Source: an uncultured Planctomycetales bacterium (lineage in GTDB: Bacteria > Omnitrophota > Gorgyraeia > Zapsychrales > Fredricksoniimonadaceae). Taken from it: a DNA stretch of 64,000 bases. Shown piece by piece: positions 1 through 64,000 of this stretch. The stretch is taken from NCBI GenBank assembly GCA_964520655.1, contig CAZFNI010000009.1:5909-69908 (forward strand). Direction: 5' to 3'. Positions within the stretch are counted from its first letter, which is position 1, and every line of letters begins with the position of its first letter. The position numbers and the translations under genes were made by a program. The notes below the pieces were generated by a model. It saw only the letters and a program-made list of their open reading frames with translations. It was not told the DNA's origin and ran no database searches.

Positions 1-299
1 GGCCCTGGCCAATACTTATCAATGAGCTTATACAAATTCGGTTCTGTATAACAGCTGTAATTATCTACAATGCTGCGATGCGCGACCAAGATCGAATAAC
101 GCTTGTCATTGGAACGCTGCTTGACCTTGGTCAAACGTTCGATCGCCGCCGGGTTATTGGCGTCCGCCGCGATCCCGTACACGGTCTCCGTCGGAAAAAT
201 GACCAGCCCTCCCCGGCGGATGACATGCGCGGCTTCCGCGATGCGGTCCGGCTGGGGTACGGCGGAATCGATCGAAATCACCTTGGTTTTGGCACTCAT
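1..299 (-). CDS. tsaC: L-threonylcarbamoyladenylate synthase family protein (TsaC/YrdC/Sua5-like). Only the 5' part is present; the gene runs off the window start
   Basis: Reverse-strand translation from the ATG at 297-299 reads MSAKTKVISIDSAVPQPDRIAEAAHVIRRGGLVIFPTETVYGIAADANNPAAIERLTKVKQRSNDKRYSILVA..., a classic YrdC N-terminus. It is absent from the ORF track because there is no stop inside the window. Its start overlaps the purD stop (ATGA). Confidence 0.7.
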   Translation of the reverse strand, partial: MSAKTKVISIDSAVPQPDRIAEAAHVIRRGGLVIFPTETVYGIAADANNPAAIERLTKVKQRSNDKRYSILVAHRSIVDNYSCYTEPNLYKLIDKYWPG

Positions 300-1573
300 A
301 CCTTAACGGCTTTCAGCGTCTTTATCCCAATGTCCCGACGAAAAAAAATATGATCAAAATGGATCTTATCCACCGCCGCATAGGCGCGCTCGCGCGCCTT
401 GGTCAAATTCAACCCCAGCGCGGTTACGCCTAAGACTCGTCCGCCGCTGGTGACGATGCGCCCGCCGTCATTCTTTGTACCCGCATGGAAGACGGTCGTG
501 TCATCATCATTCGCTTTTTCCAAACCTGTGATCGGATATCCGCTTTGATACGCTCCGGGGTATCCGCCTGAAGCGATCACTACGCATACGCAGGCACGTT
601 CGTCCCATTTAACACTAAGCTGATCAAGCGTCCCGCTGCATGACGCCATCAAGATGTCAGACAGATCGGAATTCAATCTCGGGAGAATGCATTGCGTTTC
701 CGGGTCGCCGAAACGCACATTATATTCCAGGGTCATGGGTCCGTCTTTAGTCAGCATGATCCCGGCATACAGCACGCCTGTAAACGGCATCCCTTCCTGA
801 TACATCCCCCGGACCGCAGGCTCGATGATCCGGTTGATGATCGCATCCAGCACAGGTGCCGTGACCAAAGGATTAGGAGAGAATGTCCCCATCCCGCCGG
901 TGTTAGGCCCAAGGTCATCATCAAAGATCCGTTTATGGTCCTGGGCGGTCGGCAACACCAAAAAATGTTTCCCATCGCAGATCGCCAGGACAGATGCCTC
1001 CTGACCCTGCAGACAGTCTTCGATCACGATCCGCTTGCCTGCCTGGCCAAAAAGCTTTTTTACCATCATATCATCAACTGCAGTCTGTGCCTCTTTTAAA
1101 TTCTGACAAACATAAACGCCTTTTCCGGCTGCAACGCCGTCCGCCTTGACCACGATCGGCATCGACGCATTTTGAAGGTGCTCCAATGCCGTTTGAGGAT
1201 CATCAAATACTTTATAAGGCGCGGTGGGAATGCCGCGGCGCTGCATGAAATCCTTGCAAAAAGCTTTACTGCCCTCTAATTGAGCCGCCGCCTGTGTCGG
1301 TCCGAATATCTTTAAGCCTTTTTTCTTGAACGCATCCACGATCCCCAGAACAAGCGACGCCTCAGGCCCGACGATCGTCAGGCTAATATTATTCTCAAGA
1401 GCGAATGCCAAAAGCCCGTTGACGTCCTCGACGCCCACAGGCACACATTGCGCGATCTGGCTGATGCCGGCATTACCCGGCGCACAGTAAAGCCGTTCGA
1501 CTTTCGGGGATTGTTTGAGTTTCCAGCACAGCGCGTGTTCCCGCCCGCCGGAGCCGATGACTAGAACGTTCAT
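296..1573 (-). CDS. purD: phosphoribosylamine--glycine ligase (GAR synthetase)
   Basis: 425 aa. N-terminus MNVLVIGSGGREHALCWKL and an ATP-grasp body, typical of PurD. Confidence 0.9.
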   Translation of the reverse strand: MNVLVIGSGGREHALCWKLKQSPKVERLYCAPGNAGISQIAQCVPVGVEDVNGLLAFALENNISLTIVGPEASLVLGIVDAFKKKGLKIFGPTQAAAQLEGSKAFCKDFMQRRGIPTAPYKVFDDPQTALEHLQNASMPIVVKADGVAAGKGVYVCQNLKEAQTAVDDMMVKKLFGQAGKRIVIEDCLQGQEASVLAICDGKHFLVLPTAQDHKRIFDDDLGPNTGGMGTFSPNPLVTAPVLDAIINRIIEPAVRGMYQEGMPFTGVLYAGIMLTKDGPMTLEYNVRFGDPETQCILPRLNSDLSDILMASCSGTLDQLSVKWDERACVCVVIASGGYPGAYQSGYPITGLEKANDDDTTVFHAGTKNDGGRIVTSGGRVLGVTALGLNLTKARERAYAAVDKIHFDHIFFRRDIGIKTLKAVKV

Positions 1574-1581
1574 GGCCGCCT

Positions 1582-2589
1582 TTATTTGACAAATTTGACT
1601 TTATGGGCCGCGTCTTTGACCACGCTGCCGATCACAAACGATTCCACATGATGCTTCAACAACCGCGCGTGGACATCCGACACATGGTTGGGATCGACAA
1701 CGATCGCGAACCCAATGCCCATGTTAAACGTGCGGAACATGTCATGCTCGGGGACGCGCCCCTTATCCGCGATCAACGTGAAGATCCTCGGGATGGGCCA
1801 GCTTCCTTTTGTCACTTCAAAAGCAAGTCCCTGCGGCAGCATCTTGGTCAATTTCTCATACCATGCGCCGCCGGTCATATGGGCCATGCCCTTAAGCGGC
1901 ACGTGGGCGATCAGATCCAGCACGGGTTTGACATAAATATTCGTGGGCTTAAGTAAAATGGACGCGTAGGCTTTTTGATCCCTGGGAGACAGCGCTTTGC
2001 GCGCCAGCGAATACCCGTTGGAATGAAGACCGGAAGATGGAAGTCCGATCAGCACATCGCCGTTCTTGATCGTTGAACCGTCAATGATCTTGGACCTGTC
2101 CGCGACACCTACGACAAAACCAGCCAGGTCATATTCCTCGCCCTTATACATATCGGGCATCTCTGCCGTCTCGCCGCCGATCAAGGCACAGCCAGAAAGA
2201 CGACATCCCGCCACGATCCCCTTCATAACCTCTTTCATGGTCTTTAAATTCAGTTTGCCGGTGGCCATATAATCCAGAAAGAACAAAGGCTTGGCCCCCG
2301 TGCACAAAATATCATTCACATTCATCGCCACCAGGTCGATCCCCACCGTGTCATGCTTGCCGGCCAAGTTCGCGACCAGCAATTTCGTTCCAACACCGTC
2401 GGTTGAGGACACCAAAACCGGGTCCTTGATGCCTTTAAGGTCAAGGCCGAACAGCGCCCCAAATGAGCCCGGACGATTCAAGACATCTTTGGTCAGCGTC
2501 TTTTGCGTCATGGCCTTGATGCCGTCGACAAAACGATTAGCCTTGGCAATATCAACACCAGCTTTTTTATAAGTCAAATGGGCGACCAT
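1582..2589 (-). CDS. purM: phosphoribosylformylglycinamidine cyclo-ligase (AIR synthetase)
   Basis: 335 aa with a PurM-like AIRS fold (GVDIAKANRFV, VSSTDGVGTKL). Confidence 0.9.
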   Translation of the reverse strand: MVAHLTYKKAGVDIAKANRFVDGIKAMTQKTLTKDVLNRPGSFGALFGLDLKGIKDPVLVSSTDGVGTKLLVANLAGKHDTVGIDLVAMNVNDILCTGAKPLFFLDYMATGKLNLKTMKEVMKGIVAGCRLSGCALIGGETAEMPDMYKGEEYDLAGFVVGVADRSKIIDGSTIKNGDVLIGLPSSGLHSNGYSLARKALSPRDQKAYASILLKPTNIYVKPVLDLIAHVPLKGMAHMTGGAWYEKLTKMLPQGLAFEVTKGSWPIPRIFTLIADKGRVPEHDMFRTFNMGIGFAIVVDPNHVSDVHARLLKHHVESFVIGSVVKDAAHKVKFVK

Positions 2590-2594
2590 AGTAT

Positions 2595-3386
2595 TTAAAA
2601 ATTCTTTCGGATATAATCGACCCCATTGGAAAAGATCGAGGCGCCATCGCCTAGATTAGAGGCGCGCACAAGTCTTGTCCAATACGGGTGCTGTTCAAAT
2701 AATAAATGTCTCTCCGGATGCGGCATCAACCCCAACACCCTGCCGGTCGGATCGCAGATCCCGGCAATATCATCGAGCGAACCATTAGGATTATCGGGAT
2801 AAGAAGGTTTCTGCCCATCGGGAGCGCAGTAACGAAAGACGACCTGGCCGTTGGATTTGATCTGAGACAAGATCCCCGTGTCGTCGACCATGAACTTTCC
2901 TTCGCCGTGGGCCACGGGCAAATAGATCTGCGGCGCTATCCCTTGCGTCCACACACATTTGCTTTGTTCCACCGCCAAATGCGTCCAGCGGGCTTCGAAT
3001 TTGGCTGAGTCATTGTGATACAGCGTCGCCTCCTGCCCTTCAAGCAAACGGATGCCGGGCAAGATCCCCGCCTTGACCAAGATCTGGAATCCATTACATA
3101 TCCCAATGATCAGCTTGCCCTGCTCGATGAAATGACGTATCTCATCACCCAGCTTCAAGCGCAATTCATTGGCCAGAATGCGGCCGGAGGCGATATCGTC
3201 TCCGTAGCTGAATCCACCTGGAAGCGCCAGGATATGGGCATCCCCCAGACGGGACTCCTTACGGCAGAGCGCGTCAATGTGCACCTGAGTAACATCGGCC
3301 CCAAAGTATTCAAAAGCGTAGGCCGTTTCCTCGTTGCAATTGGTCCCGGCGGTGCGGAGAACTGTGACGTTAACTTTTTTTGCCAT
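2595..3386 (-). CDS. purQ: phosphoribosylformylglycinamidine synthase glutaminase subunit
   Basis: 263 aa class-I glutamine amidotransferase. It has the PGGFSYGDD and GICNGFQIL catalytic-Cys motifs. Confidence 0.9.
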   Translation of the reverse strand: MAKKVNVTVLRTAGTNCNEETAYAFEYFGADVTQVHIDALCRKESRLGDAHILALPGGFSYGDDIASGRILANELRLKLGDEIRHFIEQGKLIIGICNGFQILVKAGILPGIRLLEGQEATLYHNDSAKFEARWTHLAVEQSKCVWTQGIAPQIYLPVAHGEGKFMVDDTGILSQIKSNGQVVFRYCAPDGQKPSYPDNPNGSLDDIAGICDPTGRVLGLMPHPERHLLFEQHPYWTRLVRASNLGDGASIFSNGVDYIRKNF

Positions 3387-4080
3387 GATGCGTCTTTTTA
3401 TGCTGATAGAATTTTTTGATGATCTTGATCACATCTTCGGGCGTATCAACGACCTGGATCAAGTCCAAGTCCTTAGCGTCGATACAACCTTCATGCAGCA
3501 TCTGTGCTTCAAACCAGTCCAACAGCGGTTGCCAGTATTTAGACCCGAATAAAATGACCGGGAAACGGTCCATGCGCTGGGTCTGGATCAGAGTGATACT
3601 TTCTGAAAGCTCATCGAGCGTGCCATACCCGCCGGGGAAAATGACGAATGCTTTGGCATATTTGACAAAACAGACTTTCCGGCAAAAGAAATAATGGAAA
3701 TTGATCAAATGATTGATAAAAGGATTCGGCTTCTGCTCAAATGGCAGATCAATATTAAGCCCGATCGATTTACCGCCAGCCTCGGTGGCACCTTTATTGC
3801 CCGCTTCCATGATGCTCGGTCCTCCGCCGGTGATGACCCCGTATCCGGCCTTGACCAACAGCGACGCGGTCTTTTCTGCCGCTTTATAATACGCGTGATT
3901 GGGCTTGATGCGCGCCGAGCCAAAGATACTGACCGCCGGCCCGATATCTTTCAGCTCTTCAAAACCGTCCACAAATTCCGCCATGATGCGGAAGATCCGC
4001 CAGGGATCCTCCATCATTTCCAAATCCGGCGCCTTCACATTCGTTTTTCGTTTCATGATTGTCCCAGAGGCTTTTGCCAT
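3370..4080 (-). CDS. LOG-family protein (TIGR00730-type Rossmann nucleotide N-ribohydrolase, the so-called lysine-decarboxylase-like family)
   Basis: Motifs FGSARIK, GVITGGGPSIMEAGNKGA and FPGGYGTLDEL. It overlaps the purQ start and sits 27 nt from purSL. Confidence 0.75.
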   Translation of the reverse strand: MAKASGTIMKRKTNVKAPDLEMMEDPWRIFRIMAEFVDGFEELKDIGPAVSIFGSARIKPNHAYYKAAEKTASLLVKAGYGVITGGGPSIMEAGNKGATEAGGKSIGLNIDLPFEQKPNPFINHLINFHYFFCRKVCFVKYAKAFVIFPGGYGTLDELSESITLIQTQRMDRFPVILFGSKYWQPLLDWFEAQMLHEGCIDAKDLDLIQVVDTPEDVIKIIKKFYQHKKTHHGKKS

Positions 4081-6953
4081 GTTTGTTTTAATTGATCGAT
4101 GTGCGTATTGACCACAACTTCATCCTTAAGGCCGTAGATGATGACCTCGGGGGACGATTCCACCGTCCCGATCTTAGCCGCGGCCATACCCTTAAATATT
4201 TTCAAAAACTCCTCTTCTTTATCCGGAGCAACCTCGGCCAGAAAACGGCTGTTGCTCTCACTAAACAATACCGCATCATCCCGTCGTAGTTTCCCGTCAT
4301 AAGGAACTTTACTCAACAAAGCTGTAACCCCTAAACCTCCGGCAAAGGCCATTTCCGCGATCGCTGCCCCTAAGCCCCCTTCCGAACTATCATGCAGGGA
4401 CTTAACCAGCCCCTGTTCTACAGCTCGGCCAACCGCCTCATATAACTTAACGGCTTTTATATAATCCACACGCGGGACTGAAGCCCCCAACTGCCCGAGA
4501 TTCTCTAAATAAATGGACCCGCCTAATTCATCATGGGTCATCCCCAACACATAAATGCTATTGCCAGCGCTTTTGAAATCCATGGTCACGCAGCGCTTAA
4601 CATTGTCGATGATCCCAAGTGATGAGATCAAGATCGTCCCCGGGATGGCGATACTTTTGCCGTCCTGGGTGTATTCATTGTAAAGACTGTCTTTCCCGGA
4701 AATAAACGGCGTTCCAAACGCCTTCGCGGCCTCGTAGCACCCTTGCGCGCAGCGCACAAGCGATCCCAAACGATCCGGCTTATCCGGATTGCCCCAGCAA
4801 AAATTATCCAGCAAAGCGATCTTCTTAAGATCCCCCCCCACCGCAATGATCTGGCGTATTGCCTCGTCGATAGTTGAGGCGGCCATCCAGAACGGGTCGA
4901 TCATGCCATAACGCACATTGATCCCGTTGGCCACCGCGATCCCTTTATCGGACCCGAGTCTCGGCCTCAAGACCGCGGCATCAGACGGACCATCGGTATT
5001 GATCCCGACCATCGGCTTAATGACCGATGTCCCCTGCACTTCATGGTCGTAGACACGGACGACGCTTTCCTTGGAGGCCACATTATAATGACCCATCACA
5101 CCCAGCAGGTCTTTGGTCAGATCTTTCTTGACCGGCAGCTTTTCTTTCTTGACCTTCGCCGGTGTATAGACCGCTTCTTTCGCGATCTTAGGCAATCCTT
5201 CGTGGATAAAATGCATGTCCAGATCGCAGACCCTGGTACCGTGATAGAACAACTGCAGACGGCCGCCGGTAAACTCACCGATCACCACCGCCTCGACATT
5301 CTCATTCTCAAATATTTTTAACAGCGCCTGGATATTCTTCGCCGGCACCGACAACACCATGCGTTCCTGTGATTCAGAGATCCAGATCTCATGGTATTTC
5401 AACCCTTGATACTTTAACGGCGCCTTATCTAAATATACTTTTGCCCCGGTCTGGGCCCCCATCTCTCCGACGGCAGAGGAAAACCCGCCGGCCCCGCAGT
5501 CCGTGATCGCGCTGTACAGCCCCGCATCCCTGGCTTTAAGCAAAGCATCCGCGACTTTCTTCTCTTCAATGGGGTTACCGATCTGCACCGCTCCGGAAGA
5601 AACTGTTTCCGATTCACTGGTCAGTTCACCCGAGGAAAATGTCGCGCCGTGTATCCCATCACGGCCGGTACGTCCTCCCACCGCAACGATCAAATCTCCA
5701 TCCCCAACTTTTTTCGTCTCTTTCCCCTTAGGGATCAATCCCACATTCCCGCAAAACACTAATGGATTTCCGACAAAATGCTCGTCGAACACAATGGCCC
5801 CGTTAACGGTCGGGATACCCATCTTGTTGCCGTAATCGCGTACACCAGAAATAACACCTTTCATGACCCTCTTGGGACTTAAGGCCCCTTTGGGCAAACG
5901 GCCAAGCGGCATCGTCGGAGGCGCAAAACAAAAGACGTCCGTATTGCATAACGGCTTAGCCGCCATCCCTGTTCCCAGCGTATCGCGGATGACACCGCCG
6001 ACGCCGGTATTGGCACCGCCAAAAGGTTCCAAGGCGGATGGATGATTGTGCGTCTCCACCTTAAAACAAACATGATACTGTTCGTCAAAAGCGATCACCC
6101 CGGCATTATCCACGAACACTGACACGCACCAGGGCTTATTGATCTCCTGGGTGGCTTTGGCGATCGTCGTCTTGAATAAACTATTGATGACCGTGGTCGT
6201 TGGCTTCTTGCCCTCTTTGGAGATAAAACGGATCTGACCGCGGAAAGTCTTGTGGTTGCAATGTTCGCTCCAGGTCTGGGCAATGGTCTCAAGCTCGACA
6301 TCCGTCGGGTTTCGGCCTTCCCCTTTAAAATAATCCTTGATCGCGCGCATTTCATTAAGATTCAAATACAGCTGCCCCAGCCGGCTTAACTCCATAAGCT
6401 TTTCATCATCCGCCTTTAACAGGTCAACCGTGATCAACTGGACTTTGCTGATCCGGGGAGACTCGATCGTCAGTGTCGCGGGCAGGACTTTGGGATCCGC
6501 CGGATGCTGGATCAATTTATTTAGGAGCACCCGCTGGGTGATGACCGACATATCTTTCGCGGTGATCTTTCCGACCAATTGATACTGACGGGCCGTGCGC
6601 ACCGCTTCGATCTTATCAAATCCCAGATCTTTGATCCCTTTAACGGTCGAGGCTTCGATAGGGTCCATGACCCCGGTATTGTAGGCGACTTCAATAATAT
6701 GGGACAAAGACCGCATTTTGCCCACGCGGTCCGCGTCTATGATGTGATATTCTTCAACGATGGGATCAACGAGCAGCTGGCTGGCGATCGTCTCTACGTC
6801 CGAGCGGCTTAAATTGCCCTGCAGCAGATACACATAGGCCATGCGCACATCCCGGATGCCTTTGATCTTAAGCTCCGCAATGTCCGCCACAATGCTTTTG
6901 CATAAACGTGCGGCAAAATCACCTTTTTGCCGCACTTCCACCCGCCAAATCAT
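4053..6953 (-). CDS. purL: phosphoribosylformylglycinamidine synthase II fused to an N-terminal PurS-like region (PurS-PurL fusion)
   Basis: 966 aa. The N-terminal ~230 aa contains two PurS-like segments (…LLVDPIVEEYHI… and …LIQHPADP…). The PurL body follows, with TWSEHCNHKTF and AIR-synthase-related domains. Confidence 0.9.
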   Translation of the reverse strand: MIWRVEVRQKGDFAARLCKSIVADIAELKIKGIRDVRMAYVYLLQGNLSRSDVETIASQLLVDPIVEEYHIIDADRVGKMRSLSHIIEVAYNTGVMDPIEASTVKGIKDLGFDKIEAVRTARQYQLVGKITAKDMSVITQRVLLNKLIQHPADPKVLPATLTIESPRISKVQLITVDLLKADDEKLMELSRLGQLYLNLNEMRAIKDYFKGEGRNPTDVELETIAQTWSEHCNHKTFRGQIRFISKEGKKPTTTVINSLFKTTIAKATQEINKPWCVSVFVDNAGVIAFDEQYHVCFKVETHNHPSALEPFGGANTGVGGVIRDTLGTGMAAKPLCNTDVFCFAPPTMPLGRLPKGALSPKRVMKGVISGVRDYGNKMGIPTVNGAIVFDEHFVGNPLVFCGNVGLIPKGKETKKVGDGDLIVAVGGRTGRDGIHGATFSSGELTSESETVSSGAVQIGNPIEEKKVADALLKARDAGLYSAITDCGAGGFSSAVGEMGAQTGAKVYLDKAPLKYQGLKYHEIWISESQERMVLSVPAKNIQALLKIFENENVEAVVIGEFTGGRLQLFYHGTRVCDLDMHFIHEGLPKIAKEAVYTPAKVKKEKLPVKKDLTKDLLGVMGHYNVASKESVVRVYDHEVQGTSVIKPMVGINTDGPSDAAVLRPRLGSDKGIAVANGINVRYGMIDPFWMAASTIDEAIRQIIAVGGDLKKIALLDNFCWGNPDKPDRLGSLVRCAQGCYEAAKAFGTPFISGKDSLYNEYTQDGKSIAIPGTILISSLGIIDNVKRCVTMDFKSAGNSIYVLGMTHDELGGSIYLENLGQLGASVPRVDYIKAVKLYEAVGRAVEQGLVKSLHDSSEGGLGAAIAEMAFAGGLGVTALLSKVPYDGKLRRDDAVLFSESNSRFLAEVAPDKEEEFLKIFKGMAAAKIGTVESSPEVIIYGLKDEVVVNTHIDQLKQTWQKPLGQS

Positions 6954-6967
6954 GGTAAGCTCTTTTT

Positions 6968-7672
6968 CTACTGCGAAACGCGCCGCAGGACTTCTTGGTA
7001 GGCCCCCTCAACGTTGCCCAGATCCCGGCGGAAACGGTCTTTGTCTAACTTGTTGCCCGTCCCCACTTCCCACAAACGGCAGGTATCGGGAGATATCTCA
7101 TCCGCGAGGATGATCGTCCCTTCGACACGGCCAAATTCCAGTTTAAAATCGATCAATTCGATCTTAAGCCCCAGAAAAAACTCCGAAAGCGCCTTATTGA
7201 TCAAAAGCGCCTGGTCCTTGATCTGGGCCACTTCTGCGTCTGTGGCGATATTGAGCGCCCGGATATGATACTCATTGATCAAGGGGTCGCCTAATTCATC
7301 TTTCTTATAACAAAATTCCACGACGGGACAGGACAATGTCAAGCCTTCAGCTAAGCCCAGCATACGGCACATGGACCCGGCCGCACGGTTGCGGACAATG
7401 ACCTCTAAGGGAACGATGTTGACACGCTTGACCAACATGTCCCTGTCGCTTAATTGTTTCACAAAATGGGACTTAATGCCCTTTTTTGTCAACGCCTCAA
7501 AGATCTTGGAGGCAATGGCATTGTTCATCACGCCTTTTTGCGCAATGGTGCCGCGCTTCTGCGCATTGAATGCGGTGGCATCATCCTTGAAATACTGGAT
7601 GAGCAGCGCCGGATCCTCAGTCGTATAAAGGATCTTGGCTTTGCCTTCGTATATTTTGTCTTTCTTCTGCAC
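6968..7672 (-). CDS. purC: phosphoribosylaminoimidazole-succinocarboxamide synthase
   Basis: 234 aa, MQKKDKIYEGKAKILY… as expected for a SAICAR synthetase. Confidence 0.9.
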   Translation of the reverse strand: MQKKDKIYEGKAKILYTTEDPALLIQYFKDDATAFNAQKRGTIAQKGVMNNAIASKIFEALTKKGIKSHFVKQLSDRDMLVKRVNIVPLEVIVRNRAAGSMCRMLGLAEGLTLSCPVVEFCYKKDELGDPLINEYHIRALNIATDAEVAQIKDQALLINKALSEFFLGLKIELIDFKLEFGRVEGTIILADEISPDTCRLWEVGTGNKLDKDRFRRDLGNVEGAYQEVLRRVSQ

Positions 7673-8967
7673 TATTTGATCCCCGCGCGTTTAAAGATCT
7701 TATCGCGATGACGAACGTAATACTTGATATCAAAACAGCCGTCGATCTCGTTCTTAGACAGATATTTGCGGACACGGCGGTCGCGGTTGAGCACTTCCTT
7801 GAAGTCAGAGTTCTCCTGCCACACCTGCATGGCACACGATTGGATGATCTCATACGCGGCGTCGCGGGTCAGGCCTTTTTTCATCAATTCCAGCAGCGTG
7901 CGCTGAGAATAGATAAGCCCCTTGGTCTTGGACAATGAGGTGATCATGTTCTTAGGATAGACCAGCAGCCCCTCGACGATAGGGATGAATTTGTTAAGCA
8001 TATAGTTCAACGCGATCGTGCAATCAGGCAGGATCACGCGTTCCGCGGAAGAATGGCTGATGTCGCGTTCATGCCACAAATTGATATTTTCAAACGCCAC
8101 GATCGTGTGGGCGCGGATGATGCGCGCGAGCCCGCAGATGCGTTCGCAGGTCACCGGATTACGTTTATGCGGCATAGCCGAGGAGCCGATCTGGCCCTTG
8201 AAGAACGGCTCTTCCACTTCCAAGATCTCTGTTTTCTGCAATGCGCGGATCTCAGTGGCAAATTTTTCTAACGAGGAGGCGATCAAACCGAGCGTCATCA
8301 CGAACTGCGCGTGATGGTCGCGCTGGATGATCTGTGTCGCTACGTTCGCCGGCTTTAAGCTCAGCTGTTCGCAGACATATTCTTCAACGAACGGATCGAT
8401 ATTGGCATATGTCCCCACGGCGCCAGACAACTTGCCGATGCGCATACCTTCGCGAGCCTGGATCAAGCGTTCCAGATTACGGTTGGTCTCATCATACCAG
8501 ATCGCCAACTTCAAACCGAACGTGGTCGGTTCCGCATGAACCCCGTGGGTGCGGGCGATGCAGATCGTGTCCTTGTATTTCTTGGCCTTTTCTTTAAGCG
8601 CCGCAGAAAGCTTCTTCACATCAGCGATCAGAATGTCGGACGCTTCCACGCACTGCATGGATAATGAGGTGTCCAACAGGTCGGAAGAGGTCATGCCCAT
8701 ATGCAGATATTGGGCATCAGCCCCCAAGTTCTGACCAACATTTTGGATAAAAGCAACAACATCATGCTTGGTGCGTTCTTCAATACGGCGAACTTCTTCT
8801 AAGTCAAATTTCGCATTTTTCTTGATCTTTTCCATGGCCGGTTTCGGGATAGCGCCCAATTTCGCCATGGCCTCACAAGCTAAGATCTCGATCTTAAGCA
8901 TAATTTCCATTTTATGCTCATCTGACCAAATGCGGCTCATTTTAGAAAGTGAATAACGGTCGATCAT
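7672..8967 (-). CDS. purB: adenylosuccinate lyase
   Basis: 431 aa, fumarate-lyase family, with the signature GMTSSDLLDTSLSMQ. Confidence 0.9.
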   Translation of the reverse strand: MIDRYSLSKMSRIWSDEHKMEIMLKIEILACEAMAKLGAIPKPAMEKIKKNAKFDLEEVRRIEERTKHDVVAFIQNVGQNLGADAQYLHMGMTSSDLLDTSLSMQCVEASDILIADVKKLSAALKEKAKKYKDTICIARTHGVHAEPTTFGLKLAIWYDETNRNLERLIQAREGMRIGKLSGAVGTYANIDPFVEEYVCEQLSLKPANVATQIIQRDHHAQFVMTLGLIASSLEKFATEIRALQKTEILEVEEPFFKGQIGSSAMPHKRNPVTCERICGLARIIRAHTIVAFENINLWHERDISHSSAERVILPDCTIALNYMLNKFIPIVEGLLVYPKNMITSLSKTKGLIYSQRTLLELMKKGLTRDAAYEIIQSCAMQVWQENSDFKEVLNRDRRVRKYLSKNEIDGCFDIKYYVRHRDKIFKRAGIK

Positions 8968-9070
8968 GATGTCTCCTATCTTGAGTATCTATAACCAGTT
9001 AGCAGTGACAAGAATTTTTCCAAATGGGGATTGTCGTTAATAAAAATAATAACGGATTTAAAGCGGGGTT

Positions 9071-9099
9071 AATATAGCAGAGAAAATTTACACGGTCAA
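9071..9099 (-). promoter_or_regulatory. candidate sigma70 promoter of the pur operon
   Basis: Minus-strand TTGACC, 17-nt spacer, TATATT. It lies about 110 nt upstream of the purB ATG, and AGGAGA sits just before the ATG. Confidence 0.4.
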
Positions 9100-9111
9100 C
9101 TAAAAAAAACG

Positions 9112-9165
9112 GGCCAAAAAACCATAAAAAGCCGCAAGTCGTTAAATTACAATGACTTGCGGCTT
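9112..9165 (-). terminator. rho-independent terminator after the DUF2059 gene
   Basis: 12-bp stem AAGCCGCAAGTC/GACTTGCGGCTT followed on the minus-strand RNA by UUUAUGGUUUUUUGG. Confidence 0.6.
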
Positions 9166-9182
9166 AAATAATCCTGATCTAT

Positions 9183-9809
9183 TTACGGCTGATTGGCTGA
9201 TTCCGGGAATTTTTCCTGAAAATACTGGGCGCTGACATCCACGCTTTCCCGCATGACCTTGGAAATAGCATCAATAAGCTTCTTGCCCTTGGCCGAAGCA
9301 TAGAATTCAATATAATCTTTCAGGTCATCATTGGTGAAATATTTATCATAAACAGGGACTAAGCGCTCAATGATCTCATCCACATTGATCCCTTTTTTGA
9401 TCTTCTGGTAATCCGGGTTATCCGCCGGCAAATTTTCTGTCATGGCCTGCAGGTTCTGCGTCATCGCCGCCCTGGTCCCGAACACATCAATGAATTTCAG
9501 GATCAACGCTTTCTTGGCGCCATCCACAGCAGCAGCTGGGACATTATTGGTCACAACCGGCGCGGTCACTTCTTGCGGAACATCCGCAGGTGGGGGCGTT
9601 TCCATCTTCGCTTCTTCTTCGCCGCCGATATTATCGATCTCATCCATATAATACGTCATGGGCGCGCCGTCGATCTCGATCTTGACTTTCTTGTCATCTT
9701 GAGAAAGGATCTTACCCGTGACTTTACTGCCGTTCTTAAGGACAAGGGTCTGCGCATGAGCACTGATGGTTAACAGGAATAAACAAAGGATAGAGAGTAG
9801 TGTTTTCAT
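9183..9809 (-). CDS. secreted DUF2059-like protein
   Basis: Signal peptide MKTLLSILCLFLLTISAHA. The C-terminus …YDKYFTNDDLKDYIEFYASAKGKKLI… fits the DUF2059 pattern as I remember it. Confidence 0.55.
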   Translation of the reverse strand: MKTLLSILCLFLLTISAHAQTLVLKNGSKVTGKILSQDDKKVKIEIDGAPMTYYMDEIDNIGGEEEAKMETPPPADVPQEVTAPVVTNNVPAAAVDGAKKALILKFIDVFGTRAAMTQNLQAMTENLPADNPDYQKIKKGINVDEIIERLVPVYDKYFTNDDLKDYIEFYASAKGKKLIDAISKVMRESVDVSAQYFQEKFPESANQP

Positions 9810-9898
9810 AGATTTTATTTTAGATCTTTCTCTTTATAATACAAATGAAATAACGAAATTCTGGCATCCATTAGTCCTTCTGTGTTAGGATATCGGCC

Positions 9899-10990
9899 AT
9901 GATCGACACCATACGCAAAGAGATCGACGCCTCTCTGGCCTCGTTCCTTAACACCGTCAAGAAAGAATATAAACTGCATTTGGTCTCCCCTTTGCTGTTC
10001 GAAAGCATCCGGGAATTCACCCTGCGCGAAGGCAAACGCATCCGTCCTTTACTGCTGATACTGACCTATAAAGGATATTCCCCCAAGAACAAAAATATTT
10101 CCCGCAAACTTTATAATGCGTCCACCTGCATGGAATTCCTGCACAACTTCATGCTCATCCACGACGACATCATTGACAGCTCGGATCTGCGCCGCGGTCA
10201 CCCAACGATGCACAAGATCCTCGCGCACACCGTTAAAACGAACAACCCCAACAAATTAGGAATAGATCTAGGGATCATCGCTGGGGATATCGTCTACGCG
10301 CTGGCCATCGATGCCTTTTTGTCGATCGATGAACGATTGGAACGTAAAGAACGCGCGCTCAAATATTTCATCCAGACCGCAGCCTTTACCGCCATGGGCG
10401 AGTTCATCGACACTGTCCACGGCGTCAGCCAGTTAAGCGCCATCAAAGAAGACGATGTCTTTTTGAATTACACCTTAAAAACCGCGCGCTACACCTTTGA
10501 CTGCCCTATGGTGACGGGAGCGATCTTAGCCGGCGCTTCACCATCGCAAGTCAAAAAACTTTCGGAATTCGGCATTCTGATCGGCCAGGCATTCCAGATC
10601 CAGGACGACATCATAGGCATTTATGAGACGGAAGAAAAGATCGGCAAATCCATCTTAAGCGATCTGGCGGAGGGCAAAAAAACATTGTTGGTCGTCCACG
10701 CGAATCGGACGCTTAAAGGCAAAAAGAAAGCGGAGTTCCTGAAGATCTTCAACAAATCCAATAAAACACTGGCCGACTTAGAAGACATCAAGAAACTCTT
10801 CATCGCCTCGAACAGCCTGGATTATTCACTTAACGCGGTCGCCTCACGCATCCAGCGCTCACAGAAGATCATCAAACAGCTGAACATGCATCCGGAGTAT
10901 AAGAATCTCTTAAACTCGCTGTTGCTTAAACTTTTCGCGCAGAGCCAACATATCGCCCAGCGTTACCAGCGCGATATCACGATCATTTGA
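9899..10990 (+). CDS. polyprenyl (trans-isoprenyl) diphosphate synthase family
   Basis: Two Asp-rich motifs, LIHDDIID and FQIQDDIIG. Confidence 0.85.
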   Translation: MIDTIRKEIDASLASFLNTVKKEYKLHLVSPLLFESIREFTLREGKRIRPLLLILTYKGYSPKNKNISRKLYNASTCMEFLHNFMLIHDDIIDSSDLRRGHPTMHKILAHTVKTNNPNKLGIDLGIIAGDIVYALAIDAFLSIDERLERKERALKYFIQTAAFTAMGEFIDTVHGVSQLSAIKEDDVFLNYTLKTARYTFDCPMVTGAILAGASPSQVKKLSEFGILIGQAFQIQDDIIGIYETEEKIGKSILSDLAEGKKTLLVVHANRTLKGKKKAEFLKIFNKSNKTLADLEDIKKLFIASNSLDYSLNAVASRIQRSQKIIKQLNMHPEYKNLLNSLLLKLFAQSQHIAQRYQRDITII

Positions 10991-11128
10991 TCCCCTTATA
11001 CCAGGCATTGTTGCTCAATTACGCTCGTGCATGCCGCAGTGAACATCTCTTTATTTTTTTCGCTCCAATAGATTTTACCCTTCGGGTCGTCAAAAGATCC
11101 ATCTATCTTCGGTTATCGAACAACTCGC

Positions 11129-11152
11129 CCTGAAATTCTCTAGAATTTCAGG
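11129..11152. repeat. perfect 11-bp-arm palindrome in a convergent intergenic region
   Basis: CCTGAAATTCT-CT-AGAATTTCAGG. A second hairpin TTTTATGGC-tgat-GCCATAAAA lies about 35 nt downstream. Confidence 0.4.
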
Positions 11153-11277
11153 ACTCAAACATGTTCGATATTTTATGGCTGATGCCATAAAATCCCCTCA
11201 GACAAATGGATCATTTGACTAAAATCTATAAGTCGCTACAAAAACAAAGAGACGTTCTCTGTGGCAAGACAACACTG

Positions 11278-12381
11278 TTAGATCAATCGCACCGCGATCT
11301 CATCGAGGACCAGCCGCCCTTTGATCGTCGAAAGAATGCGTTGTTGGTCTTTCTGCAAAAATCCTTCATCGATCAGCGCTTGCAATGTTCGTTGCTGCAC
11401 CGGCGTTAACACAAGACCATGTTTCCTCTCGATCTCATTAACAACAACGCCTTGATTCATGCGCAGTCCAAAGATCAGGTCCTCACTCAATCGCGTCTGC
11501 GCTGATAAAAACTCTTCGCCCGCGATGGCGTGGCCTTGTGCATTGACCGCGTCGATATATTTCGGCAATGTCGCTTCATTCCAATAACGCCGCCCTGACA
11601 ACAGCCCGTGCGCGGCCATGCCTATCCCGATATAATCTTTACCCTGCCAATATGCCAGATTATGGCGTGAGGCAAAACCTTCCCGGGCGAAATTGCTGAC
11701 CTCATATTGCTTGAGTCCCCGCGACTCCAAGAACTGCGTGACAAAAACATAATCGTCAGCCAATTTCTCGTCGCTATCTAATGCAACCGCTTTCGCGTGA
11801 AAACGACTGTTGGGCTCGATCGTTAACGTGTAGATCGACACATGCTGCGATCCAAGCGCTGCAAGAACCTCTAGATCAACCTCAAGTTCTCCTCGAGATT
11901 GACCAGGGAACCCATACATAAGGTCAACATTGATATCCTTAAACCCCGCGTCGCGGAGATACCTGTATGCCTGATGGGCCATGGCGCTGTTGTGGGCGCG
12001 CCCCAAAAAATTCAAATACGCATCGTTCCAAGTTTGCACCCCCAAACTTACCCTGTTAAAACCAAGGCGTTTTAGATCATTTGTGTAACCAGCGCTTACC
12101 CCCTCAGGGTTGAGCTCGATCGAAACGGATGCATCATCCGCGATATCGAAATTATCTTTTAACGCATTTATCACGCGCGATATTTGCGCAATTCCCAAAA
12201 AGTTCGGTGTGCCTCCTCCAAAATAGATCGTATCGATCTTTTCATTTTTGTATCGCAGCATTTCTTTTTCAAGCGCCGCTAGATATTCATCCGCGCGATG
12301 CGCAGCACCGACGGAGATCGCAAATGAACAAAATAAACATTTTTTAAAACAGAATGGAATGTGGATGTAGAGTGATCTCAT
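11278..12381 (-). CDS. hemW: radical SAM heme chaperone HemW / HemN-like oxygen-independent coproporphyrinogen oxidase family
   Basis: Begins MRSLYIHIPFCFKKCLFCSF (CxxxCxxC), 367 aa. Confidence 0.85.
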   Translation of the reverse strand: MRSLYIHIPFCFKKCLFCSFAISVGAAHRADEYLAALEKEMLRYKNEKIDTIYFGGGTPNFLGIAQISRVINALKDNFDIADDASVSIELNPEGVSAGYTNDLKRLGFNRVSLGVQTWNDAYLNFLGRAHNSAMAHQAYRYLRDAGFKDINVDLMYGFPGQSRGELEVDLEVLAALGSQHVSIYTLTIEPNSRFHAKAVALDSDEKLADDYVFVTQFLESRGLKQYEVSNFAREGFASRHNLAYWQGKDYIGIGMAAHGLLSGRRYWNEATLPKYIDAVNAQGHAIAGEEFLSAQTRLSEDLIFGLRMNQGVVVNEIERKHGLVLTPVQQRTLQALIDEGFLQKDQQRILSTIKGRLVLDEIAVRLI

Positions 12382-12419
12382 TTTTAAAAAAATTCTTATA
12401 AAAATATTTCAAAAACTTT

Positions 12420-12447
12420 TTGAATCTTCATGCACCTGTGCTAATAT
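12420..12447 (+). promoter_or_regulatory. candidate sigma70 promoter for the micro-ORF
   Basis: TTGAAT, 16-nt spacer, TAATAT. Confidence 0.4.
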
Positions 12448-12486
12448 TTTATTAATTAAATCAATCCTGAAGAAAGGAGAGACATC

Positions 12487-12537
12487 ATGGCTACCAAGAA
12501 AAAAACAGCAAAAAAGAAAACAGCAAAAAAGAAGTAA
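12487..12537 (+). CDS. 16-aa lysine-rich micro-protein MATKKKTAKKKTAKKK
   Basis: ATG sits 8 nt after a strong AGGAG. The gene has its own promoter-like element upstream and a perfect hairpin terminator immediately downstream. It falls below the ORF-track cutoff. Confidence 0.4.
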   Translation: MATKKKTAKKKTAKKK

Positions 12538-12560
12538 TCTGTTTTCAACATTTATTGCAT

Positions 12561-12590
12561 AAAACCCTCTAAAGTAATTTAGAGGGTTTT
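12561..12590. terminator. bidirectional hairpin terminator
   Basis: AAAACCCTCTAAA-gtaa-TTTAGAGGGTTTT, a perfect 13-bp stem with A/T runs on both sides. It overlaps the tatC stop. Confidence 0.65.
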
Positions 12591-13289
12591 ATGTTTATAG
12601 ACCAACCGCACGACCAGTATCCCCAATTCATACAGCACAATCAACGGTACAGCCAATAAACATTGCGACGCCACATCCGGCGGCGTTAAGACCGCAGCCA
12701 CGATCAAAATAATGACGATCGCATGCCGGCGCTTCTGCCGCAAGAATTCCGGCGTGGCAATACCGATCTTGGCCAAAAATCCCAGAACCAGAGGCAACTC
12801 AAACGTCACACCAAAAGACAATACCATATTCCCCAAAAATCCCAAGTAACTGTCGACGCTGATCATTGGTCTTAGATCCGGTGAAGAAAAACTCATCAGG
12901 AACCGGTAAGCCATGGGCACCGCGACAAAAAACGCGAACGCAACTCCTGCCAGAAATAATAGCAACGACAAAGGCCCTACAACCAGAATGAACTTGCGTT
13001 CATGCGGACGCAGTGCTTTACCCACGAACGACCAAAGATGATATAAAAGATAGGGAGAAGCAACAACCGCCGCCATCACGACCGTTGTGATCATTACCGC
13101 AGAGAACGCCCCTCCGGGGGAAGTGAACACCAGCTGCCCGGCCGGCTTGATGATCCAGTGCAGCGCCTGATCCGCGTAATTAAAACACACGAAGGCCGCT
13201 AAAAGAAAAACGCTCACAGATCTGATAAAGCGTGAGCGTAATTCATTAAGGTGTTCGAAAAAAGCTTTTAAGAAATCGTTGGACGTCAC
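12579..13289 (-). CDS. tatC: twin-arginine translocase subunit TatC
   Basis: 236 aa polytopic protein with a TatC-like N-terminus (FFEHLNELRSRFI). The start codon is GTG. Confidence 0.9.
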   Translation of the reverse strand: MTSNDFLKAFFEHLNELRSRFIRSVSVFLLAAFVCFNYADQALHWIIKPAGQLVFTSPGGAFSAVMITTVVMAAVVASPYLLYHLWSFVGKALRPHERKFILVVGPLSLLLFLAGVAFAFFVAVPMAYRFLMSFSSPDLRPMISVDSYLGFLGNMVLSFGVTFELPLVLGFLAKIGIATPEFLRQKRRHAIVIILIVAAVLTPPDVASQCLLAVPLIVLYELGILVVRLVYKHKTL

Positions 13290-13463
13290 TTAAGATTTTT
13301 CTACAGGCTTCTCAATTTCGGCTTTAGTATCATTCAAGTTTTTTTTGAATTCACGGATCGCCTTGCCGATAGCCGCACCCATTTCCGGCAACTTAGCCGG
13401 ACCAAAGAATATCAAAAACACGATCAAGATCAAGATGAGTTCTGGAATACCAATGCGTCCCAT
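13290..13463 (-). CDS. tatA: twin-arginine translocase subunit TatA/E
   Basis: 57 aa, [57 protein letters not shown], with GGAG upstream. It is missing from the ORF track because it is under 60 aa. Confidence 0.85.
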
Positions 13464-13501
13464 ATCTGCTCCATTTGTTAGCGGCGGTTTAAACTAAAGT
13501 T

Positions 13502-13530
13502 ATTCTATAAGGAATCCGCCGCCTGGTCAA
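13502..13530 (-). promoter_or_regulatory. candidate promoter for tatA-tatC
   Basis: Minus-strand TTGACC, 17 nt, TAGAAT. Confidence 0.35.
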
Positions 13531-13651
13531 GAACGCTTCGCAGCCGGATTATTTTCCCTCACCCCTTGCCAAAGCAGCATTCTTATGTTACATTAACTGT
13601 AGATGAAGGAGGGTCAAAGATAGCGCAAGCGGTTTGAGGCCTATCCCCTTA

Positions 13652-13689
13652 CCAAAGCCACCCAGAGAACCTGAGTGGCTTTTCTTATT
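13652..13689. terminator. hairpin terminator after pgi
   Basis: GCCACCCAGAG-aac-CTGAGTGGC followed by TTTTCTTATT. It could work in either direction. Confidence 0.5.
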
Positions 13690-13690
13690 G

Positions 13691-14959
13691 CTACCCCTTT
13701 AACAACGCGAACATCTTCTTCTTATACGCTTCCACACCAGGCTGGTCGAACGGATTGACCCCTAATATATATCCGGAGATCCCGCAGGCTTTCTCAAAAA
13801 AATAGTACAAATGCCCTAAATGGAACGCATCCGCCCGGCATAAAGTGATCGTCATATTGGGGGTTTTGCCCTCAAAATGAGCTGCCGCTGTCCCTTCATA
13901 AGCTTTTTTATTCACGAAATCAAAACCCTTGCCTGCCACATAGTTAAAGCCGTCCAAATCTTCTTTTTCTGTGGGGATAAGAACCTCGTGAGAAGGCTTA
14001 TCAATGGCCAAAAACGTCTCAAACAGGATACGTTCGCCATCCTGCATATATTGTCCCATGGAGTGCAGGTCAGTGGACATGATCAAAGAGGCCGGGAATA
14101 TCCCTTTGCCTTCCTTGCCTTCGCTTTCTCCGAATAACTGCTTCCACCATTCCGCCACAAAGAACACATTGGGATAAAAGGATGACAAGACTTCGATCTT
14201 TTTGCCTTTGGCGTAAAGCACATTACGGGCCGCGGCATAACGATAACACGTATTCTTGTCCAGGTCGCAAACAGCATATTCTTTCTGTGCCGCGCGGGCC
14301 CCGTCCACAAAGCTTTTGATATCAACCCCGCTTAACGCCAGGGGCACAAGACCGACGGGTGTAAAGATCGAGAAACGTCCTCCCACATCATCGGGGATGA
14401 CAAAACTTGTAAAACCTTCCTTGTCCGCGATCTTGCGCAGGGCTCCTTTTTTCTCATCAGTGACGCAGATGATCCTTTTTTTGATCTCTGCAGCAGGATA
14501 TTTCTTGGCCAGCAATTCTTTCACTGCGCGAAACGCAATAGCCGGCTCGGTTGTCGTTCCCGATTTAGAGATCACCACCACTGTAGGGTTCTTGTGTTCC
14601 AGTATCTTTAAAAGGTCATGCAGATAATCACTGGAAATATTGTGGCCGGCATAGTAGAGCGGCAGCCGCGTGACCCCGCCTAAGAATTCGACCGAGGCGC
14701 GGATACCTAAATATGAACCGCCAATACCGATAGACACTATGCAGTCGGAATGTTTAGCCACATCCGACGACAGCGCGGTCAACTGGGCGATCAGCGCATC
14801 GGGAATATTCGCAGGAAGATCCACCCACCCTAAGAATTCACTGCCCTTGCCGGTCTTCTGATGCAATTGGTCATGCGCCCGCTTAACATCCACGCCAAGC
14901 GCGTTTATTTCGTCTTTGGAGACGAAACCGTTTAAGTAATCCGTGTTAAGTGAGATCAT
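13691..14959 (-). CDS. pgi: glucose-6-phosphate isomerase (short bacterial/archaeal type)
   Basis: 422 aa with SIS-domain motifs (IGIGGSYLG, GESEGKEGKGIFP). Confidence 0.85.
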   Translation of the reverse strand: MISLNTDYLNGFVSKDEINALGVDVKRAHDQLHQKTGKGSEFLGWVDLPANIPDALIAQLTALSSDVAKHSDCIVSIGIGGSYLGIRASVEFLGGVTRLPLYYAGHNISSDYLHDLLKILEHKNPTVVVISKSGTTTEPAIAFRAVKELLAKKYPAAEIKKRIICVTDEKKGALRKIADKEGFTSFVIPDDVGGRFSIFTPVGLVPLALSGVDIKSFVDGARAAQKEYAVCDLDKNTCYRYAAARNVLYAKGKKIEVLSSFYPNVFFVAEWWKQLFGESEGKEGKGIFPASLIMSTDLHSMGQYMQDGERILFETFLAIDKPSHEVLIPTEKEDLDGFNYVAGKGFDFVNKKAYEGTAAAHFEGKTPNMTITLCRADAFHLGHLYYFFEKACGISGYILGVNPFDQPGVEAYKKKMFALLKG

Positions 14960-15621
14960 TTCTTGCCTGCTGGTCTTTTACTGGTTGAATTGCTGACTGA
15001 GGGCACCTTCCCTTGCAGATCAGCGGCTGTGGCCGGTGCGACCAAGTCATCCTTGGTGTAATCCCTGCGCCCGGTCAATTCGCCGTTGTTATATTTTTCC
15101 TCGGAGAGGATCTTGCCGTTTTGATCGTAGCTTAACACCGTCCCGTCAAGAATACCGTCGCGGTAATTGAGAACCTTGCTTAATGCGCCCGACTTAAAAT
15201 AGATCTTCTTCTCGCCGTCAAGATTCCCGGCAGAATAATTCGAGATATTTTCCAGCTCGCCAGTTTCATAATAGCGTTTGGAGACGCCGGTCAGATTGTT
15301 GCCGTTGTATACAGATTCGCTCTGCAGGCCGCTGTTCTCATAATAGGTCCTGTTGGGGCCGTTGCGCTTGCCGTCGATATAAACAGAATAGTCTTTCAGG
15401 GCACCGGAAGGATAGAACGTTCGGACCTCACCATCCAAGCGATAGGAACGGTAATGCTCTTCACGCAGCAAAGCCCCTGTTTTATCATAAACTTTCCACG
15501 GGCCTTCAGCAGGCGGCTGTGTGTCGCGCGCTTCTGCCGCCTGGCGGGCAGGATCTGTTGCCGCAAACAGGCTGGGCACAAACACAACCATCAAGCACAA
15601 TGTCGCTAATATTCTGTTCAT
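14956..15621 (-). CDS. secreted MORN-repeat protein
   Basis: Signal peptide plus repeated Y-x-x-G-x-L…G motifs in the YwqK/MORN style. Confidence 0.6.
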   Translation of the reverse strand: MNRILATLCLMVVFVPSLFAATDPARQAAEARDTQPPAEGPWKVYDKTGALLREEHYRSYRLDGEVRTFYPSGALKDYSVYIDGKRNGPNRTYYENSGLQSESVYNGNNLTGVSKRYYETGELENISNYSAGNLDGEKKIYFKSGALSKVLNYRDGILDGTVLSYDQNGKILSEEKYNNGELTGRRDYTKDDLVAPATAADLQGKVPSVSNSTSKRPAGKK

Positions 15622-15650
15622 GTTGGTCTCCTTGAGAAGGCACCTTTGAT

Positions 15651-16742
15651 TTACGTGATGGAACTGTCAATAATAGAACCCGCCAAAACAACGTCCCCGT
15701 CGTAAAAAACAGCGCTTTGGCCGGGAGTAACAGACTTCTGAGGCTCATGGAATTCCACCTTGATCTTGGTGTCATCTAGCGCCGTCAAAGTCGCCTTGAC
15801 TTCAGGGGAATTATAACGAATTCTGGCAGTCACTTCTATAGGATTTCGTGGAATTTGCATGCTCACCCAGTTGGCCTGGGAAGCGATGAAGCCTTTGGAG
15901 TACAATTTCTCTACAGGCCCCACATAAACTGTATTGGAAAGCCGGTCCATGTGATAGACATAAACGGGGCGACCCAAAGCGATCCCCAGCTGGTCGCGCT
16001 GGCCGATAGTGTAATAGGCCAGCCCCTTATGCTGCCCGACAACTTTTCCAGCATCGTCGACAAAAGGTCCAGGCGTATGGATGGCATCTCCCACCCTGTC
16101 CTCTAAGAATTTTTTGTACCCTTCTTTGGGCACGAAACAAATGTCCTGGCTTTCGGGTTTCTCCGCCGTGTTTAGGCCATACTGCCGGGCCAATTCCCGC
16201 ACCTGGGGTTTTGTCAATCCGCCTAACGGGAATAATACCGAAGGCAATGTTTCTTTTTTCATGCTGTAAAGAAAATAGGATTGATCTTTCCTGGGGTCTG
16301 CGGCCTTCTTTAATAGAAAGGCTTCTTGAGCGTGGTCATATTCAACCCTGCCATAATGACCCGTGGCGATGTAGTCCGCCCCCAGGGATTTGACTTTGTG
16401 GTAAAGCGTGCCGAATTTCAAATGCTGATTGCAGCGCACACAGGGGTTGGGCGTACGGCCGCTTAAGTATTCATTAGTAAAATCCTCAATGATAAAATCA
16501 TTGATGTCCGCCGCAAAATTAAACACATAATGCGGGATATCCAAAATTTCCGCCGCGCGCTTGGCATCGGCTATGCCGTCAATGCCGCAGCAGGAGGGCC
16601 TATCCGAGTTAGGGTGAGAAATATTAAAGCACATGGTCACCCCGACCGTCTTATAGCCCTGGGCTTTGATCATTCCCGCCACGACGGAAGAATCCACCCC
16701 TCCGCTCATGGCCACAAAAACTGTTCTATCCTGATTTTTCAT
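15651..16742 (-). CDS. mnmA: tRNA-specific 2-thiouridylase
   Basis: Begins VFVAMSGGVDSSV (PP-loop), 363 aa. Confidence 0.9.
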   Translation of the reverse strand: MKNQDRTVFVAMSGGVDSSVVAGMIKAQGYKTVGVTMCFNISHPNSDRPSCCGIDGIADAKRAAEILDIPHYVFNFAADINDFIIEDFTNEYLSGRTPNPCVRCNQHLKFGTLYHKVKSLGADYIATGHYGRVEYDHAQEAFLLKKAADPRKDQSYFLYSMKKETLPSVLFPLGGLTKPQVRELARQYGLNTAEKPESQDICFVPKEGYKKFLEDRVGDAIHTPGPFVDDAGKVVGQHKGLAYYTIGQRDQLGIALGRPVYVYHMDRLSNTVYVGPVEKLYSKGFIASQANWVSMQIPRNPIEVTARIRYNSPEVKATLTALDDTKIKVEFHEPQKSVTPGQSAVFYDGDVVLAGSIIDSSIT

Positions 16743-17985
16743 CTTTCCTAAGTAAATCGTAAATACTGTTTAAAATATGATCCAGCTGCCAGGTGCCGAT
16801 CGAGAGCGGCGGCATGATCACCACCACATTGCCCAAAGGCCTTAAGATAATGCCTTTCGCCCGAAGACGCTGGCAAAGCTTGGCTCCAACCCTGTCTTGC
16901 CAAGCACCTTTTAGTTCAATACCAGCCATAAATCCGCACTGTCTGACTTCGACGACAGAGGGCAAATTATAGAACATCTTTAAACCTTTGGCCAAATGTT
17001 TTATTTTAGGCTGCAGTTTCGCTAATGTCCGTTCTTTGGTAAATATCTCCAAATTGGCCAGTGCCGCGGCACAGGCCAATGGATTACCGGTATACGTGTG
17101 GCCGTGGAAGAAGGTTTTTTGTTCTTTATGATCAAATAAGAAACCGTCATAGACCTTTTGGGTGACAATGGTGGCGGCCAACGGCAGATATCCGCCGGTG
17201 ATGCCCTTAGCCAGGCAAAGAAAATCCGGCGACACGCCTTCATGTGCGCAAGCAAACATCTTGCCCGTCCGTCCAAAACCCGTGGCCACTTCATCAACGA
17301 TCAAGAACATATCATGCGCCGTGCATAAACGGCGGAACTCTTTTAACACCCCTTTAGGCCAACAAATCATCCCCGCGGCCCCCTGCACCAGAGGCTCGAC
17401 CACCAACGCAGCCACAGTTCCTGGCTTTTTCTTTAGCAGCGTTTCAAATTCTTTGACGGCATCAAACCCATGTGCCTTTAACCCATGCGTTTTAAAGATC
17501 AGGCCGCGGTATACGTGATGGAACAGGTCAATACCTCCGACGCTGACACTGCCAAGCGTATCTCCATGGTATGAATTGTTCAAATGCACCAGTGTTCGCT
17601 TCTTTGTCTGCCCTTTATTCTGCCAATACTGATAGGCCATCTTAAGCGCGATCTCAACGGCAGTCGACCCGTTGTCGGAATAAAAAACTTTTGTAAGACC
17701 TTTAGGCGCGATCTTGACTAATTCTTTGGCCAATTGTTCCGCCGGCGTATTGGATAACCCTAACAGTGTGGAATGGCTGATCTTGGCCAATTGTTTACGG
17801 ATAGCGGCGTTTAACACCGGATGGCCATGCCCATGCACATTGACCCACAGCGAGGAAACCCCGTCGATATAGCGGCGGCCTTTGGTGTCATACAAATAAA
17901 CACCTTTGGCGCGCTCGATCTCAAGCGGCTCGCTAGAGGGCCAGTCTTTCATTTGCGTGAATGGATGCCAGATATGTGAACTCAT
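16726..17985 (-). CDS. bioA: adenosylmethionine-8-amino-7-oxononanoate aminotransferase
   Basis: Class-III PLP aminotransferase that begins MSSHIWHPFTQM, in a bio-gene context. Confidence 0.9.
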   Translation of the reverse strand: MSSHIWHPFTQMKDWPSSEPLEIERAKGVYLYDTKGRRYIDGVSSLWVNVHGHGHPVLNAAIRKQLAKISHSTLLGLSNTPAEQLAKELVKIAPKGLTKVFYSDNGSTAVEIALKMAYQYWQNKGQTKKRTLVHLNNSYHGDTLGSVSVGGIDLFHHVYRGLIFKTHGLKAHGFDAVKEFETLLKKKPGTVAALVVEPLVQGAAGMICWPKGVLKEFRRLCTAHDMFLIVDEVATGFGRTGKMFACAHEGVSPDFLCLAKGITGGYLPLAATIVTQKVYDGFLFDHKEQKTFFHGHTYTGNPLACAAALANLEIFTKERTLAKLQPKIKHLAKGLKMFYNLPSVVEVRQCGFMAGIELKGAWQDRVGAKLCQRLRAKGIILRPLGNVVVIMPPLSIGTWQLDHILNSIYDLLRKDEKSG

Positions 17986-18593
17986 GATAAATAGGGAATA
18001 GTCCCCAACACCTTGACCTTGGTGATGCGCTCGATCTCTCTTGGATTGGTTCGTTCCGCCAATGATTTCTTTTTCGCACTTGTGTCGCTAAAAATGATCC
18101 CTTCGATCGTCAAGCCGTAAGCTTTGGCCTGATTGACCGTCAATACCGTATGATTGATCGTCCCCAACCCCAAACGGGAGACGATGATGATCGGGATATC
18201 AAGCATCTTGGCCAGGTCCGCGTTAAAGAATTTCTCTTTAAGCGGAGCCATCAACCCGCCCGCCCCCTCGACAAGAACAATATCGTGACGTTCACAGAGG
18301 ACATTGAACGCTTTTTTGATCTTTGCAACATCAACACTCTTTCTCGCACGCTTAAATGCCAGGTGCGGGGACAGCGGTTCTTTGGCATAACAGGGATTGA
18401 TCAGCTCCATGCTGTCATCAATGCCCAAACGGCTTTTGAGGAATCGCGCGTCGCTGCCGCCGCATTGCACCGGTTTCATCACACCAACATTAAACCCTAA
18501 AGACCGCAACATCACGCCCAGCGCAAGCGTCGTCACTGTTTTACCCACGTTTGTGTCCGTTGCTGTTATAAAAACCGCATTATTTTTTCGCAT
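17982..18593 (-). CDS. bioD: dethiobiotin synthetase
   Basis: 203 aa with a TDTNVGKT P-loop. Confidence 0.9.
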   Translation of the reverse strand: MRKNNAVFITATDTNVGKTVTTLALGVMLRSLGFNVGVMKPVQCGGSDARFLKSRLGIDDSMELINPCYAKEPLSPHLAFKRARKSVDVAKIKKAFNVLCERHDIVLVEGAGGLMAPLKEKFFNADLAKMLDIPIIIVSRLGLGTINHTVLTVNQAKAYGLTIEGIIFSDTSAKKKSLAERTNPREIERITKVKVLGTIPYLS

Positions 18594-19407
18594 AGGCCCA
18601 GATCACCTCAAAACTCGCGCAGATCCCTTCATGATAAGGAAAATGCGTGCGGTAATATTTCTCTAATAACGCCAGCTTATTCTTCCCCAAAAAGACCGGA
18701 TGCTCGCCCATGTGATTGGCCCCAATGGCCTTTAGCCATCCCAAGAGGTCCATCACATCCTTAAACTGAACCTTGATCAATTCCGCATCCATCTGTATCT
18801 CGTTAAAATCCGCATCAGCAAGCGCAGAACGCACCGTGTCCAAAGACGGCAACGCCCTTAAAGTCACCGTCGGATCAACGCTTTTAAGGGACAGCAATAA
18901 TTCTTCACAGGTGCGTCCGCCAAACAGCGTGAGATTGATAACCCCGTCGGCTTGAAGTACCCGTTCCGCTTCCCTGAAAGCTTGAGGCAGATCCGCCATC
19001 CACTGATATGCCAAATTAGACAGCAGAAGATCAACGCTTGATCTAGCCAGCGGCAGCCTTGCGGCATCGGCACACATCCAGTCGATCGCTTCGGCCTCAT
19101 CTTGATCCCTGGCCTTTAACGCCATTCCCCAGGCGATATCAATACCAACGACACGGCTTTCAGGGAAGAAATTCTTCGCTTTGCGGGTCACATAGCCCGT
19201 GCCGCAGCCCGCGTCCACGATCACGGACGGCTTTAACCCGACGGCCTTCTGCACAAGCTCCCGCCCGATCTCTTTATGCAAGCCGGTCAACAGATCATAT
19301 TGCTCGGCCGAGTTGGAAAACGAACGGCGTATCCTGTCGGTGATCGTTCTGAACATATCAATGCACCAAAAAATCTTCCAGCAAACGGTTGTATTCCTCA
19401 ACCTCAA
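18580..19407 (-). CDS. bioC: malonyl-ACP O-methyltransferase (class I SAM methyltransferase)
   Basis: VDAGCGTG SAM motif, flanked by bioD and bioH. Confidence 0.7.
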   Translation of the reverse strand: MRLRNTTVCWKIFWCIDMFRTITDRIRRSFSNSAEQYDLLTGLHKEIGRELVQKAVGLKPSVIVDAGCGTGYVTRKAKNFFPESRVVGIDIAWGMALKARDQDEAEAIDWMCADAARLPLARSSVDLLLSNLAYQWMADLPQAFREAERVLQADGVINLTLFGGRTCEELLLSLKSVDPTVTLRALPSLDTVRSALADADFNEIQMDAELIKVQFKDVMDLLGWLKAIGANHMGEHPVFLGKNKLALLEKYYRTHFPYHEGICASFEVIWAYAKK

Positions 19408-20158
19408 TTAAGAACGGCAAGTGGCCGCTGTCTTTGATCACATCAAATCGCGCATTATGCATATGCTCCGCCATCCACTCCATGACCAAAGGCGGACAGA
19501 TATAATCGTCGCTGCCAGTGATAAACTGCATGGGACAGGTCATGCGGCTGATGCGGTCGCGCTGATCCGTATCCTCTAAGATCTTTAAAAAATGCTGCAA
19601 GGCCTCTGGGTTAGGCAGCGGTTCCTGGCCGCGCAGCTGTTTTAGGTCCTTGAATCTCGGACTGTTGCGTTCTTTCATCGTAAAAAGTGAACGGAAAAAC
19701 ATGTCCAGCACTGCCGCATATTCCCCGGTGAATTGCCGGCTTAGGGTACGGATCTTGTCGATGTCCAATCCCGCTGGATAATTGTCGCCCCTGGCAAACT
19801 TGGGGATAGATCCCGCTAAGGACATTCGCATCACCAAGAACGGCGCCTGACGGTAGATGTCCATGGCGATCAGCCCTCCCAGCGAAGATGCCGTCAGGTT
19901 GATATGTTCCCCGCCTAAATGATCGATCAATTCGATCAGGTCTTTCGCCAGCTCATTGATGCTCAAAGGCATCCAGCCGCTTTCTCCATGCCCTGGCAGA
20001 TCAACAGCAACAGTGCGAAAACCTTTAGAAAAATAATCCTGCTGGGCGTGCCACAACCGGCTGCTGCCGCCAAAACCATGAATGAAAACGAGCAGCTCCC
20101 CTTCACCGAAAGAACGGTAGTGCCATCGTAATCCGCGTTGTGAAATAAAGTCGGACAT
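19358..20158 (-). CDS. bioH: alpha/beta hydrolase, candidate pimeloyl-ACP methyl ester esterase
   Basis: HGFGGS and GHS nucleophile-elbow motifs inside the bio operon. Confidence 0.6.
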   Translation of the reverse strand: MSDFISQRGLRWHYRSFGEGELLVFIHGFGGSSRLWHAQQDYFSKGFRTVAVDLPGHGESGWMPLSINELAKDLIELIDHLGGEHINLTASSLGGLIAMDIYRQAPFLVMRMSLAGSIPKFARGDNYPAGLDIDKIRTLSRQFTGEYAAVLDMFFRSLFTMKERNSPRFKDLKQLRGQEPLPNPEALQHFLKILEDTDQRDRISRMTCPMQFITGSDDYICPPLVMEWMAEHMHNARFDVIKDSGHLPFLIEVEEYNRLLEDFLVH

Positions 20159-20161
20159 AAA

Positions 20162-21319
20162 TTATAGCTGACGCATCGCATCTAAAAGCGCGCGTATATC
20201 CTCCGGTGCATGGGCGGCCGTGACCGTGATGCGCAGCCTCGATGTATGGGCCGGCACTGTCGGCGGACGGATGGCGCTGACATGAATCCCAGCCTCAAAT
20301 AATTTCTTAGATGCTAAAAGCGCCGCCTCTTCCTCTTTGAATACCACAGGGATGATGGGGGTTTGGGATTGGAGCGTGTCATACCCATACCCTTTTAACG
20401 TTTCCCTGACCTCTTTCGCATACCCTAAGACCCGCGCTCGACGCTCTTGGCCTTCTATTGACCGAATGATCGACACGGCTTGACATGCCGCCGTAGTCAC
20501 CGCGCTGGGCAGTGCGGTCGTATAAATAAAACTACGTGCGTGATTGACTAAATATGACTTAAGCGGCCGCGCGCCGCAGGCATAAGCCCCAAAACATCCC
20601 GCGGCTTTTGACAACGTCCCCATCTGAACATCGATACAGTTGCTGACATTCAATGCTTCCGCAAGCCCAGCGCCAGTTTTGCCTAAAACCCCAAACCCAT
20701 GAGCCTCGTCGACCATCACCCACGCATCATGCTGTTTGGCCAGTTCAACGATTCGTTCAAGCGGCGCCAGATCCCCGTCCATACTAAACACAGTATCCGT
20801 AACGATCAAACGCCGGCGATACTTAGCACTGCTCTTCAAATATTCTTGCAGGGCGCCCATGTCCAGATGCGGATAACGCTTGACCTCTGCCCGGCTTAAA
20901 ATGCACCCGTCAACGATCGAGGCATGGTTCAACTTATCTGAAAAAATAATGTCTTCCCGCCCCATCAAGGCCGGAATGATGCCGGTATTGGCGCCATACC
21001 CGCTGTTAAAAACCAGACATTCCTCGACAGATTTAAGATCAGCAATGTCCCGCTCTAAGCGTTCCACACTATCAGTGTTGCCTACAACCAGCCGCGACGC
21101 GCCGCTGCCGAAACCATCCTGTTCCATCGCCGCCTTGGCTGCCTGGATCAAACGCTCATCATTGGCAAGCCCCAGATAATCATTGGAACAAAAATTGAGT
21201 TTAGGGACACCCTCGATCGTGATCGAAGGTCCGCAGCTATTATTTCTAACCTTCAATTGTCTCAGCCTTTGAGCTTCTTTTAACTGGTCCAGGTCTTTCT
21301 GCAGCAGTGCGTTCATCAT
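20162..21319 (-). CDS. bioF: 8-amino-7-oxononanoate synthase
   Basis: Class-II PLP aminotransferase (KBL/BioF-like), 385 aa. Confidence 0.85.
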   Translation of the reverse strand: MMNALLQKDLDQLKEAQRLRQLKVRNNSCGPSITIEGVPKLNFCSNDYLGLANDERLIQAAKAAMEQDGFGSGASRLVVGNTDSVERLERDIADLKSVEECLVFNSGYGANTGIIPALMGREDIIFSDKLNHASIVDGCILSRAEVKRYPHLDMGALQEYLKSSAKYRRRLIVTDTVFSMDGDLAPLERIVELAKQHDAWVMVDEAHGFGVLGKTGAGLAEALNVSNCIDVQMGTLSKAAGCFGAYACGARPLKSYLVNHARSFIYTTALPSAVTTAACQAVSIIRSIEGQERRARVLGYAKEVRETLKGYGYDTLQSQTPIIPVVFKEEEAALLASKKLFEAGIHVSAIRPPTVPAHTSRLRITVTAAHAPEDIRALLDAMRQL

Positions 21320-22272
21320 GACAGCACCTGCACATCCCCGGCAATATGTTGATGGATCTTACCGCTGGCCTGACGGATGAGCAAACTGCCGTCCGCGCCA
21401 AGACCCTGTGCAATTCCTTCAACAATAGAAGCCCCTTGAGAAACACGGACACGACTTCCCAGAGAATCGCAATATTTCGTCCATTGTTTGAGTATCGGTG
21501 GCATGCCTTTACTGTTGAATGTCTCATACCAGAATTCCAGCCGTTCAAAAATATTCTGAAGCAGCACGACCCTGTTAACCTGCTGCCTGGTCGCTGTTTT
21601 TAATGATGTCGCCTGCTCCATCAGTTCTTTTCCAGTCGAATTCACATTGACGCCGATGCCAATGACCACCATTTTCACCTGGTCCATCTCCGCGCGCATT
21701 TCCGTTAAAATACCCGCTAATTTCTTCCCATCAATGAGAATATCATTAGGCCATTTGATCTGAACCTCCAGCTGACAGGTCATCCGTATGGCTTCAACCA
21801 GCGCCACCGCGCTCATGAGCGTCATCGACGGCATTTGGCTGATCGCAAAATCCGGACGGAAAACGATGGAAAAATACAAACCCTTATCTTTTGGTGACAA
21901 CCACTGGCGGCCAAGCCTGCCCCGGCCCCTGGTCTGTGTTTCCGCGCACACGACCGTCCCTTGCGGGCAGCCGGCCATCCCTAACGCGAACGCATCATCC
22001 ATTGTTGACGCTGTATTCTCTTTAACAACTGTTTCGCGGCCGATATAGCGCGTCTTTAGACCATAGGTTATCTCATGAGGCAAAAGTCGGTCGGGAGATG
22101 ATTCCAGTTTATAACCAATGTGCGGGATAGCGGCGATCTCATAGCCTTCCTGACGCAGCTGGTCGATGTATTTCCAAACAGCGGCGCGGCTGATGCCCAG
22201 CTGCTCGCTCATCTGCTCGCCGGAGACATGGGTCTTGGATTCTTTTAGGAAATGGATTATCTGCTGCTGCAT
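21316..22272 (-). CDS. birA: bifunctional biotin--protein ligase / bio-operon repressor
   Basis: N-terminal HTH (GEQMSEQLGISRAAVWKYI) and the ligase motif GRGRLGRQW. I place the start at MQQQ (ATG 22270-22272), not at the track's upstream extension that overlaps iscS. Confidence 0.8.
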   Translation of the reverse strand: MQQQIIHFLKESKTHVSGEQMSEQLGISRAAVWKYIDQLRQEGYEIAAIPHIGYKLESSPDRLLPHEITYGLKTRYIGRETVVKENTASTMDDAFALGMAGCPQGTVVCAETQTRGRGRLGRQWLSPKDKGLYFSIVFRPDFAISQMPSMTLMSAVALVEAIRMTCQLEVQIKWPNDILIDGKKLAGILTEMRAEMDQVKMVVIGIGVNVNSTGKELMEQATSLKTATRQQVNRVVLLQNIFERLEFWYETFNSKGMPPILKQWTKYCDSLGSRVRVSQGASIVEGIAQGLGADGSLLIRQASGKIHQHIAGDVQVLS

Positions 22273-23402
22273 AGCTGGGCCGTTTTGATCTTTAGCTGCT
22301 GTTTGAAATATTCCAGGTCCTCTGGCGTTGTCCCGCGGCCAAGCGTGACCCGCAGCGACCCAAGCGCCAGCGCATCGCTTAAGCCAATGGCTTTTAAAAC
22401 GTGAGACGGTGTGAGCGAACCGGAAGAACAGGCCGATCCCATGGAACAGCATATGCCCGACAGATCAAGGGCCGCGATCAACTCTTCGCCGCTTATCCCA
22501 TTCCATGAAAAATGGGCGTTATGAGGAAGCCGATGCTTTAGGTGCCCGTTAATAACAGTTCCGGGGATATTATTGCGGACAAAATTGATCAGATCATCGC
22601 GCATCAAGGCTTGGATCCCTGCTTCTTCGGCCATCTGCGTACGCGCGATCCTGGCCGCATGCCCCATTCCAACGATACCAGCCGTATTCTGCGTCCCAGC
22701 CCGCCGGGAGCGCTCCTGATCGCCTCCTAGAATAAGCGACTCAAAAGGCGTCCCCTGCCGCAGGAATAATGCCCCCACTCCTTGAGGCCCGTAAAATTTA
22801 TGCGCGGACAATGACAACATATCCGCCATAAACGCGCCGGCATCAACGGGGATATGCCCCGCGGTCTGCACCGCATCAACAAAGAAACAGACCCCGCGGT
22901 CACGCAGCAAATTCCCTATCTCAACCATGGGTTGGATCACACCGATCTCATTATTGGCATGTGCCACCACCGCTAAGATCGTATCTGGTCGGATCAATGC
23001 CGCCACGGCCGCCGGTTCGACGATGCCGTCTTTCGTCACCGGGATAAAGGAAACCTCAAAGCCCTGCGCCACAAGACGTTTCATCGGCTCAAGAACAGAA
23101 TGATGCTCGATGGCGCTGACGATCACATGGCGCCCCTTAGAGAACAACGACCGGGCCGCTGAGAATATGGCTGTATTATTGGCTTCTGTTGCCGATGATG
23201 TAAAAATAATTTCCTGCGGTTTGGCATGAAGCAGCAGGGCGACTTCCTCGCGGGCCCCCTCAATGGCTTTGCGGGCCCGACGTCCGGCAGCATGCGGACT
23301 TAACGCATTGCCGAACTGTTCCGTAAAATAAGGACGCATGGCCTTGACCACAGACGGGTCGCAGGGGCATGTGGCCGCATGATCTAAATAGATGGTTTTC
23401 AT
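22257..23402 (-). CDS. iscS: cysteine desulfurase (NifS/IscS class I)
   Basis: Begins MKTIYLDHAATCP; C-terminus contains SMGSACSSGSL. Confidence 0.85.
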   Translation of the reverse strand: MKTIYLDHAATCPCDPSVVKAMRPYFTEQFGNALSPHAAGRRARKAIEGAREEVALLLHAKPQEIIFTSSATEANNTAIFSAARSLFSKGRHVIVSAIEHHSVLEPMKRLVAQGFEVSFIPVTKDGIVEPAAVAALIRPDTILAVVAHANNEIGVIQPMVEIGNLLRDRGVCFFVDAVQTAGHIPVDAGAFMADMLSLSAHKFYGPQGVGALFLRQGTPFESLILGGDQERSRRAGTQNTAGIVGMGHAARIARTQMAEEAGIQALMRDDLINFVRNNIPGTVINGHLKHRLPHNAHFSWNGISGEELIAALDLSGICCSMGSACSSGSLTPSHVLKAIGLSDALALGSLRVTLGRGTTPEDLEYFKQQLKIKTAQLCSSR

Positions 23403-23473
23403 TAAGGAATATTTTACAAAACTTAAGGGAGATTGTCAACCAGATGAGGATTGGTTGGTTTACAATAGAAAAG

Positions 23474-23557
23474 TGCTGGGGGAGGGAATTGAACCCTCAC
23501 AGCCGTGAAGCTACTAGTTTTTGAGACTAGCGCGTATACCAGTTCCGCCACCCCAGC
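23474..23557 (-). tRNA. tRNA-Leu(CAA)
   Basis: 84-nt type-II cloverleaf folded by hand. Anticodon loop is CUCAAAA, it has a long variable arm and a GGTTCAATTCC T-arm. CCA is not encoded. Confidence 0.8.
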
Positions 23558-23570
23558 AATATGTCAAAAG

Positions 23571-23644
23571 TGGAGCCAAGGAGGATCGAACCCCTGACCT
23601 CTTCCATGCCATGGAAGCGCTCTACCAAACTGAGCTATGGCCCC
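23571..23644 (-). tRNA. tRNA-Ala(GGC)
   Basis: GGGGCCATAGCTCAGTTTGGTAGAGCGCTTCCATGGCATGGAAG…, with the G3:U70 Ala identity pair. CCA is not encoded. Confidence 0.85.
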
Positions 23645-23842
23645 ATATTACCACTGAAATTACTATCTCAAATAATAGAAAAATATGGGTGCCTATGCAA
23701 CTACCACAATATTTTTTAGATAAGTTGCGGGCCCCAAAGTATTCCCATAAAGGGAATGATATTACCACCCATCCCCAACTTTGTCAAAAACTTATCTCAT
23801 GCGGAATTTGATTATAAACATCGGGCATGCTAAGCTTTTGCT

Positions 23843-24355
23843 ATGAATAACCGCACCTGGATCTGCCTGTTGTTGCTTGTTTTCTGTTGCATTGGGCCTG
23901 CCTCTGCCCAAGAACAAACCATTACCTTGCGCGACGGCACTGTCATGAAAGGCGAGCTGGTACAGGTGGAGAACGGTGTTTACACGATCCAGTCTTCTTC
24001 TCTGGGGCAGACCCAGATCAAAGCTGAAGAGATCGCCTCAATCAATACCGGCACAACTCCCGCCGCGAACACCGCCGCGTCAACACCTCAGCCGTCAATG
24101 AATGCGCAAATGCAGCAGCTTCAGAGCACCATCATGGCCAACCCCGATATGATGGCCGACATCCAGTCCATCGCCGCTGATCCGGATGTCATCAAATTGA
24201 TCACGACCCCTGGGATGCTTCAAGCCATCACCAGCAAAGATGTCGAGGCCCTGAAAAATAATCCCGCTGCCCAGCAATTGATGCAGAACCCCAAGATACA
24301 AATGCTCATCGAACGGCTTAAAAGCACCCAACAGCCTGCCGCTTCCGATCAATAA
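23843..24355 (+). CDS. secreted protein with Q/A-rich STI1-like DP repeats
   Basis: Signal peptide. Repeats of the form NP(D/A)…Q(Q)LMQNP. Confidence 0.5.
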   Translation: MNNRTWICLLLLVFCCIGPASAQEQTITLRDGTVMKGELVQVENGVYTIQSSSLGQTQIKAEEIASINTGTTPAANTAASTPQPSMNAQMQQLQSTIMANPDMMADIQSIAADPDVIKLITTPGMLQAITSKDVEALKNNPAAQQLMQNPKIQMLIERLKSTQQPAASDQ

Positions 24356-24357
24356 CT

Positions 24358-25485
24358 TTATAAAGATGGTAATCGTTGGTAGGACACCAGCCATTCCAAC
24401 CCCATGATCCCCGACTTGGTCTGGACTTGGTAGCGGGTCACGCCCGACTGTGTTGCTTGATAATCTCCCCACTGTACTGACAATTCATACGGACCTCGCC
24501 CTTCTTGCCAGGGGCTTAAGAACACATAGAAACTGCGGCTGTGCTTATTGGTATGATAATATTTGTCAACGGCAATGGCTTGATATGCGGCAATAGGCGA
24601 AACATCTTTAAACCCGTTATAAACAGCAGCCCCGTAGCGGGCCAAAAGCAGCGACCCCGCGAACGAAAACAGAAAACACATCACAAACGCCAGCCCGGAA
24701 CGCGAAAACCCTTTGATCAGCATAAACGAGAACCATTGCCAACACACAAAGGCCGCCACCCACCAGGGCAGAACCAGCGACCATAAACGTCCACCCTCGA
24801 TGATACGATAATGGACCTCGGCATAGATCCACACCCCGATACCGGCGACTAACAATATGATACTTGCCGTTAACAGCACCGTCAGCCGCAAAACGAACGC
24901 TTTAGCTGCCCCCTCAGGGGCACCTGTGTCCTGAGGAATAATTTTTGTAATATCAAGCACTGTGCGGGCAAGATGCCTGACCTCTTCGTCAGTATATTTA
25001 TCCAGGTGTTTGTTGGGCCGCAGTCGAAGCAGACAGGTTGTGGGTGTTATTTCGATCGAAACAAAATGATCGAGCGCCCCGCGCACCAGGTCCCGGGACT
25101 TCTGTTGAGCGAACATCTTTCCTAAGAACTGCGGGTCATCGCATTCAAAATAGAACGCATCATTAAATGCCGGATCGGTCGTTTTACATTCGCCGGTCAG
25201 GCCGATATTCTTACAAAAACGATCAAAGCCGTTCTCTTTACGAATGACCAGTCTCCTGCTGAAATCCCCCTTCATCCAGAACTTAAGCAAAGGACTTTTT
25301 CCTTTTGATCCCTGCTCAAAATCCAGGCAAACCTCTTTCCCGTCGATATCAATAACCCCGCCGGTCAATCCCAGCGGCCTGCCATTTAAGCCCGCGATCT
25401 TTTTTCGCATGGGATTGGTCAACACCCTGGCAAAAATAAAGATACTGACAAATAGAACAGGCAAAGACACGATAAAAAATTTCAT
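24358..25485 (-). CDS. hypothetical membrane protein
   Basis: N-terminal signal/TM plus about 4 C-terminal TM helices. No motif I recognise. Confidence 0.45.
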   Translation of the reverse strand: MKFFIVSLPVLFVSIFIFARVLTNPMRKKIAGLNGRPLGLTGGVIDIDGKEVCLDFEQGSKGKSPLLKFWMKGDFSRRLVIRKENGFDRFCKNIGLTGECKTTDPAFNDAFYFECDDPQFLGKMFAQQKSRDLVRGALDHFVSIEITPTTCLLRLRPNKHLDKYTDEEVRHLARTVLDITKIIPQDTGAPEGAAKAFVLRLTVLLTASIILLVAGIGVWIYAEVHYRIIEGGRLWSLVLPWWVAAFVCWQWFSFMLIKGFSRSGLAFVMCFLFSFAGSLLLARYGAAVYNGFKDVSPIAAYQAIAVDKYYHTNKHSRSFYVFLSPWQEGRGPYELSVQWGDYQATQSGVTRYQVQTKSGIMGLEWLVSYQRLPSL

Positions 25486-25488
25486 CGG

Positions 25489-26535
25489 CTACTCCTTATG
25501 CGCATGGCGCAGCTGACCGCAAGCCGCGTTGACATCCTTGCCCCTGGGTGTGCGGATGGTCGCCAAAATGCCGGCTTCTGCCAGTAGATCTTGAAAACGG
25601 GACATCTCGTCTTTGGAAGGCGTTTGATGGCCGAACTCCGACACCGGATTATATGGGATCAAATTCATTTTGCAGATGATCCCTTTGAAGGCTTTTTTCA
25701 GCGCGGCCACAGCACGGTCTGTGCAGGTCACATCCTTGATCAAAATATATTCAAAAGTGATCTGACGTTTGGTTTCCCTGGTATATTCCCGGCAAGCCGC
25801 GATCAATTCATCGAATGGGTATTTGCGGTTGACCGGCATAAGAACATTGCGGGACGCATTATCATAGCCGTGCAGCGACACGGCAAGCTCTATCTGAAGA
25901 TCTCCTTTGGCCAACGCCTTGATGCCGGGGACGATGCCGACAGTCGAGATGGTGATATGCCGAGCCCCGATGCCGATGCCTTTGGGAGAATTGATCATGG
26001 CGATCGCCTTGGTCAAATTATCAAGATTATCCAGAGGCTCGCCGGTCCCCATGAACACAATATTGGATAAAGGTTTCTGGTGATGCAGTGCTTCTGCTTT
26101 GACGTGCAGCACCTGGGCTAATATCTCCGCACACGTTAAATTGCGCGTCCAGCCGCCGATGCCGCTGGCGCAGAATTTGCAGCCGAATTTACAACCGGCC
26201 TGAGTTGAAATGCAAGCGGTCGTGCGGCCAGCCGTGGGGATCAGCACGCTCTCGACTTTTTCATGATCGGCAAGGTCAAAGAGGAACTTCGTTGTCCCTT
26301 CCGACGACACCTGTTTGGCGGCGACCACATTGGGTTCTAAAACAAAATCTATTTCCAGTTTTTCCTGCACGGAACGGGGGATATTCTTCATCCCCTGAAA
26401 CGAGGTCACGTGTTTCTGGTAGATCCATTCCGCAGCCTGGGCCGCACGGAAAGATTTCTCGCCAATGGACACGAAATAAGCCGACAACTCTTCCAGGGAA
26501 AGATCGCGGATGTCCGGCTTGGCTTGAGGGCTCAT
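25489..26535 (-). CDS. rlmN: 23S rRNA/tRNA (adenine-C2) methyltransferase
   Basis: Radical SAM with CKFGCKFC and an RlmN-like N-terminus. Confidence 0.9.
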   Translation of the reverse strand: MSPQAKPDIRDLSLEELSAYFVSIGEKSFRAAQAAEWIYQKHVTSFQGMKNIPRSVQEKLEIDFVLEPNVVAAKQVSSEGTTKFLFDLADHEKVESVLIPTAGRTTACISTQAGCKFGCKFCASGIGGWTRNLTCAEILAQVLHVKAEALHHQKPLSNIVFMGTGEPLDNLDNLTKAIAMINSPKGIGIGARHITISTVGIVPGIKALAKGDLQIELAVSLHGYDNASRNVLMPVNRKYPFDELIAACREYTRETKRQITFEYILIKDVTCTDRAVAALKKAFKGIICKMNLIPYNPVSEFGHQTPSKDEMSRFQDLLAEAGILATIRTPRGKDVNAACGQLRHAHKE

Positions 26536-26541
26536 AGCGGA

Positions 26542-27483
26542 TTATTTCTCGATAAAATCGCCGATGGCACGGAATTTCGCGTAGCGCGCATCCAGCAATT
26601 TGTCCTTATCGCAGGCGGAAAGTTTCTTGAGATGTTTTAAAACAGCGCTTTTAAGGCTGGCGGCCGTCTCTTCATAATTGCGGTGGGCACCGCCCAGTGG
26701 TTCCGGGATGATCTCATCGACGATGCCGAATTTCTCCAAATGCTCGCCGTGCAGCTTGAGCGCTTCCGCGGCCAGAGGCGCTTTCTGGGAACTGCGCCAA
26801 AGAATAGACGCACACCCTTCAGGAGAGATAACAGAATAATAGGCGTGCTCTAAGATCAACACTTTATCCGCCACGCCGATACCCAACGCGCCACCGCTGC
26901 CGCCCTCTCCGATGACCGCTGCGATGATAGGTGTCTTTAAATTAGCCATGTCCCTTAAATTCTCGGCGATGGCCTGGGCCTGGCCGCGTTCTTCCGCGCC
27001 GATGCCGGGATAGGCGCCGGGCGTATCGATCAGACAAATGACCGGAACATCGAACTTGGCCGCCATGCGCATCAAACGCATCGCTTTGCGATACCCTTCC
27101 GGGTGAGCACAGCCGAAATTGCGGGCAATATTCTCTTTCACGTCGCGCCCCTTTTGATGCCCCATGATCATGACTTTTTGTCCGTCTATTTTGGCAAACC
27201 CGCCGATAATGGCCAGGTCATCCGCGTACAAACGGTCCCCGTGCAGTTCCATGAACTCATCCGTCATCAACCGGATATAGTCGAGGGTGAACGGACGTTT
27301 GGGGTTGCGGGCGATCTGCACCCGCTGCCACGTCGTCAAATTCTGATAAATATCTTTTTTTAACTTGTCGAGTTTGGATTCAAGACGCTTGATCTCAGGT
27401 TCCAGCGTCACGCGCTTGGAGCCCATCTTGCGCAACTCTTCGATCTTTTTTTCCAGTTCGACGATCGGTTTTTCAAAATCCAA
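26542..27483 (-). CDS. accA: acetyl-CoA carboxylase carboxyltransferase alpha subunit
   Basis: 313 aa with PGAYPGIGAEERGQ. Confidence 0.9.
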   Translation of the reverse strand: MDFEKPIVELEKKIEELRKMGSKRVTLEPEIKRLESKLDKLKKDIYQNLTTWQRVQIARNPKRPFTLDYIRLMTDEFMELHGDRLYADDLAIIGGFAKIDGQKVMIMGHQKGRDVKENIARNFGCAHPEGYRKAMRLMRMAAKFDVPVICLIDTPGAYPGIGAEERGQAQAIAENLRDMANLKTPIIAAVIGEGGSGGALGIGVADKVLILEHAYYSVISPEGCASILWRSSQKAPLAAEALKLHGEHLEKFGIVDEIIPEPLGGAHRNYEETAASLKSAVLKHLKKLSACDKDKLLDARYAKFRAIGDFIEK

Positions 27484-27502
27484 AGCAGCCTCTTTCTTGT
27501 TG

Positions 27503-28327
27503 TTAATCCTGGATCACGACCTGCGTGCCCATCGGAAGAAGGTCATACAGCTCCTCGACCTGCGCGTTGATCATGCGCACGCATCCGGCAGTCACTTGCT
27601 GGCCGATCTTATCCGGCTGGGTCGTTCCGTGTATCCCGTAATGAGGATCGGTGTCAAACCCCATCCAGCGCGTACCCAACACATTCTCCGGACTCTCCGG
27701 CGGAACCGGAGCCCCGCCCGGCTTAAACCACACCGGATTGGCCAGTTTGGTCGCGATCTTAAATGTCCCTACCGGCGTGATATTATTCGCACCCGTCGAG
27801 ACGTGATAGACTTTCAGCACCTCGTCTCCGGTTTTCAGCATCAGGATGTTCTGCCCCTTTTTGACTAAGACATTGAACGGCGCGTTCCAGATCCGCAGTT
27901 TCTGTCCAACACGGATCACATCGCTTTTTAACACATTGGTCTTCTTGATCAGTTCCTTGGTCGTATTGTACTGCTTGGCCAATTTCCCCAATGAATCCCC
28001 GGGGACGACTTCATGCAGCAAGGTTTGCGGCGCCGGGACATTGGTGGTGATGATCGACAAGTTCAATTCCCCCAACCTGTCTTGAATGTCTTGGATCTTA
28101 TCGTATTCCGGATAGTCGGAAAGGATCTGGGTGTAGGCTTCCTTTGCCTTTAATTTATTATTCTCACTTTCATACTTATCCGCCTGCGCCAGCAACTGAG
28201 CCACGGGAACAGAGACTGCCGAATCGTTGGCAGCCGCACTCTTCTTGCTTAAATGAGAACCCACCGCCCAACCCACGCCGCCTAAAACCAAAACTACCGC
28301 TGCAATGATGATCACCCGCTGATTCAT
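27503..28327 (-). CDS. LysM-domain L,D-transpeptidase (YkuD family)
   Basis: LysM segment (VVPGDSLGKLAKQY) plus the catalytic motif GIHGT…TAGCVRM. Confidence 0.8.
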   Translation of the reverse strand: MNQRVIIIAAVVLVLGGVGWAVGSHLSKKSAAANDSAVSVPVAQLLAQADKYESENNKLKAKEAYTQILSDYPEYDKIQDIQDRLGELNLSIITTNVPAPQTLLHEVVPGDSLGKLAKQYNTTKELIKKTNVLKSDVIRVGQKLRIWNAPFNVLVKKGQNILMLKTGDEVLKVYHVSTGANNITPVGTFKIATKLANPVWFKPGGAPVPPESPENVLGTRWMGFDTDPHYGIHGTTQPDKIGQQVTAGCVRMINAQVEELYDLLPMGTQVVIQD

Positions 28328-28339
28328 ATCAACTCCTGT

Positions 28340-28786
28340 TTAATATAAGAATAATGCCCAGAATATGCCGAATAAAAACCCGCCGATCACCTGTATCGGC
28401 GTATGACCAACCAATTCCTTAAGCCGTTTTTCCTCGATCTGGCCTTTCCAGTAAATGTCGTCCATCATTTTATTGAGGATGGAAGCCTGGTGCCCGGTCG
28501 CGCGCCTGACCCCCTGGGCGTCGAACATGGTGACCATGGCAAAGGCCGCCGCTACCGCGAAAACCGCCGAATTAAACCCCTGCTGCAGCCCAACACATGT
28601 GGCCAACGCCGAAGCCCCGGCTGCGTGGCTGGAGGGCATGCCTCCGGTATTAAGCAGCCAGCGGAAATTAAACCTCTTTTCCTTAAAAAAACCGGTAATG
28701 ACCTTGGCTACCTGAGCCAAACACCACACCATCAGGGTGATCAAAAAGATCTTATTATGCGCGATTTCCGGCCAAAAAGTATGCAA
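28340..28786 (-). CDS. divergent PAP2 / DUF212 membrane protein
   Basis: 148 aa with GGMPSSHAA. Confidence 0.7.
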   Translation of the reverse strand: MHTFWPEIAHNKIFLITLMVWCLAQVAKVITGFFKEKRFNFRWLLNTGGMPSSHAAGASALATCVGLQQGFNSAVFAVAAAFAMVTMFDAQGVRRATGHQASILNKMMDDIYWKGQIEEKRLKELVGHTPIQVIGGFLFGIFWALFLY

Positions 28787-28868
28787 TTGTCTTGCCTTAT
28801 CGAATGAACCTTATTATAAACATGCACCATTATATTATTAGAGTACAAAAAAGCAAGCAAACAAAGCC

Positions 28869-29615
28869 TTAGGGTGCACTTTTAATATGGAATCCCGGCA
28901 AATGAGCCCTAGTATTGATGGAAATGCGTTTGACTGGCCCAGAATATGTGTATAATTCGGCAATATCCGCAGCCGACAAAGCTCTGTCATACACCCTGAC
29001 CTCATCAATGGTCCCCGTAAAATACTGATCGCCGCCATTGACCCCGTTGGATCCAATCGTACGCAGCTGATATGTATCCGCCTGTGCGACATCGAGATAT
29101 AACCGATTAGCGGTGCCGTTATCCACATAAAGGTCTGCCTTATTTGACGCATTTCTAGTTAAGGTGATCATGTGCCAAGTGTTAACTGCTGGCACTGCTA
29201 TGGTTGTATCGCTGTCGGATAGAAGGCGAATAAAGAAACTCCCGCCTGACATTCCAATCTTCCTCCCGCCGCCAGATGAACCCGTAGTATCACCCATAAT
29301 GATCCCTGTCTGGGCATTATTGGCTGTTTTATACCAAAAAGACATTGTGAAGGCGCCTGTTAATGGGATCTCAGTGAACGCGATATATTCTGTGCCGCTA
29401 AAACTGCGGCAATTGTTGAGATGACAACCAGCACTTAATATTGTTGTCCCGTTGGCGGTGCCGGTATTATTATTGCTGCTGGAGTCAATGGCATTGCCGG
29501 AGGATTCATCGAATTTCCACCAGCCGACAAGGTTTGTCGTGATGTTCGCATGGAGGATAGATGCGCCCAACAATAACGATACCGTCAGTAATATGCCGCA
29601 TTTGACCAAGTTCAT
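28869..29615 (-). CDS. secreted LamG-like (concanavalin-A-like lectin) protein
   Basis: Signal peptide followed by LVGWWKFDESSGNAIDSS…, the usual opening of a LamG_3 domain. Confidence 0.55.
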   Translation of the reverse strand: MNLVKCGILLTVSLLLGASILHANITTNLVGWWKFDESSGNAIDSSSNNNTGTANGTTILSAGCHLNNCRSFSGTEYIAFTEIPLTGAFTMSFWYKTANNAQTGIIMGDTTGSSGGGRKIGMSGGSFFIRLLSDSDTTIAVPAVNTWHMITLTRNASNKADLYVDNGTANRLYLDVAQADTYQLRTIGSNGVNGGDQYFTGTIDEVRVYDRALSAADIAELYTYSGPVKRISINTRAHLPGFHIKSAP

Positions 29616-29667
29616 TCTAAACGCTCGCTTTGATTAAATAGTGACAGGCACTATTGATGACTATTGA

Positions 29668-30948
29668 TCAATGAGGAAGAAATAGCTTTTGGAAAAAACC
29701 CATCGCGGGCGAGATCACCAGCATGCTTGATAGGATCACGACAATGCCGGTGGTCGTCCAGGCGACCGCGTTCTGGAACCGATTATTGACCTTATCCCCC
29801 ATGATCTGCGGGTTATTGACCATCAGGATCATGGAGATCAGCACGACCGGAAGTAATAAGGCATTGATGATCTGCGTCCAGATGGAGATACTGATCAAAG
29901 GCGCGTTGGGGATCAAGATCAAGATCACGGAGATGACAAGGATAAACCCGAACAGCGTATAGAATTGCGGGGCCTGGTCAGGGCGCTTGTCAATGCCGGC
30001 TTCAAACCCGAAAGCCTCACAAATATAGAAAGCGGTCGCCAGCGGTAAAATTGTCGCGGAAAAAACAGAAGCGACAAAAAGACCAAAAGCGAATAGTTCC
30101 GCCGCCAATACCCCCGCCAAAGGTTTTAAGGCCATGGCCGCGTCCTTGGCCTCCTCGATCATAATGCCGTTCTGATGCAGCGTCGCGGCGCAGGAGATCA
30201 TGATGAACAGCGCGACCGTGATCGTCGCCACACAACCAACCACCACGTCCCAGAACGCGAACTTATAGTCTTCTTCCCTCAAGCCTTTTTCAATGACCGC
30301 GCTTTGCATGTAAAACTGCATCCAGGGAGCGATCGTCGTACCAATGATCCCTAAGACCATGCTCAGATAATCTTTCGTCATCGGGATGTCCGGATGGATG
30401 ACCGCGTGGCCAATGTCCTGCCAATTCGGTTTGGCCATGAGCGCTGAAACGATATAAGACAATAGACAGACACTAAACAATAAGAATATCCGCTCCGCCA
30501 GCTTATAATTGCCTTTGGTCACCAGGATCCACACCCCCATCGCGGTCAGGGGAACGGAAATATATTTGCTGATACCAAAAACATTCATGGAACCGGCGAT
30601 ACCGGCGAATTCGGTCGCGGTGTTACCGATGTCTGCGATCAACAACCCCAAAAAGATCCAAAATGTCACCTTGACGCCAAAATTCTCGCGGATCAGATCC
30701 GCCAGGCCTTTACCGGTAAAGACCCCCATGCGCAAATTGATCTCCTGGACGACAAGCAACGCGATAAACGCGGGGATCAGTGTCCAGATCAAATTATAGC
30801 CGTACATCGCGCCAGCGACGGAATAGGTGGTGATCCCGCCCGCGTCATTATCCACGCTGCCGGTGATGATGCCAGGACCTAAGATCGCCAGGAATAAAAA
30901 GAAGTTCTTAAGCGCAGGGTTCTCTTTGATCTTATCGATAAATCGCAT
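29668..30948 (-). CDS. mntH: Nramp-family divalent metal (Mn2+/Fe2+) transporter
   Basis: GPGIITGSVDNDAGGITTYS motif, 426 aa, polytopic. Confidence 0.85.
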   Translation of the reverse strand: MRFIDKIKENPALKNFFLFLAILGPGIITGSVDNDAGGITTYSVAGAMYGYNLIWTLIPAFIALLVVQEINLRMGVFTGKGLADLIRENFGVKVTFWIFLGLLIADIGNTATEFAGIAGSMNVFGISKYISVPLTAMGVWILVTKGNYKLAERIFLLFSVCLLSYIVSALMAKPNWQDIGHAVIHPDIPMTKDYLSMVLGIIGTTIAPWMQFYMQSAVIEKGLREEDYKFAFWDVVVGCVATITVALFIMISCAATLHQNGIMIEEAKDAAMALKPLAGVLAAELFAFGLFVASVFSATILPLATAFYICEAFGFEAGIDKRPDQAPQFYTLFGFILVISVILILIPNAPLISISIWTQIINALLLPVVLISMILMVNNPQIMGDKVNNRFQNAVAWTTTGIVVILSSMLVISPAMGFFQKLFLPH

Positions 30949-31094
30949 GGGGTTATCTTATCAGATTATCTTTAATCCGCAACCGTTACCAGGCCCAAAA
31001 TGACCATTGACGCTGCTGTGCTATTTTGATATCGTGAATACTTCGATCACCCTCTGCCCCCAGAGGCAACCATCAATTCCCCCGCTTAAAACCT

Positions 31095-32591
31095 ATGATC
31101 TCGAAAATCTTGTCGTTTGCCCTGTTGGGGCTGGATGCCGTACCCATCACCATTGAAGCGGACATCTGCGACGGGCTACCCTCTTTTACCATTGTCGGCC
31201 TGCCTGACAATGCCGTCAAAGAAAGCCGCGAACGCGTGCGTTCCGCGATCCACAACAGCGGACATCTATTCCCGCAGGGACGCATCACGATCAACCTCTC
31301 CCCTGCGGACATTAAAAAAGAAGGCCCGTGTTTCGACCTGCCGATCGCGTTAAGCATCTTGTGTGCCGGCGGGCTCATCAACCCGGAGGCCTTGAAACAT
31401 TACGCATTTATCGGCGAACTTTCATTAGACGGCGGCGTGCTTGGCATACGCGGTGCTTTGTCCTTTGCCCTGGGTGCAGACCCTTCGAAACTTCGCGGCA
31501 TTTTTCTGCCTAAAAGCAATGCCGCTGAAGCTGCAATGGCGGAACACCTGCCGGTTTTTGCTGTCACCAATTTAAACGATGTCCTTCAGGCCTTTAACGA
31601 CCCCGCTCTTTTGATCCCATTTAAATCCCCGACTTTAACGGGCGTTCATTATAAAACGTCATCCTCAATGGACTTTGCCGACGTGAAAGGCCAGTCCCAC
31701 GTCAAACGTGGTCTTGAGATCGCCGCCGCAGGCGGCCATAATGTGCTGTTGATAGGTCCCCCGGGCAGCGGCAAGACCATGCTGGCCAAACGCATGACGA
31801 CCATCCTGCCACCGCTCTCAAAAGATGAAGCGCTGAAAGTGACCCAGATCTATTCCGCTGCGGGGCTGCTGAAAAACAATACGATCGCAAGCGCAAGACC
31901 CTTCCGCAGCCCTCACCATACAGCCTCAGACATCGCGTTGATCGGCGGGGGCATGCACCCCCGGCCGGGCGAAGTAAGCCTTGCCCATCACGGCATTCTT
32001 TTTTTAGATGAGATGCCGGAATTCAACCGGAATACATTAGAGGTCTTGCGCCAACCCTTGGAAGATCATCATGTCACGATCTCCCGGGCAGCACGCAGCA
32101 TTCAATTCCCGGCTAAATTCATTCTCGTGGCCGCAATGAACCCCTGTCCGTGCGGATGGCGTTTGGGCGGACGCAAGCCCTGCCGCTGCTCTGCCCTTGA
32201 GGTCAACCGCTACATGGGTAAAATATCCGGCCCTCTGCTAGACCGCATTGACCTGCACATTGAGGTCAACGCCGTTAACAGTTTTGATCTTTTGAGTATC
32301 AAACGCGGCGAATCTTCGCTTGCGATCAAACAACGCACCACGGCTGTCCATGATCAACAGCGGCAAAGAGACGCAGCCAATACGTCTGGCATTCACCCGG
32401 ATCTTGCACTTGCAAGCGATGCCCAGACCCTTCTGTCTGCGGCAAGCGAAAAGCTTTGTCTTTCCGGCCGGGCCCATGACAAGATCATCCGCGTCGCCCG
32501 CACCATCGCCGATCTGGCCGGGCAGCCCGCGATCGGCCCCGCGCACATCGCTGAAGCCGTCAGCTACCGGGCTCTGGACAAAACCCTGTAA
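31095..32591 (+). CDS. comM: YifB/ComM-family Mg-chelatase-like AAA+ ATPase
   Basis: 498 aa with GPPGSGKTMLA Walker A and a ChlI-like C-terminus. Confidence 0.9.
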   Translation: MISKILSFALLGLDAVPITIEADICDGLPSFTIVGLPDNAVKESRERVRSAIHNSGHLFPQGRITINLSPADIKKEGPCFDLPIALSILCAGGLINPEALKHYAFIGELSLDGGVLGIRGALSFALGADPSKLRGIFLPKSNAAEAAMAEHLPVFAVTNLNDVLQAFNDPALLIPFKSPTLTGVHYKTSSSMDFADVKGQSHVKRGLEIAAAGGHNVLLIGPPGSGKTMLAKRMTTILPPLSKDEALKVTQIYSAAGLLKNNTIASARPFRSPHHTASDIALIGGGMHPRPGEVSLAHHGILFLDEMPEFNRNTLEVLRQPLEDHHVTISRAARSIQFPAKFILVAAMNPCPCGWRLGGRKPCRCSALEVNRYMGKISGPLLDRIDLHIEVNAVNSFDLLSIKRGESSLAIKQRTTAVHDQQRQRDAANTSGIHPDLALASDAQTLLSAASEKLCLSGRAHDKIIRVARTIADLAGQPAIGPAHIAEAVSYRALDKTL

Positions 32592-32662
32592 TGATCCATC
32601 ACCAGCCTTGAAATGTGCATAACGGCCCCTATAATGGTATTATTTACGTTAAAGGACCGTGT

Positions 32663-33037
32663 ATGAAGATCTTGCTGATCGATGATGATCCAGACATGTG
32701 CGCGCTGACCGCGAAGGTCTTAAAGACCTCCGGGCACGACGTTGCGGCTTTCGTGCAAAGCGCCCCCGGCATTGCCTATGCCAAAGCCAATGCGTTAAAC
32801 CTGATCTTGATGGACATCATGCTGCCGGGATTAAGCGGACCGGAGATCGTCCAGTCCTTTCAACAAGATGCTGTCCTTAAGACCGTGCCTGTTGTCTTTC
32901 TGACCGGACTTGTCACTGGCAGCGAAAAGAATTTACAAAATGAAGGGATCTCTGTCGGGGCGATCAAATACCCAACGCTTGGCAAACCATACGAGATCGA
33001 CCAGCTTCTCTTGACAGTGAAGAAATACGCGAAATAA
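32663..33037 (+). CDS. stand-alone response-regulator receiver protein
   Basis: MKILLIDDDPDM…ILMDIMLPG. I put the start at the internal ATG with an AAAGGA RBS, not at the track start 32615. Confidence 0.75.
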   Translation: MKILLIDDDPDMCALTAKVLKTSGHDVAAFVQSAPGIAYAKANALNLILMDIMLPGLSGPEIVQSFQQDAVLKTVPVVFLTGLVTGSEKNLQNEGISVGAIKYPTLGKPYEIDQLLLTVKKYAK

Positions 33038-33047
33038 CGGAGACACC

Positions 33048-34166
33048 ATGGCCAAAGAAAAACAGGTCCTATTTTTTGACGACGACAATAATGCCTTAAA
33101 TGAGATCACTCATCTGTTCCGGGACGAACCCTACGCGGTCGCGACCGCTAACAGCGTTGACCGCGCCATGGATATCCTGCGCAATGAAAAGATCAAGGTC
33201 ATTGTCTGCAGCCAGCGCATGCGGGAGATCGAAGGCGTCAAGTTCCTGCAGGACGTAAAGGCCTATTTCCCCGATGTTGTCCGCATCCTCATGGCCGCCT
33301 ATACCGATTTTGCCTCCGCGGAATACGCGATCAATAAAGGGGAAGTGTACCGCTTTATCAGTAAACCATGGAAAGACACAGAATTAGTCTCCATCATTCG
33401 CCGCGCCATCGAACATTTTGACCTGATCCTGCGCGCGGAACAGACCAATTTGAAACTCAAGGCCATGTACGAGGTCCAGCGCGAATTCACCTCCACCGTC
33501 TCGCACGAGCTGCGCACGCCGCTAGCCTCGATCAAGACCGCGATCGACTTAGTCGTCATGAAAACTTTGGGGGACATCAATAAGGAACAGGCCGAAGTCC
33601 TGCGCCGCGCCAAAAAGAATGTCGACCGCTTAAAGCGCCTGATCGACGACATCCTGGACTTGACCAAGATGGAATCAGGTAAATTGCAAATGAACTTCAT
33701 GCTCAATGATATCAACCGCTCGATCAAAGAAGTCGTCGAAGCGCAAAAAGACGTCGCCCAAAGCCGCGGGCTGTACTTAAGGACGCAGCTGGACAACCAC
33801 ATCAGCCCGACCGCCTTTGACAGCGACCGTATCATCCAGGTGGTCAACAACTTGGTCAGCAATGCGATCAAGTTCACCAAACGCGGCGGCATTGTCATCA
33901 AGACATCCAAACATGAAGAAGAGAACTGCATCTTAGTCAGTGTGATCGACACTGGTAAAGGCATTGCTGAAGAAGACCTGCCGAAGCTTTTCCAAAAATT
34001 CCATCAGATCGAGTCCGCGGAAGCCAATGAAGAAGGCGGCACTGGCCTGGGACTCGCCATCTGCAAAGAGATCATTACCCGCCACGGCGGATCAACTTGG
34101 GCGGAATCCGTCCTGGATAAGGGGACCACATTCCATTTCACCCTCCCTCTCCAAACACAGAAATAG
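33048..34166 (+). CDS. hybrid receiver + histidine kinase (REC-HisKA-HATPase)
   Basis: N-terminal REC (VLFFDDDNN), H-box STVSHELRTPL, and a G-box GGTGLGLAICKEI. Confidence 0.8.
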   Translation: MAKEKQVLFFDDDNNALNEITHLFRDEPYAVATANSVDRAMDILRNEKIKVIVCSQRMREIEGVKFLQDVKAYFPDVVRILMAAYTDFASAEYAINKGEVYRFISKPWKDTELVSIIRRAIEHFDLILRAEQTNLKLKAMYEVQREFTSTVSHELRTPLASIKTAIDLVVMKTLGDINKEQAEVLRRAKKNVDRLKRLIDDILDLTKMESGKLQMNFMLNDINRSIKEVVEAQKDVAQSRGLYLRTQLDNHISPTAFDSDRIIQVVNNLVSNAIKFTKRGGIVIKTSKHEEENCILVSVIDTGKGIAEEDLPKLFQKFHQIESAEANEEGGTGLGLAICKEIITRHGGSTWAESVLDKGTTFHFTLPLQTQK

Positions 34167-34172
34167 TCCTAT

Positions 34173-34961
34173 ATGAGCGAGAATTCACAAAAAACAATTT
34201 TAGTCATTGATGATGAGATCGACCTGCAGCAATTAGTCAAGATCGCGCTCAAATCCAAAGGGTATAAGATCGAGACCGCTAATAACGGCCTGGAAGGCTT
34301 GGCGAAATTAAAGACCCTTAGCCCTGACCTGATCATTCTGGACCTGAACATGCCAAAAATGGGCGGACTGGAATTCTACCAGAAGATCTGTGACAAGAAC
34401 AATCAGCCCAAATACCCTGTCTTTATCCTTTCCGCCCGCGCGAACATGACCCAGCTGTTCAAGGATTTCAACATCGACGGGTTCATGACCAAACCCTTTG
34501 AGATCGACGAGTTATTGGAAGAGATCGACACGATCATCCGCAAAAAAGCGAACCCCATCAAAAAGATCCATGTCAGAGGCGAAGACCGCGCCCCCAGGGT
34601 CTTTATCGTTGAGAACGACCAGGAGGCGCTAAAAAAGATCGGCCTTATTTTCCTTAACAGCGGCTATATCGTCAGCTCCGCGCCCGACGGCACCGATGCG
34701 ATCGAAAAGATCTACGACACCTTGCCGGACATTATTCTTGTTAAACTATCATTAACCGACATTTCCGGGGACCTGGTCATTTTACAGCTTAAACGCATGA
34801 TCAAGACCCAGCATATCAAATGCATCCTCTTTGTCAGTTATGTCGCCGAGATCACGGTCGTCGTTGACAAGATCAGCCGCAAAGAAGGGATAGACCGCTT
34901 CGTCCAATATTCCAATGTCCAGCAGCTGATCAATGCCGCTAATGAACTCCTGGGGATCTAG
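34173..34961 (+). CDS. tandem-receiver response regulator with no output domain
   Basis: Two CheY-like REC domains, VIDDEIDL…ILDLNMP and VFIVENDQ…. Confidence 0.7.
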   Translation: MSENSQKTILVIDDEIDLQQLVKIALKSKGYKIETANNGLEGLAKLKTLSPDLIILDLNMPKMGGLEFYQKICDKNNQPKYPVFILSARANMTQLFKDFNIDGFMTKPFEIDELLEEIDTIIRKKANPIKKIHVRGEDRAPRVFIVENDQEALKKIGLIFLNSGYIVSSAPDGTDAIEKIYDTLPDIILVKLSLTDISGDLVILQLKRMIKTQHIKCILFVSYVAEITVVVDKISRKEGIDRFVQYSNVQQLINAANELLGI

Positions 34962-34962
34962 G

Positions 34963-35412
34963 ATGAGACCGGCCTGTCTGCAACAATTCATTCTGCTGGC
35001 TGTCCTTACCCTGTCTTCGCCTGTTCTTGCTTCCAAGACTTCCGCTCAGCCACCTTTGCCGGAACAGGTGCTTGTGCGCGTGCAGCAATACAAATTAATG
35101 CTTAAAGACGTCGAGCCGCGGCCCGCGAAGGCCATCATCGCGGAATTAGTGAACAGCGACCATCCGATGCTCAATTTGCAGATCAAGGAAGCTATGGCTA
35201 AAACGTTTACCGACATTGTCCGGGAACAGAACGTCGAGGGTGAGGGAAAAAGAAAGTGGCTCTACAGCATGGTGGCGCTTAACATGGCCAATCTGCAGTT
35301 CGGCGGCTCATCTGGAAACAATCCGTTGAACACGATGATCCTTCGCAAGCTTAAAAAAAACCTGCCGCCGGAAGTCCTGACGCAAAAAGGTTTTCATATC
35401 TCGCTGGACTAA
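34963..35412 (+). CDS. small secreted hypothetical protein
   Basis: Signal peptide MRPACLQQFILLAVLTLSSPVLA. Start chosen at the internal ATG. Confidence 0.4.
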   Translation: MRPACLQQFILLAVLTLSSPVLASKTSAQPPLPEQVLVRVQQYKLMLKDVEPRPAKAIIAELVNSDHPMLNLQIKEAMAKTFTDIVREQNVEGEGKRKWLYSMVALNMANLQFGGSSGNNPLNTMILRKLKKNLPPEVLTQKGFHISLD

Positions 35413-35414
35413 AT

Positions 35415-36827
35415 TCACTGCACTTGCATCTTAGACAAGATCTCTGCGCGTGTTCGGCGGGCCTCGATTAGATCGGGATAGATCGAAAGCGCCTTATCGC
35501 AATCGGCGAGAGCCAGCGCGTATTCTCCCTTTTTGTCGTAAGCCACGCCCCTGTACCAATAGGCAAACGCCGTGCGCAGATCATGAGGATTGACCTTGAT
35601 GGCATGTGTCCACAAGGCAATATCATCCTTCCATACTTGTGTATACTGGGCTGTCTGTCCCGATAAGGACAATACATACGCAGATACCAGGATAACCCCC
35701 AGCACCGCCATATGGCGGGAAGAACGCTCGATAGCCTTAAGCACCACAACTGCCAGCGCAAGCGCCGCGCCTATGCCGGCTAAATAGGTGTAGTGCTCCC
35801 CCACGAACCAGTTGTGCCAGATCAATTTCAGCGGCATAAGCATGTTGATCAAAAAGAAAAAGGCCCCGAACAACACCAGCCTGTCTTTTCTAAAGAACCA
35901 AAACACCAAATATCCTGCGGCGATCGTGACCGCCCAGGACCAATAGACCATCACTGGGAAATGACCGTCGATCTTGTGAGGGAACGGATACATGCAGGAA
36001 AGATCGATCGGGAAAAACGTTTTGCTGATGTAAATAAGCAATGCGTGGAACGCCAACAACACTTTCTCTAACGGACCGGCGATCCTGGGATCGGTCGCGG
36101 AGAGTAAATGTGTATGCGGCATCATCCAGAAAAGATAATACGCCGCAGCTAAAAGAACATAGGGCCATTTCTCGACACATAACTTCATCCAGGTCCCCCG
36201 TTTTAAAAGAACATCGACGGCCAGCAGAACTGCCGGCAAGGTGATGGCCTGAGGTTTGGAGAATAACGCGCCCGCGAACAACAAACAGGACGCCATCATA
36301 TACCCTCGCCCGTTATTTTTCTGAAAGGCCCTCACATAACAAACTAGCGCGCCCAGATAGAAGAAAGCATAGAGCACGTCTTTGCGTTCCGCGACCCAGG
36401 CCACCGACTCAACCCTTAAAGGATGAATGGAAAACAGCATCGCGGTCAAGAAGGCCAACGCTGTCCTGGCGCTTAGCAGATAGATCAAAACGAATACCAA
36501 AAGCGCATTGGCCGTATGCAGCAGAAGATTGTCAACATGGTAGATCCACGGTGAAGATCCAAAAAAATGATATTCAATGGCATAGGAGATAAACGGCAGC
36601 GGAAAAATACCTCCGCCGTATAACTCATCAGCAATGATCTCTTGAAGATGGGCAGGACTTAAACCCTGGATGGTCGGGTTATGGGTGATGTAGATCGCAT
36701 CATCATATCCCAGCAGCGTGTGATCAAGGCATGAAGAAAAAATAAGCAGCGTCCAAAGACACAGCACGCCCGCCCATAGAAGAGCTGTTTTGGTGTGTTG
36801 GGGCATCAGCGATACATTCTCCTTCAC
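35415..36827 (-). CDS. TMTC/PMT-like GT-C membrane glycosyltransferase with C-terminal TPR (DUF1736-type)
   Basis: N-terminal LGYDDAIYITHNP motif, about 10 TM helices, and a C-terminal TPR segment (AFAYWYRGVAYDKKGEYALALADCDKAL). Confidence 0.55.
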   Translation of the reverse strand: MKENVSLMPQHTKTALLWAGVLCLWTLLIFSSCLDHTLLGYDDAIYITHNPTIQGLSPAHLQEIIADELYGGGIFPLPFISYAIEYHFFGSSPWIYHVDNLLLHTANALLVFVLIYLLSARTALAFLTAMLFSIHPLRVESVAWVAERKDVLYAFFYLGALVCYVRAFQKNNGRGYMMASCLLFAGALFSKPQAITLPAVLLAVDVLLKRGTWMKLCVEKWPYVLLAAAYYLFWMMPHTHLLSATDPRIAGPLEKVLLAFHALLIYISKTFFPIDLSCMYPFPHKIDGHFPVMVYWSWAVTIAAGYLVFWFFRKDRLVLFGAFFFLINMLMPLKLIWHNWFVGEHYTYLAGIGAALALAVVVLKAIERSSRHMAVLGVILVSAYVLSLSGQTAQYTQVWKDDIALWTHAIKVNPHDLRTAFAYWYRGVAYDKKGEYALALADCDKALSIYPDLIEARRTRAEILSKMQVQ

Positions 36828-36881
36828 AGGACAAACATATCATATCCCGATGCCTTCTGACCAGAGAGGATTACAAAATAA

Positions 36882-39800
36882 CTACTGCGCGCTGGGCAAG
36901 GCCTTGATCTGGTCCTGACATTTTGTCAATTCGGCCCGCAGCTCATTGATCTGATCGAACAGCGACTCATTCTTGTCTTTAAGATCGCCGTTCTCTTTCA
37001 TCACATCCATCAGACTGCTGTTAAGCGTCTTGATCTCTTTATTCATCGCGATCACGGACGGATCATTCTGGACAAGCCCCTCGCGTTTTTGCCTTAGCTT
37101 CTCTTTGAGGGTCGCGATCTGTTCTCTGGCATCGTCGAGCGCCTTGCGCAAGCCCTGAGGGTCAACGGACTTCGGGATCGCAGCTGCATTGATCCTGTCA
37201 TTGGCCGCATTGAGTTTCGCCGTCAGATCAGCGATCTGCTGGCGATCACGGGCGATGACTAAATCCACTCCCGATAAAGATGCCGGCAATAAATTGATCT
37301 TCTTTTCTTTGAGCTGCGCCTTTAAACGGGCGATCTCTTTGTTCTTCCAGCCGATCTCCTCATTCAATCTGGCGATGGTCTTTTGCTCTTTGTCCATATC
37401 TGCTTTGATCGCATCGATCGCTTTCTGCTGCGCCGTGAAATCAATGGCATTGTCCTCAAGACTTTTCTGCAATGACACGATCTGCTGTTCTTTGTTCTTG
37501 AGCAGATTATTGATCTGCAGCATTTCCTCACGGGAACTCTTGAGCATTTCTTTTAAACGTTCGGCATCCGCCCGGCGGTTCGCTTCCACCAGCTCTTCCT
37601 GGGTCTCTTTCAACTGCTTGCGCACTGCGGCCAGCTGCGCGTCAGAGATCTTGATCTGGTCTTTAAGCTGGTCCGCCAGCGTCTGCAGCACCTTGGTCTT
37701 GGCCTGCATGGTCGACTGGGCCATGCTCAAAGACAGGTCCTTGATCTGTACGTCTTTAAGAGCCTGGGACCGCTCGGTCTTGGTCCGCAGTAATTCATCC
37801 TGGGCTTTGATAAGAACATTCTCTTTACCCGTCATATCCTCATTGATCTTGCGCAAATTCACTTCGAGGGCATCTGCCCGCTGACGTGCCTGTGCGAGTT
37901 CTTTGCTTTGGTTTTCGTTGACGTCGGATGTTTCCTTCAGGCGGTCCTTGAAACGGTCCGTTATCTGGTAGGCCTCTTCTTTTTCCTTCTTGGCCGCTTT
38001 AAGCTCCTCGCTTAATTTCGTATTGTTCATGTTCATCGTATCGACGGCGAATTTTAATTCTGCCATCCGTTTCTCATATTCCTGCTGCTGCGCGGCCCAG
38101 TCATTCTTGGCCCCGTTCAATTTCTGTTTATACTCCTCCAGATTACCCAGCACTTTATTCTGATGCTCGACGATCAGCTTGTTCTTGACCATCAGCATCT
38201 CAATGCGCTGGCGTTGTTTAGCCTGCAGCATTTCCTGCAGCGCGCGGCGCTCATCCGTCTGATTCTTCTGCAAATTAACCGCTTCCTGGTTCTTAACGAT
38301 CTCTATACTGAGGGCCCTGGAAAGCTTATGGGACTGTTCTAACTGGTCTTTCAGGTCTTTTGATTCCTGCTTGGCCGCGGCGATCTGGTCATCCAGCGCT
38401 TTGGTATCGGCTTTAACGACCACAGGCTGTATCGTTATCCCTTTTTGCGGCTGCTGCTGCACAGAATCATTGGTATGGGCCATCTTTAAAAATGCTACCT
38501 GATCACGCATCTCTTTGGCTTCTTTTTGGGCGGCCGCTAATTGTTTCACCAGCGCATCGCGGTATTTCTCCTGATCACCGCTGCCCATCTGCCGCGCTTT
38601 AAGCTCGGTCAACTGATCGCGAAAGATCTGAGCCTGCGCCTTTAACGCGTCTAACTGAGCCATTTCCTTTGCTGTCAAACCACCCTGGGACTTAGGCGTA
38701 TCAGAAGAAGGATCACTGTTCTCTTTAACGATACCCGCGATCTCTTCGGGAGATTTGACCACGATCTGATAATGGCGTTTAAGCTCGTCTATCTCGGGAT
38801 CATTTTTCTTTCCTGTTGTGCGGACAGGATTCATGACCACGATCTCATACTGTTTCTTTAACCGGTCATATTCCTCACGCTGCAGCGGCGTCAATGAAGC
38901 CTTCACCGCCATCTCCGCGGCATTGGTATTGTTCCCCTGGATCTCGGCAGGTGTTTGCACCACTGAAGCGCCAGCCTGCTTTAAGCTTAACTTCAATGCC
39001 GCGATCTGGGCATCCTTTAAAGCGACATCATTATTTAGACTGCTGATCTTTTCTTTTAACGCCAAACCTCTATCCTTTAAATGGGCAAAGATCTCATCAT
39101 CTTTTCTGATCTTCGCACGCAGCTCCGCGATAACCTTATCGCCGCCCTGGGCAGGCATTTGCTCATCACGCAGCGCATTGAGCGCGGCCCGTAATTGCTT
39201 TGCTTGTTCTTTTAACGCGGCTAATTCATCGTCTTTACTGCCTTTGACCTCAACAACAGCAGGCACAGAGACAACTTCTTTCATCACAGGAGCAGCCCCC
39301 GGTTTCTCCAATTTTGCGATGGTGGCTTCCAATTCTGCCAGACGACGGCTCTTGATAGACAACTCTTCTTGATTGGCCACCAAATCTTTGGCCATGCGCT
39401 GCAAGGCCTGCTTGGCTCTCCACTCCTCATCCTGTGCTTTGGCTAGATCATTCTGCAGCGTGCCGACATCCGCGCGCTGATGCTTATTTTTTAATATTTG
39501 CGCCAGCTTTTCATTGAGCGCTTTGATCTCCTGCTCTTTTTGCGCGATCAGGGCGGACTGATCCTTGGGATCTTTCTTGACGGACTTGTGCAGGTCTGCC
39601 AGCTGTGCGCGCAATTGTTTAGCTTCTTCTTTAAGGGTAATGACCTCTTCCTTATCTTCAGAAACAATCACTTTGCGTTCTGTCTTTTTCGAAACGGCTG
39701 TTTCTTTGTTGACAATATCCAAGGCCCGCTGATCGTTGCGCTGCATCCCGGCGATACGTTCTTCCAATTCTGCTAAACGGCGGTCTTTGGCCGTGATCTC

Positions 39801-41147
39801 TTCTTTATTCGCAACCAGGGCCTGCGCGGTTTTCATCAATTCTGCTTTTGCGTCGTGCGCCTGAGCCTCCGCTTTAGCCAATTGGTCTTTCAATGCGGAT
39901 ATATTCGGATCTTGAACATGCTCCTGTTTGGGGATATGCGCCAGCTGGTCATTCAACTTTTTGATCTCCCGCTCTTTAACAGCGACGATATCGACCTGTT
40001 CCTGATATTTCTTGCGGAATGCTTCCGCTTTATCCCTGATCTGCCGCAGGTCCGCATCTTCTTCGTCAAGCTGTTTATGCATCAGCGCGTTCTGCTGGAG
40101 CGCATTGGCTAATTCTGTTTTAAGCAGGGAGATCTGTTCATCTTTCTCGCTTAATTTCTTCTCAAGCTCTGCCAGACGGGCATTGTTATCCTTGAAACTT
40201 TTCAATGTCTTGGCCAACTCCGCGTTCGAAGCGGTTAGGTCGCTTATCTTGGCGGTCTTCTCGACGATCTCACGCGCCATCCGCGATGAGGCAGCAGCGT
40301 CGACCTTGAGATCTTTTGTGGAATTGCGATAATCTTTAAGGGCAGTCTCATAACGGTCATTCGTTTTTGACAAGGCTTCCTTAATACGGGTCAACTCATC
40401 CTGAAGCAATTGAGACTGCGCAGACTTCTTCTGAAGCAAATCTTCCTTGTCTTTAAGCAAGCTTTCTTTCTCCGCCTGCATTTGATCGATCGACCGTTCT
40501 GGAACATGTGTACTGGCCAGCGCCTTGTTAACCGCGGCATTTTTATAATGTTGATTATTGCGGGCCAGTTGATTCTGGAAAGCCGCTAATTTGCTTTTGA
40601 GCGCTTCCACTTCTTTACTTTTTTCCTGATAGGCTTTATTGAGCTTATGATCGCCCTTCTGCGATGACAACCGGCTTAACTGCCGCTCATAAGCTTTGAG
40701 CTGCTGGTTCTTCTGCTGCAGCAGCATGGCCTGATCATTCAAAATGCGCTGGTTCTGGTCCAGCTCATTTTGAATACCGGCATCATTGATAACTATATTG
40801 GCGGGGGCCACTTCTCTTTCCCTGATATGTCCCACTTCAGCAGAGGCATCCACGATCTGATCCAACGCGCGGCGCTTATCTTCCGGCAAACTGCCATTCT
40901 GATCGATGAACGACTGATAGGCGTTTAAGATATCCGTCAATTGTCCGTATTGGTCCGGCTTGGCGAACATGTGTGCTTCATGCTCGAGCGCGATCTTATT
41001 TTCTAAAATTGATCGGGTTAACGCCTTGTTCTCGCGTATGAGTTGTGACACCGGAGGCTTTTCCGCGATGCGGCCAACTTCCTGTGCATGTGCCGGAATA
41101 GAAAGGCTTAAACCAATAAAGACGTGGATGATCTTGTATTTATTCAT
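36882..41147 (-). CDS. giant secreted coiled-coil protein (1421 aa, SMC-like rod without an ATPase head)
   Basis: Signal peptide MNKYKIIHVFIGLSLSIPAHA. Almost entirely E/K/Q/A/L heptad-like sequence with internal ~130-aa tandem repeats (…LVANKEEITAKDRRLAELEERIA… and …LVANQEELSIKSRRLAELEATIA…). I moved the start to the ATG at 41145-41147. Confidence 0.7.
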   Translation of the reverse strand: MNKYKIIHVFIGLSLSIPAHAQEVGRIAEKPPVSQLIRENKALTRSILENKIALEHEAHMFAKPDQYGQLTDILNAYQSFIDQNGSLPEDKRRALDQIVDASAEVGHIREREVAPANIVINDAGIQNELDQNQRILNDQAMLLQQKNQQLKAYERQLSRLSSQKGDHKLNKAYQEKSKEVEALKSKLAAFQNQLARNNQHYKNAAVNKALASTHVPERSIDQMQAEKESLLKDKEDLLQKKSAQSQLLQDELTRIKEALSKTNDRYETALKDYRNSTKDLKVDAAASSRMAREIVEKTAKISDLTASNAELAKTLKSFKDNNARLAELEKKLSEKDEQISLLKTELANALQQNALMHKQLDEEDADLRQIRDKAEAFRKKYQEQVDIVAVKEREIKKLNDQLAHIPKQEHVQDPNISALKDQLAKAEAQAHDAKAELMKTAQALVANKEEITAKDRRLAELEERIAGMQRNDQRALDIVNKETAVSKKTERKVIVSEDKEEVITLKEEAKQLRAQLADLHKSVKKDPKDQSALIAQKEQEIKALNEKLAQILKNKHQRADVGTLQNDLAKAQDEEWRAKQALQRMAKDLVANQEELSIKSRRLAELEATIAKLEKPGAAPVMKEVVSVPAVVEVKGSKDDELAALKEQAKQLRAALNALRDEQMPAQGGDKVIAELRAKIRKDDEIFAHLKDRGLALKEKISSLNNDVALKDAQIAALKLSLKQAGASVVQTPAEIQGNNTNAAEMAVKASLTPLQREEYDRLKKQYEIVVMNPVRTTGKKNDPEIDELKRHYQIVVKSPEEIAGIVKENSDPSSDTPKSQGGLTAKEMAQLDALKAQAQIFRDQLTELKARQMGSGDQEKYRDALVKQLAAAQKEAKEMRDQVAFLKMAHTNDSVQQQPQKGITIQPVVVKADTKALDDQIAAAKQESKDLKDQLEQSHKLSRALSIEIVKNQEAVNLQKNQTDERRALQEMLQAKQRQRIEMLMVKNKLIVEHQNKVLGNLEEYKQKLNGAKNDWAAQQQEYEKRMAELKFAVDTMNMNNTKLSEELKAAKKEKEEAYQITDRFKDRLKETSDVNENQSKELAQARQRADALEVNLRKINEDMTGKENVLIKAQDELLRTKTERSQALKDVQIKDLSLSMAQSTMQAKTKVLQTLADQLKDQIKISDAQLAAVRKQLKETQEELVEANRRADAERLKEMLKSSREEMLQINNLLKNKEQQIVSLQKSLEDNAIDFTAQQKAIDAIKADMDKEQKTIARLNEEIGWKNKEIARLKAQLKEKKINLLPASLSGVDLVIARDRQQIADLTAKLNAANDRINAAAIPKSVDPQGLRKALDDAREQIATLKEKLRQKREGLVQNDPSVIAMNKEIKTLNSSLMDVMKENGDLKDKNESLFDQINELRAELTKCQDQIKALPSAQ

Positions 41148-41556
41148 GATGGGCGGCCTGTATTTGTGTCCGAAGGGTATCGACATCGTTATTAAGGTCA
41201 GCCAAGAATTTCTCTTCCTTGGCAATGGCTTCTTTAAGGTCCATGTTAGGATCAGCCGCAACAGCTGCGATCTCAACGGGTTTCGCTGGTGCTTTAACCA
41301 ATGGCGCCGTATTGGTCTGTACTTCAGAGGCCTTCACCACAGGCTTGCTGCCATCCAGATTATAGCTGCGGCTTAGCTGCTTGATGCGCGCCATCACCCG
41401 TTCGGCTTCCCTGTGGTCGCCCCGCTGGTGCAGCTCCTTGGCATAGGTCAGCATGGTGTCGATCGCCACATCCCGCATAAAGCTGCTTGTCGTTGAAGCC
41501 ATTGCAGTTACGGCTGTAAAAATGGTGAAAATACACGCGATTGTCAGATTTCTCAT
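41140..41556 (-). CDS. small secreted helical protein, translationally coupled to the giant coiled-coil gene
   Basis: Signal peptide. Its stop overlaps the giant gene's start by 8 nt. Confidence 0.5.
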   Translation of the reverse strand: MRNLTIACIFTIFTAVTAMASTTSSFMRDVAIDTMLTYAKELHQRGDHREAERVMARIKQLSRSYNLDGSKPVVKASEVQTNTAPLVKAPAKPVEIAAVAADPNMDLKEAIAKEEKFLADLNNDVDTLRTQIQAAHHE

Positions 41557-41726
41557 ATTCCTTACCTGTTGATATGTAATGGTTTACGTTTCGAGTGTTT
41601 GGCTTATATCAAAATATTGATCTTGTCAACAAAATAATGCTGGAAGTATAACACCCAAACGGGGCATCGTCAAATTTTTAGAAAGGGCTTACCCCGAAAG
41701 AAATACCGCTTCCTGCCCCCTGAAAT

Positions 41727-44297
41727 TTGATGACCATGAGCATCTTTTATGCTATAACATACCCCATGGAAACTGCCGCAACCCCCATGCTCAAACAATA
41801 TCAGCAGATCAAATCCCGACATCAGGACTGCATCCTTTTTTTTCGTTTAGGGGACTTTTATGAGATGTTCTTTGAAGATGCCAAAGCCGCTTCCTCTATA
41901 TTAGACCTTGTATTGACCTCACGCGGACAGGATGCCGGCGGCAAGATCCCCATGTGCGGCATTCCTTTTCACAGCGCGGACAATTACATCAACAAATTAG
42001 TTAAAGCCGGCAGGAAAGTGGCTATCTGCGAACAGGTTGAGGATCCTGCATCCGCGAAAGGCATTGTCAAACGCGATGTCATCCGCGTGATCACTGCCGG
42101 GACATATCTGGATGATAATACCGACACCCGCTGTTTATTATGCCTGTTGCCTCAAAAGGACGGGAGCTTCGGCTTTGCCTCCTGCGACACCACAAGCTCG
42201 ACCATATTGACCAACCGCATCGCCACTGCGCATCAGGCAGTCGAATTGTTGACGAAGTTAAGCGTTGCCGAATGCATTTATCCCCAAAGCGCTAAAGAAC
42301 ACATGCAAGAGCTCATGGCGCATCCCTTGTTAAAATTAAAGAACATCCTCCTGACAGAATTTGACGATTGGTGCTTTAACGCGGATATGGCCAAAAAATC
42401 CCTGTGCGCCCATTTCGGCGTTCTTAATCTCAACGGATTCGGCATTGAGGATATGCCCTGCGCTCAATCCGCCAGCGGGGCCTTATTAGAATATATGCGC
42501 CAAAGCAGCAAAACAGACTTAAAACATGTAAACAAGATCATGCTCTTTGCCACGGATGATTTTGTATTTATCTCGCCTGCGGCGCATTATGGATTGGAAT
42601 TAGAGACCGTTGTGCGCACCATGGATCTGACCGCAACCCCCATGGGTAAAAGGATGTTCCGTTTTTGGCTGTTTAACCCCCTTAAGGATTTGAATGCGCT
42701 TCAACAACGGCAAAGCGCCGTCTTGGCATTGAACCAGAATCCCAAAAACACCCAAACACTGGAGGAATGCCTGCGGTATTTGCCCGACCTGGAAAAATCC
42801 CTCTCGCGCATCAGCTGCCGCTGCGCATCAGTCAAAGACCTGGTGAGTTTGCGCCAGGGTCTGATGCGTGGTCCGCATATCATAGAAGCATTGGCGCCCA
42901 TGAACCATCCGCTGCTGCAGATAAACGACCTGAAAAATTTACGAGAACTGCTTTTTAAAACGATCGACCCCGACGTGCCTCTTGGCAAACCGGAAGGCAA
43001 GACCATTGCTTCGGGGATCGATGTCGAATTGGATGAATTGCGCTCATTAGCCGAGAACGGTCGGCAATGGCTGCTGGAGTATCAGGCCCAGCAGATCAAA
43101 CGCACGGGGATCAATTCGTTAAAAGTCGGATTCAATAATGTTTTCGGCTACTATATCGAGATCTCCAAAGCCAACCAGAAGTCTGTCCCGGCGGACTATA
43201 TCCGCAAGCAGACCTTAGTCAACGGCGAGCGTTATATCACACCTGAATTAAAAACCTATGAGGACAAGATCCTCACGGCCCAGGACAAGATCTTTGCGAT
43301 CGAGCGCCGGATCCTCAATACCATTGAACAGGAGATCCTGACCCAGGCCGCAGAGGTATCGCGATTCTGCCGCCAGATAGCCTCGATCGACTGCCTGTTG
43401 TCGTTCCAGAAACTCTTATTGTGGGACGGTTATATCCTGCCGGAATTAAATGACAGCGACGCCATTGACATTAAAGACGGACGACACCCCATTGTTGAGA
43501 AAACCGTCCCCAACGGGTTTACGCCCAATGACACCACCCTTAACACCAGCGACTTGCATTTGATCATCCTGACCGGCCCGAACATGGCGGGTAAAAGCAC
43601 CTTTATCCGGCAAAGCGCGTTGTTGGTCATTTTAGCCCAGATAGGCGCGCCTATCCCGGCCAAAGAAGCCGCCATCGGGCTGTGCGACAAAATATTCACC
43701 CGCATCGGCGCGCATGATGAGATCGCCAAAGGCCAGTCGACATTCATGGTTGAGATGACCGAATGCGCGCATATTTTAAATAATCTCACGCCGCGTTCAC
43801 TTGTCATCTTAGACGAGGTGGGGCGCGGGACATCGACCAGCGACGGGCTGTCGCTCGCCTGGGCGCTGGCGGAATACATGCATTCAAAAAAAGTCCGCAC
43901 CCTGTTCGCGACCCATTTCCATGAACTGGTAGGGTTGGCCGACCAGTTTGACGGCATCGCCAATTTCAATGTCGCGGTCAAAGAATGGAAAGACAAGATC
44001 GTATTTTTACATAAGATCATTCCTGGCGGCAGCGACGACAGCTACGGCATTTATGTGGCAAAATTAGCCGGTATCCCGTCAGAGATCATCAAACGTTCGA
44101 AAGAGATCTTATCCGAGATCGAGATCGGTGCGGCCACGCCGTACCATAAGCCACAGCAGCAATTGAATTTGTTCGCGCCGACACACAATCCTCAGATCGA
44201 AGACATTGCCAATGAGTTAAGCAGTCTGGATATCAACACGCTGACACCCTTAGAAGCGTTAAAGATCTTGAACGATCTTAAAAGCAAGCTGGACTAA
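41727..44297 (+). CDS. mutS: DNA mismatch repair protein MutS
   Basis: GPNMAGKST Walker A and the N-terminal TPMLKQYQQIK. The true start may be the ATG at 41766. Confidence 0.9.
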   Translation: MMTMSIFYAITYPMETAATPMLKQYQQIKSRHQDCILFFRLGDFYEMFFEDAKAASSILDLVLTSRGQDAGGKIPMCGIPFHSADNYINKLVKAGRKVAICEQVEDPASAKGIVKRDVIRVITAGTYLDDNTDTRCLLCLLPQKDGSFGFASCDTTSSTILTNRIATAHQAVELLTKLSVAECIYPQSAKEHMQELMAHPLLKLKNILLTEFDDWCFNADMAKKSLCAHFGVLNLNGFGIEDMPCAQSASGALLEYMRQSSKTDLKHVNKIMLFATDDFVFISPAAHYGLELETVVRTMDLTATPMGKRMFRFWLFNPLKDLNALQQRQSAVLALNQNPKNTQTLEECLRYLPDLEKSLSRISCRCASVKDLVSLRQGLMRGPHIIEALAPMNHPLLQINDLKNLRELLFKTIDPDVPLGKPEGKTIASGIDVELDELRSLAENGRQWLLEYQAQQIKRTGINSLKVGFNNVFGYYIEISKANQKSVPADYIRKQTLVNGERYITPELKTYEDKILTAQDKIFAIERRILNTIEQEILTQAAEVSRFCRQIASIDCLLSFQKLLLWDGYILPELNDSDAIDIKDGRHPIVEKTVPNGFTPNDTTLNTSDLHLIILTGPNMAGKSTFIRQSALLVILAQIGAPIPAKEAAIGLCDKIFTRIGAHDEIAKGQSTFMVEMTECAHILNNLTPRSLVILDEVGRGTSTSDGLSLAWALAEYMHSKKVRTLFATHFHELVGLADQFDGIANFNVAVKEWKDKIVFLHKIIPGGSDDSYGIYVAKLAGIPSEIIKRSKEILSEIEIGAATPYHKPQQQLNLFAPTHNPQIEDIANELSSLDINTLTPLEALKILNDLKSKLD

Positions 44298-44303
44298 ACA
44301 CCT

Positions 44304-46064
44304 ATGCCCAAAGTAACTCTTCTTTCCCCTGATGTCATTGCCAAGATCGCCGCCGGCGAGGTCGTTGACCGCCCTTCCTCCGTTGTTAAGGAGCTGGTGG
44401 AGAACTCCATTGACGCGCAGGCGACCTCGATCGAGGTACATCTAAAAGACGCCGGCAAAGAACTCATCCGCGTCAAAGACAATGGCAGCGGTATCACCAA
44501 GGGGGACCTGGGCAATATTTTCCAACGCCACGCCACCAGCAAGATCAACAATATCGATGACTTAGAGACCCTTATCTCCATGGGGTTTAGAGGGGAGGCC
44601 CTGTTCTCGATCGCCGCGGTCTCGGATGTGACAGTGGAAAGCCAGTCGCAAGGCTCCAAAGAATCCTGGCTGCTGCATTTGCGCGCAGGCAAACGGCTGC
44701 AGCTTGAACCATGTGCCGCCAAAGGCCACGGGACCGAAATAAAAGTATCTGAATTATTTTTCAATACCCCGGCACGCCGCAAATTCCTCAAAAGCAGCAC
44801 ATCGGAACTCAACCAATGCGTCCATACGCTGCTCAATTACGGCCTGCTGTATCCGGATAAACGATTTTTATTGACCCACGCCGGCAAAACACTACTTGAT
44901 CTTAGGCCAGCCCCCAACCTTCAAGACCGTATGGCCGCAGCACTGAACTTAAATACCGCAGACCTCCTGGAAACATCCCAGGATTTTCCTGAGGATAAGA
45001 TCTATATCAAAGCCGTCTTAAGCAATATCAACATCGCCCGGCCCCGCCGGGATATGCAGTATTTCTTTATCAATCGCCGGCCAGTTGAGCACAAATCTCT
45101 GGGATTCACCCTCAATGATGTCTACCGCGCGATCCTGCCGCCGGGCGTTTATCCGGCGTTCTTGATCAGCATACAGCTGGATCCGTCTTGTGTTGATGCC
45201 AACATACACCCGGCTAAAAAAGAAGTGCGCATCCTCACTGAAAGCCGCGTAGTCTCTCTGGTAAGGCATTTGGTCGATTACACGCTCATGCGTTTCGGCG
45301 GGACAAAAAAGCTCGAAGCCGCGCCCGGAGCCCCATCAGCAGTGCTGGAGAATATCTCCTTTGAACAGGGACTGCCCGCTGGGCAGATCATCTATGGCCC
45401 GGGACAAAAACAGCCTGACTTTTCTTTTTCTGCATCCCTCTCCCCCAGGCCCGCCATGCCCGCTGCAGCGCCTGATCTATTTGCCGCCCCTGCGGCCTCG
45501 ATGACTGAGAAATTCTCCCGGGCGCGCTACATCGGATCGTTGAATAATAAATTCCTGTTGTTTGAGGATGGTTCTTCTCTATTATGTGTTGACCAGCACG
45601 CAGCCCAGGAACGCATCATGTTCGAACGCTTCACGCGCCAGATCGAAGACGGCGCGATCGAAGTGCAGCCGCTATTGACCCCCATCCTCATCAAATTATC
45701 CATTGTGGAAGCCATCAGCATTGAAGAGTATGGGAAAAAGTTGGGCGAAGTGGGCATTGAGACCGCCCTGCTCGATGAAGGAACGCTGGCCATACACGCC
45801 CATCCTGTGCTGCTCAAGAACATCGAGTCAGCGGTCAGACTGCTGCTCTCAGGAAATGATATCAATCGTTGTGACCGCAACACCATTGCCCGCAGGGCCT
45901 GCAAGGCCTCGATCACTGCCGGCGACCGGTTAAGCCCGCTTCAAGCAGAGCATCAGCGCAGAGAATTGCTCCAATGCAACGACCCGTTCACCTGTCCGCA
46001 CGGCCGGCCGATCATCATTGAGCTAAGCGACAGCTTTCTAGACAGGCAGTTCTTAAGAACATAA
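44304..46064 (+). CDS. mutL: DNA mismatch repair protein MutL
   Basis: GHKL ATPase N-terminus (AAGEVVDRPSSVVKELVENSIDA) and a MutL C-terminal dimerisation domain. Confidence 0.9.
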   Translation: MPKVTLLSPDVIAKIAAGEVVDRPSSVVKELVENSIDAQATSIEVHLKDAGKELIRVKDNGSGITKGDLGNIFQRHATSKINNIDDLETLISMGFRGEALFSIAAVSDVTVESQSQGSKESWLLHLRAGKRLQLEPCAAKGHGTEIKVSELFFNTPARRKFLKSSTSELNQCVHTLLNYGLLYPDKRFLLTHAGKTLLDLRPAPNLQDRMAAALNLNTADLLETSQDFPEDKIYIKAVLSNINIARPRRDMQYFFINRRPVEHKSLGFTLNDVYRAILPPGVYPAFLISIQLDPSCVDANIHPAKKEVRILTESRVVSLVRHLVDYTLMRFGGTKKLEAAPGAPSAVLENISFEQGLPAGQIIYGPGQKQPDFSFSASLSPRPAMPAAAPDLFAAPAASMTEKFSRARYIGSLNNKFLLFEDGSSLLCVDQHAAQERIMFERFTRQIEDGAIEVQPLLTPILIKLSIVEAISIEEYGKKLGEVGIETALLDEGTLAIHAHPVLLKNIESAVRLLLSGNDINRCDRNTIARRACKASITAGDRLSPLQAEHQRRELLQCNDPFTCPHGRPIIIELSDSFLDRQFLRT

Positions 46065-46101
46065 GCCGAGGGAACCGCTTTCCACAAAACCACCATTTTT
46101 C

Positions 46102-46130
46102 TTGTTCAGCTATCCCCCTTGTGATATATT
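46102..46130 (+). promoter_or_regulatory. candidate promoter of the pilin gene
   Basis: TTGTTC, 17 nt, TATATT, followed by AAGGAG as the SD. Confidence 0.35.
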
Positions 46131-46178
46131 CTATATTAGCTGTCATTATTAATTATTATTATACAAAGGAGATTCGCC

Positions 46179-46577
46179 ATGAAAACAGTACTCAATAAGA
46201 AAGGGTTCACGCTGGTCGAGATCATGATCGTCGTGGCCATCATCGCCCTGCTGGCGGCGATCGCTATCCCGAACCTGCTTCGGGCAAAATTGAATGCCAA
46301 CGATTCCCTGGCTAAATCAACCGTACGCGCGTTATCAACATCCTCAGAATCTTACGCAACCGCGCATAACGGGAACTACCCTACGAATGTGACGTCTTTG
46401 ACAGGCGCCAACCCGGCGTTCTTGAATAACGCCTACTGCGATTCAACCATCAGCGGGTACTTCTATACCTGTACCTTCACCACCAGCACCTACACCCTGT
46501 CAGCGACCCCGGTCACTGTCGGAACAACTGGTACGACCACATACACCATCTCTACGGGTGGTGTGTTAGTCCCATAA
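46179..46577 (+). CDS. type IV pilin / pseudopilin (prepilin-type N-terminal cleavage/methylation domain)
   Basis: KKGFTLVEIMIVVAIIALLAAIAIPN. Confidence 0.8.
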   Translation: MKTVLNKKGFTLVEIMIVVAIIALLAAIAIPNLLRAKLNANDSLAKSTVRALSTSSESYATAHNGNYPTNVTSLTGANPAFLNNAYCDSTISGYFYTCTFTTSTYTLSATPVTVGTTGTTTYTISTGGVLVP

Positions 46578-46603
46578 GCACCACGATCACACGCTGTTAC
46601 CCT

Positions 46604-46635
46604 AAGGCCGCTTGAAAAAGCGGCCTTAGTTTTTT
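46604..46635 (+). terminator. rho-independent terminator after the pilin gene
   Basis: AAGGCCGCTT-gaaa-AAGCGGCCTT followed by AGTTTTTT. Confidence 0.6.
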
Positions 46636-47855
46636 ATCTTCTCCCGCAGACTAAGGAAATACTTCTCTACCGTCATGGAGCTTAAAATACCCGCTGCGAT
46701 GCTGGATATTGTCGTCAGGAGGATGACGATGGTGGGGGGAAGGGTGTGCATCCAGCGCGCCCAGAAGATGATGATCAGGATATGCCACAAATATATGCCG
46801 TAGGAATGACGACCCAGCTGCTGCATCCACGCAAACCGCGTCAGGAAAGAAACACCGAAGAATGCCGCGCTAAGCAAGGCCAGGGACGATAGTTGTCCGA
46901 TGATATTCATATACCAATCACCCCAGTGATAGCCCCATTCGATCACAAAGAACAGCAGAAAATATCCAGTTACGCCGATCCCCCAAAGGAGGCCCCCGGC
47001 CATTTTATTGTTGGGCCAGCCCTTCCAATAAGGCTTTAACACAGCCAGCAGGCACCCCAGGGATAGCGCGCCCAAATGATACATTAACGTAAAATACGGA
47101 TGCGGTGCTTTCAACGGCCAGGTCAACATCGGCTTATCCCAAACGATATACATATATCGTGTTACAGCGCCCAGGCACATGAGCAGCACAAATGCTATTA
47201 TTAAGGCCCTGCGCCTCTGCAGTTCCCCCTGGAAGATCCGGTAAATGACCATGAGCAAGATCGGGCAAAAAACATAGAACTGTTCAAAAATGGCCAGGGT
47301 CCAGGCATGCTCCAGATAGATATTGCGGGGGAAATAATTCTGCAAGAACATCAAATACCGCAAGCCCACCGCCGCGATGTTCACGGGATCTTCCTGTGCC
47401 TGCCATGAAAAAACGACCAGACTGACGATGACCATGAGCGCGTAAGCCGGATAGATCCGCAAGAAACGCCTGCACCAGAACCGAAAGACATCTTTCCAGG
47501 AATGGACATCTGTCAGAAGATTTCGGGTGATCAGAAAGCCACTGATGATCAAGAACAACTGCACCCCCAGGATCCCTTTAAAATTATTGATCATGTGCTT
47601 GATAAGCAAATACACCGGCGAGAGATCAATGTGCAGGTATTGCCAGGACTTAAATAACAGCCAGGAAAGAATAGGGGTATCCCTATCAAACAAATGATAC
47701 AGGTCCAATCCAACGCACATATGGTGGCCCAGGATCATAAGGATCCCCAAAGCCCTAAAACCGTCTAAGAATGGGAATTGTCGTTTTGGGATTTTAGGAG
47801 TGGCATTTGCTTGAAGCATTTGACTCATTGTACGGTATACAGGTAAAAGACGCAA
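46626..47855 (-). CDS. acyltransferase family 3 (OafA/YrhL-like) membrane protein
   Basis: Polytopic, 409 aa, with GFRALGILMILGHH near the N-terminus. Confidence 0.75.
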   Translation of the reverse strand: MRLLPVYRTMSQMLQANATPKIPKRQFPFLDGFRALGILMILGHHMCVGLDLYHLFDRDTPILSWLLFKSWQYLHIDLSPVYLLIKHMINNFKGILGVQLFLIISGFLITRNLLTDVHSWKDVFRFWCRRFLRIYPAYALMVIVSLVVFSWQAQEDPVNIAAVGLRYLMFLQNYFPRNIYLEHAWTLAIFEQFYVFCPILLMVIYRIFQGELQRRRALIIAFVLLMCLGAVTRYMYIVWDKPMLTWPLKAPHPYFTLMYHLGALSLGCLLAVLKPYWKGWPNNKMAGGLLWGIGVTGYFLLFFVIEWGYHWGDWYMNIIGQLSSLALLSAAFFGVSFLTRFAWMQQLGRHSYGIYLWHILIIIFWARWMHTLPPTIVILLTTISSIAAGILSSMTVEKYFLSLREKIKN

Positions 47856-47892
47856 TGGGATGGATCTTCCTCATGTTCGGTCGCAACCATGA

Positions 47893-50334
47893 TCAGATCA
47901 TGGGATAGGTTATCTCCGGCGGTATTTGCGGCTTGCCCAGCAAAAATCCCTGGCCTGAGGTGACGCCCATATCGATCAAGACCTTTAAATCATCTTCAGT
48001 TTCGATGCCCTCGGCAATAACCCTGGCCTTGCAGCTTTCGATGACGCGTAGCAGCCTCTGGAAACTATAACGTTTGTGCTCCTCCTTGGAGATATTCCAC
48101 ACGATCTTCTTATCGATCTTGACAATGTCCGGCTCTAGCAGGATCAATGTTTCCACCGAACTGCGGCCGAACCCATAATCATCCAGCGCGATCAAGACCC
48201 CTTCCTTCCGCAGTTGTTTGATCGCGGGCAGCAGATAAAGCGGGTCGCCTAAGATCTGCTGTTCATTGAGCTCAAGGCAATAGGTAATGTCCTTACCCGC
48301 GCAAAAAAGGTCCTGCAGCAGGACATCGACCGGGATCTCGACCAATGTCGACGGAAAAATATTAATGTGCACGTTCCTGGCCAGCGGCACGCTTTTGATG
48401 GCATTCAAACAGGTCTTCAAGCACGCGTAATCCACGATCCCCAGCAGGTCCGTGTTGCGGGCAAATGTCAAAAATGTGTCGGGAGAGTGATACCCTTCAT
48501 AGTCCAGGCGCGATAAAAGCTCATACCCTGTTTTTGTTTTGTCCTTTAGATTACAGATCGGCTGAAATGCCGCGTAGAACTTCTTACCCTCCACGAGGAC
48601 TTTCTTGAATTCCGCCGAGGCATCAGGCGTTTTCAAGTCGACCTGTCCCTGTTTGCTTTGATAGGCGATGCGGTTCTTCCCCTGGCCTTTACTTAGATGC
48701 AGCGCCAAATGCAACTTCTGCAGCAGTCCATCAATGGTGATCGGGCCGTCCCCCAACGGTACGACGCCGATGCTGCATGTCGCTGAAATATCTTCTCCAG
48801 AAGGGACGGTGACCATCGCCTGGGAGATCGCGACCCGGATCTTATCCGCGACCATCACCGCTTCCGCTTCACGGCTGTCGATCAGGAGCACCATGAACTC
48901 ATCGCCCCCAACCCTAGCGACATAATCCGTCTGGCGTATCGTCTGGTGGATCTTCTGCGATACAGCCACCAGAATAGCGTCGCCGATCCCATGCCCGTAG
49001 CCGTCATTGATCTGCTTGAAATTATCCAGGTCCAAAAGCAGCACCTGCACACTTAAACCCACACGCTTGTTCATGGTCACGGTCGTCGATAAAATATCCC
49101 CCAACCCTCTGCGGTTGAGCACTCCCGTCAAAGGATCATGCACCGACATCTCGCGTAATTCCTGCGACAGTGACCGCAGCTGCTCCTCCACCTCCTGGCG
49201 CTTGACCACTTCTTTTTCCAGCTCGTCGCGCGAGGCCATGGTCTTTTTTAAATTATTCACCATTTCATCAAAGGTCCGAGATAACTGACCCACCTCATCG
49301 TTGGTGGTCATACCGACCTTATGGTCAAGATTGCCAAGCCCAATGATGCGGACGCCTTTCTGCAGCTTATGGATAGGCCTGGCGATCGAGCGCGCGAACA
49401 CAAAGGAGCTGAAAACGATCATCAGTAAAATGACCAGGCTTATGGAAATAAAAAGAACCCGCATATTCACAACAGGAGCCAACACTTCCGCCATATCGAT
49501 CTGGGTCACGATCCCCCACTCTAAAGACGGGACCGAAGAAAAGACTGAAAGGACTTTCTCTCCTCTATAATCAATATTCTCGCTGATCTCATCAAGCGAT
49601 AAGGCCGGAAGCTCTTTTTTCAGCACCGCATCAGGATCATGCTTGAGCGGGCTGATATGCAAATATTTGCCACCCGGCAATTTCTTGACTAAATATGTTT
49701 CCCCAGTCTTTCCGACGCTGGTGTTGTTGGACAAAAACCCGTAAACAAGCTGCATATCAACGACCAAAACAGCATAACCGCACATCTTGCCATCCGCATC
49801 ATTGACAGCCGTGGTCATGAACACCACCACCGGATGATGCTCATCCGGTTTGGATAATGGATCACTGATCCAGACATCTTCCCTGGCTTTCGCCAGCTCT
49901 TCTGGCGTGAAAATGACCTTATCACGATATTCCCTTAAATGCGCGGGGTCGATACCGAAGACGACCTTGCCTTTTGAGTCCAGCAGCATAATGTCCGCGT
50001 ACTGATAGGAATTCATGAACGCCAGCAGCTGGTCCGTCAGGCGGCCGGCAGCCTTCATATAGGCGAAATTGTAACGGTCCTTGTCGAACTGCTGCAACGT
50101 CGGCAGATTGGTCTTCACATCCAGAAACCCGCCCACGGCTTTGAGATCTTCTTTACGCGAAGCAAAAAATGTTTCCAGACGGTCCTTGTTAAGCGCCGCG
50201 ACAATATTTAAGCGCTCATGGATCTCTTTGGTCAGCTCTTTTTCCGCGCTGTAAAAAAATAAATTAGCCACAATGACGATCGGGATGATCGCCAGGCTTA
50301 AGAACAGGATGGTCAGTCGCGTGAATAAACGCAT
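47893..50334 (-). CDS. Cache-sensor / HAMP / GGDEF / EAL c-di-GMP signalling protein
   Basis: TM, periplasmic domain, TM, HAMP. The GGDEF domain has RVGGDEF. The EAL domain has ELL, DDYGFG and KIDKK variants. Confidence 0.85.
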   Translation of the reverse strand: MRLFTRLTILFLSLAIIPIVIVANLFFYSAEKELTKEIHERLNIVAALNKDRLETFFASRKEDLKAVGGFLDVKTNLPTLQQFDKDRYNFAYMKAAGRLTDQLLAFMNSYQYADIMLLDSKGKVVFGIDPAHLREYRDKVIFTPEELAKAREDVWISDPLSKPDEHHPVVVFMTTAVNDADGKMCGYAVLVVDMQLVYGFLSNNTSVGKTGETYLVKKLPGGKYLHISPLKHDPDAVLKKELPALSLDEISENIDYRGEKVLSVFSSVPSLEWGIVTQIDMAEVLAPVVNMRVLFISISLVILLMIVFSSFVFARSIARPIHKLQKGVRIIGLGNLDHKVGMTTNDEVGQLSRTFDEMVNNLKKTMASRDELEKEVVKRQEVEEQLRSLSQELREMSVHDPLTGVLNRRGLGDILSTTVTMNKRVGLSVQVLLLDLDNFKQINDGYGHGIGDAILVAVSQKIHQTIRQTDYVARVGGDEFMVLLIDSREAEAVMVADKIRVAISQAMVTVPSGEDISATCSIGVVPLGDGPITIDGLLQKLHLALHLSKGQGKNRIAYQSKQGQVDLKTPDASAEFKKVLVEGKKFYAAFQPICNLKDKTKTGYELLSRLDYEGYHSPDTFLTFARNTDLLGIVDYACLKTCLNAIKSVPLARNVHINIFPSTLVEIPVDVLLQDLFCAGKDITYCLELNEQQILGDPLYLLPAIKQLRKEGVLIALDDYGFGRSSVETLILLEPDIVKIDKKIVWNISKEEHKRYSFQRLLRVIESCKARVIAEGIETEDDLKVLIDMGVTSGQGFLLGKPQIPPEITYPMI

Positions 50335-50434
50335 AGGTTACGTGTTAATCCTTGGATATCAACAGCTTATAATAACATACGTCTTTTCTTCTATCCTATA
50401 AGGGTAGCATATTTACACTTAAAAAACAAAACGC

Positions 50435-51385
50435 CTACCCTATTAGCCGGTCTCTTTTGCGGACAAGGTAAAACAAAATGATCAAGACGCATATGGCGAC
50501 GGCTTCACCTGCCAAGCGATCCATATTATCCAATGATCCCATCAACCCTGCGGCCGCATAAACAACATAGTCTCCCAATGCAACAAAAACCATGTTGGGC
50601 AGTTGAAAATACTGCCCCCTCTTAAGGAACAAAAAGAACAAGGCATAAAGGGTCAACGTGAGCGCCGCCTGTATGGGGACAACCCAATGAAGGCTGGCGA
50701 TGATAGCAGGAATAATGAACAGCCCCAACATCGCGCCTCCCACTAACAGGGACCGGCCGTGCCTGATCAGCTTCGTATGCTCTGCCGCCAGATCAATGTC
50801 CCATGCTTTCGGCCATTTGCGCGCGATGACGATCAACACAATGATAAGCGCAGCGAAGATGAATAAATAAACCGGATCCGTTCCTTTATGGACCACCAGA
50901 AAGAACAGGCTGCCTGCGATCAAATAGAAACAAGCTGCTGCCGCCAATCCCGGGCGAGGAAAATCCTTATCCCGGCCCAAAGTGGGATAAAGAAAACGCG
51001 CCAGGATAACAGGATAGAATACCGCGTGGCAGGCGTGCCAGAATATAATGACCATTGCCCACGGCAGATTGACGCCCCACACATCATGCCCCGCGAAAGC
51101 GGCAACAGGGACTTTCTGGTCGGTCATTAACAGGGTTTTCGCCAAAACCCCTTCATTAAAGATCCCATACGCGAGCCCGAGGATAAAAACCCCGACAACG
51201 TTCAGATCCCAGCGGACCATCAACACATAGATCAAATAGACCGGAATACAATACGCAAAAAAAAGGAAGAAATACCCGACGGGCGAGAAAACCTGCGTGA
51301 ATGATTGGTTGGTGGTCAGCGATTCCGTCAATACCGGTATCGCCAAGAATAACCATCCCTGCCTGAAAAACCCCCATCTATTCAT
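50435..51385 (-). CDS. polytopic membrane protein of unknown function
   Basis: About 8 predicted TM segments and no motif I recognise. It is adjacent to a PEP-CTERM protein. Confidence 0.45.
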   Translation of the reverse strand: MNRWGFFRQGWLFLAIPVLTESLTTNQSFTQVFSPVGYFFLFFAYCIPVYLIYVLMVRWDLNVVGVFILGLAYGIFNEGVLAKTLLMTDQKVPVAAFAGHDVWGVNLPWAMVIIFWHACHAVFYPVILARFLYPTLGRDKDFPRPGLAAAACFYLIAGSLFFLVVHKGTDPVYLFIFAALIIVLIVIARKWPKAWDIDLAAEHTKLIRHGRSLLVGGAMLGLFIIPAIIASLHWVVPIQAALTLTLYALFFLFLKRGQYFQLPNMVFVALGDYVVYAAAGLMGSLDNMDRLAGEAVAICVLIILFYLVRKRDRLIG

Positions 51386-51402
51386 TAGCTTTCAGTCTAG
51401 CC

Positions 51403-51440
51403 CAAAGAAAAACCCTCTGCAATGAATTTCATCGCAGAGG
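51403..51440 (-). terminator. rho-independent terminator after the PEP-CTERM gene
   Basis: Minus-strand RNA reads CCCUCUGCGAUGAAAUUCAUUGCAGAGGG followed by UUUUUCUUUGGG. Confidence 0.6.
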
Positions 51441-51463
51441 GCAATATACATCATCGTTAGATA

Positions 51464-51961
51464 CTAACGTTTTCTATTCTTTAAGATCATCCCGGCCAAG
51501 CCCATCCCCATCAAAGACAAAGACATCGGTTCAGGTACAGGGACAGCCGATTCCGTGTCACTGGTTGGGCTTTCGGTTAAAGGTAGTGATCGTGAACCTT
51601 CGTCAATGGGACCGTCACCTGGGATATCTTCAAAAGGGCCATCTTCCCCTGGACCGTCATCTTCGACATGATCCTTGCGGGCTTCTCTCATGAATGGATC
51701 ATCATGATGTGGCTCATCGTCAACTAAACTCGCAGGTTTGAAATCTTCCTCACCGCCATAGCCGGATCCGTCTGGACCGAAGGAATCCCCTTCTTCTGTG
51801 GAATCAGGGACCCAATGCCCAGCCACAAAATGACCTCCGCGGGCATGCTTCTTCTTGAACATCCCCATGGCCCAGGACGGCTGTGAAGTGACAACCATCG
51901 CCAAAACCATTAAAAAAACACTTACTGTGATCTTACGCATTTTGCTCTCCTTGGTGAACAT
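51464..51961 (-). CDS. PEP-CTERM-anchored acidic low-complexity secreted protein
   Basis: Signal peptide and a G/D/E/P/H-rich body. C-terminus is VPEP + MSLSLMGMGLAGMIL + KNRKR, which is the PEP / hydrophobic helix / basic tail layout. Confidence 0.65.
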   Translation of the reverse strand: MFTKESKMRKITVSVFLMVLAMVVTSQPSWAMGMFKKKHARGGHFVAGHWVPDSTEEGDSFGPDGSGYGGEEDFKPASLVDDEPHHDDPFMREARKDHVEDDGPGEDGPFEDIPGDGPIDEGSRSLPLTESPTSDTESAVPVPEPMSLSLMGMGLAGMILKNRKR

Positions 51962-52110
51962 TGTGGAATGTATGCCACATAAAGAAAGCGTTTGCCAGTC
52001 GACGGGGCAAAATAGTTTATAGACGCGCGGAAGGTGCTGGGAAATAGAGGTTTATGACGGGTTTATTCGCTCAAAATAAGAGGCGCGCCGTGTAAATGTC
52101 CCCAAACGCC

Positions 52111-52123
52111 CCCCAACGGGATT
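52111..52123. repeat. degenerate copy of the tRNA-Glu 3' end (13/13 identity to CCCCAACGGGATT)
   Basis: Compared by eye with 56079-56091. Confidence 0.4.
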
Positions 52124-52194
52124 CCCGCGGCATGTCAAAAGGCATAAGCAGGGATCAAATTCAAACTAAATAAGATATTAAGGAAACCACCAAT

Positions 52195-52225
52195 AAAAAA
52201 GACCGCGCAAGGCGGTCATTTTTAT
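52195..52225 (-). terminator. rho-independent terminator downstream of the TIR operon
   Basis: Minus-strand RNA GACCGCCUUGCGCGGUC followed by UUUUUUAUUGG. Confidence 0.5.
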
Positions 52226-52227
52226 TG

Positions 52228-52242
52228 GTAGCCCCAACGGGA
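52228..52242. repeat. 15-bp exact direct repeat of the tRNA-Glu 3' end (GTAGCCCCAACGGGA), candidate attL
   Basis: Identical to 56075-56089. That copy covers the 3' 14 nt of the tRNA plus one flanking base. Confidence 0.65.
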
Positions 52243-52305
52243 GGAAACACCATTGTCGTCGCTGACAAGTGGTTTCACCACCAAAACCACCACCAATTTC
52301 TTGGA

Positions 52306-52842
52306 TTAACCTTTACTCTTTACCCAATCACCTAACTTAGGTATCGCCTTAGGCATTAAGGGGTCGTTTACCCATATATAGTGATCAGTTTTATCAATTA
52401 GAGGATATAAGCTTAAGTACTCTGTACCAATAAAAGAACTGTCGCTTGTATCTAATATTGGTAATATGGCGACAAGATTTCTATAGGCATCAAAATAACC
52501 TAATTCCCAAGGCATCCATTTTGACGAGGGACTGTTCTCAGAGGAGCAATAAATCAAGCTTCTTGATTGTCGCATCCGTTTTCTGAGAATTTCAGCCGTT
52601 TGTTTATTGACCTTATTTCTGTCTAAATTAGTTGGTTCTGATAACCAGTCAACATAACATTTTAAACCAAAGGTGGTTTCGATATAGCTTTTTAGTTTAC
52701 GAATATATTTTTTGTCTGCATAGCTATGTGACAAAAAAATATCGAATGTGTCCCTGTCACTAATGATGGGGCGGGATGCATTTTCAAACAAACGTGTCTC
52801 GTTGGTAGATTCTTCCAACATCGCTTTAGTAAAGAATTTCAT
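52306..52842 (-). CDS. TIR-domain protein (canonical bacterial TIR)
   Basis: 178 aa. FDIFLSHSYADKKYIRKL is a betaA-type motif. SRSLIYCSSENSPSSKWMPWELGYF is the S-x-W-x-x-x-EL motif and includes the conserved Glu. Confidence 0.7.
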   Translation of the reverse strand: MKFFTKAMLEESTNETRLFENASRPIISDRDTFDIFLSHSYADKKYIRKLKSYIETTFGLKCYVDWLSEPTNLDRNKVNKQTAEILRKRMRQSRSLIYCSSENSPSSKWMPWELGYFDAYRNLVAILPILDTSDSSFIGTEYLSLYPLIDKTDHYIWVNDPLMPKAIPKLGDWVKSKG

Positions 52843-52849
52843 ATAGCTC

Positions 52850-53734
52850 CTAATTTATACGTTTTGCACACCACATAGTGTGTTCCCTAGATATTGCATT
52901 CTCAGCATTAATAATATAATCAGAGAAATCTTTTTCATCTTTAACATGTTCACCTAGGCTTTCTATGCAAGTCAATTCGTGCTCAGCCATTGAGTATGCT
53001 TGGCTAAGTTCGCTGTGTTTTTTTATCTGAATCCATGCACAAAATATCGCGACTAAAGTTGTTATGGATCCTATAGGATTAAACCAAACTTCGGGAAAGA
53101 AAATTAGCAATACAGCAACAATAATACCAACAATTTCTCCTCCTAAGATTATGAAAAACCATAAATTCTCCTGGTCTTCATTAAGTTTAGATTTACGTTT
53201 ATACCAGTGTTTTTGATCTATGATCCGTTGAGGAACATAGAGTTTTTTTCTTTCTTCAAGTGAAAGAGCTCTAATCTGCTTCATTCTTACTGATATTTGT
53301 TTCTCGCCATTGGAACAAGAAGCCATTACAGCATGCACTTCGGGATGGGATCTAAATATTTCATCTAATTCTTCAATAAATTTTTTGTCAACGTCTACTG
53401 CGGACAAATTTAATTGATATGGGTGGGCTCCCATAATATAGCGCCATGTAGCTGTCTTAACTGATTCTGCAATGGCTCGTGTGTTAAACCAGTTATCATC
53501 CCACTTTCTAATTTTTATACATAGGCGGGATAAAAAGGCAAAAAAGAGCATCACTGCCGTAATTATGGCTAAAGTAGTGCAGGTTGCTACGTTGGTTAAA
53601 ATGAAACCTCCGGAAACCGCTGCACAAAACACAAAAAAGAATTCTGCTTTAGATGCCTTAAGATAACACTCTTGTTGCTGGATTGACACCGCATCACTTT
53701 TTTGAAATAAGGCAGGGTAGTCCGAAGGCTTCAT
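52850..53734 (-). CDS. membrane protein with two 2TM modules, SLATT-like (tandem SLATT_1/SLATT_3-type architecture is inferred)
   Basis: 294 aa. TM pairs at about 28-68 and 185-225, each preceded by a polar helix and followed by W-x-Y / E-H-E-L-type helices (TATWRYIMG). The gaps to the neighbouring genes are 7 and 10 nt. Confidence 0.4.
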   Translation of the reverse strand: MKPSDYPALFQKSDAVSIQQQECYLKASKAEFFFVFCAAVSGGFILTNVATCTTLAIITAVMLFFAFLSRLCIKIRKWDDNWFNTRAIAESVKTATWRYIMGAHPYQLNLSAVDVDKKFIEELDEIFRSHPEVHAVMASCSNGEKQISVRMKQIRALSLEERKKLYVPQRIIDQKHWYKRKSKLNEDQENLWFFIILGGEIVGIIVAVLLIFFPEVWFNPIGSITTLVAIFCAWIQIKKHSELSQAYSMAEHELTCIESLGEHVKDEKDFSDYIINAENAISREHTMWCAKRIN

Positions 53735-53744
53735 TTTATTCTCC

Positions 53745-54218
53745 TTAAACAGTTGCTAATTCACGATAAAAAGCTTCGTTATAAACGTAATTACCCGAAG
53801 CATTCATTTTGTAATTCTGTATTGCATGTGCGAGTATGCGTGGTGAGAATGGAACAAACACTGCTCCAATATTTTTTATGATAGGGGGACAAGTTTCTTC
53901 TATCATTTGTTTAGAGCCGTCTAGGTTAACTCCAATAATTACACATTTTTTTTCAATTGCGACTTCCGCCTCCCAACGTACATACTTATGTTTGCTTTTA
54001 GTATCTTTGCCAATCAACATAACATATTTACTTGCCATATTGATTCTTTCGCGGCACCTACTCTTGATGTATGCCTCATCTTCAGAACGGATTTCATTTT
54101 CCAACTGGCAATCAGCAAAATCAAAATCAATCTTCTCATTCGCTTTCCAAGCCTGCATTAAACGGTAAAAATGAATATCCGTACTGCTGAAACCTACAAA
54201 GGTTCTTGGTAGTCCCAT
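53745..54218 (-). CDS. ThsB-like TIR-like protein (DUF1863 / MTH538 TIR-like family)
   Basis: 157 aa. TFVGFSSTDIHFYRLMQAW at the N-terminus, then SKYVMLIGKDTKSKHKYVRWEAEVAIEKKCVIIGVNLDG. This matches the V-x-L-I-G-x-x-T…W-V-x-W-E-I…I-I-G-V pattern as I remember it. Confidence 0.55.
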   Translation of the reverse strand: MGLPRTFVGFSSTDIHFYRLMQAWKANEKIDFDFADCQLENEIRSEDEAYIKSRCRERINMASKYVMLIGKDTKSKHKYVRWEAEVAIEKKCVIIGVNLDGSKQMIEETCPPIIKNIGAVFVPFSPRILAHAIQNYKMNASGNYVYNEAFYRELATV

Positions 54219-54291
54219 TTCGCTCTCCTTAAAATTGAAAATTAAATTAAAATTAGTTTTTGATTTGTCTTAGTACTCAAGCCATAAAAAC

Positions 54292-54333
54292 AGCCCTACC
54301 TTTCTGTTTGCTTCGAACTTGCAAGGTAGGGCC
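54292..54333. promoter_or_regulatory. hairpin / operator-like element in the TIR-operon upstream region
   Basis: AGCCCTACCTT … AAGGTAGGGC form an inverted repeat. A third forward copy, AGGCCCTACCC, sits at 54371-54381. On the minus-strand RNA the stem is followed by UGUUUUUAUGG. Confidence 0.4.
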
Positions 54334-54438
54334 TTATGATCTATACTTAGGCTTAAGCAAAAAGCGACTAAGGCCCTACCCGGTCTGATTGTCGTTAGCG
54401 GTGTAACGTGGGGCCAACCACTTACACCGCGTTTCTTT

Positions 54439-55365
54439 TTAAGACATCTGGTCCTTCCCTTCAGCATAAGGTGCGAAAATTATTGAACGCTCAAGGTCAG
54501 CCTCAGCAATAGCCGTTTGGGTTGACCTGAATGCCGTAAAAATGTTTTCCTTTGTCTCCGACGAACAGTTGTTCAAAATTATCCGGACGCTCTTCGATTC
54601 TTTGGCAAGCACTAACTTTAACCCCATACCGCCACCATCGGCTTCCCAGGCAAATTTCCCCAACAATTCTCCGCCAGAATTCTTAAACTTTGACTCATCG
54701 ACCAATATAAAGATGTTATCGGCATTCTCAATCATAGCTGATTTAACAGCGCACTCCGACGAATTATAGGCCAATAACCCATTAGAAAGACTCAATGTGC
54801 TCGCCGCCAGAAATGCCATCTTAGCCCTAAAGGAACGAAAGAATTCCGCCGCCTTGCCCACCAAACACCGTTCTTCATATAAATACCGTCCACCGGTTAG
54901 GTGCAATCGTATGTTGGGAGGGCACGTGTAGTCTGACGCCGCTACATTATTAGTGATCACATTCAAATTTATATCGTTGACCATAGGATGCAACGAAATC
55001 TCGCGGAACAGAATCTGCGTCGTTGACCCGGCATCAAGAAAGATGACGGTGGGTTCACCCTGATTTTCTTCAATAAAATATTTCTCGATTACAAAGTTGG
55101 CGATGGCCTTCTTCTTATCGGCATTGTCTTGAAACCTACGATTAACCGCACAGTCTTTTACGCCGACAATTTTTGACCGAACACCACCCCGCACTTTCAA
55201 AACCAATCCTTCTTGGTGAAGGCGATCAATGTCCTGCCATACCAATTTGATCGAGGGGTACTTGAACTTTTCCATCAATTCTTCGGAGGTTGCCATGGCC
55301 CGAGTGGTCAACTCCTGAAGAATCTGGATCTTCCTTGTATTTAGGACTTCTTTGGAAACACGCAT
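54439..55365 (-). CDS. DeoR/GlpR-family transcriptional regulator
   Basis: N-terminal HTH and the C-terminal IFLDAGSTT motif of the DeoR sensor domain. Confidence 0.7.
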   Translation of the reverse strand: MRVSKEVLNTRKIQILQELTTRAMATSEELMEKFKYPSIKLVWQDIDRLHQEGLVLKVRGGVRSKIVGVKDCAVNRRFQDNADKKKAIANFVIEKYFIEENQGEPTVIFLDAGSTTQILFREISLHPMVNDINLNVITNNVAASDYTCPPNIRLHLTGGRYLYEERCLVGKAAEFFRSFRAKMAFLAASTLSLSNGLLAYNSSECAVKSAMIENADNIFILVDESKFKNSGGELLGKFAWEADGGGMGLKLVLAKESKSVRIILNNCSSETKENIFTAFRSTQTAIAEADLERSIIFAPYAEGKDQMS

Positions 55366-55665
55366 GCCTTACCTCTTAGCAAAAGATTGATCGGAGTGCT
55401 AATATAGCAAGGAATTCTTTATTGTCAAGATTATTTTTGCGGTTATATGTAAAACTTACATAGAATATTCCATAAATACACATATAATATCATATTTTAT
55501 AGAATTATTGAGGGTACTAATAAATCTTGCTGTTGCTCAAAACCTGTCTGGCGCCTTCACTTGTAGCATGAACATCGGGGCTATGATTCGGGGTCTTTGT
55601 AGCCTGTAATGGCCACTATATCCGCTTCTACGCCACTTTCACGAAGCACATCTCCCCCAAATACT

Positions 55666-55962
55666 CTAGATATTTGAATTAACTTTTGGTAATAATCTTT
55701 TCTTTAAAAACGCAAATCCTGATCCCGCCTTAAGATATCGTTCAAAACTTTCAGCCAATACATAGCTTGCAAACGTTATATATGTCTCTACTTTCCACGG
55801 AGCGTAACGCTGACAATACCCTGTTTTTGTACGGTTATGCTCGCCTAAGCGGCGTTGTAGATCTTGGGTCATTCCAATGTATAAACGATTAGGGTCGGTT
55901 TCACTGATAAGAATATAGACGATGTGCATGTGAGTAAACAGGGGAGATTGAATACTTTCCAT
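55666..55962 (-). CDS. GIY-YIG domain protein (small UPF0213-like nuclease family)
   Basis: 98 aa with VYILISETDPNRLYIGMTQDLQRRLGEHN. Confidence 0.7.
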   Translation of the reverse strand: MESIQSPLFTHMHIVYILISETDPNRLYIGMTQDLQRRLGEHNRTKTGYCQRYAPWKVETYITFASYVLAESFERYLKAGSGFAFLKKRLLPKVNSNI

Positions 55963-56075
55963 CGGGGGAAATGGAGCAATGCTTGTATTCTACTTCGCTG
56001 AATACTTACGTGTTCAGCTTCGTAGGAATGTACTCCTGCGAAGCTGACACACGAAAGTGCGTCAGCGTAGCAGAG

Positions 56076-56150
56076 TAGCCCCAACGGGATTTGAACCCGT
56101 GTCTAAAGACTGAGAATCTTTCGTCCTGGACCAGGCTAGACGATGGGGCC
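56076..56150 (-). tRNA. tRNA-Glu(CTC)
   Basis: Hand-folded cloverleaf: acceptor GGCCCCA, D-arm GTCT/GGAC, anticodon stem AAAGA/TCTTT with loop TTCTCAG, T-arm CGGGTTCAAATCCCG. It has a G1:U72 pair, discriminator A, and no encoded CCA. The 5' end is uncertain by ±1. Confidence 0.65.
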
Positions 56151-56231
56151 GTGATGTTCAAATATAACACACCGCGGTTTATCGTCAATAATTTATTGCG
56201 GATACCCTTTGCTCTGATAAAATAAACCGTT

Positions 56232-57416
56232 ATGTCCACCCAGATCGCGATCGGTTTCAGCCAGGCATCAATCGTCAGTGACGCCCTCACGCAGGCCTGC
56301 CTGTCCGTCAAGAACCAGCTAAAGAACAGGAACGCGGATTTTGTCATGGTCCTGGCCTGCTCGTCGCATATCCACCCAGACATCCTGGGAACAGTTTTCA
56401 ATATCCTTAAACCCATGCGGCTGATCGGCTGCTCCACCGCCGGGATCATGCTGACGGAAGGGGTCTTTAACCGCGGGATTGCCATCATCGGCATCACCAC
56501 CCAAGAGATATCATTTGGCATCTCCTCGACCAATCCCTGCGCGCCGACGGAGATGCGTCAGGCTGGCGTGGATTGGGCGCACCGCCTTATCACCGATTCC
56601 CAGGTCACCCACCATGACGGGTGCATCCTTTTTGCCGATCACGCCAACATGATCAACCCATTCTTCATCCTTGGCGCGCAGGAAGTATTGGGGACAAGCT
56701 CCACGCTCTGCGGCACGCTGGCTAGCGACAATTACCAATTCCAGCATTCATCTTTGTTCTTCCAAAAACAGGTCCTGACCCAGGGGATCATCGGACTTAT
56801 CGTCAGCGCGAATAAATTCGCTGTCGGCAACGCCAATGGATTTAAACCGCTGGGCAAACCACGCACCATCACCCGCGCGGAGAAGAACACGATCGTCACG
56901 ATCGACAATCAGCCGGCGGTCCATATCTATAAAGAATTCCTGGGTAAAGACGCTGAAGCACTTAACCGCAACACCTACAGCATGCCCGCGATCCTCTATC
57001 CTTTAGGAATCTTCATTGAAGGACAGCACAGATATTTGATCAAGAATGCCGTTGACATCACTTTGGAGGGGAGTATTGTAGTGACGGGTGAAGTGCCTCA
57101 GGGCGCTGAAGTCCATTTGATGATCGGCAATAAGGATTCCTGCCGGAATTCCGCGATGGAAGCCGCCGCGATCGTCAAGGATGCGCTGGGCGGGCGCCAG
57201 GCCAAGCTTATTTTTGTCATTGAATCCGCCGGCCGGCAAAAGATCCTCAAACACAATGCCGGTATGGAGATCCTGGCCATCAAAGAAGCCCTGGGCTACA
57301 CGACACCTATTATCGGCATGTACAGCTTCGGCGAGATAACCCCGTTATCTCAAGGGGCCAATATCAACAATATCCATTTGCAGAACGGAAGCATCACGAT
57401 CATCGCGATCGACTGA
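56232..57416 (+). CDS. FIST-domain (FIST_N + FIST_C) sensory protein
   Basis: 394 aa beginning IAIGFSQA…ADFVMVLACSSH. Confidence 0.7.
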   Translation: MSTQIAIGFSQASIVSDALTQACLSVKNQLKNRNADFVMVLACSSHIHPDILGTVFNILKPMRLIGCSTAGIMLTEGVFNRGIAIIGITTQEISFGISSTNPCAPTEMRQAGVDWAHRLITDSQVTHHDGCILFADHANMINPFFILGAQEVLGTSSTLCGTLASDNYQFQHSSLFFQKQVLTQGIIGLIVSANKFAVGNANGFKPLGKPRTITRAEKNTIVTIDNQPAVHIYKEFLGKDAEALNRNTYSMPAILYPLGIFIEGQHRYLIKNAVDITLEGSIVVTGEVPQGAEVHLMIGNKDSCRNSAMEAAAIVKDALGGRQAKLIFVIESAGRQKILKHNAGMEILAIKEALGYTTPIIGMYSFGEITPLSQGANINNIHLQNGSITIIAID

Positions 57417-57417
57417 T

Positions 57418-58959
57418 ATGATAGCCTGGTTTGAATCCATACAACTCATTGTCTTCATCACCGTCGGGGTTATCTTCACCGGTATCCTGTTCTATCTGTT
57501 AAGCGCCCTCTCCGGGCGCAACCAGACCATACGCCAGATGCTCGAAGAACATGAAAAACTCATGCGTTCTTTTAATGAACTTGACGAACAAGCCAAGCTC
57601 ATTGTCCGCACCGATCTGGAACTCAACAAAGCCCAGGAAGAGCTCGACAAACGGTTAAACGGCATCAATGCCCTGCAACGGGCCTCCCGGCAGATCGCCC
57701 AGGCATTGAACGAAGCCGAAATATTCCAGCGGCTGGGTCCGGACCTGTTTGAAGAACTCGGGTTCTCGCTTTTGCTCATCGCATCATTTGACGAACATGG
57801 CCCGGCGCGCAAACGCATCAGCCTGAACATCCCTGACGACAAAATTTCCGGGATCCTGAGCCGGTTTGAAAAGGACGATAGGCTAAAAGTCGCCCTCAGC
57901 GAACGGCACACCTTTTCCTCTAACAATGCATCCCGCACCAGCAAAGAAAAGATCATTACTATTTTTGAAGCAGAACATTTTATCCTTGCTCCTATTTATA
58001 CCCAGAACAGCACGACGGGTTTTGTTTTTGTGGGCAACCGCTACAATGCCCCGCCCGTCACGCAGGGCGACGAAGAGCTGATCGGGATCTTAGCCGGCCA
58101 GATCGGACAGAACATCGCCAACGCCCAGTTGTTCGAGAAAGTCTTCCGCTCCTCGCAGGAACTGGAATTAAAGGTCAAGGAACGCACCAAACAATTGGCC
58201 AGCGCGCTGGAACAGGTCAAAGAGATCAGCCAGAAGAAATCTGAATTCATCTCGGCCGTCTCCCACGAGCTGCGTACCCCGTTGACCTCGATCAAAGGCT
58301 ATGCCGCGATCCTTCTGGCAGGCAAGATCGGCGCTATCCCTGACGCTGTCAAGGAGCGCTTAGCCAAGATCAACACCCACTCGGATAATCTGGTTTCCAT
58401 GATCAATAACCTGCTCGACATCGCCCGTATCGAATCCGGCCGCGTTGAACTGAAATTCGACCTAAAATCCGCCAAGGCCATGGTCGACAATGTTGCCGAC
58501 CTTTTGACACCGCAGATCAAGGACAAAGAGATCAAACTGTCTGTCAATCTGCCGCCCAATATCAATACGGTCTATGTCGACCTTTCCCACGCGGAACGCA
58601 TTTTTATCAACCTGATCAATAACGCGATCAAGTTCACCCCCAAAGCCGGAGCCATACAGGTCTCGGCCTCCTCGGTGATCGATAAAGGGTACGCGACATT
58701 TTATGTCACCGACACCGGGATCGGCATCGCACCCGATGATGCAAAAAAACTTTTCGATGAATTCTTCAGGGTGGATAACGAGATCAACCAGAACGTCAAA
58801 GGGACGGGGCTTGGGTTGTCCCTGGCCAAGAACATCGTCGAGGCCCACCGCGGCACGATCCATGTCAAAAGCCAGGTCGGCAGCGGCACAACATTCTCTT
58901 TCACCCTGCCCACGACTAAAGAAGCTTATGAATCCGCCGGCTATAAGACCGCCGCGTAG
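57418..58959 (+). CDS. sensor histidine kinase (TM, coiled coil, GAF/PAS-like region, HisKA, HATPase)
   Basis: H-box ISAVSHELRTPLTSIKGY, N-box NLINNAIKFT, G-box GTGLGLSLAKNIV. Confidence 0.85.
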   Translation: MIAWFESIQLIVFITVGVIFTGILFYLLSALSGRNQTIRQMLEEHEKLMRSFNELDEQAKLIVRTDLELNKAQEELDKRLNGINALQRASRQIAQALNEAEIFQRLGPDLFEELGFSLLLIASFDEHGPARKRISLNIPDDKISGILSRFEKDDRLKVALSERHTFSSNNASRTSKEKIITIFEAEHFILAPIYTQNSTTGFVFVGNRYNAPPVTQGDEELIGILAGQIGQNIANAQLFEKVFRSSQELELKVKERTKQLASALEQVKEISQKKSEFISAVSHELRTPLTSIKGYAAILLAGKIGAIPDAVKERLAKINTHSDNLVSMINNLLDIARIESGRVELKFDLKSAKAMVDNVADLLTPQIKDKEIKLSVNLPPNINTVYVDLSHAERIFINLINNAIKFTPKAGAIQVSASSVIDKGYATFYVTDTGIGIAPDDAKKLFDEFFRVDNEINQNVKGTGLGLSLAKNIVEAHRGTIHVKSQVGSGTTFSFTLPTTKEAYESAGYKTAA

Positions 58960-58968
58960 AAAGACAAT

Positions 58969-59898
58969 ATGCGTAAACAAAAGATCCTGATCATTGATGA
59001 TGATTCCGACATCTTAGACGTCTTGAACTTAAGCCTTTCCGAACATTTCACCATTTTCCAGGCGCACAACGGCAAAGAAGGTCTGGAACTGGTGCGCTCC
59101 AAAGTCCCGGACCTTGTCATCACCGACTACATGATGCCTGTGCTTAATGGACCGCAATTCCTGCGCGAACTGCGCAAAGACGTCCTGCTACGCCACCTTC
59201 CGGTCATCATGCTGACGGGAAAAGGCGATACCAAGGACATGGTCACCGGCATCGAAGCGGGAGCGGATGACTATATCGTCAAACCGTTCGAACCGGAAGC
59301 GCTCCTGGCGCGTATCAAGATGATCTTAAACCGCACCATGCGCTCGCTGGACGCCAATCCCCTGACAAGACTTCCTGGAAACACCTCCATCATGGACGAG
59401 ATCCAGAACTATATTGATTCCGGGACACTGTTCGCCGTTGGCTACGCTGACCTTGATAAATTCAAGGTCTATAATGATAAATATGGATTTGAAAAAGGCG
59501 ACGAGGTCATCCGCACCACAGCGCGGGTCATTGTTGAAGCCACCCAGAAGATCACCAACGACAAAGGTTTCGTCGGACATATCGGCGGGGACGATTTTGT
59601 ATTCATCTGCGAGGACAAGTTCGCCGACTTAGTCAGCCAATCCATCATTGATGCATTCGACGCGGCGGCCCCAGGTTTCTATAACGACGAGGATCGCGCG
59701 GCGGGATTTATCCTGGGAAAAGACCGCCAGGGCAATGAAACAAAAGCAGGGTTGGTATCCATTTCGATCGGGATCGTCAGCAACCGCGACTCCAATATCA
59801 CTCACGTGGCCCAGATCGGCGAATTCGGAGCAGAATTAAAGAAATTCGCCAAGAATGTTTCCAAAAGCAATTTCGTGCGCAACCAAAGAAAGAATTAA
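58969..59898 (+). CDS. response regulator: receiver + degenerate GGDEF domain (GGDDF)
   Basis: REC (ILIIDDDSD…ITDYMMP) and a GGDEF fold with HIGGDDFVF. Confidence 0.8.
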   Translation: MRKQKILIIDDDSDILDVLNLSLSEHFTIFQAHNGKEGLELVRSKVPDLVITDYMMPVLNGPQFLRELRKDVLLRHLPVIMLTGKGDTKDMVTGIEAGADDYIVKPFEPEALLARIKMILNRTMRSLDANPLTRLPGNTSIMDEIQNYIDSGTLFAVGYADLDKFKVYNDKYGFEKGDEVIRTTARVIVEATQKITNDKGFVGHIGGDDFVFICEDKFADLVSQSIIDAFDAAAPGFYNDEDRAAGFILGKDRQGNETKAGLVSISIGIVSNRDSNITHVAQIGEFGAELKKFAKNVSKSNFVRNQRKN

Positions 59899-59901
59899 CC
59901 C

Positions 59902-60891
59902 GTGCTATCCGCAGGTGTAGATGCCATTGCGCTTGATACCAGGATATTCACGCTGTCGCAAAACGACATCGCCGCTGTCTGCGGCGCTTATGCCTTAGGC
60001 CCGCTGCTTGAGTTTGAACAGGAAAGAAATATCCTGGTCTCCCACTCTAACTTCTTTGCTTTTGCCAAAACCACCCGTGGCAGCTATGCCCTTAAATTCT
60101 ATCCTGCTGACGCATCAAGGAGACTTTCCGTCGAATACGCGTTAAACCAGTTCCTGACCCGTCGAGGATTTGATACCCCCCAGATGCATTGTACCAAGAA
60201 GGGCGTTGCTTATGTCCCCTGCCAGGGACGCCTGGCAGCCTGTTATGTTTACATCAAAGGACAGGAAGCATGGCTGCATATACATAAAAAAGGAGTGATC
60301 CGCCGCATCAATACTGCTCTTATGTCATTAAAAAAGACCCTCGAGCATTTATCGTCCAATATCCATTGCCCCAAACATGAGACTGTCCCGGCGGCCGTTG
60401 AATCCCTATTGCGATCATCCAGTAATATAAACAACAGTGAAACCAAGAAATATTCTCTTCGTTCACTCAGGGAGATTTTCGCGGCATACCAGTCCCATCG
60501 CCGCTGCTTCACACGGCAAAAGCTTCACACCAACGCCTCGCTGACCAATCTTTTAGTCCGCGGAACTACAGTCCACACACTTGACCTCTCCCATATTGAG
60601 GATGGTTATTGTCTAAGCGACCTGGCAAGCCTGGTCATTTCATGCCACTTTTTCAACGTCCCACAACAAACCATATCATCGCTGATCGACGATTACGTTA
60701 CTGTACACGGGAGAACGGAAAAATTCCCACTCGTGCTTGAAACACTGATTAAACTTGGTCTTGTGAAAGAATTATTGAAAACAATACGGCGGGAACAATC
60801 GCTTCCTGAATCATCACATCCTGGGGCATTCACAACAACCTATGCTCGAATGCTGTCCCAACGCAGATTATTAATCCTTAAACTTCTCTAA
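59902..60891 (+). CDS. aminoglycoside/choline-kinase-like phosphotransferase-fold protein, possibly a pseudokinase
   Basis: Kinase-like motif …TNLLVRG…LDLSHIEDGYCLSDLA, but the catalytic H-x-D reads H-T-N. Confidence 0.45.
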   Translation: MLSAGVDAIALDTRIFTLSQNDIAAVCGAYALGPLLEFEQERNILVSHSNFFAFAKTTRGSYALKFYPADASRRLSVEYALNQFLTRRGFDTPQMHCTKKGVAYVPCQGRLAACYVYIKGQEAWLHIHKKGVIRRINTALMSLKKTLEHLSSNIHCPKHETVPAAVESLLRSSSNINNSETKKYSLRSLREIFAAYQSHRRCFTRQKLHTNASLTNLLVRGTTVHTLDLSHIEDGYCLSDLASLVISCHFFNVPQQTISSLIDDYVTVHGRTEKFPLVLETLIKLGLVKELLKTIRREQSLPESSHPGAFTTTYARMLSQRRLLILKLL

Positions 60892-61842
60892 CCACATCCC
60901 CAAAGCAATCGCCCGCAGGGATCTATCATCGGACTTTGGAGGGCCAAGCTTTTTGATAGGCCGCGGCCAGGCGCGGCCCCCGTACACCTGAACAACAACA
61001 GCCCGGGCTGGATCCGGCACCTGGTCCTCTCGCGCGGATGCCGGCGGCAAAAAAACCTTGGCGTTAGGGGCAAGAGCGCGCAATAACTGCTTATCCTTTC
61101 TCATGGCCTCTGTCAACTGCAGCGATAAATGGATCATCCTGTCCGATAAAAAAGGAGCAATGAACCTGCGCTTGTATTTTTTCGCGCATCTTTCATGGGC
61201 CTGCAGATGCAGGCGTGTTATATTGAATTTCTGCTGAAGGTCTTTAGGCCTATTCAACGACAAATCCCCAAACCATTCATCGCTGCCCATCCCCGAGACT
61301 AGGACCTCTCCTGCGTCTTTTGCCGAACATTTCCTTAACGCCGCCTCGACCAGCGCCAGGTCCAGGTCCAGGAGGGGTTCATCCGTCAGAACTGTCGCTG
61401 ATGCGAATCCAGACAAGAATTCTTTTACGGTTACGGAGATCACTCGGTGAGGAAGCCCTAAGCGTTTTGCCAGCAGAACAGCCCGGCGCACCGTCTTTAG
61501 ATTAAAAGATTCGAACTGTACGGTAAGAGCGGATACGACAGCCCCTTGCTGACGGGCCAGCAACGCCAGCAGCATGGAATCGAACCCGCCGCTAAGCATT
61601 ATGGTCCTCTTTTTCCCTTTCAGCGGTCCCATTGACGCGATCAGATCATCTTCAATGGTCCTCGGAAAGTCTTTTGCAGGGACCCTGGCATACGAAAAGA
61701 CTTTACCGGCAGACTTGTACTGGCCTTGTAGTAAAGAGCGATGAACCGGCAGGGCCCCATGCTCGATGAAATATCCCGCCATGGATATATCTACCCCTGA
61801 GGGCTTGCCGCAATTCACATCAATATACAGATCCTTACCCAT
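60871..61842 (-). CDS. stand-alone asparagine-synthetase-domain (PP-loop ATP pyrophosphatase) protein with no glutaminase domain
   Basis: MLSGGFDSMLLALL PP-loop and the AsnB motif SGMGSDEWFG. Confidence 0.65.
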   Translation of the reverse strand: MGKDLYIDVNCGKPSGVDISMAGYFIEHGALPVHRSLLQGQYKSAGKVFSYARVPAKDFPRTIEDDLIASMGPLKGKKRTIMLSGGFDSMLLALLARQQGAVVSALTVQFESFNLKTVRRAVLLAKRLGLPHRVISVTVKEFLSGFASATVLTDEPLLDLDLALVEAALRKCSAKDAGEVLVSGMGSDEWFGDLSLNRPKDLQQKFNITRLHLQAHERCAKKYKRRFIAPFLSDRMIHLSLQLTEAMRKDKQLLRALAPNAKVFLPPASAREDQVPDPARAVVVQVYGGRAWPRPIKKLGPPKSDDRSLRAIALGMWLEKFKD

Positions 61843-63001
61843 TACCCTTTGGGCCTGCCTTTGCTTTCGTTATCTTTTCATACAGCATTTGATTCACTGA
61901 TACAAAACTGCAGTAACGGCATTCCTGCCATTTGGAAGAACAGGTATGAATGCCTTGCGAGGCTTCTTTAAGCGTGGCATGAAGGAAATCATTATCGAAC
62001 CATATGTCCTTATACCGTCGTTCATTCACGTTCCCGGCAACACACACGCCGACATTGTCGCAGGGAGCCACAACGCGTCCTTTCTCATCGATATGACTGT
62101 AGAACCACCCCATGTTGCAATGGATCTCCCCGCCGGTAGAATCGTAGAACAAAAGCCTGTCATTATGCGTCGAAGAATGTTCCAGGGAAACCACATTATT
62201 GAACATTTGACCACGGCTTAAGAGATCATCAAGCTTCTTAATATCCGATGTGAAAGAGAACGATCGTTGCAGCGCGTCCTTGACGATCTGGTGCAGCTCC
62301 TTCAGCTGCTCCTGGGAAAAGAACAGGGAACGCGTTTCCTCCGTCGCCTTGAAAAAACGGATGATCACGTGATCGACCCCGCGCTTGTTGGCCATATCAA
62401 GGAATTCCGGAAGCTCCTGATAATTGTAGTTGTAGACGACAAAAGACAAGACGATCTTCGGTTTGCCGTATTTCTCTCTCAAATGCAGGAGCCGGTCGAT
62501 GTTCTTTAACACCCTGGTCATGGATGCCTGCTTGCCGTGCACCTGTTGGAAAGAGGCTTCCCTCATCGCCGAGAAATTGACCGTCAAGCGTTCGGCAAAA
62601 CATAGCGCGCGCAAACTTTTGGGATCCGTGTCATAGTCCAAATGCGTATAAGCGATCAGCCGCATGCCAAGATCATGGACTTTCTCAAATGCTTCTTTCC
62701 AAAAAGGATATACTGTCGTCTCCCCGCCTTCCAAATTGATCTCATCAACACCTATGTCGCGGCAATCTTCCAGAACACTTTCAAGCACGGGATAATCAAG
62801 CCGCTTCCCCTTGGCCTGGTCTTTGACCAGCGGGGAGAAATACCAGCAAAACTCACATTTATAGCTGCAGGCGCTTGTAACGTGGATATTGACCGATTTA
62901 GGACCGATCAAAGGTTTGCCTTGGATCGCACTTTGGATGCGCAGCTTCTCTCTGATCTTGGGATCGATCTGGTCCATCCTTACGAATTCATTCATGATCA
63001 C
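61835..63001 (-). CDS. radical SAM protein with a C-terminal SPASM/twitch-like Cys cluster
   Basis: CSYKCEFC (CX3CX2C). The C-terminal Cys are at …HCNMGWF…APCDNVGVCVAG…HTCSSKWQECRYCSF. Confidence 0.8.
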   Translation of the reverse strand: MIMNEFVRMDQIDPKIREKLRIQSAIQGKPLIGPKSVNIHVTSACSYKCEFCWYFSPLVKDQAKGKRLDYPVLESVLEDCRDIGVDEINLEGGETTVYPFWKEAFEKVHDLGMRLIAYTHLDYDTDPKSLRALCFAERLTVNFSAMREASFQQVHGKQASMTRVLKNIDRLLHLREKYGKPKIVLSFVVYNYNYQELPEFLDMANKRGVDHVIIRFFKATEETRSLFFSQEQLKELHQIVKDALQRSFSFTSDIKKLDDLLSRGQMFNNVVSLEHSSTHNDRLLFYDSTGGEIHCNMGWFYSHIDEKGRVVAPCDNVGVCVAGNVNERRYKDIWFDNDFLHATLKEASQGIHTCSSKWQECRYCSFVSVNQMLYEKITKAKAGPKGNG

Positions 63002-63007
63002 TCCCCA

Positions 63008-64000
63008 TTATCGGTTTATGCTGCTTCTTAATTTTTCGTACACATTCTTATTCGACCGGCACCAGTGATAGAACACGATCGATCCCGATAATCTCTGGGA
63101 CAGCACAAAAGGGTTAAGCGCCACTATCCCATTCTCTTTTAAGAACATCTTGAAATCGGCGGGATCATCGACATTTTCGGCGATCATCTTCTCGATATAC
63201 CCCCGACCCGTCACTGTTTTCCCGGAGTCGTTTTTCCGGACATCCCTTCCCGCGACAGGGAACTTGTAGAATTCCGGGAAGAAACGCTGGTAGATCCCAT
63301 AATACGCCTGGTAACGAAGGAAGAATCCATCTTCCAGCGACAATAACACGGACAAGAACTTCGCATCAACGAACGGCATCAATTTGCCGTATTCGAAGAA
63401 CTGGGTCGGTCTCGCCCAGAATTTCCCATGATACACATTCACATAACTGCGCCCGATCTGCGTCACGTAAGCGAATTGACAAACCCTGCTTTTAAGCATG
63501 CCCTTATTGGAACCGCTATCCAAAGAAGGAAAGAGCGATCTCATGCTCCCTGTTTTTAGCATTGTGGACACAACGTGAGGTTTAAAGATCTTTCGCGCTG
63601 TTTCCTGATGATCCAGGCCCATGGCTTTCCTAAACTCAACGATCGGCTGCGACAGAAGGCCGTTAGCGAACTGCCCGCCGAACTTTGGATACCGGCATAA
63701 CGGAACCCCCAGCTGGCGGCGCTTGCGCACAAGAGCAGCGTTCGCATAGCCCGCATGTCGGTCTTTGCCAAAACGCGTCTGGAACTTATACACATAATCC
63801 TGCGCGCTGTCGCCTTTGGTCTTCTCGACATAATGCTTGAGATGGTATCTTCTCGCGAAACGCCGCGCACAATCGACGTCCTCATCATCAATGTGGAATG
63901 TGATGGCCGTGACCTCTTTTTTTAATTCCATTAAATGCGCGATGATAAAACGCGTGTCCAGCCCCCCGGTCAGATCCGCATAAGCCTGTTGGCCTGGGGT
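63008..64000 (-). CDS. second asparagine-synthetase-domain protein. The gene extends beyond the window end
   Basis: The frame stays open to position 64000 upstream of the track's Met: …ADLTGGLDTRFIIAHL MELKK…, with TGGLDT as a PP-loop variant. Confidence 0.55.
   Translation of the reverse strand, partial: TPGQQAYADLTGGLDTRFIIAHLMELKKEVTAITFHIDDEDVDCARRFARRYHLKHYVEKTKGDSAQDYVYKFQTRFGKDRHAGYANAALVRKRRQLGVPLCRYPKFGGQFANGLLSQPIVEFRKAMGLDHQETARKIFKPHVVSTMLKTGSMRSLFPSLDSGSNKGMLKSRVCQFAYVTQIGRSYVNVYHGKFWARPTQFFEYGKLMPFVDAKFLSVLLSLEDGFFLRYQAYYGIYQRFFPEFYKFPVAGRDVRKNDSGKTVTGRGYIEKMIAENVDDPADFKMFLKENGIVALNPFVLSQRLSGSIVFYHWCRSNKNVYEKLRSSINR

Follow-up and report, generated by a model that had tools for sequence, protein, structure and literature searches.

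The conserved element of this locus is a pair of genes, encoding a small protein and a giant coiled-coil protein, which form a real, conserved and fast-evolving two-gene unit in three related genomes. We suggest that the pair might represent a two-gene operon whose Sec-exported products build an extracytoplasmic fibre, a reading to which we assign a probability of about one half. The gene for a glycosyltransferase-like membrane enzyme, which follows the giant gene in the window (that is, the whole stretch of 64,000 nucleotides analysed here), is an adjacency specific to this genome and lies outside the conserved system.

Organization and distribution of the genes

All three open reading frames of the original prediction were recovered (Table 1). 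The translational coupling proposed for the small and giant genes on the basis of their overlapping ends is in agreement with the comparative data: the 8-nt overlap is the same in all three giant-bearing genomes, and the 14-nt junction CATCATGAATAAAT is unchanged in 3/3 of them. The 54-nt gap reported between the giant gene and the membrane/TPR gene is correct from the GTG start; from the alternative ATG at 36806, the start used by the public gene call (giving 463 aa), it becomes 75 nt. Terminator prediction found no terminator in this gap, so that co-transcription of the glycosyltransferase gene is possible in the window genome. The putative promoter upstream of the small gene consists of a -35 element (TTGACG), a 17-nt spacer and a -10 element (TATACT) with a TG extended -10, and the -35, TG and -10 are identical in the window, L002 and L003; judging from these letters, it may well function as a promoter.

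Table 1. Coordinates of the features discussed in the text, numbered along the window
Feature	Position	Strand	Description
Putative sigma-70-like promoter	41645-41673	-	Upstream of small gene; 10/12 consensus positions (scan)
Small gene	41140-41556	-	138 aa; ORF and translation
Small/giant overlap	41140-41147	-	8 nt, ATGAATAA: small-gene stop and giant start
Giant gene	36882-41147	-	1421 aa; ATG at 41147, stop 36882-36884
Predicted signal peptide of giant	41085-41147	-	Residues 1-21: MNKYK / IIHVFIGLSLSI / PAHA, then QE
Conserved N-terminal head	40815-41051	-	Residues 33-111; 67-71% pairwise identity vs 47-50% overall
Internal tandem duplication	39180-40064	-	Residues 362-516 and 507-656; period ~145 aa
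Variable central rod	38298-39800	-	Residues ~450-950; low conservation, many indels between orthologues
Conserved module	38733-38858	-	Residues 764-805, KKQYEIVVxNP ... RHYxIVVKSPEEIA
Conserved C-terminal region	36885-37550	-	Residues 1200-1421; 56-60% three-way identity
Membrane/TPR gene	35415-36827	-	470 aa from GTG at 36827; ends 35415

Among the billions of proteins searched, the giant turned up in no more than three genomes, all uncultured and related (that of the window, L002 and L003, the last being the same organism as L004); public assemblies contain a gene call for an identical protein. An exhaustive HMMER search with residues 1-215 against 1.84 billion representatives returned only the window protein, its orthologue P0002 and one spurious low-complexity match, and viral contigs yielded no match. 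The two full-length orthologues are 1570 aa and 1496 aa long. In the three genomes the pair adjoins mutS, and no other part of the locus evolves as fast, the pair being 40-50% identical between genomes when the flanking genes are 66-96% identical. Since only three genomes harbor the pair, the arguments from conservation rest on a small and closely related sample.

The probably exported proteins

As originally proposed, the giant carries a recognisable short signal peptide, in which two Lys come before a hydrophobic core of 12 residues and an AxA site, and its orthologues keep the same pattern (PAYA, then QE). The 138-aa protein likewise has a predicted signal peptide with a positive n-region, a short hydrophobic core and an AxA-type site in 3/3 orthologues. 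In the giant and small proteins of all three genomes these features, which were read by hand, comprise positive n-regions, cores of 11-12 residues and AxA sites; cores of this length are too short for a membrane span, which favours a signal of the cleavable type, and both proteins are thus probably exported via Sec and cleaved. A second hydrophobic or TM-like segment was sought in the three giant orthologues and none was found. The search of the giant for an anchor revealed no SLH, OmpA-like, LysM, beta-barrel, LPXTG or conserved lipobox, and the Pfam and NCBIfam profile searches returned no known domain. Only two giant orthologues have a loose lipobox-like IISC within their signal peptides; the window protein lacks it.

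The body of the giant, a protein made up mainly of A, K, L, E and Q, is nearly pure heptad coiled coil, as had been predicted. Hydrophobic periodicity reaches its maximum at 3.48-3.52 (~3.5) residues in the three orthologues (z = 9.8-20.4), and 44% of windows of 28 residues score above the 95th percentile of shuffled sequences for heptad pattern, a ninefold enrichment. The AlphaFold model, of low confidence (pLDDT 53) and carrying no information on oligomerisation or tertiary fold, assigns 83% helix and zero strand to residues 1-1200, with helices of up to 122 residues (the longest uninterrupted one spanning ~18 nm) and a summed helix length of ~146 nm.

The claim that the protein lacks a globular head stands as far as the nearly pure coiled coil is concerned, but a small conserved three-helix head at residues 33-104 (helices 33-60, 64-84 and 89-104 in the low-confidence model) embeds the invariant stretch LPEDKRRALDQIVDASAEVGHIRER, so that the giant is not featureless; a PDB sequence search revealed no relative of this head. 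Similarly, the internal tandem duplication is real, but its period is not the ~130 aa first reported (Table 1); the two copies are 38-44% identical in segment BLAST (E-values 1e-12 to 1e-14), and it is the sole clear tandem duplication. The ends of the protein show 56-68% three-way identity versus 2-24% for the centre, where gaps, indels and a module duplication occur and where the main Pro/Gly/Ser/Thr linkers are found. The conserved module at residues 764-805, across which AlphaFold is of low confidence, occurs once in the proteins of the window and of L003, and P0002 has two copies of it. The only Cys of the mature giant, Cys1410 (codon 36918-36920), is invariant in the orthologues.

In the small protein the signal peptide precedes a conserved segment of helix (SFMRD...YAKEL.QR.D..E...VMARIKQL), after which come a linker that varies and a C-terminal helix, again conserved, with HHE as its last residues. 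Its orthologues in L002 and L003 (47-50% identity) are located at the equivalent place, and the Pfam, NCBIfam, PHROG and PDB sequence searches gave no match.

The downstream membrane enzyme

The 470-aa protein has a GT-C fold and is a genuine enzyme-like protein, a predicted glycosyltransferase. Its AlphaFold model is of high quality (pLDDT 92.3, pTM 0.93), and GT-C enzymes represent 21/21 leading Foldseek matches in the PDB, with ArnT, Pmt4, AglB, STT3 and PglB first and nearly all at probability 1.00. The closest structure is ArnT 5f15 (E = 2e-4; TM-score on query 0.45, against 0.49 for Pmt4 9i5k); for TMTCs, too, ArnT 5ezm/5f15 has been reported as the best template (PMC7801869). The family is bacterial and very large, with at least 4444 homologues, some of them named protein O-mannosyl-transferase by JGI. 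The 470-aa protein resembles TMTC1-4, PMT and ArnT in the multi-pass membrane domain followed by C-terminal TPR, and its D42/D43, present in all 45 aligned homologues having this column, correspond to the DD of TMTC motif M1 type in the first extracytoplasmic loop; the family-conserved R148-K149-D150 and K191 provide an R-x-D and a Lys positioned like TMTC motifs M3 and M4 (PMC7801869). A further motif, (D/E)RYTY, might correspond to TMTC M7 (ERxxY-type, in which the Arg contacts the donor phosphate, PMC7801869); its Arg is found in 42 of the 46 aligned members (window protein counted), and the window protein and its orthologue P0006 have His instead (GEHYTY / GEHYMY).

The original description of this protein as a GT-C membrane enzyme with C-terminal TPR is therefore sustained by fold, DD motif and TPR, but not by a PMT/TMTC Pfam match of its own: neither PMT_2 (PF13231) nor DUF1736 (PF08409) matched it even at E <= 10. 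PMT_2 matches 14 of 46 homologues (best E = 7e-9), so that the homology with PMT_2 is only transitive, and it is the homologues and the fold that establish the GT-C nature; the 25 families most frequently matched by the 46 homologues do not include DUF1736. Pfam TPR_1/TPR_2 match residues 420-452, and the four model helices at 402-466 form ~two TPR hairpins; most family members are proteins of 550-750 aa with a far longer tail, and many hairpins are usual in the family. Besides the missing Pfam matches, the ~two hairpins and the His for Arg, the absence of a MIR domain distinguishes the protein from TMTC/PMT. Given the ~11 membrane helices of the model, the TPR tail would face the periplasm, as the active site probably does too.

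Alternative explanations

The original prediction saw in the three genes a surface-structure operon, in which the TMTC/PMT-like enzyme, recruiting through its TPR, would O-glycosylate the giant in the periplasm. The co-oriented genes, the gap of 54-75 nt with no terminator-like site, the GT-C fold with DD motif and predicted periplasm-facing TPR tail, and the few Ser/Thr/Pro linkers of the giant (e.g., residues 810-825, NSDPSSDTPKSQGGLT) all speak for this idea. However, the original prediction was to be refuted if homologues of the giant gene never co-occurred with the TMTC-like gene, and as far as adjacency is concerned this is what the other genomes show: in both L002 and L003 the unit stops after the giant, the glycosyltransferase gene is absent downstream of it and the next gene is convergent (ORF6N or ComM-like), so that the conserved unit comprises two genes. 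The closest enzyme orthologue (P0006, 50% identity) lies at the same ComM/DUF212/YkuD/AccA/RlmN locus, but preceded by the end of an ABC-ATPase gene instead of the giant, and other members of the family occur in unrelated and mixed gene contexts. Moreover, the giant contains little Ser/Thr (8.3% overall, 13.8% in non-helical linkers), its role as glycosylation substrate is unsupported, and both the short TPR tail and the His of the window enzyme depart from what is usual in the family. The enzyme is found at this locus both in the window genome and in L005, an outgroup, which suggests that it may be ancestral here, and that a functional link to the giant may have been lost later; on balance, we regard the three-gene operon as distinctly unlikely.

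Two other readings concern the pair itself. The giant might be a secreted adhesin or effector fibril, acting on host, prey or partner cells under diversifying selection in the manner of streptococcal M protein, and not a housekeeping envelope scaffold. The rapid evolution of the pair, the gain and loss of rod modules between conserved ends, the missing anchor domain and the extremely narrow lineage distribution are compatible with this idea, but any coiled coil is expected to diverge fast, the heptad pattern alone being constrained; no binding domain can be recognised in the operon, nor a secretion-system signal or a transporter of its own, and the stable synteny beside mutS, together with the negative search of viral contigs, argues against a mobile virulence-type locus. 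We consider this explanation possible, albeit unlikely. The N-terminal segment might instead be an uncleaved anchor, making the giant a membrane-tethered cytoplasmic cytoskeletal element similar to EzrA or further proteins rich in coiled coil. Many long bacterial coiled-coil proteins are indeed cytoplasmic, and the signal-peptide call derives from manual features alone; against this, the core of ~12 residues is followed by Pro and the AxA site, the two Lys before it would place the bulk of the giant outside according to the positive-inside rule, the signal peptide of the small partner is just as canonical and these features are kept in all three orthologues, which renders a cytoplasmic location improbable.

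Comparison with known systems

The genes of CrvA and CrvB are adjacent and CrvA is coiled-coil-rich; as far as gene features are concerned, the pair is similar, being composed of two adjacent genes with signal-peptide-bearing products, one of which is a long coiled coil. In Vibrio cholerae, CrvAB is described as a complex in the periplasm whose proteins form polymers and which shapes the cell from outside the cytoplasm (PMC11369160, PMC8938487). The likeness is one of function only; the Pfam, NCBIfam and PDB searches of the pair, all negative, revealed no sequence relationship. In length the giant exceeds CrvA several-fold, and its partner has only 138 aa.

Thermotoga Omp-alpha, OmpM/SlpA-type outer-membrane tethers, Braun's lipoprotein and the archaeal tetrabrachion, an S-layer stalk, are likewise exported proteins with a long coiled-coil rod as the main body, which sets an envelope distance or forms a stalk. 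These proteins possess a recognisable SLH, beta-barrel, lipid or membrane anchor, unlike the giant, in which none was found; the class of outer-membrane tethers and S-layer stalks was rejected on the absence of an SLH or wall-binding domain, of a second hydrophobic segment and of strands (residues 1-1200). The summed helix of the giant also far exceeds the width of the periplasm as generally known. A right-handed coiled coil has an 11-residue (3.67) periodicity, and the 3.67 signal of the giant (z = 4.6-6.1) is well below that at 3.48-3.52, so that a tetrabrachion-type coil does not apply. Tetrabrachion, the key S-layer component of Staphylothermus marinus, has a right-handed coiled-coil stalk (PMC6555900). 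A Gram-positive M-like fibril or lipoprotein was discarded as well, the giant having no LPXTG and no conserved lipobox.

The giant shares very long heptad coiled coils with SMC, Rad50 and MukB, and its coiled-coil arms alone are matched, weakly and in part, by the SMC and Rad50 models of NCBIfam (67 bits versus a cut-off of 567 for SMC_prok_B, TIGR02168; 11-26 bits versus 1000 for the Rad50 models). The Walker A regex GxxxxGK[ST] matched none of the three orthologues, which confirms the original view that the protein is not an SMC; head and hinge domains are missing too, and a predicted signal peptide is found at the N-terminus.

Proposed role of the pair

The most likely role of the pair is the building of an extracytoplasmic fibre. 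A sigma-70-type promoter would drive the operon of the small and giant genes, whose products would both leave through Sec with cleavage of their signal peptides. The giant is a segmented canonical heptad coiled coil, in which the head and the C-terminal region flank a fast-diverging central rod that differs in length between genomes. Outside the cytoplasm it might oligomerise in parallel, with the invariant C-terminal Cys possibly stapling the oligomer by a disulfide, and the co-translated small protein might act as a stoichiometric partner in the role of cap, assembly factor or anchor. The resulting fibrous element could lie in the periplasm, as a "periskeletal" filament or a spacer, or on the cell surface as a fibril.

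Gene Organization and Export Signals

The minus strand between 35415 and 41556 embeds three ORFs, all in the same orientation, referred to here as the small gene, the giant gene and the third gene (see the table). The ORF calls and the sequence itself confirm the layout of the original prediction, with three co-oriented genes at this place: the stop of the small gene and the start of the giant one overlap in ATGAATAA, and the giant gene is separated from the third one by 54 nt, or by 75 nt if the ATG start of the latter is adopted. A 1464-aa version of the giant ORF, starting from an upstream TTG in a mechanical ORF list, was discarded; the added part falls within the small gene and shows no conservation. 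A 1421-aa protein identical to the giant is annotated on two public contigs, one of which is 578,732 bp long.

Features of the window discussed in the text
Feature	Coordinates	Strand	Description
Laminin_G_3 gene	28869-29615	-	248 aa, concanavalin-like; between the DUF212 and Nramp genes
ComM-like gene	31095-32591		
Two-component block	32615-35412	+	response regulator (140 aa), hybrid histidine kinase (372 aa), double-receiver response regulator (262 aa), 159-aa protein without family
Third gene	35415-36827	-	470 aa; 463 aa if started at the ATG 36806, as in a public gene call
Glu-His site of the third gene	35790-35804		residues 342-346
Giant gene	ATG 41147 to stop 36882-36884	-	ORF, 1421 aa
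Small gene	41140-41556	-	ORF, 138 aa
Prepilin-type N_methyl gene	46179-46577	+	132 aa; after mutL
Low-GC islet	52306-55365	-	ThsB-like TIR (178 aa), SLATT_3+SLATT_1 two-TM effector (294 aa), second ThsB-like TIR (157 aa), DeoR-type regulator
tRNA	56076-56150	-	beside the islet

In all three genomes harboring the pair (the window and the loci L002 and L003), the N-termini of both the small and the giant protein carry one or two Lys/Arg residues followed by a hydrophobic core of 11-12 residues, then a Pro or a small residue and an AxA-type site (PAHA then QE, PAYA then QE, AMA then S, AFA then T, VMA then A); no second hydrophobic segment was found in either protein in the three genomes. The features of a signal peptide are recognizable in both proteins by manual inspection, and judging by these N-terminal features the export of both is likely. 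Motif and Pfam/NCBIfam scans of the giant revealed no LPXTG, conserved lipobox, SLH domain, OmpA-like domain or barrel.

Architecture of the Giant Protein

The idea that the giant consists of long heptad-like tracts is sustained by the agreement of a periodicity analysis, a shuffle test and the predicted helix content. Five residues (A+K+L+E+Q) make up 54% of the sequence, which contains 28 Pro, 31 Gly and one Cys. The a/d hydrophobic pattern exceeds the 95th percentile of the shuffled sequence in 44% of the 28-residue windows, and 84% of the residues fall inside at least one of them. A hydrophobic periodicity peak at 3.48-3.52 residues with a 2.33 harmonic (z = 10-20) is present in all three orthologues; the signal at 3.67 residues is far weaker, which speaks for a canonical left-handed coiled coil and against an 11-residue right-handed one. 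An AlphaFold model restricted to residues 1-1200 had low confidence (pLDDT 53, pTM 0.28), so that its tertiary fold is uninterpretable; its secondary structure is 83% helix with zero strand, including unbroken helices of up to 122 residues (about 18 nm) and a helix sum of about 146 nm.

The Walker A motif is absent, as anticipated. An SMC-like reading was rejected, since the NCBIfam SMC and Rad50 matches are far under the cut-offs and involve coiled-coil arms only. The description of the giant as a pure coiled coil lacking a head holds insofar as there is no known ATPase head, but the protein also possesses conserved elements: three predicted helices at residues 33-104, an invariant stretch of 25 residues (LPEDKRRALDQIVDASAEVGHIRER, residues 87-111), the module KKQYEIVVxNP...RHYxIVVKSPEEIA and a C-terminal region of about 220 residues. 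Similarly, an internal tandem duplication exists, in one clear case (residues 362-516 versus 507-656, 38-44% identity), but its period is about 145 aa and not the roughly 130 aa first suggested. The mature giant contains a single, invariant Cys. It lies 12 residues before the C-terminal end and would fit an inter-chain disulfide in an oxidising compartment. The small protein was also considered as a paralogue of a giant segment, and this was dismissed; the BLAST likeness is merely compositional.

Distribution and Synteny of the Pair

A search of 5.8 billion proteins with the giant retrieved only the window protein and P0002, a relative of 1570 aa sharing 46% identity. The sole addition of an exhaustive HMMER search of 1.84 billion representatives with giant residues 1-215 was P0146, a low-complexity repeat protein and a spurious match. 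The scan of 185,579 species genomes revealed one further carrier (L003, 1496 aa), in a MAG labelled "uncultured Planctomycetales bacterium"; L004, found in a JGI metagenome scan, has gene sizes and identities equal to those of L003 and was not counted as an independent carrier, being the same organism. A chimeric profile (small protein plus giant C-terminus, three sequences) gave no match at E <= 0.01 in the 5.8-billion-protein collection and missed its own source proteins too, so that it is uninformative on homologues. No relatives of the pair were detected in viral contigs, PHROGs or PDB sequences, and a phage or mobile origin was rejected on the lack of PHROG and viral-contig matches.

In all three genomes mutL is followed by mutS, and this in turn by the small-giant pair in divergent orientation. 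Invariant among them are the 14-nt junction of the two genes (CATCATGAATAAAT) and a promoter-like TTGACG-17-TATACT, carrying the TG of an extended -10, which lies some 90 nt ahead of the small gene. Overall, the pair is a real orphan family, new in sequence but of a structural kind already known. The prepilin-type gene that follows mutL in all genomes (86-88% identity between them) is in turn followed by a secretin in L002 (stretch 2973-5016), by an ORF of 529 aa in the corresponding place of L003, and by an Acyl_transf_3 gene on the opposite strand in the window.

The Third Gene and Its Linkage to the Pair

The protein encoded by the third gene matches only TPR in Pfam. It has at least 4444 homologues, mostly of 550-750 aa, named "TPR repeat protein" or, at JGI, "protein O-mannosyl-transferase", and a Pfam PMT_2 match occurs in 14 of 46 aligned homologues. 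Against PDB sequences, the profile of its membrane domain retrieved nothing and the full-length profile TPR proteins only. The AlphaFold model is confident (pLDDT 92, pTM 0.93), and all 21 leading Foldseek matches in the PDB are GT-C enzymes (ArnT, Pmt4, AglB, STT3 and PglB first, later Pmt1/2, DPY19 and ALG3; TM-scores 0.31-0.49). The family-conserved D42/D43, R148-K149-D150 and K191 resemble motifs M1, M3 and M4 of TMTC (PMC7801869), and there are only about two TPR hairpins. Hence, the proposal of a TMTC-like GT-C enzyme with C-terminal TPRs is right at the level of the fold, but membership of TMTC proper (DUF1736) is unsupported. The bacterial "TPR repeat protein" family to which this neighbour belongs has a GT-C fold, even though the window protein lacks a Pfam GT match of its own.

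The family motif (D/E)RYTY reads Glu-His in the window enzyme (GEHYTY) and in its closest orthologue P0006 (GEHYMY); the Arg is present in 42 of 46 aligned members, a count that includes the window protein, itself His. This substitution may reflect altered donor binding or reduced activity. A 49%-identical relative, P0007, lies directly after the C-terminal part of a multi-pass membrane protein with a soluble tail (L006 10-636 and L007 1-525); the two may represent a tandem pair of GT-C-like genes.

The original prediction envisaged a three-gene operon, whose linkage the comparative analysis showed not to be conserved. In L002, 1 nt separates the giant from a convergent ORF6N gene, beyond which lies a ComM-like gene, and in L003 ComM comes directly after the giant; in both, the block that in the window separates ComM from the giant (two response regulators, hybrid kinase, 159-aa protein and glycosyltransferase) is missing. 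P0006 (50% identity) lies on L005 beside ORF6N/ComM/DUF212/YkuD/AccA/RlmN, i.e., at the same locus, and what precedes it is not the giant but the end of an ABC-ATPase gene and about 470 nt of nested inverted repeats. AccA identity is 80-82% for L005 versus 90-92% among the window, L002 and L003, which makes L005 the outgroup; with the enzyme at the locus in this outgroup, it is probably ancestral there and was lost from that position in L002 and L003, which kept the giant. More distant members of the enzyme family have unrelated gene contexts.

The two-component block, flanked in the window by the ComM-like gene on one side and the glycosyltransferase on the other, is absent at the syntenic loci L002, L003 and L005. 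The inverted repeats of L005 (190-660; arms of 50 nt, 32 nt and 20 nt with 94%, 88% and 100% complementarity, respectively) sit exactly at the synteny break with the window, and on their sequence are a putative MITE-like or large structured element.

Other Genes in the Window

The Laminin_G_3 gene has no counterpart at the relatives' syntenic loci. The islet beside the tRNA has a GC content of 0.38-0.42, versus about 0.50 elsewhere, and its gene content marks it as a possible anti-phage defence island of the TIR-SLATT type.

Nature of the Pair

On the best-supported reading, the two genes form one operon with coupled translation, and their products, a small helical protein and a segmented coiled-coil rod, are both exported. 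The three-gene alternative, in which the giant is the dedicated substrate of the enzyme within a glycosylated-fibre operon, finds some room in this genome, where no terminator-like site was found in the giant-enzyme gap, making co-transcription of the enzyme with the pair possible; however, the available comparative genomics does not support it. As to possible acceptor patches, the giant is Ser/Thr-poor (8.3% overall, 13.8% in the linkers, best patch at residues 810-825). The analysis thus separates a conserved two-gene unit from a neighbour merely resembling a partner.

A further possibility is that the giant is a membrane-anchored cytoplasmic cytoskeletal protein, as its hydrophobic N-terminus might suggest; the core is nevertheless too short for a membrane span, and by the positive-inside rule the bulk of the protein would lie outside. 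The pair might also encode a diversifying secreted adhesin or effector: across these genomes, flanking genes share 66-96% identity, the giant 40-46% and the small protein 47-50%. The divergence is unevenly distributed, the ends of the giant retaining 56-68% three-way identity and residues 450-950 only 2-24%, with indels and module gain. According to the rod model, the conserved ends would make specific contacts and the middle would be a fast-evolving spacer of variable length.

We infer that the pair would assemble outside the cytoplasm into a fibre, which could be a periplasmic "periskeletal" element or a surface fibril and in which the small protein would be the stoichiometric partner of the rod. 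In functional terms the periplasmic CrvAB module of Vibrio (PMC11369160, PMC8938487) comes closest to the pair, and on the structural side the giant has analogues in coiled-coil envelope spacers and in the stalk of tetrabrachion (PMC6555900). Searches of Pfam, NCBIfam and PDB sequences with the pair showed no homology to any of them, and the pair lacks the anchors by which those families are defined. In its fullest form, this idea depicts a new filament system of an uncultured lineage, in which a heptad coiled coil of about 150-200 nm with dedicated end domains, aided by a small protein that it requires, would polymerise to a skeleton in the periplasm or on the surface, modified in some species by the adjacent GT-C/TPR enzyme; we regard it as tentative, with a probability of roughly 0.2. 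At present, nothing testable connects this orphan structural protein to a major open question. Should the pair form a fibre in the envelope or on the surface, the few extracytoplasmic skeleton elements known from bacteria would gain a new sequence family, and cryo-ET and proteomics of this uncultured group a concrete target.

Follow-up and report, generated by a model that had tools for sequence, protein, structure and literature searches.

Integron cassettes are small, co-oriented units that stack beside one fixed entry site, and each ends in a conserved closing site of ~60 to 140 nt; their cargo often includes toxin-antitoxin and defence genes. CIMEs (cis-mobilizable elements) are flanked by att sites and have no integration or transfer genes of their own; they are thought to be moved by the integrase of a related element and occur in tandem arrays. 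The tycheposons of Prochlorococcus are elements that target tRNA genes, with serial integrations split by partial tRNA copies, with remnants, and with defence and adaptation cargo (bioRxiv 10.1101/2020.12.28.424599). Among defence systems, a TIR gene combined with a SLATT gene has been described as type VII Thoeris (bioRxiv 10.64898/2025.12.03.692087).

Here we examined an islet beside tRNA-Glu(CTC) in a 64-kb stretch of Omnitrophota DNA (the window). Like a CIME, the islet lies between att repeats and carries no genes for integration or transfer. However, the units considered here, each ending in a 72-nt element, are very small (0.6 to 3.8 kb), have only one conserved arm in common and recur phylum-wide at one tRNA, with no helper element or integrase known. 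Tycheposons share tRNA targeting, serial units, degenerate remnants and defence cargo with this locus, but their definition rests on a tyrosine or serine recombinase and replication genes of their own, none of which the islet or the other element-closed units show, and they are not known to have a conserved non-tRNA arm of 57 nt. The likeness to integrons lies in co-oriented units with a conserved closing site, stacked at one entry point (contigs L019/L012 and L025). In contrast to integrons, no IntI is adjacent, the neighbour of tRNA-Glu being a FIST-kinase operon; the 72-nt element lacks an attC-like imperfect palindrome or fold; and the 3' end of a tRNA serves as entry site.

Results

A sequence-only reading of this DNA had proposed site-specific integration into the 3' end of tRNA-Glu, on the grounds that a 15-mer, GTAGCCCCAACGGGA, occurs at both ends of an AT-rich stretch and that its second copy is the last 14 nt of the tRNA gene plus 1 nt. 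An exact match search confirmed precisely two copies in the window (Table 1). That the 15-mer might be a common motif was not borne out, there being no further match in the 64 kb at up to two mismatches (0.06 expected by chance). Both ARAGORN and the Rfam tRNA model called tRNA-Glu(CTC) on the minus strand, and this placement confirms that the repeat consists of the final 14 nt of the tRNA and one further nucleotide. The tRNA sequence is the same as that of the empty-site strain described below, and the other copy of the 15-mer lies 3,847 bp downstream.

Table 1. Features of the islet and its borders in window coordinates
Feature	Coordinates	Strand	Evidence or detail
tRNA-3'-like 13-mer CCCCAACGGGATT, backbone	52111..52123	-	equals tRNA positions 56079-56091
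Intrinsic terminator hairpin, bidirectional	52189..52229	.	sequence scan; directly after tRNA in L035
Conserved 72-nt element	52226..52297	-	TTGGTGGTG twice, N8, CAGCGACGAYRATGG, N7, TCCNGTTGGGGCTAY
Distal 15-bp repeat copy, attR-like core	52228..52242	-	repeat search
Inserted segment, 3,847 bp	52243..56089 (equivalently 52228-56074)	-	absent from sister strain L035
ThsB-type TIR protein, 178 aa	52306..52842	-	Pfam ThsB_TIR + TIR_2; PADLOC ThsB 1e-51
SLATT_3 + SLATT_1 membrane effector, 294 aa, ThsH-like	52850..53734	-	Pfam 1.4e-35, 1e-31
Second ThsB-type TIR protein, 157 aa	53745..54218	-	Pfam ThsB_TIR 4.7e-16; PADLOC ThsB 1e-41
Terminator-like hairpin, DeoR/Thoeris gap	54286..54333	-	by sequence: GCCCTACCTT...AAGGTAGGGC, then TGTTTTT
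DeoR-family regulator, 308 aa	54439..55365	-	Pfam DeoRC 1.1e-26 + HTH_DeoR
Promoter-like site of DeoR gene	55401-55428	-	promoter scan, 11/12
~130-nt stretch common to window and L015 (710-579)	55517..55650	-	pairwise alignment
Small GIY-YIG nuclease	55666..55962	-	Pfam GIY-YIG 6.9e-13; 104 homologues
Hairpin-rich leader of GIY-YIG mini-unit	55963..56074	-	begins directly after tRNA end
Proximal 15-bp repeat copy	56075-56089	-	tRNA's last 14 nt + 1 nt
tRNA-Glu(CTC), intact	56075..56150	-	ARAGORN; Rfam tRNA model 56076-150, 59 bits
Promoter-like site upstream of tRNA	56161..56188	-	TTGACG, 16-nt spacer, TATATT, with TG

The sister strain L035 supplied the empty site that this reading predicts; its two flanks match the window at 97.7% and 99.05% identity. 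L035 has a single 15-mer, and its tRNA-Glu directly adjoins the terminator and the PEP-CTERM side. L035 positions 1-1437 correspond to window 50806-52242 and positions 1423-5223 to window 56075-59875, and the only window bases common to both alignments are the 15 bp of the repeat. This comparison shows that recombination within GTAGCCCCAACGGGA placed a 3,847-bp cassette at the 3' end of tRNA-Glu(CTC), leaving a restored tRNA and a second copy of the 15-mer. The locus has the regenerated tRNA, the far-boundary direct repeat and the empty site in a close relative that mark tRNA-targeted islands; the integrase or recombinase gene found inside such islands was not recognised by Pfam among the five islet genes. 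The bidirectional hairpin is the native tRNA-Glu terminator, and the islet now lies between it and the tRNA. All islet genes are co-oriented with the promoter-like site upstream of the tRNA and with the tRNA strand. On its other side tRNA-Glu neighbours an operon of FIST, histidine kinase and GGDEF genes that is conserved across the phylum. The same arrangement of tRNA-Glu beside FIST, without the 72-nt element, was seen in L002, L004-L007, L037 and L040, which are too distant to be used as empty sites.

A degenerate third copy of the repeat had also been taken as a sign of serial occupation. The 13-mer does exist, but 12 of its 13 nt are kept in L035 (in a further sister strain, L032, it is mutated), and because the empty-site strain has it too, it is older than the islet, lies outside this insertion and says nothing on how the islet arrived.

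Strain L032 holds a different, 8.35-kb island at the same tRNA-Glu spot, with a 517-aa large serine recombinase (Resolvase/Recombinase/Zn_ribbon) and the direct repeat ATTGGTAGCCCCA. This island uses the same tRNA 3' end as the islet (repeat overlap GTAGCCCCA), but it carries its own recombinase, with attP inside that gene, and its arms are unrelated to the 72-nt element. Within one Omnitrophota species the site is thus polymorphic, being empty, occupied by this islet or occupied by a large-serine-recombinase island. Contigs from four sequencing runs were 100% identical to the occupied window, and the occupied state is fixed in this strain.

Next, we examined the cargo. The stretch between the repeats is AT-rich, as had been noted, with 39.6% GC at 52243-56074 versus 50.4% in the rest of the window (Thoeris part, 36.5%; DeoR gene, 45.1%; GIY-YIG unit, 42.9%). 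Pfam and PADLOC confirmed the five genes that had been read as TIR / 2TM / TIR, DeoR and GIY-YIG. Judged by gene content, the cargo ThsB-SLATT-ThsB is a type VII Thoeris system, predicted to act against phages: as in that type, a ThsB-type TIR gene adjoins a ThsH-like SLATT membrane effector. It differs in that two distinct ThsB genes flank the effector, a DeoR regulator is adjacent and the host belongs to the Omnitrophota. Exact-protein look-ups for the FIST, SLATT and PEP-CTERM proteins returned no match.

The homologues of the GIY-YIG protein are ~80 aa long, so its likely start is at 55929, and by Pfam the 80-aa protein is the catalytic domain alone, without a DNA-binding domain. Leaders homologous to its own occur in L015, L024 and L025, and the hairpins carry compensatory changes. 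The unit adjoins the tRNA both in the window and in L024, where copies of the tRNA end also flank the unit itself, and related units stand directly after tRNA-Asp, tRNA-Ser and tRNA-Leu. The ~130-nt stretch beyond the GIY-YIG gene has no counterpart in L024 or L025 by pairwise alignment.

The distal repeat is more than a bare 15-bp scar. It forms the end of a conserved 72-nt element that came with the insert and consists of a 57-nt non-tRNA arm and a tRNA-like core; the arm (52243-52297) is insert-derived. Using nhmmer, we recovered the window copy (E=1.7e-20) and nine further copies in L009, L012 (three), L013, L015, L017, L019 and L025 (E values of 1e-14 to 3e-22), giving 10 copies on 8 metagenomic or MAG contigs. 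Alignment to the window showed the element to be absent from L035 and L032.

Other identities for the element were tried and rejected. As an RNA gene it had no Rfam match and no conserved fold on either strand; RNAalifold gave -8.6 and -2.4 kcal/mol for the two strands, with no supported helices. The reading as a small protein-coding gene, or as the end of a recombinase gene, was rejected, the element having neither an ATG start nor a conserved stop. On the minus strand one frame stays open in every copy checked; on the plus strand, three of the eight copies translated have stop codons in the frame, and the variation showed no codon periodicity. The 35-aa plus-strand peptide had no match among 1.84 billion representative proteins, but with so short a query, and with such tails seldom part of called genes, this is weak evidence. 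Two pattern scans of viral contigs for a phage origin were empty, and a Chi-like reading of GGTGGTGG was dropped, its counts being near the base-composition prediction.

The suggested search of relatives found similar islets at tRNA-Glu in L009, L019/L012 and L024. In other Omnitrophota too, co-oriented, unrelated cargo beside tRNA-Glu ends in the 72-nt element, in some cases as a tandem array: each copy follows different cargo, up to three copies stand in tandem, and nearly all cargo genes are on the tRNA strand in the ORF and gene lists examined. L019 reads FIST, tRNA-Glu, antitoxin and RelE, element, terminator; L009 reads tRNA-Glu, four metabolic genes, element, and has its own 13-nt repeat. 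In L012 there are three copies of the element and, in addition, one core of the serine-recombinase-tail type; L025 has three cores. The toxin-antitoxin unit and its element are common to L019 and L025 at ~75% identity, and the homology ends exactly at the core end. The tRNA is on the same contig for 3 of the 10 copies (window, L009 and L019).

The earlier statement that the islet has no integrase holds for all five of its genes, in which Pfam found no recombinase family; none was among the families listed (25 of 44) for the other ORFs of the window. No recombinase ORF was noted in the element-closed units, of whose ORFs a part was Pfam-scanned; most copies are on short metagenomic contigs, and a recombinase could lie just beyond the contig ends. 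A remnant of the L032 serine recombinase was sought in the window by tblastn, which recovered only 12 tRNA-encoded residues.

Discussion

The islet is probably a non-autonomous cassette moved in trans by a site-specific recombinase, which we consider the best reading. We infer that the 72-nt element is the cis-acting recombination site of the cassette (the P arm of attP), in which the two TTGGTGGTG repeats may be candidate arm-type binding sites. The recombinase would be supplied from elsewhere in the genome or by a related element, and new cassettes would enter at the tRNA core, pushing older ones outward. The islet itself would then be composite, with a GIY-YIG mini-unit beside the tRNA followed by a DeoR and type VII Thoeris unit closed by the element; the mini-unit appears to be a separate family located at the 3' ends of several tRNAs. 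Several observations run against this explanation. No recombinase acting on the element and no circular or excised form was seen, and the tRNA shares a contig with only three of the ten copies. The core in L009 reads CCTG versus CCGG in the resident tRNA, and in L012 a similar terminator follows each core, which fits simple serial integration only where each unit brings a terminator at its start.

The islet could instead be a decayed autonomous island that arrived with its own integrase, later lost it (for example, upon entry of the GIY-YIG unit) and is now immobile. We regard this as unlikely, even though L012 keeps a tail remnant of the L032 serine-recombinase type without the recombinase, and such decay therefore does occur at this site. 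Tycheposon islands likewise include degenerate elements beside partial tRNAs (bioRxiv 10.1101/2020.12.28.424599). By eye only, 55517-55650 and its L015 counterpart show the GH-x8-Y spacing of the catalytic end of a tyrosine recombinase, but a search for an integrase remnant there gave no Pfam family, an empty word search and a single, unrelated phmmer match in the PDB (E=0.35), and joining the stretch to the frame of the element likewise gave nothing. Furthermore, a recombinase was seen beside none of the ten element copies, and the 0.6-kb toxin-antitoxin unit has identical boundaries in two genomes, which is not expected from independent decay. Mobilisation in trans is favoured over decay because small, recombinase-less units recur.

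Much less probable is homing, in which the GIY-YIG nuclease would cut empty tRNA 3' ends and the islet would be copied in by double-strand-break repair. The position of the GIY-YIG units next to several tRNAs and the tRNA-end copies that bound the L024 unit would suit such a route, as would the precedent of T4 SegB, reported as a GIY-YIG homing nuclease in a tRNA gene cluster (PMC2330249). However, element-closed units without a GIY-YIG gene exist (L019/L012 and L009), at 15 bp the repeat is too short to make recombinational repair an obvious route, and the protein lacks a DNA-binding domain. That nothing was inserted, with repeat and element being native host features (for example, a small gene or an RNA next to the tRNA) and deletion between the repeats giving the empty allele, would accord with conservation of the element across distant Omnitrophota and with its open minus-strand frame, but this is highly improbable and already largely refuted by L035 and L032, which entirely lack the 57-nt arm, so that the element is not a core host gene, while start codon, conserved stop, conserved fold and codon periodicity are all wanting, the cargo between tRNA and element is unrelated between genomes, and the recombinase-bearing third allele means that site-specific traffic happens at this tRNA.

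Extending the reading of a cassette mobilised in trans, we tentatively raise the possibility of an Omnitrophota cassette system anchored at the tRNA-Glu(CTC) 3' end, integron-like yet unrelated to IntI/attC. Recombinase-less units (toxin-antitoxin, Thoeris, enzymes and secreted proteins) would each be closed by the 72-nt site, and one recombinase elsewhere in the genome would capture, stack and exchange them.

The locus cleanly documents a recent gain-or-loss polymorphism of a predicted defence system: a single species of an uncultivated phylum has three alleles at the same tRNA site. The recurring 72-nt element marks the ends of recombinase-less cassettes. If a trans-acting recombinase recognises this element, the Omnitrophota would have a cassette-capture platform that is integron-like but built from different parts, and mobile cargo in Omnitrophota metagenomes, new defence systems among it, could be found simply by the sequence of the element.

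An insertion at the 3' end of tRNA-Glu(CTC)

The window has three tRNA genes, one of which, tRNA-Glu(CTC), is matched by the Rfam tRNA model at 59 bits. In a window scan, GTAGCCCCAACGGGA occurred twice, and no further copy was present in the window with up to two mismatches allowed (0.06 matches expected by chance). The five genes between the repeats, all on the tRNA strand, encode a ThsB-TIR protein, a SLATT_3 and SLATT_1 membrane protein, a second ThsB-TIR protein, a DeoR regulator, and a small GIY-YIG nuclease. Mean GC is 0.396 across 52243-56074 versus 0.504 in the remaining window and falls to 0.35-0.39 across 52250-54250. The sequence-only reading had thus described the repeat, the tRNA, the AT-rich interval, and its genes accurately, and its statement that an integrase is missing held, since we found no recombinase gene in the insert.

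A FIST protein (P0105) 99% identical to the window's is present on five contigs. One, L035, is from a sister strain: its positions 1-1437 align with window 50806-52242 (97.7% identity) and 1423-5223 with 56075-59875 (99.05%), and the two alignments share exactly the 15-mer as their overlap. L035 carries a single 15-mer, and its tRNA is directly followed by a hairpin terminator, the same one found at window 52189-52229; this is the empty site that had been proposed for checking. The window therefore holds a 3,847-bp insertion, with 15 bp of the tRNA end duplicated at its borders. Insertion was site specific, within the 15-mer, and regenerated the tRNA without change. An assembly artefact is an unlikely source of the difference because assembly k-mers exceed the 15-bp repeat in length and SNPs on both sides separate L035 from the window.

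L032, a 578-kb MAG contig from another sister strain, has the window's flanks with a different, 8.35-kb island between them, bordered by ATTGGTAGCCCCA. Among the genes of this island are one for a large serine recombinase of 517 aa (Resolvase, Recombinase, Zn_ribbon_recom) and, as cargo, a KAP NTPase gene and a candidate defence gene, PDC-S31. The recombinase ORF crosses the junction into the tRNA, which encodes its last 12 codons; what was presumably the original tail, EGFTLNQILQEIENIFRFKDLVHLPVEVK*, is found at the island's far end, which places attP inside the recombinase gene. Contigs 100% identical to the occupied window were present in four other sequencing runs (DRR783842, DRR783857, SRR16481186, and SRR32910815); run SRR35242012 represents the empty state and SRR26835473 the serine-recombinase island. 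Thus, empty site, islet, and island are three states of the site in one species.

The degenerate third copy of the repeat, the 13-mer CCCCAACGGGATT, corresponds to tRNA positions 56079-56091. Twelve of its 13 nucleotides are present in L035, and it is mutated in L032; it belongs to the backbone, where it is older than the islet and possibly an old scar. About this insertion it says nothing; the sequence-only reading had seen in it a hint of serial occupation of the site.

Host and flanks

Relatives of the flanking FIST protein came only from Candidatus Omnitrophota MAGs. The tRNA-Glu(CTC) gene lies divergent from a FIST, kinase, and GGDEF operon in 7 of 10 loci, so that side is ancestral. In the Omnitrophota locus L002 (FIST identity, 71%), synteny covers window 40814-47787 and 56074-59898, and the intervening 8.2 kb of the window and 2.8 kb of L002 are unrelated; species this distant are unusable as empty sites. 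The far-side flank (50806-52242) is more diverged from L035 and L032 (97.7-98.0%) than is the tRNA/FIST side (56075-59875; 99.05-99.4%). The interval from an acyltransferase gene to tRNA-Glu varies between Omnitrophota species: the window's holds GGDEF-EAL, membrane protein, and PEP-CTERM genes at a host-like GC of 0.497, that of L002 holds a secretin-like gene and a DUF1016 gene, and L003 has neither the tRNA nor intervening genes.

A conserved 72-nt element closes the islet

In another Omnitrophota locus, L009, four unrelated genes lie between 13-nt copies of that locus's tRNA-Glu end; within the islet, the 62 nt adjoining the repeat match window 52229-52290 at 75% identity. Scanning metagenome contigs with a degenerate pattern, and searching with an nhmmer profile, gave more copies in L012 (n=3), L013, L015, L017, L019, and L025 (E values, 1e-14 to 3e-22). 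The consensus, in the tRNA-strand sense, is TTGGTGGTGGATTTGGTGGTGAAAC, N8, CAGCGACGATGATGG, N7, TCCGGTTGGGGCTAY. The distal repeat is therefore part of a conserved 72-nt element, and its 57 non-tRNA bases, absent in both L035 and L032, were brought by the insert.

The element matched no Rfam family, and neither strand showed a conserved fold. None of its frames had a start codon or a conserved stop, its variation lacked codon periodicity, and its short (35-aa) plus-strand peptide matched none of 1.84 billion proteins. We therefore take it to be a DNA site, made up of two TTGGTGGTG direct repeats spaced 12 bp apart, a further invariant block, and the core that it shares with the tRNA; this layout may correspond to the arm and core of a tyrosine-integrase attP.

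Similar islets at tRNA-Glu, which the sequence-only reading had suggested seeking in relatives, were found in L009, L019/L012, and L024. The order in L019 is FIST, tRNA-Glu(CTC), antitoxin and RelE, element, and terminator. L012 extends this locus with two further element copies and with a core that precedes an L032-type recombinase-tail remnant, so elements of both kinds stack at tRNA-Glu. The remnant, GFTLNQILQEIENIFKFKDLV, follows a tRNA-Glu-like core within the cassette array. Similar terminator hairpins (~80% alike) follow three of the four L012 cores in the tRNA sense; simple serial integration predicts a terminator only after the outermost core, unless every unit starts with its own. 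Three tRNA-Glu-like cores in L025 set apart an MBOAT unit, a unit with GIY-YIG, and an element-closed toxin-antitoxin unit. The last is ~75% identical to its L019 counterpart over a stretch that begins ~55 nt before the antitoxin start and ends with the core's last base; past that base the two are unrelated, which indicates that this unit was placed in two different contexts. The insert-borne arm turns up beside unrelated cargo, in arrays at this one tRNA. In the gene lists examined, nearly all cargo of element-closed units is on the tRNA strand. No recombinase was noted in these units, part of whose ORFs were scanned against Pfam, or among the families listed for the other window ORFs (one list giving 25 of 44 families).

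The islet is composite

Window 56074 down to 55517 is homologous to L015 1165 down to 579 (70% identity), sharing a hairpin-rich leader, the GIY-YIG ORF, and ~130 more nt. In L024, a related unit follows the tRNA-Glu end and is bounded by a second, direct tRNA-end copy; related units also lie 3' of tRNA-Asp, tRNA-Ser, and tRNA-Leu. These units thus form a separate family, stacked in the window on a DeoR and Thoeris unit. The 104 GIY-YIG homologues are mostly on contigs of <2 kb, which suggests a repeat. GC differs among the islet's three parts.

The mini-unit encodes an 80-aa GIY-YIG nuclease and lies immediately 3' of Omnitrophota tRNA genes; it matched no Rfam family. Its leader has an outer stem, TCTnCTTCGC...GCGAAGnAGA, and inner hairpins that carry compensatory changes. 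A 30-nt inverted tRNA 3'-end copy follows the L027 unit. The ~130 nt past the GIY-YIG stop are missing in L024 and L025; their tRNA-strand translation, ...ITGHKDPESFRIYVYATSEG..., is frameshifted in the window and by eye shows a GH-x8-Y spacing as in tyrosine recombinases, for which Pfam, PDB, and word searches gave no support. In L030, the tRNA-Arg(TCG) 3' end with its flank (~29 nt) is repeated ~130 nt downstream, another small tRNA-end insertion in Omnitrophota.

The ThsB-SLATT-ThsB cargo matches the TIR and SLATT architecture of type VII Thoeris, a recently named type that signals with cADPR (bioRxiv 10.64898/2025.12.03.692087).

Coordinates of features at the tRNA-Glu site and in compared loci
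Feature	Locus	Coordinates	Strand	Remarks
15-mer	window	52228-52242; 56075-56089		
Third copy	window	52111-52123		
72-nt element	window	52226-52297	-	
tRNA-Glu(CTC)	window	56075-56150	-	tRNA prediction; Rfam model 56076-56150
Island	L032	1493-9843		same site as window 52243-56074
Mini-unit	window	55517-56074	-	
Mini-unit	L015	579-1165		
Mini-unit	L024	4365-4882		
Mini-unit	L025	3788-4200		
Mini-unit	L027	9899-10300		
Mini-unit	L030	9855-10264		
Mini-unit	L037	16522-16806		
~130-nt stretch	window	55517-55650		
~130-nt stretch	L015	579-710		
tRNA-like core regions	L012	~260-311; 2440-2494; 3620-3678; 5950-6005		
Recombinase-tail remnant	L012	3679-3775		
tRNA-Arg(TCG) repeat	L030	9589-9620; 9718-9746		
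Acyltransferase-tRNA interval	window	47893-52227		
Acyltransferase-tRNA interval	L002	7037-9840		
Acyltransferase-tRNA interval	L003	8144-8194		

Mobility and relation to known systems

We propose that the islet is a non-autonomous cassette and that the recombinase moving it would be supplied in trans, with new units probably entering at the tRNA core. That it is instead a decayed autonomous island seems unlikely. Homing by the GIY-YIG nuclease is quite improbable. A native feature lost by deletion in a relative is scarcely credible, being largely refuted by the alignment in which L035 and L032 lack the 57-nt arm.

The closest concepts are CIMEs with accretion, tycheposon islands, and integron cassettes. 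Of the features of tRNA-targeted islands, the islet lacks only the integrase. CIMEs have att repeats at both ends and no integration or transfer genes of their own, and the islet has this structure. It differs from an integron in both defining features, IntI and the attC fold. Tentatively, and with the balance somewhat against it, tRNA-Glu may be an integron-like cassette platform across the phylum.

Follow-up and report, generated by a model that had tools for sequence, protein, structure and literature searches.

A membrane protein built of SLATT domains is encoded between two TIR proteins on a small islet in the window (the whole 64,000-nucleotide stretch of DNA that was analyzed), which raises the question of whether this arrangement is a new kind of defense system or a member of a known one. 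A sequence-only reading had put it forward as undescribed. That label does not hold: the combination of a TIR protein and a SLATT effector, ThsH, is already named and experimentally validated as type VII Thoeris (Yirmiya et al., bioRxiv 10.64898/2025.12.03.692087, a December 2025 preprint), and a TIR-SLATT neighborhood with a SLATT protein gated by an ADPr derivative was predicted in 2022 (PMC9503650). Validated type VII systems come from Pseudohongiella nitratireducens, an Alteromonadales metagenomic scaffold, and Bacillus licheniformis SCCB 37; in three systems, phage protection was observed and canonical cADPR was identified as the TIR product. In the two type VII systems for which toxicity was shown, cADPR was toxic and 2'- or 3'cADPR was not, and an AF3 prediction gave a ThsH oligomer with positively charged pockets (bioRxiv 10.64898/2025.12.03.692087). 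The same preprint built DefenseFinder models for type VII, described ThsI as the cADPR-responsive effector of type VIII, and found types VII and VIII jointly in about 2% of genomes. The locus is read here as a type VII Thoeris thsB-thsH pair with a second thsB downstream, carried on an integrase-less islet of 3.8 kb at the 3' end of a tRNA-Glu gene (probability about 0.85). It opens no new kind of system, and its contribution is one divergent member of a defense family that was defined recently and is already abundant.

The genes follow one another in the order TIR-A, thsH, TIR-B (Table 1), with gaps of 10 and 7 nt between the ORFs, as tightly packed as the sequence-only reading had described them, and a GGAG-type ribosome-binding site is present at all three. 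The AT-rich, tRNA-anchored setting that it reported was also borne out. GC content is 0.36–0.37 in the three genes and 0.40 over the island, versus 0.50 in the flanks, and an exact 15-nt repeat lies at both borders; this repeat has two matches across the window, with 0 expected from shuffled sequences. The tRNA-Glu gene is identified as the insertion site because its final 15 nt (56075–56089) form the proximal copy of the repeat. On the type VII reading, the locus shows this Thoeris type carried as a minimal tRNA-anchored islet.

Table 1. Features of the islet and its borders, in window coordinates
Feature	Coordinates	Strand	Size	Remarks
Intrinsic terminator	52201..52217	-		6-bp GC-rich stem, then TTTTTTATTG; just beyond the distal repeat
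Distal direct repeat, att-like island border	52228..52242	.	15 nt	exact match to the tRNA-Glu 3' end
TIR-B (second thsB)	52306..52842	-	178 aa	
thsH	52850..53734	-	294 aa	SLATT_3+SLATT_1 membrane protein, four TM helices
TIR-A (thsB)	53745..54218	-	157 aa	proposed sensor and signal-producing TIR
DeoR-family regulator	54439..55365	-	308 aa	Pfam DeoRC 1.1e-26 + HTH
GIY-YIG nuclease-family protein	55666..55962	-	98 aa	tRNA-proximal islet end; Pfam GIY-YIG 6.9e-13
tRNA-Glu (CUC)	56075..56150	-		ARAGORN; Rfam tRNA 59 bits

In the middle protein, Pfam recognizes SLATT_3 (aa 7–163, 1.4e-35) followed by SLATT_1 (aa 166–288, 1e-31), and NCBIfam agrees, naming the protein as SLATT at the domain level only. 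Transmembrane helices are located at about aa 32–50, 53–75, 191–213, and 217–237; the two helical hairpins that they form (~aa 32–75 and 191–237) appear in both the hydropathy profile and a confident AlphaFold2 model (pLDDT 90.4, pTM 0.83), so the double-2TM, SLATT-like description first given to this protein was correct. Also as first described, it carries no SIR2, Macro, or SLOG domain in profile searches, with no Macro match at E<=1; validated type VII effectors share this lack. The window protein can be aligned over its whole length with the ThsH validated from Pseudohongiella (32% identity, E 2e-51) and with an Alteromonadales-type ThsH (33% identity, E 2e-56), which comes from a relative, at 95% identity, of the Alteromonadales TIR locus that was validated. 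All three proteins are SLATT_3+SLATT_1 proteins of 290–294 aa. An alignment of ThsH proteins (A1) contains 32 shared invariant columns. The invariant motifs RA[IV]AESVKT..WR and SREHT.W are common to the window protein and the type VII ThsH proteins, and the invariant basic and aromatic residues R86, K93, W97, R98, R155, R170, H285, and W288 lie in the soluble helices. A related solved structure was not found by sequence, and Foldseek returned 0 matches at E<=0.001. PADLOC-DB v2 (2023) has no model matching the window SLATT protein; this reflects the date of the catalog rather than novelty, because the validated Pseudohongiella ThsH is also unmatched there. The protein is predicted to be both the receptor of the TIR signal and a membrane-disrupting effector. 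The earlier idea that a SLATT protein would be its own effector in Thoeris-type TIR signaling agrees with what the literature reports for ThsH, with the receptor function included.

The upstream gene supplies the second half of a type VII pair. TIR-A had been recognized from its sequence as a ThsB-type TIR, and profile searches bear this out (Pfam ThsB_TIR 4.7e-16; PADLOC ThsB 9.8e-42). Its catalytic Glu is E83 in an RWE motif and aligns with the catalytic Glu of reference ThsB proteins. Phe7 falls within the N-terminal motif MGLPRTFVGFSS, and a Phe occupies the position of the active-site Tyr of the His-ADPR-linked (type II) subfamily. TIR-A is 42% identical to a type VII TIR of preprint cluster 2598792572. 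Other members of that cluster serve types II (His-ADPR) and X, and its sole tested type VII member, from Bacillus sp. PvP124, gave no defense (bioRxiv 10.64898/2025.12.03.692087), which weighs against the type VII reading. Gene neighborhoods were surveyed at 43 ThsH loci, in 36 of which ThsH is immediately preceded, on its own strand, by a TIR gene, the arrangement also found in the window. Orthologues of TIR-A with 63–74% identity occur in loci L001-4, L090-92, and L096, and in all of these except L096 they sit directly upstream of ThsH; their ThsH partners are just 29–59% identical to the window ThsH. The TIR-A subclade is conserved and partnered with ThsH in other loci, and the window documents a conserved fourth TIR class (TIR-A/PvP124-like) in this role, a point of difference from the validated type VII systems.

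The closest relative found, a metagenomic locus (L001; Logan SRR22388039), has the same TIR-ThsH-TIR order, with a TIR-A orthologue at 74% identity and a ThsH at 59%. It differs in its downstream TIR, which belongs to the B. licheniformis type VII class (54–62% identity) and not to the TIR-B class, and in its location in a type I R-M/Pycsar defense island rather than a tRNA islet. Close homologues are found in defense islands that also encode type I R-M, Pycsar, and an SLFN-like helicase. Two-TIR loci make up 7 of the 43, L001 among them, and Thoeris loci typically carry several divergent thsB genes, which widen the phage range (Ofir et al.). The sequence-only reading had placed two TIRs plus a bare SLATT protein outside types I and II. 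The placement itself stands, since the islet ORFs lack the SIR2 and SLOG/STALD domains of type I and a Macro domain as in type II; the presence of two TIRs, in contrast, is not unusual for Thoeris. Type II (ThsB with the TM-Macro protein ThsA/ThsC) does resemble the window in having a membrane effector activated by a TIR-made ADPR derivative, and TIR-A is related to its ThsBs, with EcThsB2 (8V6T) as the nearest solved structure and cluster 2598792572 in common, but the active-site Tyr of type II is missing from TIR-A.

By analogy with the validated homologues, the ThsB TIR would be switched on by phage infection, with TIR-A as the presumed cognate partner of ThsH. It would then turn NAD+ into a cyclic form of ADP-ribose as the signal; the likeliest product is canonical N1-cADPR, as demonstrated in the validated systems. 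The toxicity assays and AF3 model of the preprint suggest the subsequent events: the signal would bind the cytoplasmic helical part of ThsH, which would oligomerize and breach the membrane, and growth would halt or the cell would die ahead of phage progeny release. Because the window ThsH is only 32–33% identical to validated ThsH proteins, its ligand specificity could differ from theirs, and the product of the TIR-A subclade, with its Phe for the type II Tyr, could be other than cADPR.

TIR-B is the only unusual part of the locus. It had been described as a TIR with the NADase Glu in place, which the searches corroborate (Pfam TIR_2 1.3e-6 and ThsB_TIR 2.3e-7; PADLOC ThsB 1.1e-51): E113, in the PWELGY motif of SKWMPWELGYFD, aligns with the catalytic Glu of reference ThsB proteins. 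The nearest solved structure is 8BTN. TIRs of cluster 2612357774 from types V and IX are 50–54% identical to TIR-B; tested members of that cluster make the signal in types I, IV, V, and IX, and the tested relatives of TIR-B produce 3'cADPR (bioRxiv 10.64898/2025.12.03.692087). An added downstream TIR from this cluster distinguishes the window from the validated type VII systems, and the survey of 43 ThsH loci turned up no gene of the TIR-B class next to a two-domain ThsH. On the type VII reading, TIR-B would most likely be a second, divergent sensor that broadens the phage range. The model for the presence of two TIRs is the type I system of Bacillus dafuensis FJAT-25496, in which one effector and two divergent TIR sensors share an operon and the two ThsBs are additive in phage range (Ofir et al.); that system differs in its effector, the SIR2-SLOG NADase ThsA, and in its signal, 3'cADPR.

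The gene could instead have come from elsewhere. The closest TIR-B relatives (54–60% identity) belong to TIR/PDC-M50A/TIR trios of the PADLOC candidate system PDC-M50, which resembles the window in its TIR/membrane protein/TIR layout; all of them lie immediately upstream of the gene for a 130-aa, 3-TM protein matching PDC-M50A (2e-46). That protein belongs to no Pfam family, is unrelated to ThsH, and has no homologue among the window ORFs, so membership of the locus in PDC-M50 was rejected. TIR-B might nevertheless be a leftover of such a trio that recombination brought next to the type VII pair; it would then send no signal to ThsH and either make 3'cADPR with no receptor here or be idle. The absence of the PDC-M50A gene from the window, the position of TIR-B as the final gene before the island boundary, the absence of its class from the surveyed ThsH loci, and the mismatch between its relatives' 3'cADPR and the cADPR-only response of the tested type VII systems all favor such an origin. 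Against this, the TIR-B gene is complete and undisrupted and retains every one of the 33 residues invariant in its family, E113 among them; it starts 7 nt past thsH with its own ribosome-binding site and the GC content of its neighbors; and its family is effector-promiscuous, occurring beside a ThsI-like effector (L102) and single-domain SLATT proteins (L105 and L106). On balance, a leftover is somewhat doubtful. More speculative still is a natural hybrid: the SLATT effector, whose validated relatives answer cADPR only, would have acquired as a partner a TIR from a lineage whose tested members make 3'cADPR. Should TIR-B feed ThsH, then ThsH proteins of this clade must respond to two different cyclic ADPR isomers, unless the product has changed in the TIR-B lineage, and comparison with the 54–60% identical PDC-M50 relatives would flag residues governing TIR product specificity. 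A mixed-lineage two-TIR locus of this kind would lend itself to testing whether signals are compatible across Thoeris types.

Many bacterial TIRs are NAD+-depleting effectors, and the preprint cautions that this may apply to unverified configurations. By this logic TIR-B, switched on either directly or through the signal, could be a second effector, and the system would combine membrane damage with NAD+ loss; one surveyed locus (L005) does have an effector TIR of the CAP12/Pycsar type directly downstream of ThsH. TIR-B has no kinship to that family, and as a bare 178-aa TIR it has no domain with which to sense a nucleotide signal; together with the signal-producing activity reported for tested members of its cluster, this makes an effector role improbable. 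Most remote is the idea that the SLATT protein serves a cyclic-oligonucleotide system, CBASS- or Pycsar-like, with its cyclase encoded elsewhere and the flanking TIRs unrelated to it. SLATT domains were originally described in effectors associated with SMODS/SLOG and are found in CBASS, but the SLATT_3+SLATT_1 family consistently adjoins TIR genes and includes validated ThsH. The islet encodes neither a CD-NTase (SMODS) nor a pyrimidine cyclase, so CBASS and Pycsar with a SLATT or 2TM effector were rejected; every islet ORF is accounted for by the GIY-YIG protein, the DeoR regulator, the two TIRs, and ThsH.

The remaining islet genes were considered as parts of the type VII system and rejected, since neither a DeoR homologue nor the GIY-YIG protein was found near any other surveyed ThsH locus. 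The DeoR gene also appears to have its own terminator, a terminator-like hairpin with a U-run at ~54287–54333 (z = -2.2). Both genes are island cargo. No further recognized defense gene was found adjoining the islet in the window, which counts against the type VII reading. An RNA element within the islet was rejected, the only Rfam match being the tRNA. The intrinsic terminator past the distal repeat is probably the original terminator of the tRNA-Glu gene, which now ends the Thoeris operon as well.

The locus belongs to type VII Thoeris as a divergent, previously unknown member. It has an additional, atypical ThsB and sits on a minimal islet at tRNA-Glu. Its three minus-strand ORFs lie where the sequence-only reading had placed them, with gaps of 10 and 7 nt, and a GGAG-type ribosome-binding site precedes each. 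Profile searches upheld all of the proposed domain calls, namely a ThsB-type TIR (TIR-A), a SLATT-like membrane protein (ThsH) and another TIR (TIR-B), and detected no SIR2, Macro or SLOG domain in the middle protein, again as claimed. The catalytic glutamate is retained in both TIRs, as E83 in TIR-A and as E113, the expected NADase residue, in TIR-B. Hydropathy and an AlphaFold2 model (pLDDT 90.4, pTM 0.83) agree on an all-helical middle protein with the two long hairpins anticipated earlier; in the model these fit two 2-TM units, and four TM helices are predicted by sequence.

Features of the type VII Thoeris locus and its tRNA-Glu islet in the window
Feature	Position	Strand	Description
TIR-A	53745-54218	-	157 aa; Pfam ThsB_TIR 4.7e-16, PADLOC ThsB model 9.8e-42
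ThsH (middle gene)	52850-53734	-	294 aa; SLATT_3 aa 7-163 (1.4e-35) + SLATT_1 aa 166-288 (1e-31)
TIR-B	52306-52842	-	178 aa; ThsB_TIR, TIR_2, PADLOC ThsB model 1.1e-51
tRNA-Glu(CUC)	56075-56150	-	3' end = TCCCGTTGGGGCTAC
Distal 15-mer copy	52228-52242		exact repeat of TCCCGTTGGGGCTAC
Islet	52243-56074		~3.8 kb
GIY-YIG gene	55666-55962		98 aa
DeoR-TIR-A spacer	54287-54395		three copies of GGTAGGGC/GCCCTACC

The module had been proposed as undescribed, but TIR plus SLATT is already a named and validated system. Thoeris types V-XI were defined in bioRxiv 10.64898/2025.12.03.692087 (hereafter the preprint), which also gives 29 predicted types and in which type VII consists of a ThsB TIR and the SLATT-domain effector ThsH; the conserved TIR-SLATT neighbourhood was pointed out earlier by Iyer, Aravind and colleagues (PMC9503650). 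All eleven types have DefenseFinder models (the preprint). Three type VII systems, from an Alteromonadales metagenomic scaffold, Pseudohongiella nitratireducens and Bacillus licheniformis SCCB 37, conferred phage protection, and their TIRs made canonical cADPR solely on infection. In cells with the Alteromonadales-scaffold or B. licheniformis system, toxicity followed when cADPR was supplied but not with 2'cADPR or 3'cADPR, and AF3 predicted a ThsH oligomer that spans the membrane and whose inter-protomer pockets are positively charged (the preprint). The report of ThsH as the SLATT effector bears out the earlier reasoning that the membrane protein itself would be the effector.

Loci for comparison were fetched using the TIR sequences in Table S1 of the preprint. 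L038 is the P. nitratireducens locus (TIR domain 100% identical), and the Alteromonadales locus was represented by its relatives L005 (95%) and L010 (87%). In all three, the gene directly after the TIR encodes 290-294 aa with SLATT_3+SLATT_1, the same architecture as in the window's ThsH; whole-length alignments of the latter gave only 32% (E 2e-51) with L038 and 33% (E 2e-56) with L005. These ThsHs and 13 further homologues have 32 invariant columns in common, and the invariant R86, E90, K93, W97, R98, R155, R170, E284, H285 and W288 are located in soluble helices. The family comprises 323 database proteins at E<=1e-5, the nearest non-self members being 59-60% identical, and no related solved structure was found by sequence or by fold.

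Gene context was surveyed in 43 fetched ThsH-homologue loci, a set that is not de-replicated and is skewed by the fetching route. A TIR lies directly upstream of ThsH on the same strand in 36 of the 43, and the partner TIRs form four classes, three with validated cADPR-making members and one TIR-A/PvP124-like. Two TIRs are present in seven loci (L001, L039, L044, L092, L094, L095 and L096). The metagenomic L001 is the closest relative, with the same TIR-ThsH-TIR order (TIR-A 74%, ThsH 59% identical); its downstream TIR, unlike TIR-B, is of the B. licheniformis class. The defence islands that house close homologues also carry type I R-M, Pycsar and an SLFN-like helicase. The TIR-A subclade is tight (63-74% identity, N-terminus MGLPRTFVGFSS), yet its members accompany ThsHs that are only 29-59% identical to the window's, a pattern that speaks for TIR-A and ThsH being true partners. 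In the preprint's cluster 2598792572, also used by types II and X, a type VII TIR shares 42% identity with TIR-A; among solved structures, TIR-A is closest to EcThsB2 (8V6T) of type II Thoeris. The βA active-site Tyr tied to TM-Macro/His-ADPR systems by Shi et al. 2024 is present in type II, type X and PvP124 relatives; the TIR-A subclade instead has Phe (the window, L001, L002, L079, L090-L092 and L096), which may mark a changed product within the cluster.

By analogy with type VII homologues, in which infection triggers the TIR to make cADPR and toxicity is specific to cADPR (the preprint), TIR-A would sense phage and make cADPR, and ThsH would bind it, oligomerise and permeabilise the membrane, resulting in abortive infection; TIR-B would broaden phage recognition. 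From sequence, the locus shows the homology and domain architecture, coupling of the genes as an operon, catalytic residues kept intact, and a ThsH with four TM helices and conserved basic and aromatic residues in its predicted cytoplasmic helices.

TIR-B is most likely a second sensor, a reading drawn from B. dafuensis, where two unrelated ThsBs acting on one effector gave an additive phage range (Ofir et al.). The main rival is that TIR-B is an orphan of a module of the PADLOC candidate type PDC-M50. Its closest relatives (54-60% identity) are all immediately upstream of a 130-aa 3-TM protein that matches PDC-M50A (2e-46), has no Pfam family and has no homologue in the window; in three of four such loci another ThsB comes next and the set is embedded within an operon for type I R-M. 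TIRs of this class adjoin ThsH in none of the 43 surveyed loci. TIR-B also shares 50-54% identity with members of cluster 2612357774, a source of TIRs for types I, IV, V and IX, and the tested type V and IX TIRs make 3'cADPR, which failed to activate the type VII systems tested (the preprint). Against a dead remnant, TIR-B is intact in length with 33/33 family-invariant residues and closely coupled to thsH, and its family is effector-promiscuous: on viral contigs, relatives occur beside ThsA (L103), beside a caspase (L107), with a ThsI-like effector and a type VIII-like TIR (L102; ThsI, the type VIII effector, responds to cADPR according to the preprint), and with another TIR and a single-domain SLATT protein (L105, L106).

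The claim of an AT-rich, tRNA-anchored islet stood. GC is 0.36-0.37 in the three genes versus 0.50 in the flanks, and the 15-mer at the tRNA-Glu 3' end recurs exactly 63 nt beyond the TIR-B stop codon (chance expectation, 0 matches), indicating insertion of the intervening DNA at the tRNA 3' end. A strong intrinsic terminator immediately after the distal repeat is probably the tRNA's original one. Besides the three-gene module, the insert encodes a DeoR-family regulator and a small GIY-YIG protein; ORFs and profile searches revealed no integrase among its genes, and profile searches and PADLOC no defence genes among the flanking genes. DeoR and GIY-YIG were taken as cargo, since homologues are absent near every other ThsH locus examined and a terminator-like hairpin follows the DeoR gene. 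Three unrelated sequencing runs contain DNA that matches this region at 100% identity. The islet is bordered by an att-like repeat yet lacks an integrase; the GIY-YIG gene, its sole nuclease-like gene, occupies the usual tRNA-proximal integrase spot. Two of the three repeats in the DeoR-TIR-A spacer pair into an 11-bp hairpin with a U-run behind it (z = -2.2), probably the DeoR terminator, although it could be a regulatory site.

Other arrangements were seen among the fetched loci. L083:5001-6436, L085:3799-5187, L086:5001-6511 and L087:5001-5956 contain a conserved trio (TIR-B-like TIR, PDC-M50A-type protein, type I/III-like ThsB), located between hsdS and hsdR in 3/4, that resembles a Thoeris-type system whose membrane effector would be very small. 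In the viral (IMG/VR) L105:3453-5170 and L106:3453-5213, a TIR-B-family TIR, a second ThsB and a 170-aa SLATT/DUF4231 protein represent a half-size form of the TIR + SLATT theme. A 251-aa CAP12/Pycsar-type effector TIR (PF10137, 8.4e-30) immediately after ThsH at L005:2558-3313 may be a second effector answering the same signal. In L002-L004, the second-closest ThsH loci, a 281-aa TPR-repeat protein that has a hydrophobic segment at its N-terminus replaces the downstream TIR (L002:6986-7831). L094:4001-8299, L095 and L096:4001-8888 have ThsH, then TGT-like, Ogg-HhH and QueC genes (Cap10/Cap11/Cap9-like, as in type IV CBASS), then two TIRs, and L096 adds a ThsI-like MAP3K_TRAF_bd+TPR-S gene; such complex operons are mentioned in the preprint. 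In L097:2602-8259 and L098, ThsH is immediately preceded by a ThsI-like gene and no TIR occurs within 4 kb; a metallo-beta-lactamase with a match to the Anti-Pycsar Apyc1 family and a Macro-domain protein lie nearby (opposite strand or downstream), an odd combination of effectors plus a possible signal-degrading enzyme. The ThsH homologue at L056:4417-5301 is broken into two ORFs (4417-4995 and 5023-5301) and is probably frameshifted or decayed. At L001:7460-10462, a Lipase_3 protein and a Pycsar pair (Guanylate_cyc + PycTM) directly follow the TIR-ThsH-TIR module, placing two signalling defence systems side by side.

Follow-up and report, generated by a model that had tools for sequence, protein, structure and literature searches.

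The 294-aa open reading frame studied here lies on the minus strand of the window (the whole stretch of 64,000 nucleotides that was analysed), between two genes encoding ThsB-type TIR proteins. The features of the three-gene operon and its surroundings were as follows.

52201..52217, minus strand: terminator-like GC hairpin followed by a T-run, downstream of the operon and just outside the left repeat
52228..52242, no strand assigned: left copy of the 15-bp direct repeat GTAGCCCCAACGGGA, exact, an att-like island boundary
52306..52842, minus strand: downstream thsB gene, encoding a 178-aa TIR protein (PADLOC ThsB, E 1.1e-51; Pfam ThsB_TIR and TIR_2)
52850..53734, minus strand: thsH-like gene with an ATG start, encoding the 294-aa putative membrane effector (SLATT_3 and SLATT_1)
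53745..54218, minus strand: upstream thsB gene, encoding a 157-aa TIR protein (Pfam ThsB_TIR, E 4.7e-16; PADLOC ThsB, E 9.8e-42)
56075..56150, minus strand: tRNA-Glu(CUC) gene, whose 3' end (56075-56089) is the right copy of GTAGCCCCAACGGGA

The three genes were arranged as a tight same-strand operon, with gaps of 10 bp between the 157-aa TIR gene and thsH and of 7 bp between thsH and the 178-aa TIR gene, and each gene was preceded by a Shine-Dalgarno sequence. That of thsH (AAGGAG) was located 7 nt 5' of the ATG, and that of the 178-aa TIR gene (TAGGAG) overlapped the thsH stop codon, 5 nt before its own ATG. The GC content of the operon stretch was 0.37-0.43, versus approximately 0.50 elsewhere in the window. 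Two copies of GTAGCCCCAACGGGA were present in the window, versus none expected from 100 shuffles. Since the 3' end of the tRNA-Glu gene is itself the right copy of the repeat, the operon is carried by a 3.85-kb low-GC island inserted at this tRNA gene. The hairpin at 52201..52217 is probably the original terminator of the tRNA-Glu gene because it lies just outside the island repeat. The island additionally encodes a DeoR-family regulator and a small GIY-YIG protein, and no integrase was found among its genes. The DeoR-like regulator and the GIY-YIG protein were considered as conserved Thoeris partners; as neither had a homolog in 90 other loci, both were treated as island cargo.

Pfam recognised two domains in the 294-aa protein, SLATT_3 (residues 7-163, E 1.4e-35) and SLATT_1 (residues 166-288, E 1e-31), each scoring over the gathering threshold, and NCBIfam concurred with both assignments. 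The layout of the two modules was as follows (TM, transmembrane helix).

53246..53716, minus strand: SLATT_3 module (residues 7-163), consisting of a polar helix, TM1, TM2, a conserved post-TM helix, and short helices
Within SLATT_3: post-TM helix with conserved W82, R86, A89, E90, S91, K93, W97, and R98
52871..53239, minus strand: SLATT_1 module (residues 166-288), consisting of a polar helix, TM3, TM4, a post-TM helix, and a C-terminal helix
Within SLATT_1: polar helix with Y166, R170, and W177; post-TM helix with W234, K238, Y247, E253, and L254
Within SLATT_1: C-terminal helix with E278, S282, E284, H285, and W288

Hydropathy together with an AF2 model placed four TM segments at approximately residues 31-50, 53-75, 191-213, and 221-237, giving two hairpins, each with a polar helix before it and a conserved helix after it. 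TM1 to TM3 were strongly hydrophobic, and TM4, which fell below the hydropathy cut-off, was assigned by means of the AF2 helices. This model, calculated from a 78-sequence alignment, had a pLDDT of 94.6 and a pTM of 0.88 and was entirely helical, with helices at residues 8-42, 49-76, 78-101, 112-128, 131-138, and 149-155 in the N-terminal half and at 159-212, 221-238, 240-263, and 267-293 in the C-terminal half. Each half began with a long helix whose polar start entered the membrane as a TM segment, followed by a returning TM helix and a conserved post-membrane helix. Lysine and arginine residues were confined to the two termini, residues 76-190, and the inner end of TM2, and the two short hairpin loops contained none. 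This distribution gives an N-in, C-in topology, in which the conserved helices are predicted to lie on the cytoplasmic side.

A preliminary description of this open reading frame had proposed an effector made of two SLATT-type 2TM modules and had quoted four strings from it. All four strings were located in the protein, namely SIQQQECYLKASKAE (residues 17-31), TATWRYIMG (94-102), KHWYKRKSK (175-183), and SELSQAYSMAEHEL (241-254). The structure prediction that it had called for returned the four TM helices in two hairpins described above, and the domain assignments, together with the ThsH homology described below, bore out the two-module effector. These results confirm that the open reading frame is real and well formed and that the observation of two SLATT hairpins is far beyond chance. 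Searches for solved structures yielded nothing below E 0.7 when the PDB was searched by sequence, and Foldseek against the PDB gave a best E of 0.28, with matches to generic helical or ABC-transporter proteins. The best matches of a fold search against BFVD were weak and partial, and were giant-virus proteins annotated as SLATT.

In December 2025, Yirmiya et al. described type VII Thoeris, which consists of a ThsB TIR protein and a SLATT effector named ThsH (bioRxiv 10.64898/2025.12.03.692087). For comparison, reference ThsH proteins were taken from the genes beside published TIR domains rather than from the tested constructs. In the first locus, that of Pseudohongiella nitratireducens (L034), the TIR domain matches the tested one at 100% identity; the second (L001) is closely related to the Alteromonadales scaffold that was tested, and its TIR is 95% identical. 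The genes directly downstream of the TIR gene at these two loci encoded proteins of 294 and 290 aa, respectively, both with SLATT_3 and SLATT_1 as in the window protein. The window protein aligned end to end with each of them, at 32% identity with P. nitratireducens ThsH (E 2e-51, 291 of 294 residues) and at 33% identity with the Alteromonadales-type ThsH (E 2e-56), and it shared 18 of 19 and 19 of 19 family-invariant residues with them, respectively. The alignment was collinear and included the shared motifs RAxAESVKTxxWR, YxxxR, WxQxK...Y, and ExxxSREHTxW. Common to the window protein and type VII ThsH were thus a length of approximately 290-294 aa, four TM helices, and a directly adjacent ThsB TIR gene.

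The window system nevertheless departs from the described type VII systems in several respects. The identity to the validated-type proteins is only 32-33%, the gene is flanked by two dissimilar ThsB genes, and the TIR lineages differ from the three that were shown to make cADPR. Furthermore, the host is probably a member of Omnitrophota, a phylum that the text of the preprint (Table S3 aside) does not list as a carrier of type VII. The placement of the host was drawn from MutL, whose named relatives were all Candidatus Omnitrophica MAGs (54-61% identity). On every feature that can be examined computationally, namely full-length ThsH homology, SLATT annotation with TM helices, an adjacent ThsB-type TIR gene, and retention of the TIR glutamate, the 294-aa protein was found to agree with type VII, and we assign it as a new member of the ThsH family and hence of an already known system. 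The gene can accordingly be named thsH and the three-gene cluster annotated as type VII Thoeris in a probable Omnitrophota bacterium. PADLOC v2.0.0 (2023) gave no match for the 294-aa protein, so that the 2023 models overlook thsH in a type VII cluster that is carried by a small tRNA-inserted island.

A word-indexed search returned 323 relatives of the window ThsH. Nearly all of the 120 relatives listed were approximately 290-330 aa long and had both SLATT domains, the exception being a 194-aa fragment that carried SLATT_1 alone. When 1.84 billion cluster representatives were scanned exhaustively with HMMER, 1,972 matched at E <= 1e-3, of which 702 reached E <= 1e-30, and nearly all of the 150 matches listed spanned the full length. 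By these homology searches, the family around the window ThsH is populous and fixed in architecture.

In the family alignment (n = 78), 19 positions were invariant: P7, W82, R86, A89, E90, S91, K93, W97, R155, Y166, R170, W177, W234, Y247, E278, S282, E284, H285, and W288. The most conserved motif was E278-x3-S282-R-E284-H285-T-M-W288 in the C-terminal helix. R98 was kept in 76 of the 78 sequences, and E253 and L254 were at least 90% conserved. The W-x-Y and EHEL motifs emphasised in the preliminary description stood in part: W97 and Y247 were invariant, whereas Y99 was only 60-80% conserved, and 67 of 78 relatives had glutamine in place of the histidine of EHEL (family consensus, ELxQSYxLAAQEL). 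That motif list had also missed the C-terminal E278-W288 motif and R155, Y166, R170, and W177, which lie in the helix leading into TM3.

The same description had stated that the protein has no soluble sensing domain, which is misleading. Residues 1-30, 76-190, and 238-294 form non-membrane helices that make up 202 of the 294 residues (approximately 69%), and of the 63 positions that were at least 80% conserved, 55 fall outside the four TM segments, in these helices. Many arginine, lysine, tryptophan, tyrosine, and histidine residues are among the conserved non-membrane positions. The distribution of conservation suggests that the sensor is built into ThsH itself, which comes closest to the ligand-binding helix that had been offered earlier as an alternative. 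Within the membrane, position 200 in the middle of TM3 was polar in all 78 sequences (Q in 51, E in 25, and N in 2). The constraint on the cytoplasmic helices and this polar position mark candidate ligand-pocket and gating residues in a family without a solved structure.

The two modules had further been proposed to have arisen by internal duplication of a SLATT unit, forming a 4-helix pore per monomer. When residues 1-164 and 165-294 were compared with hhalign as 78-sequence profiles in default, low-mact, and global modes, the probability was 2% and the score 18.4. As controls, reversed sequences gave 21.8-24.8 and shuffled columns 12.7 +/- 3.0 (maximum 24.8), so that no signal rose above the controls and a duplication is not detectable by sequence. 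The halves are linked only indirectly, by the shared SLATT label and by DUF4231, which was matched by all N-terminal halves and, weakly, by one C-terminal half (E 1.3e-3). The parallel order of helices in the two halves of the AF2 model is a point in favour of duplication. A pore formed by the four helices of one ThsH monomer is unlikely; published AF3 modelling favours a homo-oligomeric, filament-like assembly.

Subsequently, the two TIR proteins were compared with all published or tested TIR domains. The best matches of the 157-aa TIR were the type VII TIR of Bacillus sp. PvP124 (42% identity, E 2e-33) and a type X TIR (42.5%). The 178-aa TIR was closest to TIRs of type V (49%) and type IX (54%), and no type VII TIR matched it better than E 0.005. 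Against the three cADPR-producing TIRs, the 157-aa TIR reached a best E of 6e-9 at 28% identity, and the 178-aa TIR had no match at E <= 0.01. On these matches, the 178-aa TIR is placed in a different lineage from the 157-aa TIR, and neither falls within a cluster in which cADPR production has been demonstrated. Both proteins retain the conserved TIR glutamate, which we take to be catalytic as in TIR NADases: E83 of the 157-aa TIR lies in VRWEAEV, aligned with VRWEMEV of the type VII TIR, and E113 of the 178-aa TIR lies in PWELGYFD, aligned with PWEVGYFD of the type V TIR, in an intact open reading frame.

Two results on type VII systems bear on the signal. The three tested SLATT-associated TIRs produced canonical cADPR upon infection, and in the two type VII systems examined in this way, growth was halted by exogenous cADPR and not by 2'cADPR or 3'cADPR (bioRxiv 10.64898/2025.12.03.692087). 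An AF3 model in the same preprint presents ThsH as a filament-like homo-hexamer with positive pockets between protomers (bioRxiv 10.64898/2025.12.03.692087). With these data, and with the domains, ThsH homology, motifs, and operon described above, it appears quite likely that the 294-aa protein belongs to type VII Thoeris as an effector of the ThsH type, with flanking ThsB TIRs that sense phage and an effector that responds to a cyclic ADPR signal, the mechanism being taken here as a whole. Upon infection, ThsB would convert NAD+ into a cyclic ADP-ribose signal, most likely canonical cADPR by analogy. Because neither TIR lies in a demonstrated cADPR cluster, we infer this signal from the effector and not from the TIRs. 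The signal would then be bound in positive, aromatic-rich pockets formed by the conserved cytoplasmic helices of ThsH, which are located between protomers in the published AF3 model. ThsH may thereupon assemble, or shift its conformation, in a homo-oligomeric membrane-spanning array of its four TM helices, and membrane integrity would be lost, so that growth stops or the cell dies before phage progeny are released. Activation through the TIR partners, as the preliminary description had suggested, is supported by the flanking ThsB genes and, by analogy, by full-length homology to the ThsH of validated systems. Both TIRs may, in this mechanism, feed ThsH.

The gene neighbourhoods of relatives bear on that last point. 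ThsH homologs 56-59% identical to the window ThsH were found at three loci (L079, L080, and L081), each preceded by a TIR like the 157-aa TIR; at L079, ThsH was 59% identical and the upstream TIR 74% identical to the 157-aa TIR. In P0010 (ThsH 51% identical), a 159-aa ThsB_TIR gene lay directly upstream, a match made by annotation. The upstream TIR-ThsH pair recurred, then, in four homolog contexts, three loci and P0010, and this recurrence identifies the 157-aa-type TIR as the conserved partner of the ThsH clade of the window. More broadly, among the TIR-anchored loci, 21 of 33 of the Alteromonadales type and 14 of 45 of the Pseudohongiella type had a ThsH-profile match (E <= 1e-5) adjoining the TIR gene, counts that include a few weak or partial matches and, at L078, a match on the opposite strand. 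The slot downstream of thsH varied and held another TIR type at L079, nothing in P0010, and a TPR protein at L080. The five closest sampled relatives of the 178-aa TIR (58-68% identity) were likewise inspected, and none of the five lay beside ThsH. Four of them belonged to an operon of a TIR, a 130-aa 3-TM protein, and a TIR, and three of these four operons sat between hsdS and hsdR. The 130-aa middle protein was considered as ThsF (DUF2270) and gave no Pfam match. The window operon looks like a conserved core of the 157-aa TIR and ThsH to which a ThsB from another lineage has been added, a pairing of TIR lineages that is uncommon.

It is therefore possible, although we doubt it, that the 178-aa TIR is not a partner of ThsH at all and is instead a passenger or remnant of another Thoeris type whose effector was lost, with the 157-aa TIR and ThsH working as a two-gene system. 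The variable downstream slot and the position of the closest 178-aa TIR relatives, away from ThsH and mostly within TIR/3-TM/TIR operons, speak for a passenger. The gene itself speaks for a partner, given the 7-bp gap after thsH, the Shine-Dalgarno sequence that overlaps the thsH stop codon, and the intact reading frame with the conserved glutamate; moreover, Thoeris operons and islands with multiple ThsB genes have been reported, for example in type III and in the islands of Fig. 6D,E.

A second alternative concerns the signal. This ThsH clade may respond to a TIR product other than cADPR (His-ADPR, 3'cADPR, or the type X signal, for instance), or it may integrate two ThsB products. The 157-aa TIR matched TIRs of the cluster 2598792572 type, which according to the preprint authors also holds type II (His-ADPR) and type X TIRs, and the type X signal is unidentified in the literature. 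The only tested type VII system with a TIR like the 157-aa one, that of Bacillus sp. PvP124, gave no defence in the test (bioRxiv 10.64898/2025.12.03.692087). On the other side of the operon, the 178-aa TIR shares 49-54% identity with TIRs of types V and IX, and in the verified systems of both types the TIRs make 3'cADPR; the 49% match comes from such a verified system, and the 54% match from a type IX system without defence in the test. Against this stand the invariant residues of ThsH. The polar and aromatic invariants outside the membrane are shared (18 of 19 and 19 of 19) with the ThsH proteins encoded beside cADPR-producing TIRs, which argues for the same ligand, and TIR clusters mix effector types, so that the cluster of a TIR predicts its product poorly. 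We thus consider a different signal improbable and keep canonical cADPR as the most likely messenger of the operon. A ThsH whose TIRs belong to lineages outside those demonstrated to make cADPR offers a natural setting in which to ask what predicts a Thoeris signal, the lineage of the TIR or the effector. Should the improbable alternative hold, one effector would integrate two biochemically distinct ThsB sensors, or the clade would answer to a different TIR product.

The window ThsH was also compared with other known systems. The SLATT-5 effector of DRT10/UG17 carries the same superfamily label (2TM SLATT), and that of DRT10 was needed for toxicity and defence; however, it has a single SLATT module of another subfamily, and its partners are a reverse transcriptase and an ncRNA instead of TIR proteins. 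ThsF (DUF2270) of type V Thoeris, whose TIRs the 178-aa TIR resembles, is a 3-TM effector that is, like the window ThsH, small, all-helical, and membrane-embedded, and AF3 predicts for it an oligomer with positive inter-protomer pockets for a cyclic ADPR isomer. ThsF belongs to an unrelated family and responds to 3'cADPR, and the window ThsH had no DUF2270 match. The type II effector (a TM segment with a Macro domain; ThsC in the new nomenclature) is also a membrane-anchored Thoeris effector, and the SLATT-associated TIRs that resemble the 157-aa TIR fall into one cluster with type II TIRs, but this effector senses His-ADPR through the Macro domain, which the window ThsH lacks. A type I, II, or III Thoeris effector was rejected because no SIR2, SLOG, or Macro match was obtained with Pfam, NCBIfam, or PADLOC. 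CBASS and DRT10 were rejected on the neighbouring genes, which encode two TIRs, a DeoR-family regulator, and a GIY-YIG protein, with no CD-NTase or reverse transcriptase among them.

The remaining reading places the 294-aa protein outside defence, as a membrane protein with a housekeeping role or as the nucleotide exporter or channel first speculated for SLATT proteins. It can draw on the fact that these proteins were first predicted by comparative genomics only and that their mode of activation is described as open even in DRT10, yet it is very hard to reconcile with ThsB TIRs on both sides, a low-GC island at a tRNA gene, homologs in defence islands, and family members that confer defence experimentally, and we give it hardly any weight. 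At the loci of ThsH homologs, the neighbours included restriction-modification and Pycsar genes along with further defence genes. Two further relatives were encoded in operons that also contained two TIR genes and QueC, TGT-like, and Ogg-like genes; the Cap9/10/11-type arrangement found in those operons has been described too (bioRxiv 10.64898/2025.12.03.692087).

The Thoeris operon of the window lies in a 3.85-kb low-GC island (GC 0.37-0.43 versus about 0.50), where a DeoR-like and a GIY-YIG gene are also located. The island is bounded by two copies of a 15-bp direct repeat, the second of which is the 3' end of the tRNA-Glu(CUC) gene, and no integrase gene was found within it.

Features of the window in and around the island
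41727-46064 and 51464-51961: flanks of the region, carrying housekeeping mutS, mutL, and a gene for a PEP-CTERM protein
52201-52217: terminator-like hairpin
52228-52242: left copy of the 15-bp direct repeat, exact match to the tRNA-Glu(CUC) 3' end
54320-54395, minus strand: intergenic region from the DeoR-like gene to the first TIR gene, with a 12-bp inverted repeat GGTAGGGCCTTA...TAAGGCCCTACC
54439-55365, minus strand: 308-aa DeoR-family regulator, HTH and DeoR C-terminal sugar-phosphate sensor domain
55666-55962, minus strand: 98-aa GIY-YIG protein
56075-56150: tRNA-Glu(CUC)

The hairpin, which lies just beyond the island edge, is probably the original terminator of tRNA-Glu. Outside the island, the named relatives of MutL were all from Candidatus Omnitrophica MAGs, pointing to an uncultured member of the Omnitrophota as the likely host.

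The DeoR-family regulator has a C-terminal extension of about 78 extra residues, and homologs of this regulator or of the GIY-YIG protein were found in none of 90 other Thoeris loci. Downstream of the 12-bp inverted repeat, a third copy, GGTAGGGC, is followed by a T-run; the repeat region could act as a terminator or an attenuator between the regulator and the Thoeris operon. At 55428-55401, there is a strong promoter-like site with an extended TG (11 of 12 matches).

In the ThsH-like protein itself, residue 200 (window 53135-53137), located in the middle of TM3, was polar in all 78 relatives of the alignment (51 with Q, 25 with E, and 2 with N), and the equivalent position of the Pseudohongiella ThsH, whose gene adjoins a TIR with a domain 100% identical to that of the tested type VII TIR, is occupied by H. 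Residue 200 is a candidate for lining a lumen or for helix packing.

Homolog loci (each in its own coordinates)
L079 5513-10462: type VII Thoeris with two TIRs, and neighbours
L080 and L081 6986-7831: 281-aa TPR-repeat protein, directly after a 56%-identical ThsH
L082 4001-8299: operon with ThsH homolog
L083 and L084 4001-8317: operon with ThsH homolog
L085 4001-5436: three-gene operon
L086 4001-5511: three-gene operon
L087 4001-5410: three-gene operon
L090 3799-5187: three-gene operon

The ThsH homologs of L082, L083, and L084 (47-49% identical) share their operons with a weakly TGT-like protein of 328-331 aa, an Ogg-HhH protein, QueC, and two TIRs, a gene set corresponding to the Cap9/10/11-type accessory set known from a preprint (Yirmiya et al., bioRxiv 10.64898/2025.12.03.692087). 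The TPR-repeat protein of L080 and L081 is unlike ThsI, a CMP-hydrolase-TPR effector, because it has no recognisable hydrolase domain. L079 is a compact defence island, in which the Thoeris system directly adjoins a lipase-like gene, a Pycsar pair (nucleotide cyclase and PycTM), and the genes for type I restriction.

The conserved three-gene operon is where the closest relatives of the 178-aa TIR of the window are encoded. It consists of this TIR, a 130-aa protein, and another TIR, which resembles those of type I/III; at three of the four loci, it is nested between hsdS and hsdR of a type I restriction system. The 130-aa protein, with three predicted TM helices and no Pfam match, may represent a Thoeris effector that is undescribed or unverified.
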